DNA of 59,502 bases, the filler included, from Dugesia japonica (lineage: Eukaryota), in NCBI GenBank assembly GCA_001938525.1. It is 5 parts of 5 records of this genome, joined end to end, with 100 filler letters (N's around TTAATTAATTAA, not from the genome) between each part and the next. Parts side by side here need not be neighbours in the genome. Positions count along the whole stretch, not along the records: positions 34,355 to 47,799 come from MQRL01646320.1; 4 more parts are not named here. The stretch is one strand, 5' to 3'. Each line of letters starts with the position of its first letter. Position 1 is the first letter of the stretch. Below, in pieces: positions 1 to 59,502 of the stretch. Under the pieces are notes generated by a model. It was not told the origin of the DNA, searched no databases, and worked only from the letters and a program-made list of their open reading frames with translations. A program made the position numbers and the translations under genes.

Positions 1-261
1 ATTGGAATTTTGATAGATTTCATTTAGTTGATTCGTTAAAATAAATTATGTATATTTTATTAGAATTCATGTGTTTAGTGGAGACTAATGTGTATATATG
101 TTTTTATATCATAAAGTTCAAATCATACGGTTCCATTGGTTTCTTACAACCTATTACTTTACATTTTCATGACCTGAAGAAAAATAATTGTATATATTGC
201 CACTTTTCACTTTGAATTAGAAGGCTTTGCCTATAAGAAAACTCATTTTCTTTGTTATTTC

Positions 262-626
262 TTGCGTCACTTTTTGTTGATCAAAGAAATAGATTCCAAT
301 GATTTATTCACAAAGATATTGAGACATAGTAATGTGACTGTAATATTTATTACTCAAAATTCGTTTCATCAAGGGGTTAGTCAAAGAACCCGCAGTATAA
401 ACGTGCAATATTTAGTTCTATTCAAAAATCTTAGAAATCAGACTGTTGCTAATTTTCTAGCAAGACTAGCATATCAAAATAACAGACAAATTCTGATTGA
501 ATCGTTTCAGGAATGCAACAGAAAAACTACATAGAAATCTATTTCTAGACTTTACACAACAATGTCCAGATGACTATAGAGTAAGAACAGATACATTCAA
601 TCCAAATGGTATCACAGTATATAAAT
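262..626 (+). pseudogene. Maverick A32/FtsK-like packaging ATPase, C-terminal half
   Basis: DLFTKILRHSNVTVIFITQNSFHQG..RTRSINVQYLVLFKN.R, then after a frameshift HRNLFLDFTQQCPDDYRVRTDTF; matches the Maverick ATPase pattern FTKxxHHxNxSVIxITQNLF...LFKNPRD...LLIDxxxxTxxxxRxRT. Confidence 0.85.
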
Positions 627-1070
627 CAGTGTTTCCCAATCTTTTTCGTGCCATGCCTAAGCTTTAAAAATTTTAATATGTCCCCCAAAATATAGAATTT
701 TTTAATTGTTCAATAAATATCTTAAATGATGAACTTTAGTTAAAAATAACAACGAAATTATTAAACAAACATAATAATTCAATCAAACATAAAATATTCA
801 GGTATTCAAATCGAAGTTATCTGTATGCATCTCGGCTACTTCATAATATTATTTCATTGCTCTTATAAACGGAGTCACTCACTGTGAGATATTCAGTAAA
901 AATGACATGAAATATTGAAATGGGTGATAAAAGTTATTTGCACTCCACACAAAATGTTTACAAAGTCTGAGAGATGACTTAGAGTCGAAAAATGGTTAAA
1001 TTTTCATTCTTCAAAAGCTCATTTTTAATTGCCCCTTTGTAGGGCGTACGCCCCACGTTGAGAAACACTG
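627..1070. mobile_element. Non-autonomous hAT MITE inserted in the ATPase 3' end
   Basis: TIRs CAGTGTTTCCCAA / TTGAGAAACACTG; 8-bp target duplication ATATAAAT (619-626) vs ATATAAAC (1071-1078). Confidence 0.85.
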
Positions 1071-1370
1071 ATATAAACAAAATAGGTTATTTTACCCAAT
1101 ATTATAAAATGGCAAATTAAAGAAATTTGTAGTTGATGGAGTAACTGATGGTATTGTTAAACGCTAAAAAATATCTTTTGAGAAGAAAATGTATTGAAAG
1201 AAGAAAGAAAATCGCATAAAAAACAACATGTTAATAAGAAGCAACGAATAAATAAAAGGAATATGTTTAAAAAACTTGCAAAAACAAGTGGAATGAAGCT
1301 GAGAATGATGAACAGAAAAAATATATTATTATAAAAAAATAAATGGTGTGTATTATTTTAATAAGTAAAG

Positions 1371-1758
1371 ATGAAACTACAAAGAAGTATTCCGTTTTTT
1401 ACAAGTTTGATTAAATCATCAAAACGGTTTAGAATGAGAATTTTAAAATCATTTCCACCATATGCTATAGATGATTTATTTGAAATTATTATATATATTG
1501 TCCGTGATAATGCAGATATGAGTGCCAACAAATGAAAACATTAAAAAAACATAAAAAACTTTATTAACGCTTATAAACACAAAAAATAGAAAATCAATGA
1601 GACGAGTAATGAATAATCAAGGAAATGGTTTTATAGCAGCATTGCCACCAATTGCATTAGCTGCATTAAACCTAACTCAAATAAAATACACAATGGCTGA
1701 CTTAATAGCAGCATTATTAATAATTACAATAGAATTAACTCAAATGAAAAATGGATGA
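1371..1758 (+). pseudogene. Maverick small basic core-like protein (QxGGF-type)
   Basis: Frameshifted MKLQRSIPF..RILKSFPPYAIDDLFEII..LKKHKK..RRVMNNQGNGFIAALPPIAL. Confidence 0.65.
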
Positions 1759-1821
1759 ATTGCAATGATTACCTAATGTTAATACGAAATTGACATCAAA
1801 CTGTTGTAATGGAGAAAAAAA

Positions 1822-2150
1822 ATGAAGACAATATAGACAGATCCAAAAACCCAGCAGGTTTTCGAGGTGTAGAAAAATTAATAAAAAGAGCTCAAAAAAC
1901 GAAAAAAAAAGACGAAAAAGTAGTTATATGATCATTTAGCGTACAGTCTGAACAAGCTAATGTTGAAAAGACTTCCAACAAGAGCATATAAAACATATAG
2001 TATTGATGACTTGTGACAAATGAACCTATTAGAAATGATTGAATATTCAAAATTAATAAAGGTTACAAGTATATGCTACCATGTCTTCAATCGATTTGCA
2101 AGATTTTATCCGATTAAATCAAAGGAACTAGAAAGAATAAACAATACTAT
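1822..2150 (+). pseudogene. Maverick retroviral-like (rve) integrase, N-terminal fragment
   Basis: DPKNPAGFRGVEKL...AYSLNK..KRLPTRAYKTYSIDDL*QMNLLEM..YSK.NKGYKYML; resembles YxDPxxPxxFxG...YTLHK...IDDxWQxDLxDM...NxGYKY; truncated before the second catalytic D. Confidence 0.85.
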
Positions 2151-2229
2151 GTAAAATGATATGAATATGAAAACCAAGTGGGATAGTAGCAACACTAACA
2201 ACCAATCAAGACAAAATTTCAGATAAAAA

Positions 2230-3320
2230 ATAATTTCTATACGCTATTATCTAGTAATATTAGTCCACTAGTTCATCCAAATAATACTGCTAGTAATTAC
2301 ATTATTGAGCTTCAAAATTCAATTAAAATGGATGGTAGTTGAGAAGTTGCCATAATGGATTTCACCACTGTATATTAAGCCATGCCGATTTACAGTCAAT
2401 ATAGGATTGTGTATAAAATACTTAAACTAATTGAGAAGGAACTAACAATTGTTGTTAACCATAAAGAAAAACAGTTCTTTTCACTGCTATTAGTAAAGAA
2501 AAATATCAAAATAATAATGAAACACTTATACAATTAAAGAACGAAAATATGATATTCTTTAGTAGTGATATTAAATTCCATAGTCTATCGTTTGATACTT
2601 TAGAAAATCTGGAAAGATTTTCGTACGATAGAGCTAAAGTAACACAATCGGGTAATATTGTAAATCTTGATACTAGTAAACATATTGGTGATAAAACTTT
2701 TACTATTCGCTTTCATACCTTTAAAAACGATGATTGCGTTGAACAAATAAATAGTTAATATTATTATGGGATTGTAACTAAACATTATTTTCAAATTGAA
2801 ACTAATTTGCATATATAATATTTAAAACAATTAAATTATTATATTAAGAAAGCCCTTTCAATGTTTTTTAAAAAGTTTTCATTAAAGCAAGATAAAATAT
2901 TTAAATTTGTACTGTCAAATAAAACTAATTGGGTTAAATTCGAAAAGATCTTAACAAAATCATTAGTATTAAAAGAATTGCAATATACTCGATTACATAT
3001 TGGTAATGAACAACTACAATATGAAAGTATCAAGAAACCTAGAATATTAAAGTGTTTTAATGAAATGTTCGTCTATTGTAGTATCGTTGAACGTATAATT
3101 GTAGGGGATGTTAATGTTCCTTTATTGAAAGCAGTATAGATAGAACAACAGGAGGATGATGACATAGTTCAAATAATTATTGATCATCTAATGTATTTGC
3201 CTATTTTTTCATCATATATTATTAATATAGAAATTAATATACGTGATGATAGTGAAAAACTAATCAACTATGATGAAGGCTCAAAAACTCATTTAGCGTT
3301 ACATTTTTTAAAAATTAATA
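2230..3320 (+). pseudogene. Maverick minor capsid (penton/PX) protein
   Basis: N-term NFYTLLSSNISPLVHPNNTASNY..L.NSIKMDGS*EVAIMDF; C-term MFVYCSIVERIIVGDVNVPLLKAV...MYLP...IEINIRDDS.KLIN.....THLALHF. Confidence 0.85.
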
Positions 3321-3734
3321 ATGCATCCTAATATTGTATCATTGCATAGTATTAGTAATGCAGGTAGAGAAATACCTTATTTTATTTGTATATTGTATGG
3401 ATCTGGTTGGTTACGAAAAATATGTAGATTTGCTTTACCTATTTTTTAACGTATTGGTTCTTTTTGTATGAAAACAGCTCAAGACGTACTAGCTAATGAC
3501 AAGAAAATATTACCTACATTGAAATCAAATGCATTAGCAGAACTTGAATATGTAGTTTCTTCCTTACTTAGTGAAGTTAGCAGTATGTTTCCAAAAGTAA
3601 CAAGTATATTACCGCAAAGCATAACAAATAAAATGCCACCTGAAATAACTAATATGCTAAAAAATCAACCCAAAACAAAACCAAATAATAACCAACTTTC
3701 CTATGAATTCGATTTCAGAACCACGAAGCAATGA
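3321..3734 (+). pseudogene. Maverick PW-like small protein
   Basis: IPYF...YGSGWLRKICRFALPIF*RIGSFCMKTAQDVL; typical position between penton and PZ. Confidence 0.6.
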
Positions 3735-4108
3735 AGAGTTTTTAATAAATGGATGTAAAACAGAAAATTTGGATTTGAATGATACTTTATTGTATATTAA
3801 AGTGAAGGTAATTAATTAAAATGGTAAAGATATAGCTGACATTCATGAAGTTGTTCCTAGTAATATTATGTTGCATACACTAATTCTTTTGTAATGTAAT
3901 TCTTTTGTTTAATAATTTCAAAATTGAAGGTGGAAATGGATCTTATCTTCACAAAGCATTGATTGTTACTATAATAAATTATAATTGTGATAGTAAGAAT
4001 ATATGTCTTACAGCAATGGAGTATGGATCAGATGCAAATAAAAACAAGTCTATTAAAACATCAAAACAATTATTTTTATGTAGTTCATTAAACTTTTATG
4101 ATTTTTGA
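3690..4108 (+). pseudogene. Maverick PZ-like protein, N-terminal fragment
   Basis: EFLING.KTENLDLNDTLLYIKVKV...VVPSNIMLHTL...GSYLHKALIVTIINYNCDSK; resembles EF..G..YLDLxxTxLYVKxKI...PVNNxLHSLF...YxYRAxIETLLNY. Confidence 0.8.
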
Positions 4109-4261
4109 AGAAAATGTCTGTTTTTATGATTTTGTAAAGAAAAGTCTCTAGCTAATATGTTTTTAAATGAATCGTTACACACTTATAAATTATTTTTAAA
4201 ACAATTTTTATACTTATGATTTCTTATAGAAAACGTACATGCTTTTAAATTAATTAATTTT

Positions 4262-5231
4262 AATTAACTTATTTAAATTTAGGACTGCGTGGGACATGTA
4301 CAAAAATATCAAGACTGTCCAATCTCTTGCAAAAATATCAAAATTTCCCTCATATTCTGCGAAAATATAAAAACTACCCCATCCCATACATAAATATAAA
4401 GTCTGCAAAAATACACCTATTTTACACAACCAATATTTTCAATTATTTCTAATTTTTCATTAAAATTCATCCTTTTATGCAAAACTAATTTAAACACACA
4501 CTGCACAGAAAGATTTCATTTAAATCTTTTTAAATCCGATGATTAACTTTTTTTCAATATAAATTACTTTCACCTCCAAAAAACGTTTTTATTTATGATA
4601 ACAAACATCAACCAATAAAATTTGACTAAAAAAATCAGAAATCAAAGCACAATCGACCAACACTATCCTCCACATTACATTATATTTCCAAAAACCCTTC
4701 ACCCGCCAAACTACCAACAAACCTATCAAGCCTAAAAAATCAACCCACGATAACTCATACAACTGTACTCATGCACTATCACAGTTGTAGAACAAACCAT
4801 TCATCCTACCCCATCAGTTCTTTAGACAATGCATGAACAAAATTTCAGTCCTGACACACCCATATCATAATAAACCCCAATAAATTAACCCAAGATCTCG
4901 ACTCCTCACTCGAGTCCGATTTCACTCTTACACACACATACCACATAAATTGACCTATTTTAAATTAACACCCTCAACCTCCGAAACACACACAAATATT
5001 TAAAATTAAAAATACACACACTTAAAGGATCAAAAAAATAACGATCCAAATAAAAAAATGATCCGATCAAAATCATTTTCATCACAAAAATCTTTTTAAA
5101 AAAAACAAGCACAAAAATACCATCACAAAGAAACCAGCAACCTGTTGCTGGTATCTAACCAGATACCTAACCTGTTATCAAGCCTTCGGGATTTCCAAAT
5201 TGTGACCGTGCTATACTATTCACCTACTACT
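4262..5231 (-). repeat. Maverick terminal inverted repeat (right end), TIR family 1
   Basis: AAAATATCAAGACTG-type short repeats, then block shared with 36200-36760 and inverted at 11620-12110 (CCCACGATAACTCATAC, GATCCGATCAAAA); ends CTACTACT. Confidence 0.75.
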
Positions 5232-5299
5232 TTATGATCTGGACGATTGCGAGAAATGTTTTCTTTAAGCTGTGCGTAATATTCTTCAATTTTCTTTGA

Positions 5300-6880
5300 A
5301 AATGCCATCTATTCTATTTTCTATGTCATAGAGAACTTTAATATCAAGACAAGTCTTTCAAAAAATGAAAATTTGGTTTCTCATGAGGTCATCCGAGGAT
5401 TCAAGTATTGATCTAAGAATATTGTTGTGTTTGGTACAACAATCGCTTTTGTGAGATCAATTTAGCAGGTTGTCTCTATTAGTTTAGTGGTTTATTTTTT
5501 GCACAAGACGAAAAAGAGATAGTTAGTAAAGGCATTCGAACAATGAACTAACTTTAGAATAGTTTTCTTCTTTACCAGGTTTTGGAATCATGATTAAAAA
5601 TGCCATCTATTCTATTTTATATGTCATAGAGAGCTTTAATATCAAGCTGATTCTTTCAAAAAATGAAAATTTGGTTTCTCATGAGCTATTGTGGTATAAA
5701 TATAATTGAGGATAGCATTGTTCATGTTAATAGGGAAAGTCTTGTTGTTTGGACAGCAGTGAAAAATGTCGAGTTGCGTTTCAGAAAACGATTTTCTATT
5801 TTCTTCACTTTTACTAAGGTAATCATTTACTGGACGAGAGTTTGTCTTGGCAGCATGAATGAATTTCCAATCAACAGTGGTGATCTAGCTATTGTTGAGA
5901 ATTTTGTTAGTGGTTTAACAAATATAAAGTTAAGCAGCTGAATATTCACCCATTTTCTGTTCAGTCCAAGTGTTGTAGCTGCTTTGACATATAAATTCGT
6001 ATAATTGTTTGGAGATGATACATATAATGGATTGTTTCATAAGTATTGAATTGTCTTTACCATTAATTTCAAGACAAATGACATTTTCATTAAGTTTTAA
6101 AATGATACAGATGTTGCAATGTTTTTACAGATGTCTAATATTGGATCTAATATCTGATTTTGGTTTTCGTTGTAAATAAATGTAATTCCGCTCAATCCAG
6201 TTAGATGCATTAATCCAGTTAACCATTTATTGGAGGAATGTGTGACTTTCCTTGTAGTAACATGTAGTCTGCATAAGTAACATGTAGTCTACATACGCTA
6301 GGCATTTTACATTATGGCCGGCCATAGAAATCTCACGGTATTTGATTTCATTAAATGCATTGAAAACTGCATCCAAACCAATTTTGAAGAGTAGCATTGA
6401 GAAAGGACAGCCTTAACAGACTCCACACATGTTGTGAATAAAGAAGATAATATAGATGAACATAGTTGATAATATTGAAGCAGACATAATAGGAGTAAAG
6501 TTCAAAAATATTTTTTTGAAAATGCATGCCGATGGCGCCTAAGATGTGCTTAAAATGCCAAAAAAGTCTGATATATCAAGGAAAGAAATGCGTATATTGT
6601 TGTCATGTTTCTTATTGATTGATCATAAAATTAATCTAAAATATTAATCTAAGTATTGATCTAAGAATATAGTTGTAATTGGAACAACAATCGCTTTTGT
6701 GAGATCAATTTAGCAGGTTGTCTCTATTAGTTTAGTGGTTTATTTTTTGCACAAGACGAAAAATAGATAGTTAGTAAAGGCATTCGAATAATTTGCTAAC
6801 TTAAGATTAGTTTTCTTCTTTACCAGGTTTTGAAATCATCATTGTAACGTACTCTTTCCATCTATTTGGAGTTTGGCAAG
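5300..6880 (-). pseudogene. Non-LTR retrotransposon reverse transcriptase remnant with internal duplication
   Basis: Minus strand MISKPGKE, ISFLDISDFF, CGVC*GCPFSMLLF (GVRQGCPLSxLLF-like); direct repeats 5403-5590/6651-6840 and 5302-5388/5599-5685. Confidence 0.7.
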
Positions 6881-7104
6881 TTTTTAGAATCTAATTGAAT
6901 TCTGGATATTACAGATTCTGGCATATTCTGGATNNNNNNNNNNNNNNNNNNNNNNNNNNNTTACAGATTCTCGGCATTCTGGATATTACAGAATTTTATA
7001 CCATTGTAAGATATATTGCTAATTACTGGGCTGCTCTTACTTAATGAAAATATTACTAATATTAGTCTTAATACAAATATTATTAATATTAGTCTTGATG
7101 CAAT

Positions 7105-7208
7105 TCCTAATACAAATACTAATACAAATACAAATACAAATACTAATACAAATACTAATACAAATATTAATACAAATACTAATACAATTATTAATACAAT
7201 AATACAAT
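7105..7208. repeat. Hexamer microsatellite (AATACA/AATACT)n
   Basis: Visible tandem units; gives the spurious NTNTNT ORF. Confidence 0.9.
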
Positions 7209-7543
7209 TTTATGTGAACACATTTTATTTCGTCCTAATAAGTCAGATAAACAATAAGTATCTTCTATAATTTTTGAAAAGATTTTTAATTTAAATGTTT
7301 AGAAAAATGAAATATTCAACCTAATGTTATGAAGATTGAAAATAGTTGTATTATGAAAATTAAAACCGGTTAGTTTTGTTAAATTTAAAATTTTAATTGA
7401 TTTTGGTAATGTGTTACTTATGAATTTTGGTTTAAAGTCAAATAATATGAATGATGCTCCAAATATCACAAATTAAAATTAAATTAAAATTACAATTAAA
7501 ATTACAATTAAAAATTTATTATAAATAAAACAATGACATAAAA

Positions 7544-8425
7544 TCATGAAGTAAATATATTATATGGATTGCTTATTAAAGAAAAACATTTTTCTTTTTT
7601 GAGAATAAATTCATTGGATTTTGTTTTTAATACTAACTCCTTAGCTTTAGATGGTTTTACATTTTTACTTTCGACATTCTCAGATATTTGATGAATTTGT
7701 TCATTTTCATGATCTATTTGATTGACATTATGCAGTAATTGATTTGAATTTTTATCAGTTTTCAACTGAGTCTCAAATTCAAAACTTTTGACTGTCAATG
7801 ATTTTGTTTGGAGTTTACAATCTGAATTATAAGGAGTTTTCAGTTGAGTTTGTGGTTTTTTTCTTAACGTTTTCAGCCTTTTATCTTTTTTTAATTGTTT
7901 TTTATATTTTTTTTCTTCGGTAGTTTTTTTAGGTCTCCCTTTTTTATTGCACTGAAAATCTTGAATAAGATCACCGTATGTATCAGAAAAGAAAAAAGGT
8001 CTATTGTGAATATAAGTTTCAATTGTTTCATTGGAATGCAATAAATGTTCTTTTTCATTAGACAAATGATCATTTTTCTTAGGACTTGGTTCAGAAGATC
8101 TTTTATCGAATAGATCGAGATAACTTTCATTACATGAAAATTGACTATTAATTAGATTTTGATTCATAATTTTGATATTTTGGTTGTTTTTATATTGACT
8201 GTTTGGAAATTTTTGAATCTGATTTTCTGAAGTATTTAATACTTTGATATTGTCAGTGTTTTGAAAATTATCTAATTCTTCACTTGGAATCGGAACACCA
8301 TATGGCTTACCTGTTTTTGGTTGGTACACTTGGCAAAGAATATTATTTATTAACATAATTTCATAATTCATTTTGATAAACTTTAGTTTTGATGAGTATC
8401 GTATGTAAATTGAAATAATTTGCAT
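7544..8425 (-). CDS. Orphan Lys/Asn/Gln-rich protein with AT-hook-like KKGRPKK and a basic NLS-like tract
   Basis: Longest ORF in the window (882 bp, no stop) in very AT-rich DNA; no family recognised; start may be the second Met (MNYEIM). Confidence 0.5.
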   Translation of the reverse strand: MQIISIYIRYSSKLKFIKMNYEIMLINNILCQVYQPKTGKPYGVPIPSEELDNFQNTDNIKVLNTSENQIQKFPNSQYKNNQNIKIMNQNLINSQFSCNESYLDLFDKRSSEPSPKKNDHLSNEKEHLLHSNETIETYIHNRPFFFSDTYGDLIQDFQCNKKGRPKKTTEEKKYKKQLKKDKRLKTLRKKPQTQLKTPYNSDCKLQTKSLTVKSFEFETQLKTDKNSNQLLHNVNQIDHENEQIHQISENVESKNVKPSKAKELVLKTKSNEFILKKEKCFSLISNPYNIFTS

Positions 8426-8730
8426 TAAATTATTTTTAACTGTAAATTTATTGGATAATTTTTTTATAATAAATATAATTAAATTTATTTAAAAGTGAGA
8501 TACGTAATTATTTTACTTATAATTTCTTTGTAAATATTTATAACAAATTTTTGTAATTTTATATTTAAAATATTACAAATTTTTTTATATTTAATTATAA
8601 TATATTGTCCATTATATTTCAAATTATTCCATGAAAATGAATAAAAGTTATTTTAATATCAAAATTATTTTAATTTGTTGATTTTTTATTTAGAAATGAA
8701 TTTAATTAGAAAATATGAATTAATGATGAA

Positions 8731-8955
8731 TTTTACAATTGCAATTATTGCGAGAATAATTGCTTGACTTAACCATTAATCGTATTTGAGATTTCATTAA
8801 ATTAAAAGCTTCGATGAAATTTTTTTGTTTTAGATAGTATTTCGAATTTTCGAATTTGTCTTCCTCTAGAATTGACTGTTGACACAGACAATGTCAAAAA
8901 TACGAAATATTATCAAAAACGTAAAATATTTTGATCGAAGCTTTTATTTTAATGA
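8731..8955 (-). mobile_element. Fold-back repeat (probable Penelope-like 3' end/pLTR), copy 1
   Basis: Inverted arms AAAAGCTTCGAT.AAA / TTTTGATCGAAGCTTTT plus tail TTTTACAATTGCAATTATTGCGAGAA shared with 40612, 47030, 54686 and 58605. Confidence 0.7.
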
Positions 8956-9489
8956 TAATGAAGAATTATTTTAATTTCATTTGATATATTTTATTTCAAA
9001 AAAAGAATTTTCAATTAGAACTGCTCCAAATATAATCCATAATCGATTTAGATCCATTTAGAAATTTTTTTAAATATAAAAAATTTATATTTTTATATAA
9101 ATATTTAAATAATAAAATTATAATATTTTTTCACTATTCATTCAAACCTAAGTAGAAAAATAAAGATTTTTTCTTTCTTTGAAATTAAATTAATTTAAAA
9201 AATAATTTGAATTAAATTATTTAGAATATGAAGAAAAAGTTTTTAATTTTTTTTTTAATTTTGAAAATCTATTTTTTAAAAATCGAATTTTTAAATGCTG
9301 ATTTTTTAACAATATTAAAATACATTAATTTAAAATTATCTGATAAAATTGTTTTAAATTTCCAAATTATTTAAATTAGTTTTTTTAAAAGAAAAATGAA
9401 TATAAATCGATAATTTATTTTTATAATGTTAAATGCATTTGGTTTATTATTTTTTCATAAGATCGATAAAATTGAAAAAGTGTAATGTA

Positions 9490-10338
9490 ACTGTTAGTAA
9501 GATACGGAATTTATTTGCAAAATTTTTGTATGGAGCAATCTTATAATAATGTATTTAATATATCAGGAATTTTTACTAGAACTCAATAAATAAGTCAATA
9601 AATCATCTGACTATGTGCACCATATTGTCAGAATTTGATTAGTGAATGCGCTACAAAATGCTGTTTTAAAGCTACAAAATTATTTCTTTTCGCCCAGCTT
9701 TATCTAGCCGTTAGGAAATATTAAAATGTCGATTACATGTAAAATGTAAGATACCAAAAAAACTGTGCATCCCTCAATGATCAGAACGTGCAGAATCAGT
9801 TTATCCTTTAGTTGTTGGATATGAATATTTTAAACATGCACTTAATGATATATCAACAAATGTAACACAAAAATGTTTCATTACAATTGAAGCAGAAGAT
9901 TTGGAAAAGCAGTTCAATTCTCTCGAAAACGCTTTTTTAATTTCATTTTGGAATAATATTTTGAAAACTATGAATAAAACTAATATTAGCCTCGAGAAAA
10001 TTGAAATTGAAACCGTGAGTAGTTTATACAGTTCATTGAAAGAATAAATTGAAGAACTTCAGAATATATAGATTCATTTAATCATTACAAAAGAAAGGAA
10101 AAGACCCATCGAGATGTTTTTAGTTTAAAACTGGAAAATCTGTTAAAAATCAGTTCTTTGAAAAGATATCAGTCGATACACAATAACGAATAAATACTTT
10201 TTATTTTAATATTGATAAACTTTTGAAAGAAATACCAAACGGAAATCTGTATATGAACACATTACCAATAAATTTGAAATTTTAATGAATTTAAAAACCT
10301 ATTTTATATGTAGATTACCCATATGATCTTGAAAAGGT
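9490..10338 (+). pseudogene. hAT transposase remnant (Tip100/Zaphod-like)
   Basis: EQSYNNVFNISG (GQSYDNAxNMSG), CAPYCQNLI (CxAHxLNL), LENAFLISFWNNILKTMNKTNISLE, RINTFYFNIDKLL. Confidence 0.75.
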
Positions 10339-10438
10339 NNNNNNNNNNNNNNNNNNNNNNNNNNNNNNNNNNNNNNNNNNNNTTAATTAATTAANNNNNN
10401 NNNNNNNNNNNNNNNNNNNNNNNNNNNNNNNNNNNNNN
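10339..10438. other. Artificial contig linker
   Basis: 44 N + TTAATTAATTAA (stops in all six frames) + 44 N. Confidence 0.95.

Positions 10439-10491
<53 letters not shown>
10439..10491. repeat. (TTA)n microsatellite
   Basis: Perfect trinucleotide run; similar runs at 13777-13842, 14588-14764 and 22889-23058. Confidence 0.95.
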
Positions 10492-10494
<3 letters not shown>

Positions 10495-11545
10495 ATTGAT
10501 AATATTAAATTTTACTCCTTGTATCTTATACACATTTTTGGAGAATTTTAAAGAAAATAATAATAGTTATACTTTTTCTTAAATGCAGTAAAGAAAGGGC
10601 TGACAGACGTCCATAAATAAAATGATGTGTGAATACCAAAAGATTAAAATTAATCGAATTTTCTGATTTGTAATTAGTAAAGAAAATCTCAAATTTGAAA
10701 GGAAAGTATTATTTTCAACTATAAATCTTTTTTTATATAATTATATGTGAAATTGCTGATAAATATTTACATAGAAATATTTTTCATCAAATATTTTCTT
10801 TTAGATAAAGAATTATTTTAATTTTATTCTCAAATATTATTGAAAATATTATGTTCTGTTATAACAAACAAAATAAAGAGAAGTTTCCATAAATCATCAC
10901 TCGGGAAAGTTGGATGATTTTCTATGTGCATCAGATCCATGTTTTTTCTTCATTTCTCACTGGTATTTGAATAATAAAATAATATTTTCATTTAATTAGC
11001 TTATTGATATCTTAATGGAAAATTTCAAACCTGATTCAAATCATATTTTCAATGACTTACAAGCAGTATTTGATGGGAAAGTAGTGAACTGGACCACTTT
11101 TTCTCCCTCTCCCCGAGGATGAGTGATGTAACGAAAACTAATCTCTGTGTATTTAGTTAATAATTTAAAAAAATGACATCATATTAGGTAGGATTACGAA
11201 ATAGCATTAAGTGGCCTAATACTTTTAGGGTTTTTGTTGGGATAATGTTTTACCGAAAAACGGGTAAAAATCTCCAATATTTTGGCCAATTCTATCGAAA
11301 CTTTCCTCGGTGAGGTTGAATCTTGTAAATTTTGTTAAGTCTTAGATAAATTTGGTTGATAATTTACTCGGTGAGATTGAATCTTGTTAAACTTGTTGGG
11401 TTTTATCTGAAAATGGTTGATAATTACCTCAATCAGGTCAAATTTGGTTCATTATAATTCATTTTCAATTTTAAAAGCTTAAATTTTTACTTATTATTTA
11501 AAATATTTAAACTTATTGTATTTTAAACTTATAATTAATGTTTTA

Positions 11546-12500
11546 AGTAGGTAGATAGTAATGCACAAGCACAATTTGGGACCCACCTGAGGGGCTCGAT
11601 AACTTATTAGAATAGTGCTGCTATTTTTGAGCTTCTTTTTTTATGATTTTTGGGATCAAAAAAAAATTTTGATCAGATCATTTTTTTGATCTGTGTCGTA
11701 TTTCTTTGATCCTGAGTGTGTGTTGGTGAGATTTTTCAAAAATTGTTTTGTGTGTTTGGAAAGTACTTGTGTTAATTTAAAGTAGGTCAAATTGAGGTGG
11801 TGTATGTTCAAGAGTGAAATTGGACTCGAGGGATGTGTAAAGATCTTCATTTTAATTTTTTTGTTGGTTTTAAATGAGTGTGTTGGAAATAAAATATTGG
11901 CTATATATTGTTTAAAAGACATATGTGATAGGATGTAGGCTTTCGCTTACAAGGGGTAGTAGTTCACAAGCACAATCGTATGAGTTATCGCGTGTTGATA
12001 TTTGGGAGGGTGTAGTGGTGTGGCTAGTTTATAAATTTTGGTGGATGATAGGTTGTTGGAAAGGTGATGTGATGAGTAAGATTGTGGTGGTTAATTGTGC
12101 TTTCTGATTTTTTATGCAAGGGAAAGGTATATTGATAGAAAGTGAATTAATTATCAGTGATTATAAGATTTAAATGACATTTTTACGTGGGGTGTAATAA
12201 TTTTTTGAAAAGTTGATTTTAATTAAAATAATGAGTTATAATGAAAAATGCTAAATTAAATGAAAATATTAGTTTATGTAAAAATAAATGTAATTTTTAG
12301 TAGACTTTATTCTTATGTATGGGATGAGGTAGTCTTTATATTTTTGCACAAGATGAGGGCAGTCGTGATATTTTTGGAGGAAATTTAAAAAATATTTTTT
12401 GGCAGGAACTTTAAAACTTTTTTTTGAGCAGACTTTATATTTATGTATGAGATGGGATAATCGCTGTATTTTCCATGAGGTGGGGCAGTCTAAAATTTCT
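11546..12500 (+). repeat. Maverick terminal inverted repeat (left end), TIR family 1
   Basis: Starts AGTAGGTAGATAGT; reverse-complement homologue of 4262-5130 and 35520-36864; CAGTC repeats on the inner side. Confidence 0.8.
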
Positions 12501-12859
12501 GTGTTGCTTTTTATTGTATTAATAAATGCTATTTAATCAAACTCTTTATTTTATTTTAAACATATAGTCTTTTATTTAGACATGTTTTTAAATTATAAAT
12601 CTTTTTTTTAATTACTTTCTTTAATTGTTGGTAATATTTTAAGTTCTGGTACAAAATAATTTTTATCAATATTTTCTAACAATTCTTTTATAATAAGGTC
12701 CAAATAAATTATTTATAAACATTTAAATTAATTTTGTTTATATTTAAAATAACTAATGTCATCAAGTATAATTCATGCACGCGTCATGTACAATGTTTGT
12801 TTACAATACGTTTATAAAATAAAACTTAATAAATAATAAATCTAATAATAATAACCAAG

Positions 12860-27080: not shown

Positions 27081-27499
27081 TCTCTTTTAGCGTTATAGAT
27101 GAATTTTTTGTCATTATGTATTATTATTATTATTATAGATAATAAAATTATGAAATTTATGAATTTCGAAATATAAGATAAAATTAAATAAATATTAAAA
27201 TTAAAATACAATTTACAAAATATTTTCAAATAATGTTAAACAAAATTTGTAAAGTAGATTTTCATTTAATAAATAAACTAACATTGTGAATTATTAATTT
27301 TATGCTAGATAAGTTATAAATGAAAATTAAAAATAAATATTTATAATGAAATAAAATGTTTTTTGAAATAAAAATTATTAATGCTTGTAAAATTGAAATG
27401 TGATAATTCTCAAATTTTGTTTGAATATTATTGTTTCACTATTTATAATTATATTTTGCAAAGAAGTTACTTTCTTAGTTACAGAAAGAAACAATGTTA

Positions 27500-29010
27500 A
27501 AGAAAAGCAAGGAATGATTATATTATGTGAATAAGAGCTCATTGGAGACAATTGGAAAGATACGTGTAAAAGTTGTAATTTCAGATATGTGAAAGAACGT
27601 AATATTTATATTAGTTGAAAAATTAATATCAGATTTAATTGGTGGAGTGGAATTTTAAAATACTTTTGGGTATCATCTGCAAATAAAGTGCAGGGTAGAC
27701 ATCAATAATTATCAAGAAAAATTTGTATTCAACTCGAGCTAAGATTTGGAAGGCAATTACATACGAATGAACGATTGAGACATGCAATTGAGATTCTAGA
27801 AATGAACAAAGATCATAGATGGACTACGATTATTCAGAATAATGAGGATATATGTTTGGCGGATAAATGGGAAATTAGATGAACACATTTAACGAAGCAT
27901 CGAATAATCACTAAAAGAAATCAAATCAAAGTAAAATCGTATCGTCAACCAATGAATTTAGAAGAGAAGATTGAAGAAGCCATCAAGAATCTATATGATA
28001 AAGGTATCATCTGAAATGTAATTCTCAATGAAATATGCCATTAATTTGACAGTATTGACAGAAATTAAAATTGCTGGTTTAAGAGTTAATCTTGAAAAAT
28101 ATCAATTCCTAAGAAACAAGATCAAATTTTTGGGACACTTTATTAATAAAGGAGTCAAAACAGATCCAACTAAAATAGAATCAATTCAGAACTTTGGTTA
28201 ACCAAAGTGCGTTAAGAAAATGAGAATGTTTTTGAGAATTTGCAATTACTATCGCAAGTTTATTAAGAATTATTCGAAAAAAGCTAGATTGTTGGAGCAA
28301 CTGTGTAGTGGGCCAAGTAACAAGAAAATTGAATTGACGAATGAATTAGAAGAATTTTTAAATGGAATAAAATAAGCACTAATGATGTCTCTAATATTAT
28401 TCTTTCCAGATATTAATAGAACATTTAGTTTGGTCATGGATCCGAGTTTCGATAGGATTGGTTGCAATACTGTCTCAAAGGGACAACAATGGACAAAAAA
28501 GAGTAATTGCATATGGGTCACACTCAATCACGAGTCATGAAAAAGGATATTGTACTACGCGGAAAGAATTGCTCGCAATTTACTACTTTTGTATTCATTT
28601 CAAACATTACTTATATGAGAAAAGATTTATTCTCAGAACAGACCATAAAGCAATCACTTTTATGCTAAATACCAAGAAGCTGATACATCACAGTTCTAAA
28701 TTTGGATTAATTATTTGAACAGTTTAGATATAAAATTGGAATATAGAAAATGATCACTTTATATAAATCCGGATATGTTGTCAATGAATGAATGCGGTAC
28801 ATAGGCACAATGTCTAATGTCACATGAAGATCCCAAACTTGGAAAATTAAAAATAAGGATGTTAAATACAGTAAATAATAGGCAATTTTGGTGTGAATGA
28901 TGAGGGAACATGGATACCTGATGATAAAGTAGAAGAGATTATAATGATGATACACCATTTTTTGTGCCATGCTGGAGCAGAAAAAGTAACAGCATATATA
29001 AAGCATAAAT
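27500..29010 (+). pseudogene. Ty3/Gypsy pol fragment (protease end, RT with core deleted, RNase H, integrase Zn-finger start)
   Basis: SYRQPMNLEEKIEEAI; IKFLGH; ICNYYRKFIKNYS; AILSQ...VIAYGS...Y.TTRKELLAI...F.LRTDHKA; IHHFLCHAG; same family as 17665-18585. Confidence 0.92.
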
Positions 29011-29424
29011 TTAAAGCGAAAAGATATAGTTTTTATTTGATATAAATTTTATGGAGTTGAATTCTGATGTTAATTATCCGATGAGTTTCCCAAACTCTTC
29101 TAACAATAATTATTGAAAGATTCTCGATAAATAATTAAAAGTATGTAAACTAAGTAGAATAGAAGGGCAAGATTATTGGCATTCTAGTAGTTTGAAAGTA
29201 TCAGTATAATTTTCATTTACTTCTTATTTTGATTATTTTTAATTATGTATGTTTTCTACAAAATTTAACTTGTGAAATTTGAATTTAAGAGAATTTCATT
29301 ATAATTTTTTTGCTTCAATTATGACTTTTATGCTTATTGTAATTGATTCGTTTATGTTATTGATTTAATTTACTGAATTTTAATTAATGATGAATAAAAT
29401 TTAAGATGATTAATTTAATAACTG

Positions 29425-29725
29425 CAGTTACAAATGCGCAGCAAAACTTTGGTTGCGTGGATATTGCACTTCACAATAGCAAAAGATGGTTCGCCTGGAA
29501 GAAGGCAGGATTTTTTTCGTTTGGGGTTATCGTTATATATCTATTTTTATTCCCCGAAATGATTTTGTGCAAAATATTCTTCTTCTTAAACCTAGGTAGG
29601 AGGAATACTGCAGTTTTGTATCGCCTTTCCTCGTTCTCTGAAGTAAGATAATAAAGCACCCACCTGCAAGCATTTTGAATCTTTCCTAGCTTTTCAAGTT
29701 GAAGCGATATCGCCTGCTGAGTAAT
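29425..29725 (-). pseudogene. mariner transposase fragment (Mos1-like N-terminal/first D region)
   Basis: LGITQQAISLQLEKLGKIQNACRWVLYYL (WVPHEL), ILHKIISGNK (IVTGDEK), DNPKRKKS..PGEP...NIHATKVLL. Confidence 0.85.
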
Positions 29726-30633
29726 TCCGAGTTATATATATATAAAAAATGTTTTAAAAGAAGAAATTAAAAGATAATTAAAAGAAGAATCAAAAAAATG
29801 CTTTAATAAAAGAATTTAAACATCAATTAAAATAAGAATTTTAAAAAAAATTTAAAGAAGAATTTAAAGAAGAATTAAAAGAAGCTTTGAAATGGGATAT
29901 TTTTAAAAATGAATCAGGAGAAAATGAATGTGTAAAGAAATCAATTGAGTTTATTAATTTAAGAAATTCGCCAGAAATATTTTGAAAATGGATAAATACA
30001 AATTATTATGAGCAAAATGATGATAAATTAAAGGTAGAAACTTCAGTTTTGAGTAGTTATTTAGATAATTTAAATTTTACTAATATGGATCCATATAGTA
30101 TTAGTATATATAAATTAGTATTAAATAAACTAGATAANNNNNNNNNNNNNNNNNNNNNNNNNNNNNNNNNNNNNNNNNNNNNNNNNNNNNNNNNNNNNNN
30201 NNNNNNNNNNNNNNNNNNNNNNNNNNNNNNNNNNNNNNNNNNNNNNNNNNNNNNNNNNNNNNNNNNNNNNNNNNNNNNNNNNNNNNNNNNNNNNNNAAAC
30301 AATTGAAAAAGTTAATGTAGAGTTAACACAAGAAAATGCGCCAACACTAACAAAGAGTTATATGGAAAAAAAGAAGATAAAGAAGATTTAAAAGAAGAGC
30401 TAACGCAAGCCAAAGTTGACAAAAACCCACCTAAAACATTTTGGAAGTGTTTAACGACTGATACTTCTGAATATATGTCAAAAGAACAAATAGATGAAAT
30501 TTAATTTTACAATAACGTAAATTTTATAAATATGGGTATGCCAAATTTAGCTTTATTAAATATAAGTGTTAGTAAATTAGCTAATGATTAGATAAAAGAA
30601 AAAAATAAATCTTAATTTTTTTATTTAATAAAA

Positions 30634-31270
30634 ATGTCCACGTTAATCTGGAATAAAAATAAAAACATATTTAATAATAAAATCTTTCTGTCTTATTTTA
30701 GATTATTAATAATTGGTTCTTCTGGATCTGGTAAAAATGTTTTATTAATGAAAATGTTATTAACTTCCAAGTTTTTAGATTATGATACTTTAATAATTTA
30801 TTCTACAAATATAAATCAATTTAAATTACAATTACTTTATCATGGTTTTGAAAATGAATTAACAAAAGAAGATATTATTTTTATTTTCGAACATCAAAAT
30901 ATAATTCCTGATTCCTTAATATTTCCATTAGAAGTAATTCAATGGTACACAAAAATTTTTTCAGTAAAAGGAATTTTAGATGTGACTCTTTGGGATCAAC
31001 CAAAATATAATAAATGTAATTCTAAGTAATAAACCAAATGAAATTATTCCTTGTGATAAATTATCTAAGGATAAAAAGAATTTAATTGTTTTTGATGATA
31101 TTGTTAATGAAAAAATCAAGAAGTACAAAAAAGTTATTTTACTAGAGGTAGACATGTAAATGGTAATGAAATTTATATTTCGCAAACTTATTTTCATTTA
31201 GATAAAAACTCTTTTTGAAATAATTCCAACTGTTTTATATTTTTAAAATTAAATAAAACTGATAAAGATA
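30634..31270 (+). pseudogene. A32-like packaging ATPase
   Basis: Walker A FRLLIIGSSGSGK; after frameshifts Walker B KNLIVFDD and FTRGRH.N...IYISQTYF.L....NNSN..IF. Confidence 0.9.
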
Positions 31271-31768
31271 ATGTTTATTATGTTTTATTTAGTAATATAT
31301 TTTCAAGTAAAATGGAATATAAAATCTAAATCTGTAAAAATAAATGGTAAAAACTATTGGATTGGAAATAAAGTTAAAGAAAAAAGAAAAAAGAAAATGG
31401 CAACTAGTAAAGAACACGAAGGCGGATTTGCTTTTCTCGCCGTAATACCAGCTTTAATTGCTGGCTTGGCTTCAACAGAAGGAATTACAATTGGAATTGC
31501 ATAAACTGTTAGTAGTTCAAGAGATGCGATTAAAAACCAAAATGAAATAGAATTATTAGATATGGATATTGCTTCAAAGAAACAAGGAAGTGGACTTTAC
31601 TTAAAACCTTATAAAGGAAGTTCAATTCATAAATATTTTAAAAATAGTTTAGATAATTCAGAACCCAACGNGGCNCATATAAAGATGATTACTAAAAACT
31701 TTAAAAATGGAATACAAGTTAAAATAAAAGGTAATGGTTTATATTTAAAACCTTTTAAAATTGGATAG
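31271..31768 (+). pseudogene. Core/membrane-active virion protein with putative protease cleavage motifs
   Basis: EHEGGFAFLAVIPALIAGLA; repeated QGSGLYLKPY / KGNGLYLKPF. Confidence 0.7.
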
Positions 31769-32583
31769 TGTGGAAATGACAGCAAGAATAAAACTTTTGA
31801 AAGAATTTATTAAAGCTCAAGATGACTATGATAATTTATTTAGTGGAAATGTAATTGAGTCAAGAACTTTACAAGCTGATTTAACTACTTTACAACAACC
31901 CACAATTGAAGCAGTTAAAAGTTTAAATCCAAAAGGGTTCCAAACAAAAACTTAAAACCCGTTCGACAAAAGAATTCCATTCTTTATCAATACTTCTTTA
32001 AATAAAATTTTATCTGGATTAGTTATACCTATATTTGTAACTGAAGTTATTGATATTAAGAACTTTCAAAAGATAATTTATCCTAAAAACAAAGGCCCTC
32101 AAACAGAAATATATTTATTTGAATAAGAAGGAAAAAATACTTTGAAAATAATAAAAAAGTAATTCCTTATTCTGAAGAGTTAATGAATTTAATTTAAGGA
32201 AATGGAAGTAATGATCCTGAAGTCATTGATATTTATTTAAATAAATTTAATATTGCATTTAATCCTAAACATAAATATTACAAATTTTTAACTGGAGGAG
32301 AAGTTAAATAAAAAACCAAAATTGTCAATTAAAAGAAAAGGATTAAACTCAAATTTTGAAGCTCCTTTCAGTCGTGAACAAGAGAGAGCTCAAACTGAAG
32401 GTGATCCCAAAGGGTCACATCCCATAACTTTGTTTGAAAGATTAACATTAGTAATTTCAGCTGTAAAAGCCGGGCATAATAATTGAGAACAAGAAATTAA
32501 ATCTGTTTTGAAAATATTATTAAAACAGGAATTAATTACTCAAGAAAAATATAATGTTTATAAAAATAAATACTTTACCTAAA
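31761..32583 (+). pseudogene. Conserved Maverick protein of unknown function
   Basis: C-term LFERLTLVISAVKAGHNN*EQEIKSVLKILLKQELIT, similar to the LxERLxLLxxSxxAGN...EI..I..L motif of invertebrate Mavericks. Confidence 0.6.
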
Positions 32584-32587
32584 GAAA

Positions 32588-33264
32588 ATGTNNNNTCAAT
32601 TTTTAGTTGTTGGTAAAGAATCTGATCTTAAGGTTAATTTAAGATTTCCAATAGAACTAAATTCAGACTATGAAATGGGGTTATTATGTTTTAGTTGTTA
32701 TAATATTATTTTTAATGTTANNNNNNNNNNNNNNNNNNNNNNNNNNNNNNNNNNNNNNNNNNNNNNNNNNNNNNNNNNNNNNNNNNNNNNNNNNNNNNNN
32801 NNNNNNNNNNNNNNNNNNNNNNNNNNNNNNNNNNNNNNTCAACAACAAAATGTAATTTAGATATCAAAGAAAATACAATTAAATTTGATAAAGAATCTTT
32901 TTTTCATACAATATTAGGTTTTTTACCTTATCAGTATTCAGTTGGAAAATATTATTCAGAAAATAAAATTTATATTTTAAATATTAATATGATAAATATA
33001 ACTTGTAATTTAGTTAAAGGTAATTATATTAATACCAACGGTCAAGCCATACCAATAAATTTATTATATTCTTTTCCAGTAAATACTGTAGGTTTTNNNN
33101 NNNNNNNNNNNNNNNNNNNNNNNNNTCCAATTTATTCAAGATTAAATTCCAAACGTAATGATTCTTTAAAATTTAATATTATAGATGAAAATAATAATAC
33201 TATAGATTTTAATGGACAAACTATTTCCTTATTAGTTCATATAAGAAAATGTATACAATATTAG
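32588..33264 (+). pseudogene. Minor capsid (penton) protein
   Basis: FPIELNSDYEMGLLCFSCYNIIFNV ... INITCNLVKGNYIN...LYSF...PIY..L......IIDENNNTIDFNGQTISLLVHIRK; partly in N gaps. Confidence 0.88.
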
Positions 33265-33700
33265 ATTTATTAAAAATATTTGGAATAAATACTAAAACTA
33301 ATTTTGATTTGCATTCTATTGCTGATTTTTTAAATCTTGGTATAGAGGTTTTAATGAAAGATGAATTAAGCTTCACGTGTGACGCTTTCCCTAATGTTTT
33401 AAATAAAGATAAGTGTCGCACGCGCTCACGACTTGAAGGAGTTACGTTAATTATTAATTATCAAAATTCAAATCAAAAAGGAACTCATTGGGTTGCTTTT
33501 TCTCCCAACGTGACCCAAGGATATTATTTTGATTCTTATGGATTAAAACATTTTAAAGAAATTGAAAAATATGTAAATGTTTTTAATAAAATTCAAGTTC
33601 AACCTTTTGGAATTTTATGTTTATATTTTTTATATTCACTTTCATTTTAAACATTTGAAGAAATAATAAATGAATTATATGAAACCTTTAAAGAATTACT
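33249..33700 (+). pseudogene. Adenain-like cysteine protease
   Basis: IINYQNSNQKGTHWVAF...YYFDSYG...IQ...LCLYFL; catalytic His and Asp present; the CG nucleophile motif is not seen. Confidence 0.88.
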
Positions 33701-34254
33701 TTAAGAAAATTAATTTTTTTGGAGAAACTTTAAATGGTCAAAATAATACAGAAATATTAAAACATATTTCTGCAAAATTAAAATTAGAATCTAATCATAA
33801 TTAATCAAGGTTTGTTAATGAAAGTGGTGATTCAATTACCAACTTAAAAATTATTAATAAACCCAAATATGAATTAGATGCAGTTAATTTAAAATATTTT
33901 AATAAATTGGAAAAACAAGTTTCTATGATGGGATCTCAATTAAGAAAACATAATACTTAAATTCACTAACTTTTTGGTTTACGAGATAAACTTTTCATAA
34001 CTTATGAGCAACTTTTAGAAAAAAAAATAAAACTTGGATTAAAGATAAAGCTGATTTACTTATTAAAATAAATGAATTAAACAAGGAGATAAATGAATTA
34101 TATAAAAATAATACGAAAATTAATAAAAATATAAGAAATGTTGACAGACAAGCTGATTTTAAAATAAATAATATTAAAAAAGAAATCGAAAAACTAATAA
34201 AAGAAATTAATAATTTAACAAGTAATTGTTCACCTGAAAAATTTAATAAAATTA
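33679..34254 (+). pseudogene. Fibre-like/coiled-coil protein fragment
   Basis: INFFG...FVNESGDSITNL...PKYELDAVNLKY (ITNL..P...DAxxxxY repeat) followed by coiled-coil-like sequence. Confidence 0.45.
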
Positions 34255-34354
34255 NNNNNNNNNNNNNNNNNNNNNNNNNNNNNNNNNNNNNNNNNNNNTT
34301 AATTAATTAANNNNNNNNNNNNNNNNNNNNNNNNNNNNNNNNNNNNNNNNNNNN
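34255..34354. other. Artificial contig linker
   Basis: 44 N + TTAATTAATTAA + 44 N. Confidence 0.95.
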
Positions 34355-35349
34355 TATTATTATTAATTCCACCCATTACATTAGAATTACATGAATAAAA
34401 ATAAACTAACATGGACTGCAACTCGATCAAGAGCAAGCACATTGGGGTGAGTTCATTTGCTACTTCTTCTACCCATTTTTTAGATTCTTCTGAGTCAGAA
34501 ATCGTTGCAACCCAAATTTTATATGGTTAAATATTTACCGTGGATATTCTCGATTTTCGGTAATTTTCCAATAATAAAGATTGATTAATATTGCTTTTTT
34601 CTTCGAGGTTCAGTTATGTATGAATTTTCACTTAAGAATTATTTTGTTTTTTTTGGTGTCCGTTGTCTAAAATTTGAACAGTATTTATACTGTTTCTCTT
34701 TACACCCTCATTCCATTCATTGGTGGATATAAATTCTTGGCGTTTTTATTGGCCANNNNNNNNNNNNNNNNNNNNNNNNNNNNNNNNNNNNNNNNNNNNN
34801 NACATTATTGGTCAATCTTCAAACCCTTATAACTTCTTTCCCATCCTTGCCATGATTTTCTAACTTTAATTTTCGAATTCTCCGATTTTTTCTTGATCAG
34901 AACTTTCTAAATTAGTAATTTTGGCACCACTAGAAGTCCTACTTTTCTTAGTTTTTTATAGAAAATTTAATTTTCTATTTAAAGTATATCATTTTAATTC
35001 TTATGATTCATTTTATTTAAATAAAACAAATTATTTATTTTATTTTCGTTGTACATCCTAATTAAGTGCTCATTTCTTTGTTCTTTCTGATTTATTTTGT
35101 TTCATTGTTTTTCTTCTATTGATTAATTAATTNNNNNNNNNNNNNNNNNNNNNNNNNNNNNNNNNNNNNNNNNNNNNNNNNNNNNNNNNNNNNNNNNNNN
35201 NNNNNNNNNNNNNNNNNNNNNNNNNNNNNNNNNNNNNNNNNNNNNNNNNNNNNNNNCTGGTTTACCCATTTCCGAGCTGCTTCTTGTTGTAATTTCGGTT
35301 ATTTCATTGGCCTTGATTACCAATCCCAATTGTCCCTTCCTCATAATAC

Positions 35350-36864
35350 ACTCATAAAGCCTATAATACACGGTTACTATGTAATTAATGCAAGGTAACT
35401 ACACAAATAATAAACTCATAAACCCTATATTACTTGGTTGCTAGCTCAATAAAACATGGTAACTATGATTTGTTATCTTAATTATATAAATAAACCCTAT
35501 ACCCGATATCATGTAATTATATCTTAAAAAATATCAAGACTGCTCGATGTCTTGTAATAATATCTTAAAAGATATCAAGACTGCCCGATATCATGTAATA
35601 ATATCTTATAAAATATCTTATAAAATATCAAGACTGCTCATCTTATGCAAAATATAGAGAATCTGCATGCAAAATATCAAGATTGCCACATCTCTTACAT
35701 AAATAAATTAATTTAATTAAATTTAATTAAGTTTAATTATAATAAAAAATTTCCTCCATTGAAATGAAAAATTTCCAACGAAAATATTTTTTTTGAATTT
35801 CCCGCCAAAAATATTTTTTAGAATTTCCCGCCAAAATACTTTATTTTAAATTTCTTCCAAAAATAAATTTTAAATTTCCCGCCAAAAAGTTTTCAAAAAT
35901 ATCGAGACTCAACTCTTCCCCGTTCAAAAATATTAAAAAAAACAACATTTCCCCGTTCAAAATACCGAAAAAAACCAAAAATACATCAATTACTCAAAAA
36001 TACCATTACTTTCATTAAATTCATCAATTTAATCAAAATACAGCATTTTTAACCAAAATAAAGATTTCAAAAAATTATGACGNNNNNNNNNNNNNNNNNN
36101 NNNNNNNNNNNNNNNNNNNNNNNNNNNNNNNNNNNNNNNNNNNNNNNNNNNNNNNNNNNNNNNNNNNNNNNNNNNNNNNNNNNNNNNNNNTTTTTAACAC
36201 ACTTATACTACTTACAAAATAAACCAATCAAATTCAAGCTTTTAAAATAAAAAATCGAAGCACATTCGACAACCAACATCTTCTCCATCACATTACCTCT
36301 CCAACAAACTAATGACCAACAAATTCCATCCAGCACATACAAACCTACAGCCTCTATAAAAACTACCCACGATAACTCATACGACTGTGCCCGTGTGCCA
36401 CTACCCTTGTAGGACGAACCATCCATCCAAGCTCATAAGTCCTTTAGACAATATTTAGACCAAATTTTTGTCCAACCACAGCCAAATCTTCAAAACCACA
36501 AAAAAATTATCTCCAAGATCTACAGCTCCTTCTCCTCGTTTTTTCCACTCTTAAACACACAACCACACACACAAACTCAACTTGACCTACTTTTTAAAAA
36601 CCACCATAGCAACCAAAACACACACAAAATTTAAAAATACACACACACACTTTCAGGATAAAAAAACTGATTCGATCAAAAAAAAATTTGATCCGATCAA
36701 AAATTTTTTGATTCCAAAAGTCTTAGAAAGAAAAACGAGCACAAAAATCATGTCTATAAAACGTATCTCGAGCGTAATGTGTTTCCGAGTCCCCCCCGTG
36801 GGGGGGGTTATTTAAAAAATTGTGTCAGAAATAAATCGTGCCCGTGTGTCACTATCCACATACT
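35350..36864 (-). repeat. Maverick terminal inverted repeat (right end), TIR family 1, longest copy
   Basis: ATATCAAGACTG repeats, TTTCCCGCCAAAA x3, shared core block, CCCCCCGTGGGGGGG palindrome, ends GTCACTATCCACATACT. Confidence 0.8.
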
Positions 36865-37019
36865 CTAATTTGACATGTTAAAGTAAAAATTAAAGGGTTT
36901 TCATGCTTTTGAATGGTCCACTAGAAGGTTAATTTAACATTATATAAAGGTTTATCAACTCATTACAGATTGAATGATCATCAACTCATTTACTAGTTAA
37001 AGAAAACAATAAAGCTGTG

Positions 37020-37319
37020 TCACCTAGTTTAAACTTACCAAAGCGAAGCTGTGGTTACAATTTAGTCCAAAGATACTTTAGCAAATCTGCAGTCACCAGT
37101 CATAAATTGTACACCACCAATCAACAGTGGCCAGCAGTCAAAACAAGCTGTCAAAAAAGAATACATCATCAGTCAAAAATAGTACACCACCAGTCAAAAA
37201 TCATATACATACATACATAAATACATATGAAAAACAGTAAAAAATAGTACACCAAGCAGCCAGCCAAAAGTAGCTGACAGCGAGGGGGATATAGTGTTAT
37301 GCGCTACTACCTACATACT
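37020..37319 (-). repeat. Second Maverick-type right terminus with different subterminal repeats
   Basis: GTACACCACCAGTCAAAA-type repeats ending in GCGCTACTACCTACATACT. Confidence 0.55.
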
Positions 37320-38381
37320 CTCGCGGTCTAATTTATTGGATAAAGGATTGAGTCCGTTACAATTTGAGTGCAATATGAATGTCACTCCTGTGACATTCTA
37401 GCATTATTCGAGGAAATGAAATCATAATTATGGAAAATATAGGTATTCTTTTCAATAAAATCTATTATTATTTAAAATAATATAAATTTTCAGTATATTT
37501 CCATCAAATGATTATTTTTCTGCTTCTTTGCTTGCTTTTTGGTTCTCTTCAAGCTCATTGGTTCCCATGGTTTTTTCTATCTAGATAGTCAATATTCAGA
37601 TACATTGTTAAAAAATAAGAGTTCAACATAGAAAATACTTGATTTGTCATGAAAAACTAAACATATTAGTTTCAACAGATAAAGTTGATAAAGCCTTATC
37701 ATTGAAAATATAGGTTTTATTATGAAAATACGCGTTTCATCAAGGAAAGTACGGAATTTAACTAGAAAATAATGGTTTCAACATTAAAATGAGTTTATTA
37801 TTACATATAAGACCATTAAACCAGATACATTTAATAAAGCAATTGTTTTACGTATTCCTCATTACACCAGGATTTATTGATATTTTATCATTTAGAACAA
37901 TACAGAGACAAGCAAGTAATATATGATCAATTATTTGTTATATAAATTAGATTTCACTTTATTCTTTAGTATATTTCTATGCTTTACGTTAGAAAAAAGT
38001 ATAAGTAAGAACAAGAACAAGAAAGAAACAATAGTGGGAAAGAATAAAAAATTATTGGAAAAGTGCGAGAGGGCAACAAAGAGCGAGATAGTATTATCAA
38101 ATTTATGTGAAGTCATGAAAATTAATCTGAAAATCACAGGAACCTTTTAATCATCGTTGAAAATTTCAATAACCTTTTCTAAAACTAGTCGAATTTTTAC
38201 ATGAATATTTTAATTTTTGAAATTTCTATGTAAAAGAATATGAAAATAATTTTAAAATAAACATGAACTATTTATAGTCTTTTTAAAATTGTTGGGTTTT
38301 TAGGCTTTTGAATATCTGACTTTAATATCTGTAAGCTACCTATTTGATTACTTCCGTAACTAAATAAATCTGATATACTCC

Positions 38382-38481
38382 GTCTAGGGGCATACCTAAA
38401 AACCACAAGCATTTAGTCACCTCTGTGACATGCCCATCTTTTCCCGCGGGTTCAGCGCGACTTTGTGGTATCGCGTCTTAC
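38382..38481 (-). repeat. 100-bp GC-rich block, inverted copy of 44116-44216
   Basis: GTCTAGGGGCATACCTAAAAACCACAAGCATTT...TATCGCGTCTTAC. Confidence 0.9.
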
Positions 38482-39131
38482 GTTTCTTTTACAGGAATCC
38501 CAATTCCCACTCACTCATTGGCTTATTACTCGTTGTCATTCTAGATTTTAAACCGTTCAGAACAATGTCAAATATTCCTTTACACCATGCTCAGATCTCA
38601 CCCTCAATGCTGAATATTAACCAGTGCAATGGTGGATAATGAAATTGGAATTCATTTAGGTCACTATTTTCCAAAGTAAAATACAACTATTGTAATATAT
38701 AAATAATACCCTTCTACCACTTAAAATCTGCGGTTGACAAATCGAAAATTAACTCGTCTTATCAATAAAATAATAAATATTTCGAAGCATATTTAATTTT
38801 AGCAGAAATGATCCAATCATTCAGAATAATCTTTGAATGATCCTCTGCCATTTCTTTGCAAAATTTTTGACATCATTTCGGAAATAATTACCGTACGATA
38901 AATATATTTTATATTTCTCGAATTTGTTAATTTTCTTTGTGCTCAGTTATGGCATTTCCATGAACTGCCGAATAAACGACATAAACAAACTTAAACGAAA
39001 ATTGATCAACCCTGCCTCTGCAGATTATCGGGACTTACATATCACACTTTCACCCTTTTACTAGAGTTCAGCATACACAATAAAAAAATTTAAAATAAAT
39101 CACTAGTAATTTTCCCAACACATAAAAATTT

Positions 39132-39323
39132 TTATTTTTCAATTACACTCGAGGCCGTGCTAGCGTCGCTCAGCGCCAGCAAGCTCCTCATTATTTCCCT
39201 TTCTTCTCGTTCGTCTGGCGAATCCAACTCGCCTTCTTCACTCTCATCCCCACCGGGATCCATCTCCGGTGGTTGGACGTATAATACATAACGTGGTCGT
39301 TTTAAATTTCTTCTCTTATTCAT
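39132..39323 (-). CDS. Small basic/acidic orphan ORF, possibly an element accessory gene
   Basis: GC-richer than flanks; KRRNLKRPR followed by a D/E-rich tract. Confidence 0.3.
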   Translation of the reverse strand: MNKRRNLKRPRYVLYVQPPEMDPGGDESEEGELDSPDEREEREIMRSLLALSDASTASSVIEK

Positions 39324-40611
39324 TACCTAAGAAATTATGATCATTTTACCGATTTGCTCTATATATGATAATAATAAAAAAAATTTTTTAAACCTTAATT
39401 AATTAAAATTTATCTCGGAACGTTCTTTGCCCGACTTTCTTCAGCCTTCGGCCTATTAAATATTGTTCCTTAGTTCATAACACGAACCAGGAAAGATACC
39501 TACTGGAAACAAGCATCTTTCCTCGTCCCTGTCATCACTAAACTCCGTTACGTTTTCCTCATGACTTCCCTGCCTATTGACATTGATAAATTAAGTTCAA
39601 ACTGATAGTTGAATTTCACAAATATTAAAATAAAAAAAATATTTTTATTAATTTATTCATTTTTTTATAAATTGAACTATTACGTCACTAACTATTTAAC
39701 CTGTATTGAAACCTCAATAAATTACTAAGGTACTTTTATTGCACCCAAAAATAAATCTCAACCTAATAACAAATAAAGAATAATTGATACAAGATAAAAC
39801 AATGGTAAAATTATTTATTATCAATTTCAAAGAATTTTAGTTTAATTATAGCCTCGCATTCAACTCCGTATTCATAGTTAATTACGATCAACATAATTCG
39901 ACCACGCAACAGCACTACTTCGAAATGAAGAAATTTGACAGAATTCCACGTTCAACGATTACTTGCAATGGCTGGCATATATTTTCTTTTTAATAATATT
40001 AAACGCTAATTAGCGTTATTTATAATAACGATAGTGGGTCGTAGAGGCCCTTTTAATACTTTATTATAGTATTTTATATTATCTTTATTATTTGGCTTAT
40101 CATTTTCTACTCGTACATCAAAATTTCATCGTTGCACCACCAAATTTGGGTCCTCTACGCCCAATTTTTTTACTCGTTTCAATAATAATCGTATAATAAT
40201 TATAAAAACAATAATACCACAATAATAATGATAAAATAAGATCAAATATCTGATCCAGCACCCATTTCCACTTACGTTTCCACTTGTTCTCGGATAATTT
40301 CCGTATCATTTGGGGATGCTTTGTTAGCTCTTTTGCACTGAAATTAGGTGTTCTAACCCAACAAAATGATAAACTTTTTAATCATACTATGTTAAATTGA
40401 TTAAATACCTAGTATGAGTACAATACAAGTACAAGATAATTGCAGTATGAATTTCACTCTCGTGATACTCTAGCATCATTCAATGATTCTAATACGGACA
40501 AGTGACAACAAACTCCATGCTCCCCTAATTTTTTCACTTAGTAAAACACATTGATTTCAGTTGTTAATATTCCTGGGGGAGTAACTAGATTTTAATAAAT
40601 TAATTAATTTA

Positions 40612-40818
40612 ATTAAAATAAAAGCTTCGATCAAAACTTTTTTTTGGTTTTTGATAACAATTCTATACTTCGACTTATAGAAATTGTTATATAGAGTATA
40701 GAATTGTTATCAAAAACTAAAAAAAAACTTTTGATCGAAGCTTTTTTTTAAATGAATTCTGAAAAACAATCAATGGTAACATCCAACAATTATTCTCGCA
40801 ATAATTGCAATTGTAAAA
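40612..40818 (+). mobile_element. Fold-back repeat (probable Penelope-like 3' end), copy 2
   Basis: ~55-bp inverted arms plus tail ending TTCTCGCAATAATTGCAATTGTAAAA. Confidence 0.75.
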
Positions 40819-42270
40819 TTAATTAACTTAGTTTGATTTTATATACTTTTATAAACCCTTCATCATCCATGTATATTTTTCATATATAATGTGGATTTTT
40901 CAATATTCTTCTTCTATGTAATCACTTTATTCAATCGATAATCAACTTAAACATGTTCACTTACTCTTCCAATTAATTAATTTACCCATTGATCATTCAG
41001 TTAAGGGTTTAACATTTTCATTAGTTATACCATATATTAACCTCTATATTTCATACAATTCACACAAGAATCTTTACTTTACAACCAATAAACCCAAATT
41101 AACAGGGTTTTTTCACCTTAATATAGTAAATTCCTTTGAGAATATATTTTTAATTTGTTTTATTAACCATCTACTTGTTACATATAAATTTACTCAATCA
41201 TTCATTCATTCGTTTAAATATTTTAAAAATTAATTAAATTCCCAAATAGAAATTTTATTCAATCAAAGTAAAATTATTAATGAAAATTTTATGAAGATTT
41301 TAAATAATTCAAACTGTGAAAACTTTTACTTTGTTGCTTACATTTGAGTTACTTTTTATTTTTAATAATCCTTGATAGAGACTCTAATTAAAAAAGCATA
41401 ATTTTAACTATTTATTTTAAAATTTGTCTAAACTTAACGTGTTTTCACATAAACTCAAATTTTATATACTTTTACTGATAATTATTTGAAAACTATTTAA
41501 TTCATCATATTTAATTTATTCAATCATTAAAATTTGAACCAATTATTCATGAACCTATTATTAACCTTCCTAATCAATTAAATTAAATTACTTAAATTAA
41601 ATCAATTAGTTAATTAAATCTTCACGAAAATTTTATTCAATCAAAATAAAATTTAGAATCAACATATAAAAATTTTAAATTTAAATTATAAATTAAATTT
41701 ATTAAGAAATTATAACACACAAATAAAAATTGTAATATCCTAATTGAAATTATTCTTTTTTGATTTATTGAATTTAATTTTAGAATTATCCGTATTTACT
41801 GAATGTGAAATCATCAGTTGTAAAAGTTTTTCCTCTTTATAATTGTAAAAGCTTAAATTGCACTTCTTATTTTAAAAAGTTTAAAGTTAATCTATTTTAC
41901 ACTTAAAATTAATGTTTTAGGAATTTTTCTCATAATTATTTGAAAATTATTTATTCAATCCATTATATTGATTATTTTTAATGAATAATTACAAATTATT
42001 TCAAATTTATCTAATGCTTAAAAAGATTTTCATATTATAAATTAAAGTTTGAAATGATCTATTTTCAATAAATATTTAGAACTTATTTCAAATTATTTCA
42101 ATTTTTTAAATGCTTAATAAAAATTTACTATTATACATTAAACATGAATTAGAATACTCGCGAAATCTAATTTAATTTCAAAATTACAAGTAAAATATAG
42201 AACAGGTTAAATAATTAAATATTAATGCAAGATTGTCGAAAAGCATTTAATTAAAATAAAATTTTATTAC

Positions 42271-42605
42271 AGTAGGTAGATAGTGACGCACTGGATCACC
42301 CCCCTATTCAAAGAACATTTATAACAAAGACGATGAGTCATAAGTATGAATCATCGATGACTGAAACAAAGACGATGAGTCATAATGATGAGTAATCGTT
42401 TTTCTAGATCAGGATGAGTCATAAGTACGACTCACCGATGACTGAAACAAAGACAATGACTCATCGATGCATGAAACAAAGAAAATAAGTCCTAAGTATG
42501 AGTCATAATGATGAGTCATCGTTTTTCTAGATCAGGGAGAGTCATCTTTTCTCTAGATCAGGCTGACTCATCCACCCCGGGGGAAGTAGAAAAATTTTCT
42601 AGATC
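42271..42605 (+). promoter_or_regulatory. Maverick-type left terminus with AP-1 (TGASTCA) site array
   Basis: Begins AGTAGGTAGATAGT as at 11546; perfect TGA(G/C)TCA at 42334, 42376, 42415, 42457, 42499, 42512 and 42564. Confidence 0.65.
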
Positions 42606-42892
42606 ATTTTTCAAAAAAAATTTTTTTAATTTTTTTTTAAAATTTTTTTAAAATTTTTTTTAAAATTTTTTTTTTATAAAATTTTTTTAAAATTTTTTTT
42701 TAAAACAAATAAAAGAAAAACAAATTTGACTGATTAATTTTATTTATATTATAACATTATACTAGATCAAGATAGGCTTCAGGCCCAATAAACGGCAGTG
42801 GTTTAAGTGTTTTTTTATTTTGATTGGTTACGCGAAATATATTTAATATTAATGATAGAAAATCAGTTAATTTATTTATTTTTAACAGAATT

Positions 42893-43192
42893 ATGACCGA
42901 GTATTTCGAGCCGCATATCCCGTTGGTACTGACCAATGATGGTGACGAAGGGACCTTTTGGATCCCATGGAGGAACACCGTAGAGTTACTAGACAAACAT
43001 AAGAAACATTACGAGACGGATAAACAGTCAGTGAAGGCAGGACACCGAGAACCATTGAAACAGAATCTGGAATTGAAGCGCCAGCTAGAAACGGCCCGTG
43101 TCGAAAATGAAAAACTCAAACTCCAGTTGTCACAATGGCGATTAGAATTTCAAGCAACAGCTCGGGAGGTTGCCGGGCCACGCGACAGCTGA
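42893..43192 (+). CDS. Small leucine-zipper/coiled-coil protein (99 aa from ATG)
   Basis: Intact GC-richer ORF; LKQNLELKRQLETARVENEKLKLQL heptads; AATAAA at 43311. Confidence 0.5.
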   Translation: MTEYFEPHIPLVLTNDGDEGTFWIPWRNTVELLDKHKKHYETDKQSVKAGHREPLKQNLELKRQLETARVENEKLKLQLSQWRLEFQATAREVAGPRDS

Positions 43193-43622
43193 TGGAACAT
43201 CGACGCGTTGTGGAAAAAATTGGGGAGAGTGGTACGGCAGTTGTTGGACGACACTGGGGTCGCGATCGAGGTTCGAGACCCAGTAATCGTCAAAGTAGAG
43301 TCGATAAGTCAATAAATGTATTAATGTGTTCAAGAGTCGGGATTGTTTGTTAAATTACTAATCGTGATATGTATGTCACATTGTAGTTTGAATTTCTTTT
43401 TGTGTCTGCAGCGGTGGTCATAGGTTTAAGCGAGATTTGTTAATCATTATTTTCTTGTTCTTTGTAAAAGTGCAATTGAGGAGTGAATTTTCATTACGTT
43501 AGTTTTCGTACTGTCTTATGTCTTTGGATGGAACTTTCAATTGTAATGGTTGTTTCCTTTTATTAGTTTTATACACCTATCTTAATTGAAACTAGTGTTA
43601 TTTAATTGCCTCTAAAATTTTA

Positions 43623-43934
43623 GTGAACAAATCAAGCGAGGAGATGATGCCAAAAAGAGAGGTGGTACTATTACAAAAGAAGTGGAAGGACGATCGGCGT
43701 GAGCTGCGCAATGAGATTTTAAGTTTGAAAGGCCAGTTAAACAAAGTCTCATCCAAGTTTGCGCAATTGAAAGAGAAAGAGTTGGCTCTCCAACAGGCCA
43801 ATCNNNNNNNNNNNNNNNNNNNNNNNNNNNNNNNNNNNNNNNNNNNNNNNNNNCAATGTTCCTCACTCTGCGAACATTGTGGTTACATTATCGATCGCCA
43901 GAAGAGTCCACGGATACCGCGAATTAGGCCGTAG
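43623..43934 (+). CDS. Small coiled-coil protein with CxxC motif
   Basis: RRELRNEILSLKGQLNKVSSKFAQLKEKEL...CEHC; interrupted by an N gap; AATAAA at ~43977. Confidence 0.4.
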   Translation: MNKSSEEMMPKREVVLLQKKWKDDRRELRNEILSLKGQLNKVSSKFAQLKEKELALQQANXXXXXXXXXXXXXXXXXQCSSLCEHCGYIIDRQKSPRIPRIRP

Positions 43935-44115
43935 ATCGAGATGCTTGCTGACCATTGACGAAAATGTTGATACGTAAATAAATGTTCATTGGTGTTCAAC
44001 GAGTTGTTCTGAATTACAATTGTGTTAGATGTTGCAAAATCTTAGGTGATATTCCAAGTAAATCTTCAATGAGCTTATCGAGAATCATAGCTGTCAGAAT
44101 TCATGTATTCAGTGA

Positions 44116-44216
44116 GTAAGACGCGATACCGCAAAGTCGCGCTGAATCCGTGGAAAGAAAAGGGCATGTCACAGAGATGACACAAATGCTTGTGGTTTTT
44201 AGGTATGCCCCTAGAC
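44116..44216 (+). repeat. 100-bp GC-rich block, inverted partner of 38382-38481
   Basis: GTAAGACGCGATACC...TTTTTAGGTATGCCCCTAGAC. Confidence 0.9.
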
Positions 44217-45858
44217 ATGTAAATGAATTAGTGATTATTAAAAGCGAGATCCGTGAAATTCGATGAGAAAATTTAAAACATCAAATCCTAAAAACCCAAC
44301 ACTTATAATAAATATTATTTTTCATTATTGTGTAAATTTATGGATTTGGTTGGAACATGTAAATCATAGATTTTAAATGACATATTTAAATGAAATTTAA
44401 TTTCGTTAATTGTTTTTTATTAATTTAATAATAAAATTTTGCTTAATTTATTTAATATGTTCTATGAAATAATTAAGTTTAATAAAATAGTTTATTAATA
44501 ATATATTTTTTTAATAGGATTGAAATCCTCACTAGTTATTTCACTGGAGCTTCTTCAATCTATCAATCAATCCCTTAAGTAAAACAGCAATAATTCATCG
44601 AAGTGCAAGCAGCGTGCTAAATCAGTATAATTATTATTTCACTAATAATCCAAATATCATCCCAGCTCACCGAGCCTTAGCAACAAACCTATTTACCCAT
44701 TGAAACCTTGTATTCTCTCAACCAAAAAAATACGAAGATAATTGAAGATTGAAAATTCCGTCTTAAAATCTAATATGTGTAAATATTTTCATTAATTAAA
44801 TCCCCGAAGTTATTATTAATTAAATTTTTCCATTTTATTTCAAAAAAATATATAATTTAATCGTTGATAAATAAATTTTGATGAAAAATCGTGCTTCTAA
44901 TAAGCAGATATTATCATTTCAATGATTCTAAATACTTCGTTTTTCATTCTAAGCCTATCGTTGATATCAAAATACAAGCGTTATTTCATGCACAAATTGA
45001 CCTAAATTAAAAAATAATTTTTTTTTCAATAAAAAAAAGTTTTCATTATTTTAAATAAAATTATTGACTATTATTTTATTAGTAGTATAAATCAAAATTT
45101 TCAAATTTTTAGTTTCAATATTGAAATAGTCATAATTTTTAGAGATTAATTAATATAATATAAAAAATGTATTCATGATTTTTAAATTTATGAATTTAAT
45201 TTGGTTATTAGATTTTTATATGTTAAAAAAACTTTTTCACTATTTTAATTATAATTACTGACTATTGTTTTATAAGTAGTATAAATAAAAAATTTTCAAT
45301 TTTATATTACAATATTTGAAGTAGTCAAAATTTTTACAGAGATTAATATAATAAAAAAATGTAAACAATTAATCTGAAAAAAAAAGTATTTTTAGAAGTA
45401 GTTACGATGAACTGATTAGCGTCCTGTTAATATCATAAAATTTTCATGTTATTTTTCATGGTAATAACAGTAAGTATTTGATAAATATCATTCATTTTCG
45501 TTGTTATCCGTCAAACATTAACGACAGTTTCTATGAGGAAGTATTTGTTTTGACTTTGTTACAAATACAATTTCATTTTAATGCAATTATTATATACAAT
45601 TTCCTTGTATTTAACGTTTATAAATTTAGAACTCAATGAAGTAGATTTGTTACACGAAAGTTAAGGTGTGTTTTATTAAACAAATAATTGGTAGTTTTAA
45701 AAGTAGAAATTTTGTTTATTATAACAAATGCTTAAAATATTAAAGTAGCACTTTTTAAATTAGTCATCATAAATTTGTAAGTATATATTTGTGATTTTCA
45801 AATTTATGAATTTAATTTGATTATTCGATTTTATATCGCTGATAAAAGCAAATATATA

Positions 45859-46955
45859 CAGGCGCGCACCCAGGGTTTTCGCTAAGGGGGGCCCAAATAA
45901 AAGAAAACAACAATAATAAGAGTCGAGTTCAATTAAAATATTTTATATTCATTTTGGATAGGAAGGAATAAATTCATACACATATTTTGACAAATTTTCA
46001 TTGTTTTAATTACTTATACAAATACTAATTATACAAATATAAAAATTAAGATTAAATATTTATATTAAATTTTTGTTTATGTTTTGCTAATTTATTGAGT
46101 ATGTCCTTTACATTTAAGTTAACTTCTTGGTAGATGTTCAGCAAAGCTAACCCATTTAATAGATTTTCATCCATTGTGGAGCAAATAAGTTTTAGCCTTC
46201 TCAAAGTTGAAAATGATCTCTCATTTTTAGTTGTTGAGACAGGGATTGTAACAAAAATTCTTAATAATTTGTAAATATTTGGATAAACATCTTTATCACA
46301 TGCCTCTAACAGATTTATTGCGTTGTTGTACTTTTCATTCTTAGAATTTTCCGTGATCTTGAAATAACTTTAATGATTTTTTATGAGCTTGGGAGGAGCT
46401 AAAAAACATACATGCTTAACCCAATTGCGTAACTAGACTTTTCTATTCCCGGGGTAAGTGTTAAACTTTCACTTTTTTTCACATTCACTAAAATTTTTTA
46501 TTCCTACTTTTATAATAATTTTTTGATATTAGGAAATTTAATTAAAAATTGACAAAATGTTTCAAATGATCTATTTGGAGCCTCGGAGCATATTTTCCGC
46601 TCGTCTACTTTGTTACGCATCTGCCTTAACCTGTGTATACCACACTTCTTTCAATTTTATACTACGTTTGGATCCAACTATTCTGATCTTCGGTTAATCA
46701 ACTACGTTTGGCTACAACTAAAATTGAAATAGATTTAAATATTTTATCAACACAAAAAGAGAAACAAAATTTACTAAAAAAGAAATTTAACATTTAAAAT
46801 ATTCGTCAATACCAGGCGCCATGATGGTCTGCAAGACAAACAATATTTTCTGCGTCCAAAAAAAATTTAATTGTTTTTTTGGTATGCAACCGATAAAATT
46901 TGGGAACCACTGCTATATATTTTTTTCTGATTTTCGGGGGGTGGGCTCGCTACTG
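45859..46955 (-). mobile_element. Deleted hAT element with C-terminal dimerisation domain (~46060-46350)
   Basis: CDKDVYPNIYKLLRIFVTIPVSTTKNERSFSTLRRLK...STMDENLLNGLALLNI; GC-rich CAGGCGCGCACCCAGG end at 45859; other end uncertain; a hAT MITE end TTTGGGAACCACTG at 46899-46912. Confidence 0.8.
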
Positions 46956-47029
46956 ATTTAAATACAAAGTATTCTAATCAATATCGTTTAATTTAAATTT
47001 AAACCTAAAATATATTCAATTACTATTTA

Positions 47030-47178
47030 AAAACGTCAAAGACAAAGTCGAAAATTCGAAATATTATCAAAAACGAAAAAAACAAATTTTGATCGAAGCT
47101 TTTATTTTAATGAATTCTGAAAAACGATCAATGATTACGTCCAACTATTATTCTCGCAATAATTGCAATTGTAAAAAA
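47030..47178 (+). mobile_element. Penelope-like 3' end, single-arm copy
   Basis: GACAAAGTCGAAAATTCGAAATATTATCAAAAA...GATCGAAGCTTTT...GCAATTGTAAAA. Confidence 0.7.
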
Positions 47179-47799
47179 TTTAAAGTTATTTAATTTTTGT
47201 TATTATACATAATTCATACTTTATACATGAATATATTGAATTTGTATATTTTTCTTTGGCTGTGGCTCTTTTAAATTATTTTACTAATGCGATTCCGGTT
47301 TAAGTTAAGCATGTCTGCTATAAAACGTCTAACAATCTCTGATGAGGAATTATTTTTTTAGTCACTTAGAATCGGCGGAAAAAATAAATGATATTTTATA
47401 AAAAATCTAAACTTTAGAAATAATACATGAATCCAACATATTCTGATACAAACTTGTTCTTATAAAACGTATTTCGTATTGAGGTTTGTCACATTAATCA
47501 ATTTCTCAAAATTTCCTAACAAACATTCTTTAAAACTTTGTTGTAATAAAAATTCTTCGACAACTTCAATGAATCTAATTACCCATTAAATTATTTAAAG
47601 GAACTTTAATTTTTTATGATTTAATTTTATAATTTAATACTATAACAATTTATATTAATAAACAATTTTATTATTTAATTAGGATTGGGAGTTATTAGAA
47701 GATAACTAATTAAAAGAAAAAATAACAATAGTCAAGTCTTAAAATTCTTATGACCTGTAAGACCTATCGAGAAGCTCAGGTCACGCCATATACGAGGCC

Positions 47800-47899
47800 N
47801 NNNNNNNNNNNNNNNNNNNNNNNNNNNNNNNNNNNNNNNNNNNTTAATTAATTAANNNNNNNNNNNNNNNNNNNNNNNNNNNNNNNNNNNNNNNNNNNN
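47800..47899. other. Artificial contig linker
   Basis: 44 N + TTAATTAATTAA + 44 N. Confidence 0.95.
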
Positions 47900-48058
47900 A
47901 ATTATTATATTAATAAATATGAATTATTATATTAATAAATTATATTATTATATTAATGAAAATGAATTATTTTATTTACAAATATAAATTATTATATTTA
48001 CAAATATGAATTATTATATTAATAAATATGAATTATTATATTTACAAATATGAATTAA
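47900..48058. repeat. ~22-bp minisatellite (AAATATGAATTATTATATTTAC), resumes at 52117-52235
   Basis: Tandem units on both sides of the Helitron. Confidence 0.85.
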
Positions 48059-51000
48059 TCATCATATACGTATATAGTAGCGTATAAATGTTATTGATGC
48101 CTAACGCTAATACTAATATGTTTGTGTAATAGAGAAAAAAGTGTATCACACAATTTACTGTAAGCAAAAGCAAGATAGGAAAATGGATATATTTTTCTTT
48201 CTATAATACGTGTGTATGTGTGTGTGAATGTACAATGTATGAATGAAAATATATTTGTCGAAAAAAGTGTCTGCTGATGATTTGATTGTTTTTTTGTTCG
48301 TTAAATTTTAATGCAGAAATTTTTTTATTGTAAGGAAATTATAAAATTTTAGAAATTTTATTTCAAACTTTAGTAGTTTTATCTATTTTTTCAAGTGTTT
48401 TAGTTATTATTCAATCGAAAAACCGGAAAAAGAGCTGTGCGTTTCGCTGAACATTTAACATCACAGTGATAGTATGTTGAAAAAATGAGTAAGGAGCGAT
48501 TAGAACTTCAACGATCATTGAATACGGAATCTAAAAGAAGATCAGGTAAACGACAAACACCAGAATCAAGAGAAATGCGTAGAAATAATCCTACTAAATA
48601 TTATGGTTTATCTAGCATCACACAACGTGAAATAATACGAAACGAAGCAATAAATTTTAACAAAAAATAGAGTGAGCAAACACTATTGTGGTTCATTTAA
48701 TATATTGTGCCAGTTTTATGGTTCCAAAAATTTTAAAGATGAAAGTCAACCTGATGGAAAATTTACAAGTTGTTGTCGGAAAGGGAAACTCAAACTGCCA
48801 AGTTAAAATAAGAATTCAATGAGCTATTCATTATTGTTTCCATTTGGTGAGCCTAAATGGCATCCAAATTGGCAGAGCAAAGTTATAACGAAGTATAGCG
48901 AAATGCGGTCAGAAAAAGTGTAAAGTATGTTGCCATATAACGCGGCATTAACAATAATTCGTGATAGTTTTAGTCCAATTATTTGTGCTGGAAAATTAAA
49001 AAAACAGTGGTTAGTTGATTCCTATCTTCAAATTGAAGCTAATAATTTGAACTATATAAAGCAAAATCAGAAACGATTACGTGCAGTGCAATATCAAAGA
49101 CTTGCCAATCATGTTTCAAATATAACAGAAAATGAAAACATTCCTGTTGGTATCTCCGTTATATTGCCATCAAGCTTTGACGGATATCCAAGAAATATAC
49201 GAGAACGTTGCTGTGCTGCAATCTCAACTTTTGCCAAAATAGACGCTCAGATTCATTCATAACTTTTACCGCCAATCGAAATCTGCCAGAAATAGTCAAA
49301 AATTTGAAAGTAGGTAATGCGGTGTGTGATAAACCTGATTTGCACAACTATTTAAAATTAAATTAGATGCTTTAATAAATGATATAACAATATCTGGAAT
49401 ATTGAGAGAAGTTCAAGCTTTTGTTTATAGTATTGAATTCCAGAAACTAGGTTTTTCACAAGCATTTTAGATAGATTAAGACGAAAAAATTGATCAATTT
49501 GTTTGTACAGAAATTCCATCAGAATAAAATTTTATATTACGTATAAAAGTTTTAAAAACATGATTCATGGACCATGTGAAGCAAATAATACACTCTCCGT
49601 GTATGAAAGATAGTCAATATAGTAAAAACGTTCCTAAAGATTTTAATAATGTTACTGTTCTAAACAACAATGGTTATCCATTATATTATCGCCATATGCT
49701 TGAACAAGTTGAAGTTAGAAGAGTGTTAAGGAACAATCGGTATGTAGTTCCTTATAATTTGTACTTGCTATTGAAATACAATGCACACATCAACTTGGGA
49801 GTCTGCGCATCGTTTAAAAAAGTATCTTTATAAATAAATTTATAAAGGTTTCAATTGTGCCAATTTTGTCATAACATCAGAAGGACAATCAGAATTTAGA
49901 CTGAATGAAATTAACAATTTTATCGATGGTCGTTATGTGAGTGCACCAAAAGCAATGTAAAGAATTACGGGAATACAAAATGCACGATCGTTCCAATCCA
50001 GTTATGAGACTCCTAGCCCATCTTCCCAACCAAAAAACAATTTTTTGATCCCGGAAATAAACAAGAAGCTCTACAAAATGCTCAATATAGAAAAACGAAA
50101 CTCGAAACCTGATTTGATCTTAACATAAAAGATCCAGAAATACATCAATGGTTGTGTACTGAAATTCCGAAGCATTATGTTTAAATGCGTAAAGAATGGA
50201 ACAAAGACAAAGAGGATATAAGATAGTTGCTAGAATATACACTGTTAGTGTTACATATGAAGAATGGTTTAATCTTAGAATTTTTGAATCTTTTAAAGCT
50301 GCAGCAACGGCAAGAGAACTTCTTCAAACTAATGAAGAATGGGATAAGTATTTAAGAGATGGTGAAACGTATTTAATGCCAAAACAGCTAAGTGAGAGAT
50401 GTTTGCGTATATATGCTGCTTTTGTCAACCAGCACAACCATTGAAATTATGGGAGGACAATATTTGAAACTTAACGTTAGACTATATGCGAAAAGAATAA
50501 GAAGATATTGCGAAAAACAAATCATTTCATGAAATAAATTCGATTTTAAATCAACATGGATTATCAGTTAGTAGTCCTCCACAGCATATTATTTACGACT
50601 AAATTTAAGAAGCCGCTAAAGGTGAAAGACTGATTAAAATGCTCAACTCACAATAATTAGATGCATTAAATGAAATTATTAAAGCAGATGACAACAATGA
50701 AATAATCTGCCTTTTTTACATCAATGGACCTGGTGGTTCTGGTAAAACGTTCCTTTATAACACAATTACGGCTTTTATCAGAGGTCGAGGACAAACTGTA
50801 TTGCAATTCGCAACAACTGGTATAGCTGCAACATTATTGAAAGATAGTCGCACAGTTCACATAGGATTTAACCTTCCAGTTCCTTTAACTGAAACTTCAG
50901 TTTCATCTCCGGAAGCAGAAGATATTCGTAGAGTTGCTATCAAAATAATTGATGAAGCATCTATATTAGAAAAAATGGATTGCGGCGTATTGATAAACTT

Positions 51001-52116
51001 TGTGGAGAAATAACAAGCGTTGACAAAGTATTTGACAATAAAGTTATTGTTATTGGAGTAGATTTTCGTCAAACTTTTCCGGTTGTTGTAAGAGGACAAC
51101 GAACTGAAATTTTAGAAAAATATATTAAATAAAGTTCACTGTAGAAAAGTTTTAAAACTATAAAGCTAGCAACTAATATGAGAAGCAATGGTCAAACTGT
51201 TTATAATGATTGGTCATTAAAAGCTGTGGAAGGTAATTTACTTGCAATTGCTGGTATTTTGGAAGATATTATAGAAATACCACAAGAAATGATAAATACT
51301 GACAACCTTATTACATCAATTTGTAATAACACCAATCAAATTACAGAAGATGATTTTTCAAAAAGAGTGATTGTTGCCCAAAATAATGTACATACACTTG
51401 AAATGAACAATAAAACTATCAAAATGATTCCTGGTGTTCCAACATATTATCATAGTGCTAATTCAATTATCAATGATGACGTAAATGACGCTTTGCATTA
51501 TCCTACAGAATTTTTAAATACTCTAACACCATCTGGAATGCCTCCTCATATGTTAGCCTCAAAAAAGAAGTTGTCATCATGTTATTATGAAATTGAAATC
51601 CAAAAAATAGATTGTATAATAGCACGCGACTGATAATTGAAGAATTGTCTCATAATTTTATTTAAGCGAAAATCTCTAAATGTTGTAGAGGCATTACCGT
51701 TTATTTTGAAAGGCAAGCAGTTTCCAATTATTCAAGTGTGTGCAATCACAACAAACAAGTTTCTAGGTCAAAATTTTGATTACGTTGATATTGACCTACA
51801 AATTCTGTGTTTTCGCATGGACAAGTTTACGTAGCCCTATTTCAGTTAAGTCATTCGTCAAACATAAAAGTAAAAATTCAACCAATAATTCGACAAGGAA
51901 AACCATTAAATGACAATCGGCAATTTACAAAAAATATTACATACAAGGAAGTTTTATAACAAATTTAGTTTAATTTAAAGAATTCTATTGAAATAATAAA
52001 TAAAATAAAAAATAAAAATTTATTTAAAAATATATATAATCACAGCAAACAAGAAAGAATTTTTTGAAAAATTTTATGTTCAAACCTCCCTTCATAGATG
52101 ATGGGTAATACTCTAG
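48059..52116 (+). mobile_element. Helitron (formerly autonomous, decayed)
   Basis: 5' TC after A; 3' hairpin CCCTTCATAGATGATGGG then CTAG|T; Rep/Hel remnant inside. Confidence 0.9.
48485..51958 (+). pseudogene. Helitron Rep/PIF1 helicase
   Basis: SCCRKGK, LLFPFGE, ILPSSF.G.PR, FITFTAN, SIEFQK.G (HUH region decayed), MIHGPC, VVPYN, INGPGGSGKTFLY, IIDEAS, DFRQ, EFLNTLTPSGMPPH, QFPI; many stops and frameshifts. Confidence 0.95.
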
Positions 52117-52244
52117 TATATTAATAATTATGAATAATTATTCATAAATATGAATCATTATATTTACAAATATGAAATATTATATTTACAAATATAAAAT
52201 ATCATAATCGTAAATATGAATTATTATACTCATTAAATAAAGGC

Positions 52245-52850
52245 TTCCCTCAAACTTTATTTGTTTTTGATAGTATTTTGAATTTTTCGTCTTTGCCTTC
52301 GTGAGGAATTGACTTTGATTTATTCAATATTTATTTTTACAATAGTAATTTATTTTTGAATTAATTTATTTTACTGAATTTTAATTGGTTAATTTTAACT
52401 CTTTGTAATTTTAATTATTTGATTATTATAAATTACATTGATTTTATGATTATTTTCATTAATTAGTAATTCTTCATGTTTTTTCCTGTGAAGTTTGGAA
52501 ATGTAACCTGTTAGTAGTGTTTTCCATGTTATATAATGTTGTTCTGGTGAAATTTTATGTTTGTGTTGAAAGTGTTAGAAGACTTCACTTTCTTTTTGTT
52601 TGAGATGCTGCTTAATTCTTGTTCGGATGGTTCTGCATGTTTCACCTATATATGTTTCTTGACAAATTGTGCATGTTATTTTATAAGTGACATTTTTCTT
52701 ATTGTATATATTTCTACCATCCCAAATGCATTTGGGACCACAAAAGGTTTGTCTTGGTTTTTGTAATTGGATTCTCAAAGATGCTTGCGTTTTAAATATA
52801 ATAATTGGATTGTGCTTCAGTTTAGATATTTATTATTATATTTTGCAAAA
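52245..52850 (-). mobile_element. Penelope-like retroelement 3' fragment: GIY-YIG endonuclease and downstream terminal motif
   Basis: KNVTYKITCTICQETYIGETCRTIRTRIKQH; downstream 52255-52320 matches the fold-back repeat family. Confidence 0.85.
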
Positions 52851-52923
52851 GGTAATTTGGCATTAAATATTAAATTAATTCATTTGGAAATGAACCAATA
52901 TGAGTTTTTCCAGATGATTAATA

Positions 52924-52960
52924 AATATTGGGTTGAGTAAAAAGTCTCTTCATATTGAAT
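52924..52960. mobile_element. Solo mariner-like TIR
   Basis: TA-TTGGGTTGAGTAAAAAGT, similar to 55318 TTAGGTTGAGGGAAAAGT. Confidence 0.4.
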
Positions 52961-54685
52961 CAAATAAGCAAAATATTGAAAGTTTAATTCATTTAAAACA
53001 TGAGAAATATACATTTATTTTAATATTAGCGCGCCCATTGTAAGTACCTTATTCTTTAAAAAAATTATTCATATGAGTAGAAATTAAAGGAAAAACATGG
53101 AAGAAAAGAAACAATATTTTCGTTGTTTGATGTTGTTTTATTTCCGTAAAGGAAAAATCGAAGACAACATGACTACTCTCTTATATCTAATTTGAATGAG
53201 AAGTTTTGAAAAATCGGTATATTTTATGTTTTAAACGACTAGAAAATTATAACCACTGAAATAACTTTCAGTGGTTTAAGTAAAATGGGTAACATATTTC
53301 ATTAAACATGACAAGTGAGAAGATTTTGCAGTATAATTAATTACTTATTCTATGGTTAAAAAATCAAAATCCTATGTCATATATAGAAAACACTAAAATT
53401 GTGCAAAATATTAAAACAGTTTTAATTCGAAATAGTTTTTAGTTTTGATAAAATAACTTTCATTTGACATTTGAATTAAAACTTTTTTTTGAAACAGGTT
53501 CCAAGTTATGATATTATCTAAACTTTAAGAAATGTTTTTTGGTTGAAATTTTCTATCAAATTAGTTTATATCTGGAATTAATTTTTAATCATACGACTAA
53601 GTTCATAAATTACAAATCTAGTTAATATTTAATTGGGAAACGAAAAAAATTATCTAATTATAAAATAATTAATTTAGAAAANNNNNNNNNNNNNNNNNNN
53701 NNNNNNNNNNNNNNNNNNNNNNNNNNNNNNNNNNNNNNNNNNNNNNNNNNNNNNNNNNNNNTTAAATTATCAATCACAAAATTATGTCGGTCCATTTTAT
53801 TGGATCAATTCTTAGCCAATAAGAATTGGTTTAATCAATTCATTATTTCATTATTATTTCAAAATATACTAGTAAATATACTAGACTAAGATTTTATTAT
53901 ATTAGAACTTTAAGCATAGAATTTTTATGTACTTTAGTTCACTTTTATATTTTTGTACTTCATAAAATAAAATTAAATTTATTTAACAATATTTTCCAAA
54001 TATTCCAAATGAATTATGAAATCACATTTTTTTACAATTCTTCATTACAATTTAGAAAAACTCTCAAAAATGCTAATACTGTCTCAATCGAAGACACTCT
54101 TGCAAATTACACACACCATTTCTCCGAATTCCTGTATTAAATCGATTTTTATTTTATATCTGAAATTCAGTTTTTGGAATATTATTGTTTTTCTACATGA
54201 TCTGATCGATGATTTTCTGACAATTTCTTCGAATATTTCCTTCTTCATTGTATCTTACATTTAGCATGGCCTTCATATCCACATATACAGCACATTAATT
54301 NNNNNNNNNNNNNNNNNTGATGTTCCTTCACTTGGTCTCATATTTTTGTTTTGATATTCTCTAAATTTCCTTTCACCTCTGACCACCTCTGCAAATGTTA
54401 GTTGCTTTATTGATGTAATTGTTTCTTCCATCATAATATTGTTCATATTTTTAATAATTTTTTCAATTTTTCCCGAATCGGTTATTTCTAACATTTTTAT
54501 TTCTTTCTGAATATCTTTGCCATTTTTATATATCAACATGTTCAAAAATGTTTATCGCTGTAGTCGATCCTTTTCGGTATTTTATAATTTCTTTAAGATC
54601 ATTAATATGTGAACTTGGTTTCTAAAATGCTTTTCTTAATATTTTTACAATTACAATTATGACGAGAATAATTGTTGGAAGTAAC

Positions 54686-54875
54686 CATTTATCGTTTTTT
54701 AGAATTGATTTAAAATAAAAGCTTCGATCAAAATTTGTTTGTTTGGTTTTTGATAATAATTCTATATTTCGACTTTGAATTCGCCAGGAAGTCAATATAT
54801 AGTCAAAATATAGAATTATTATCAAAAACCAAACAAACAAATTTTGATCGAAGCTTTTAATTTAAATGAATTCTT
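54686..54875 (-). mobile_element. Fold-back repeat (probable Penelope-like 3' end), copy with near-perfect ~65-bp arms
   Basis: 54710-54775 pairs with 54800-54865. Confidence 0.8.
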
Positions 54876-55317
54876 AATCCTTGTTGAAATTTGGTAACGC
54901 TAATTTTAACCACATCATAAATTAGAATTAATTTTCTATTGATCATTATTTTGATTACTAATCTTTTTATATTTTCCTCAATATTTCTGAAAATCTCCAG
55001 CAATCTCAAATAAACATTTCCAAATTCATTCTTCCATCATATAAATCTGACACAAGTCTGTTTATTAGAATCTGCGTAGTCACCGTGTTAACTTAAAACA
55101 CAAAATGATTTGCAGTATTTATTAAAAAAATGATATAAACACTGGCTGTCTTGTTACACGAAATATCTCTCTCTATCTTAACCTATGGCCTAATACAGGG
55201 GTGCACAACATACATATTTTTTATAGAAATACAATCCTATACAACTAATATTTCAAGGATTCACACATTCTCCTCCAAAATACTAGTTGCAAAATGACAA
55301 TTTAACAGTGCTATATA

Positions 55318-55835
55318 TTAGGTTGAGGGAAAAGTATGTCGCTTTTTCATATTAAAAATCAAAAGACGATAAACTAATCTAAATATGCACCATTGGCATC
55401 TACAACACTTTGCCAACGTTTTACGAGTTTGTTTATACCGTTTCTGAAAAAGTCCGGGTCACGGGAATCAATAAAAGAAGTGAAGCTATTTTGAACATCG
55501 TATTGATTATTGAACTGAATGCCTCGTATGAAATTGTCAAGTGACAGAAATAGATGAAAATCTGTAGGATAAATATCTGGGGAATAAGATGGGTGACGTA
55601 AAGTTTTGTAATTCAGTTCCTCCAATTTTTGTATATTTAATTTTCCAACGTGAGGCCGTGCGTTATCGTTCAAAAGCAAAGGACGGCTGCGATTCGTCAA
55701 TACTGGGTGTTTTTGCTTCAGTTTTTCATGACAAGATTCGAGTTGACGACATTATGATTCCGCTGTAATTGTTTCCCAGATCCCAAGAAATCATAATGAA
55801 TAATACCAACCATAGACCACCAAACGGTTATCATA
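55318..55835 (-). mobile_element. mariner transposon 3' half with TIR
   Basis: ITVWWS..GIIHYDFL, LLLNDNARPH, HPSYSPDIYPTDFHLF (DD34D), GI.KLV.RWQ.VV...GAY; TIR TTAGGTTG..AAAAGT after TA. Confidence 0.93.
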
Positions 55836-56109
55836 TAATATTTTTTTCGAAGTTATATAGTATAGAAATTTTTTGTATGCATGGCCCGCGACATTGGTTT
55901 AAACTGATTTAAAAGGAAAAATTTTGTGCATCACTGGCCTAATATAACAGGTTAGATCATAATATAATAAATTTCAATTTTGATGTTTAGATAACGGCAA
56001 TAATTTATATGAATTACCTGACACAAATTTAAATAAAAATATAAATATAAATAAATGCATGTTATTTAAATAATTCTAATTAATTATTTATTAAATTATA
56101 TCCCTAATA

Positions 56110-57687
56110 CACAGTAAAGTTGAGTCCTTATGAAATCCTATCTAATTCAACACTTCCTAATCTAACACTTCTCTCATCTAACGATTTTCATAAATTCTTG
56201 TGATATTTTTCTTTAAAATTTTTCTTCTTAATCAAAAATGTTATCGAAACTAATTAAAATTGAAGTCGTTTATTTAACTTTTAAAAATATTATTATTGCA
56301 TAATGCTACAGTAAATTGGAGAATACAGTTAATTAATTAATAATGCAGTTAATTTAATAATTTTTAATAAGAAATAATAATTCAATCAATAATACTAATG
56401 AAAAATATTCAGTTATGAGAATTGCACAAAACTAGTAATTTTACATTATGATTACAAAATGGAATGGATAATTTTTAATATATTAATCAATAATTTTTAA
56501 TATATTAATCAATAATTTTAACATATTAATCATCGATTTCTAGTAATAATAATAATCAATAATTTTTAATATATTAATCAATATTTTAATATTATTGATT
56601 GTTAACATACTAATCAATAATCTTTAATATACTAATCAATAATTTTTAATATAATAATGGATAACTTTTTATATATTAATCATTGATTTCTAGTATACTA
56701 ATCAATAATTTTTAATATATTTATGATTGACTGTTAATATACTAATCAATAATCTTTAATATATTAATCATTAATTTTTAATATAATCAATAACACTTCA
56801 CTGTTGAAGTTAAATGATAAATTTTTTAAGAATATTTTTCAATTGTTAAGAATAATTATTTCATTAAACAATCCTCAAAAACACCAAACTGTCTTATGAA
56901 TAAGTGCAACAAAAGCAATAGTTTGATCTAGAAACGATAAGAACTCAAACTATTATTTAATAAAACGACTTATATTTAATTATTTATTAAATTAAGTTAT
57001 TGATTTAATTATTAAAATATTTATTAATTATTATATTTAAATATTAATCTTCGTTTAAATCCAAAATGTCAATTTGTTGATTTAATGTTGGAAATCAAAA
57101 CGTTAATTACTGAGAGTACGAAAACAAATAAATCAAAAACAGTTGACTAAAAGACTTTAAATCCGAAGAACAACAGTTATTGAAATTATCCAATCAAAGG
57201 GTATAATTGAAGAAGCAATTATAGATGGAGTTGGGTCATGCTATATTGGAATAAATACAACATATCAGGAAGATCTCAAAAAGGCAATATTGATGTATTT
57301 TGGGCAGGTTAAAAACATGGCTATACATATCACTTGCTAAACGTTACAATAACTAGCTAAAGAAATACATATCCGTTACTGAATCAGAGCCTTTATTTAT
57401 TTCAAATTTGAAAGTTATCCAAGCTTCAAATAAGGCGAATCTTTATGTTAGAAAAATATGAAATCCTTAGAATAGTTGATAAATTTGAAGTTCATTTGAA
57501 TATTTTAAGAATCACTCAAACAAAGGAAACAAGTGAGTTTGTTTATGTAAAATATTAAAATAAAACAACAATAAAATCCATTTTTTTTAATTAATTACAT
57601 AAAAAAAATTTTTACATTTCAAAACTTTCTAATCCAATATGTAATTCTGATTTAAATGGGTGTCAAATTAGAGATGTTTCACTGTAT
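56110..57687 (+). mobile_element. pogo/Tigger-like DNA transposon remnant
   Basis: Right TIR GGGTGTCAAATTAGAGATGTTTCACTG-TA; degenerate left TIR near 56110-56160; CENP-B-type HTH remnant EDLKKAILMYFGQVKNMAIHIT..TLQ.LAKEI at ~57270-57370. Confidence 0.55.
56465..56792. repeat. ~22-bp minisatellite (AATATATTAATCAATAATTTTT)
   Basis: Roughly 14 tandem degenerate units. Confidence 0.85.
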
Positions 57688-58604
57688 ATAATCAACAAAT
57701 ATATGCACTAGTAGTTAAAAAACTTGCAACTTAAGAAAAGAGCCCCTAGGAAATTAGTCTTCCAATGTAGTGGGATAGGTTACATCTAGAATAGAAAATT
57801 ACGTAATCATTGTTCATAATGAGGTGTAACTCAAGTCGTGAAAACTTATATACAATACTCAAAGCGGTTTTACGTGTAAACAATCATACTGGACCTGTTT
57901 CTACATTTTTTTATATTATTAAATGAATTCAACATTTTATTTAATGAACTAAAAATTGAAAAGAAACTAAACAATGGAAACAAGTCTATTACAACTAAAA
58001 ATTAAACTCATACGATACATTATAAATAGTTTGTTTAAATTTTTCAATTATTAATAAATGGGATAATAATTTTTAACCAAATCTCGAAGAACAAAATAAA
58101 AACGTAACTAATAGCAACCTTGATTATTTTTTTTTATTATTTTTCATGCACTATACTCTGTTGAGTTAATAAGTTACAAAAAAAATTAAGCATAAATAGC
58201 TCTTGGTAGACTTGTTTAGTAAAATATTTATAATTAAATGTATCGGTTTATTAAATTGTATTGAGGATTTATTCTACTAACTTCCAATTGTTCCTTAATT
58301 CATAAAAATAATAAATATTTATAAATTATTTTATAGATTTCTTATCTTCAAGTTGCATTGATGAAATTTTTAAAATTGATTTTTTGCGATAACGTTCTGC
58401 TAATCATAGATATATTTGTTTTATTGACATTCTTGATCCTGATGATTATTCCATAACGCTATTTAAATATCACTCAAAAATCTTATAAAATTAAAATTAA
58501 TTTTCAAGTTAAAATAATTATCAAATCAAAATTAATCAACTAAAATTTATTTTAAAAATTTTTTCAAATACAAATCAAAAATTTTTATTAATTTATATTT
58601 TCAT

Positions 58605-58680
58605 GATATTTTAATGAATTCTAAAAAACGATCAATAGTTACGTCCAACAATTTTTCTCGCAATAATTGCAATTGTAAAA
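58605..58680 (+). mobile_element. Tail-only copy of the Penelope-like 3' end family
   Basis: TTTTAATGAATTCTAAAAAACGATCAAT...TTCTCGCAATAATTGCAATTGTAAAA. Confidence 0.75.
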
Positions 58681-59502
58681 TGCATTAATGAGTTTGTAAA
58701 TAATGTTAATTTTCAAACCAGTATACAAATATAGAAAATGATTAGAATTTACTGTGTTGTGCTCTCAGTTCTGACGAATCGGAAGAGTGAAGAATTGTGA
58801 ATTACTGATACGGGTTTCATTTAATTTCAGATAGAAAATTTAGAATAAATTAAAACTGCTTTGTCATTTTCATATTATTGTATATTATAATGCCCGGAAG
58901 GTAAAGTTTTATAGTTTATAATTTATATCAGGGTTATGCAAACTTTCTGGTGTTGCAACTTGCATTCAGCAAAGTAATTAGGTCACGGGCAGCATGAATC
59001 AGTTAACATTTCATTTTTCGTTGCAAACATGTTAATACAAATTACAAAATAATATTTTAAATTTTTAAAATCTAAATTACGTAATATAAAGCGTTACAGA
59101 CAAATTCAGACGTAGGAAACTACATACAGCTAACCATCATACAATACGATAGATACGTTCCCAGAAAACGCCACGCTGTAGCTCCATACAAAAACCGAGG
59201 TTCGGTTCTAAAAATGAAAAAAACANNNNNNNNNNNNNNNNNNNNNNNNNTTTATAATAAAAAATCGTTTAGTAACAAAAGTAAATAAAATTTATATACA
59301 TAATATAAAAATTTCACTTTAAAATAAAAATCAAATACGTTTCTAAATAAAAAAAATTACGACTAATGAAAAAATTATAAATAAAAATGTATAAAAAAAT
59401 ATTATAATTTATGGAGTATTTACCAAACTTTATCATAATAGGCTTTCGTACAAAAATAAATCGTATTGCAAGAAAATTAATCGCATATATATGTATTCTA
59501 AT

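What the first reader, a model, noticed from the sequence alone, without database searches (positions are those of the whole stretch)
42271..44305. Maverick-terminus unit with an AP-1 site array upstream of zipper-only ORFs
Seen: the same 14-nt terminus as the Maverick TIR at 11546 (AGTAGGTAGATAGT) is followed by unrelated subterminal DNA with 7 perfect TGASTCA sites plus several near-matches in ~240 bp, a CCCCGGGG palindrome, an A/T-tract spacer, and then two GC-richer coiled-coil ORFs. ORF 42893 has bZIP-like leucine heptads but no recognisable basic region. Known: TGASTCA is the Jun/Fos site, and jun/fos are wound-induced immediate-early genes, including in planarians. Inference: an endogenous virus-like (or satellite, non-autonomous) element whose terminal genes are switched on by stress or wounding and whose zipper protein could dimerise with host bZIPs as a feedback switch.
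Basis: partly seen in the sequence, partly recalled or inferred. Interest (0 to 1): 0.8.

Follow-up and report, generated by a model that had tools for sequence, protein, structure and literature searches.

The report
Broken Maverick end with AP-1 repeats
This is most likely the leftover end of a decayed virus-like jumping element, with a real cluster of stress-responsive switch sites in front of two small genes of unknown kin, at least one of them broken, and nothing here supports the proposed feedback switch.

Summary
The features are real: the 14-nt motif shared with 11546, seven TGASTCA sites in 237 bp, the palindrome, the A/T tract and two GC-rich coiled-coil ORFs. The sites come from a local tandem amplification and are no better conserved than their flanks (6/56 vs 8/73 differences). 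ORF 42893 is the 5' part of a 140-codon gene broken by one stop. It has no bZIP signature, only 2 of 4 heptad leucines and no detectable homologue. There is no right terminus, target-site duplication or Maverick core gene. A diverged sister unit (about 40392-38280, minus strand) has the same length and right-end block but no AP-1 site. Best reading (0.5): the truncated left end of a Maverick-type element, with a diverged TIR carrying an AP-1/TRE-rich repeat followed by a GC-rich accessory or cargo region, as described for nematode Mavericks. Rivals are a 2-kb non-autonomous satellite family (0.22) and a patchwork of fragments (0.2). Stress-driven transcription is plausible but untested; the zipper feedback switch gets about 0.04. 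Host and genome-wide copy number could not be checked.

The parts
42271..42292 (+). Maverick-type terminal motif, best-scoring of six family members in the window; a true insertion junction is not shown
   Evidence: scores 28-37 for six sites, next best 10; the matrix was built from these six; flank sharing
42323..42575 (+). Diverged tandem array with 7 perfect and 6 near AP-1/TRE sites, built from modules of 11-42 bp
42575..42720 (+). GC palindrome followed by a T/A tract; layout weakly similar to the TIR starting at 36864
   Evidence: z 4.8, 0 of 100 shuffles; 1 of 5 comparisons
42745..42892 (+). Putative promoter or 5' leader: CCAAT-like boxes at 42785 and 42823 and a splice-acceptor-like T-tract-AG 4 nt before the ATG (inference; motifs recalled)
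42893..43315 (+). ORF1: 140-codon gene broken by one in-frame stop at 43190-43192; predicted beta-hairpin, helix, short coiled coil; orphan; AATAAA overlaps its last stop
   Evidence: (codon GC 0.59/0.34/0.53 before the stop, 0.55/0.33/0.65 after; 23 of 3000 shuffles give such a frame)
43316..43643 (+). Intergenic stretch weakly similar to the matching stretch of the sister unit
   Evidence: z 3.1-3.6; the only 1 of 5 segments to score; borders chosen
43644..43934 (+). ORF2: coiled coil (d series W,L,L,V,L,L), a 50-N gap at 43804-43853, then a Cys/His-rich tail whose frame is uncertain; orphan
44116..44216 (+). 101-bp non-coding block, 90% identical to 38481-38382, with two short hairpin-like inverted repeats and one arm of a 12-bp inverted repeat
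   Evidence: no Rfam match
44287..44301 (+). Second arm of the inverted repeat; homology with the sister unit ends here
38280..40392 (-). Sister unit B: about 2.1 kb, GC-rich short and decayed ORFs, same block and arm, no AP-1 site; its 5' end is only a remnant AGTATG (inferred)
41733..41919 (+). AT-rich segment homologous to the 186 bp directly before the 11546 motif: an outer part of the element or a shared insertion target
35500..36864 (-). Neighbouring Maverick-type TIR on the same assembly piece, with three E2F-like TTTCCCGC sites in a 26-bp repeat at 35798-35882

Best explanation
Unit 42271-44305 is the truncated, decaying left end of a Maverick/Polinton-type element. It runs: terminal motif; a short, diverged TIR in which a TGASTCA-containing repeat was amplified locally; then a roughly 1.6-kb GC-rich accessory or cargo region with two small coiled-coil genes, each followed by a poly(A) signal; then a conserved cis-block. 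In the intact parent the array probably worked like a viral TRE-rich enhancer: host bZIP factors bind it and Pol II transcribes the adjacent accessory genes during stress or proliferation. This copy is most likely inert, since ORF1 is broken and there is no second end and no core gene. Shown: the anatomy, the break, the absence of a right end, the sister unit. Inferred: Maverick origin, enhancer function, gene expression.
For: The motif family heads three TIRs that are 67-71% identical. The palindrome and T tract resemble TIR 36864. The window holds A32-like ATPase (E 9e-4) and adenain-like (E 5e-4) remnants, both below the Pfam cut-offs and on another assembly piece; the protease has 13 homologues. 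Both are Polinton core genes (PMC4028283, passages). The interior is the GC-richest part of the window: GC3 is 0.53-0.65 against 0.09-0.15 in three Maverick ORFs. [quoted passage not shown] 96% of vertebrate Maverick loci are eroded, and most intact ones have accessory regions (PMC8097293, passages). Tandem repeats rich in CRE/TRE motifs act as enhancers in baculovirus hrs (PMC13513840, passages).
Against: No integrase or other core remnant follows the block (0 of 12 frames in Pfam; no tblastn hit in the window). A and B lose homology at the same point, which random truncation would not predict. The motif reads AGT-AGG rather than (AGT)2, and flanks outside several motifs are homologous, so the motif may be internal. 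PolB-, integrase- and capsid-like remnants on the TIR-bearing pieces were recognised by eye from recalled motifs; no search confirmed them. AP-1 cores are not better conserved than their flanks.
Confidence: 0.5

Rival explanations
1. A and B are two diverged members of a roughly 2-kb non-autonomous satellite family. It borrows a Maverick terminal motif at one end and uses the conserved block with its inverted repeat as the other replication or packaging signal, relying on Maverick enzymes.
For: Both units are 2.0-2.1 kb from an AGTA(G/T)G start to the same end arm. They share layout, GC enrichment, a 90% identical block and 12-bp inverted arms around an unconserved spacer.
Against: There is no inverted copy of the terminus (best match has 4 mismatches) and no TSD. 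B's start is only a 6-nt remnant. The gene regions of A and B show no DNA or protein similarity. The block has 0 of 29 covarying pairs.
Confidence: 0.22
2. A patchwork in a transposon graveyard: a Maverick TIR stub with a neutral minisatellite, an unrelated GC-rich foreign fragment, and a roughly 190-bp Helentron-type (HINE-like) non-autonomous element that accounts for the A/B similarity.
For: The window is dense in hAT, Helitron, LTR and MITE-like relics. Read on the minus strand, the block has short subterminal inverted repeats near one end and a palindrome near the other, as in HINEs (PMC4067079, passages). The array shows equal divergence inside and outside the sites.
Against: The 3' arm lies about 75 bp from the end of homology (38-60 bp in mite HINEs) and there are no T-string junctions. 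Both blocks sit at the same position behind similar gene layouts, and the intergenic stretch is weakly similar too.
Confidence: 0.2
3. One reading: a wound-induced element whose zipper-only protein dimerises with host Jun/Fos and closes a feedback loop.
For: The dense cluster of optimal sites upstream of the ORFs. A N-x6-N a-position pattern with an ENxxL turn as in parallel dimeric zippers (pattern recalled). Weak atlas leads to TSC22 (0.90), HALZ and bZIP_2 (0.89), which the tool rates as weak evidence.
Against: ORF1 is a broken 140-codon gene with an N-terminal hairpin and a C-terminal extension. Only 2 of 4 d positions are Leu. No bZIP Pfam family matches at E<=1. Fold matches are generic coiled coils (best Z 5.8). 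The sister unit has 0 sites.
Confidence: 0.04
4. The ORFs are spliced exons of a host gene, and the motif and array are unrelated insertions upstream.
For: Acceptor-like T-tract-AG before both ATGs.
Against: GC3 is far above the 26% GC background, ORF1 has an internal stop, poly(A) signals follow each ORF, no homologue was found, and there is a sister relic nearby.
Confidence: 0.04

Closest known systems
Nematode Maverick left-TIR cargo region (bioRxiv 10.1101/2022.07.12.499685)
   Same: High-GC, poorly conserved gene region of about 2 kb directly inside a Maverick-type end, with possible introns
   Different: The cargo here is two short orphan coiled-coil ORFs, not WASP proteases or KRMA kinases; no integrase follows; the GC contrast here is against both Maverick core and background; an AP-1 array was not in the passages read
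Maverick/Polinton (polintovirus, adintovirus) elements (PMC8097293, PMC4028283, PMC8502044)
   Same: AGT-starting terminal motif, TIR-like subterminal layout, accessory ORFs next to the end, mostly degraded copies
   Different: Only one end, no 6-bp TSD, none of the core genes, motif AGT-AGG instead of (AGT)2
Baculovirus homologous regions with CRE/TRE motifs (PMC13513840)
   Same: Tandem repeats with palindromes and bZIP-binding motifs next to viral genes; a functional analogue for the array
   Different: hrs are CRE-dominated, dispersed through a circular genome and experimentally shown to be enhancers and origins; this array is TRE-only, single and untested
Helentron-associated HINE / DINE-1 (PMC4067079)
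   Same: Short subterminal inverted repeats and a terminal palindrome in the 190-bp right-end block
   Different: Arm-to-end distance of about 75 bp, no T-string junctions, only two copies seen, both in the same context
Zipper-only or basic-region-defective bZIP inhibitors such as CHOP- or GILZ/TSC22-like proteins (recalled, not from a call)
   Same: A short coiled coil without a basic region
   Different: No sequence, profile or fold evidence of kinship; extra predicted domains; the gene is broken

Membership tests
Maverick/Polinton | Terminal inverted repeats at both ends | tested here: not met
   No reverse motif downstream to the end of the assembly piece (best match 4 mismatches)
Maverick/Polinton | End motif (AGT)2 or (AG)3 (PMC8097293) | tested here: inconclusive
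   Begins AGT-AGG; same family as the motifs heading three related TIRs, one of which begins AGTAGT at 5231
Maverick/Polinton | 6-bp target-site duplication | tested here: inconclusive
   No right end to test; only 1-2 mismatch AT-rich 6-mers near 44303-44317
Maverick/Polinton | Core genes pPolB, RVE integrase, ATPase, protease, capsids | tested here: not met
   None in the unit or in the 1.5 kb after it; ATPase- and protease-like remnants lie on another assembly piece
Maverick/Polinton | Dispersed multi-copy family with full-length members | not testable with these tools
   No host genome collection; one diverged sister in the window; 0 matches of a 33-nt block motif in bacterial and archaeal genomes
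bZIP transcription factor | Basic region N-x7-R/K ahead of the zipper (signature recalled) | tested here: not met
   No such pattern in ORF1 or ORF2; no bZIP Pfam match at E<=1
bZIP transcription factor | Leucine at successive d positions | tested here: not met
   ORF1 d = L61, A68, L75, W82; ORF2 d = W,L,L,V,L,L
Dominant-negative zipper-only inhibitor | Heterodimerises with host bZIP zippers | not testable with these tools
bZIP / TSC22 fold | Structural match standing above generic coiled coils | tested here: inconclusive
   No Foldseek hit at E<=0.001 and best Z 5.8 among tied helices, from a single-sequence model
Helentron-associated HINE (block 44116-44301 only) | 12-15 bp subTIRs, the 5' one 2-4 nt from the end | tested here: met
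   12 paired positions with one bulge; homology ends a few nt outside the arm
Helentron-associated HINE (block 44116-44301 only) | 3' subTIR 38-60 bp from the end, T-string or TT junctions | tested here: not met
   About 75 bp; junctions are not T strings
Structured RNA family | Rfam match or covariation | tested here: inconclusive
   No Rfam hit on the block; best fold z -1.9 of 4 strands; 0 of 29 pairs covary, but only two sequences

The most novel reading that the evidence does not exclude
Maverick-type elements in this animal carry exchangeable arrays of host transcription-factor sites in their ends (AP-1 here, E2F-like in the neighbouring TIR) that time their expression to injury or to S phase. 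A and B would then be a 2-kb Maverick-dependent satellite family with its own orphan genes and a conserved end signal, whose intact members are induced by wounding.
Probability: 0.12. Interest if true: 0.7.

Novelty: new variant of a known kind. Interest (0 to 1): 0.3.

Why it matters
Nobody has shown, in what I could search, what switches animal Mavericks on. A TRE-rich array in a Maverick-type end is a concrete, cheap candidate: it predicts an injury-induced ATAC peak and transcript, and it offers a possible cis-mechanism for the Hydra Maverick that co-clusters with jun/fos (PMC13465017). No paper on AP-1 arrays in Maverick TIRs turned up in search listings; the library lacks most subscription papers and Repbase, and no supplements were read. 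As it stands, though, this is one decayed fragment with an unconserved minisatellite, so it is a lead and not a finding.

Tried and rejected
Homology. ORF1 (99 aa): 3 candidates, none at E<=10; 0 hits at E<=0.001 among 1.84 billion representatives. ORF2 (first 53 aa, longer proteins only): 17 candidates, none scored. Exact look-up found 0 of 6 window proteins, so the databases may simply lack this host. PHROGs, PDB sequences and phage tblastn gave nothing useful. blastn against phages hit only AT tracts. Atlas hits were weak or generic coiled coils. Fold searches gave generic helices. The 140-aa model had pLDDT 52.6 and was not searched. No complex prediction was obtained, so dimerisation stays open.

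Leads rejected after controls. ORF2 as a homologue of the Maverick coiled-coil ORF at 34008 (BLASTP E 1.9; 443 of 2000 heptad-preserving shuffles). The 13-nt motif invariant in three TIRs as ancestor of the array (a run this long in 897 of 10000 column shuffles). A 14-mer shared by the flanks of 37319 and 42271 (5 of 30 shuffles). A 6-bp TSD at 44303-44317. A structured RNA or ribozyme in the block. Protein-level links between assembly pieces. Confirmation of PolB, integrase or capsid remnants by profile or sequence search failed. Viral and metagenome contig collections stayed unchecked.
Full report
Setting. The window is AT-rich (24-28% GC per piece) and consists of five assembly pieces joined by 100-bp linkers at 10339, 24398, 34255 and 47800, so adjacency across linkers means nothing. 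It is full of transposon relics: LTR reverse transcriptase and RNase H, hAT and Helitron domains pass the Pfam cut-offs. An A32-like ATPase (30616, E 9e-4) and an adenain-like protease (33213, E 5e-4) fall just below them; 7 of 23 ORFs matched a TE or viral family. The protease has 13 unnamed homologues at 33-47% identity. PolB-, integrase- and capsid-like remnants I recognised only by eye from recalled motifs; five searches did not confirm them. The finding lies on piece 34355-47799; the motif at 11546 is on another piece.

The terminal motif. The 14-mer is identical at 11546 and 42271, with 6 matches at <=2 mismatches against 0.24 expected. A matrix built from these six sites (5228-, 11546+, 16229+, 36864-, 37319-, 42271+) finds no seventh good site: they score 28-37 and the next scores 10. 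Three of them head TIRs that are 67-71% identical over 500-840 bp. Vertebrate Mavericks end in (AGT)2 or (AG)3 and have 6-bp TSDs (PMC8097293, passages); this motif reads AGT-AGG, and only the 5231 end reads AGTAGT. Behind the motif, unit A does not align with 11546 (z 0.7), but its palindrome and T tract align weakly with TIR 36864 (z 4.8, 0 of 100 shuffles; 1 of 5 comparisons). Two results count against calling 42271 a proven end. About 190 bp directly before 11546 recur 350 bp before 42271 (z 9.4), and the flanks of 36864 and 16229 are also homologous (z 4.8). The motif may therefore be internal to a longer modular end, or these elements insert into each other. No inverted copy exists downstream on the piece (best match 4 mismatches) and no TSD can be assigned.

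The AP-1 array. Seven perfect sites lie at 42334-42570, six of them in the 9-bp palindrome, with six more one-mismatch slots. 0 of 5000 local shuffles reach 4 sites. They belong to a tandem array with periods 42, 29 and 26, so that test overstates independence. In three partly overlapping duplicated module pairs, site positions differ at 6 of 56 and other positions at 8 of 73: no sign of selection on the cores, with low power. The sister unit and four other motif-headed regions contain no TGASTCA. With a panel of 15 recalled motifs on 10 regions, two regions gave a clean multi-copy array: AP-1 x7 here and E2F-like x3 in the 26-bp repeat of TIR 36864. The AT-rich GATA motif also recurred in two regions, and the rest had single hits or none. 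Window-wide, the E2F count of 4 is marginal (5 of 100 shuffles).

The ORFs. ORF1 starts at 42893 and meets a stop at 43190-43192, but the frame stays open to 43315. Codon-position GC is 0.59/0.34/0.53 before and 0.55/0.33/0.65 after the stop, and such a 140-codon frame arose in 23 of 3000 shuffles. It is a real gene that is broken, not a zipper-only ORF. AATAAA overlaps its last stop, and another follows ORF2; T-tract-AG sites precede both ATGs. GC3 in three Maverick ORFs of the window is 0.09-0.15, so these genes are compositionally foreign to the core. ORF1 has no N-x7-R/K pattern (signature recalled), its d positions are L, A, L, W, and no bZIP family matches at E<=1. A single-sequence model gives a beta-hairpin and two helices (pLDDT 81, pTM 0.35) that match only generic coiled coils. 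Sequence searches found no relative of either ORF. The atlas offered TSC22 (0.90) and HALZ and bZIP_2 (0.89) as nearest named clusters, at a recognition value it rates as weak. ORF2 crosses a 50-N gap, so its tail is uncertain.

44116-44216 is 90% identical to 38481-38382, and a 15-nt arm follows in both after an unconserved spacer of 70-80 nt; nhmmer finds only this pair. The arm pairs with a 12-nt stretch inside the block. Unit B runs about 2.1 kb on the minus strand from a remnant AGTATG at 40392. It has short, mostly decayed ORFs and is the second GC-richest stretch of the window. Of five A/B segments compared, only the intergenic one scored (z 3.1-3.6; borders chosen); the gene regions did not. 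The block has no Rfam match, weak folding and no covariation. Nothing Maverick-like was detected after either block.

Mechanism. [quoted passage not shown] Accessory regions and short 'Oncoid' ORFs are also described (PMC8097293; PMC8502044, passages), and butterfly polintons have roughly 2-kb TIRs that contain genes (bioRxiv 10.1101/2025.02.07.637071, passages). I therefore read unit A as the left end of such an element, cut off after 2 kb (0.5). Its array most plausibly acted as a bZIP-bound enhancer of the adjacent genes, by analogy with baculovirus hrs, whose enhancer strength correlates with CRE/TRE count (PMC13513840, passages). TRE-containing chromatin opens after injury in Hydra (PMC8049744, passages), and one Hydra Maverick family clusters with jun, fos and creb (PMC13465017, passages). 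These make stress coupling plausible in general but say nothing about this locus. The shared length and end point of A and B keep a non-autonomous satellite alive (0.22). The HINE-like features of the block (PMC4067079, passages; partly met) keep a patchwork alive (0.2). The zipper feedback switch (0.04) lacks an intact zipper-only protein, a bZIP-type zipper and conservation of the sites.

Membership and novelty. Unit A fails two defining Maverick features (paired TIRs, core genes; PMC4028283, passages), so it is not filed as a Maverick but as a fragment probably derived from one. It is not a bZIP gene. I found no paper on AP-1 arrays in Maverick ends in five search listings; PMC6431247 (passages) added nothing on this. 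The original Polinton description and Repbase were not seen, and no supplements were read; cluster tables in the Hydra TE paper could bear on the wound link. Verdict: a real but decayed variant of a known kind, interest 0.3; the bold reading has probability 0.12 and would merit 0.7.

Noticed in passing
window 10339, 24398, 34255, 47800: Four identical 100-bp linkers (44 N, TTAATTAATTAA, 44 N): the window is five concatenated pieces, so the apparent Maverick 11546-36864 need not be one element; its two TIRs are only about 70% identical.
   Followed up: yes
window 35769-35888: 26-bp tandem repeat inside a Maverick-type TIR with three E2F-like TTTCCCGC sites (motif recalled).
   Followed up: partly
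window 37320-37414 and 40393-40490 (minus): A roughly 100-bp motif with a 9-bp-arm hairpin precedes AGTATG at both places, forming diverged direct repeats around unit B about 3 kb apart; its TGTCAC-N4-GTGAC core also occurs in the conserved block.
   Followed up: partly
window 36865-37319 and 15914-16228: Stacked terminal motifs at 37319 and 36864; the DNA between them is homologous to the DNA before the motif at 16229, suggesting modular or self-targeting ends.
   Followed up: partly
window 11978, 36382, 4760: A 13-nt motif invariant in three TIRs follows an internal terminus-like repeat; its only other close match (2 mismatches) is inside the AP-1 array at 42344. The invariance itself is chance-level.
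   Followed up: yes
window 40581-40826; also 8726-8955, 47043-47197, 54636-54898, 58607-58696: Palindromic MITE-like family with five copies; it produces spurious sub-threshold miRNA hits in Rfam.
   Followed up: no
window 7544-8488 (minus): 314-codon open frame with no Pfam match and a short basic GRP-K stretch; a host exon or an orphan element gene.
   Followed up: no
window 17279-17664 and 21385-21771: 89% identical 390-bp inverted repeats around an LTR-type RT fragment and a PolB-like remnant.
   Followed up: no
window 39132-39326 and 40118-40381 (minus): Short ORFs of unit B: one basic then acidic (63 aa), one with a hydrophobic stretch; no Pfam or PHROG match.
   Followed up: partly
window 46052-46369, 48924-51633, 55374-55751: hAT dimerisation, Helitron helicase and (by eye) mariner-like transposase remnants.
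   Followed up: no
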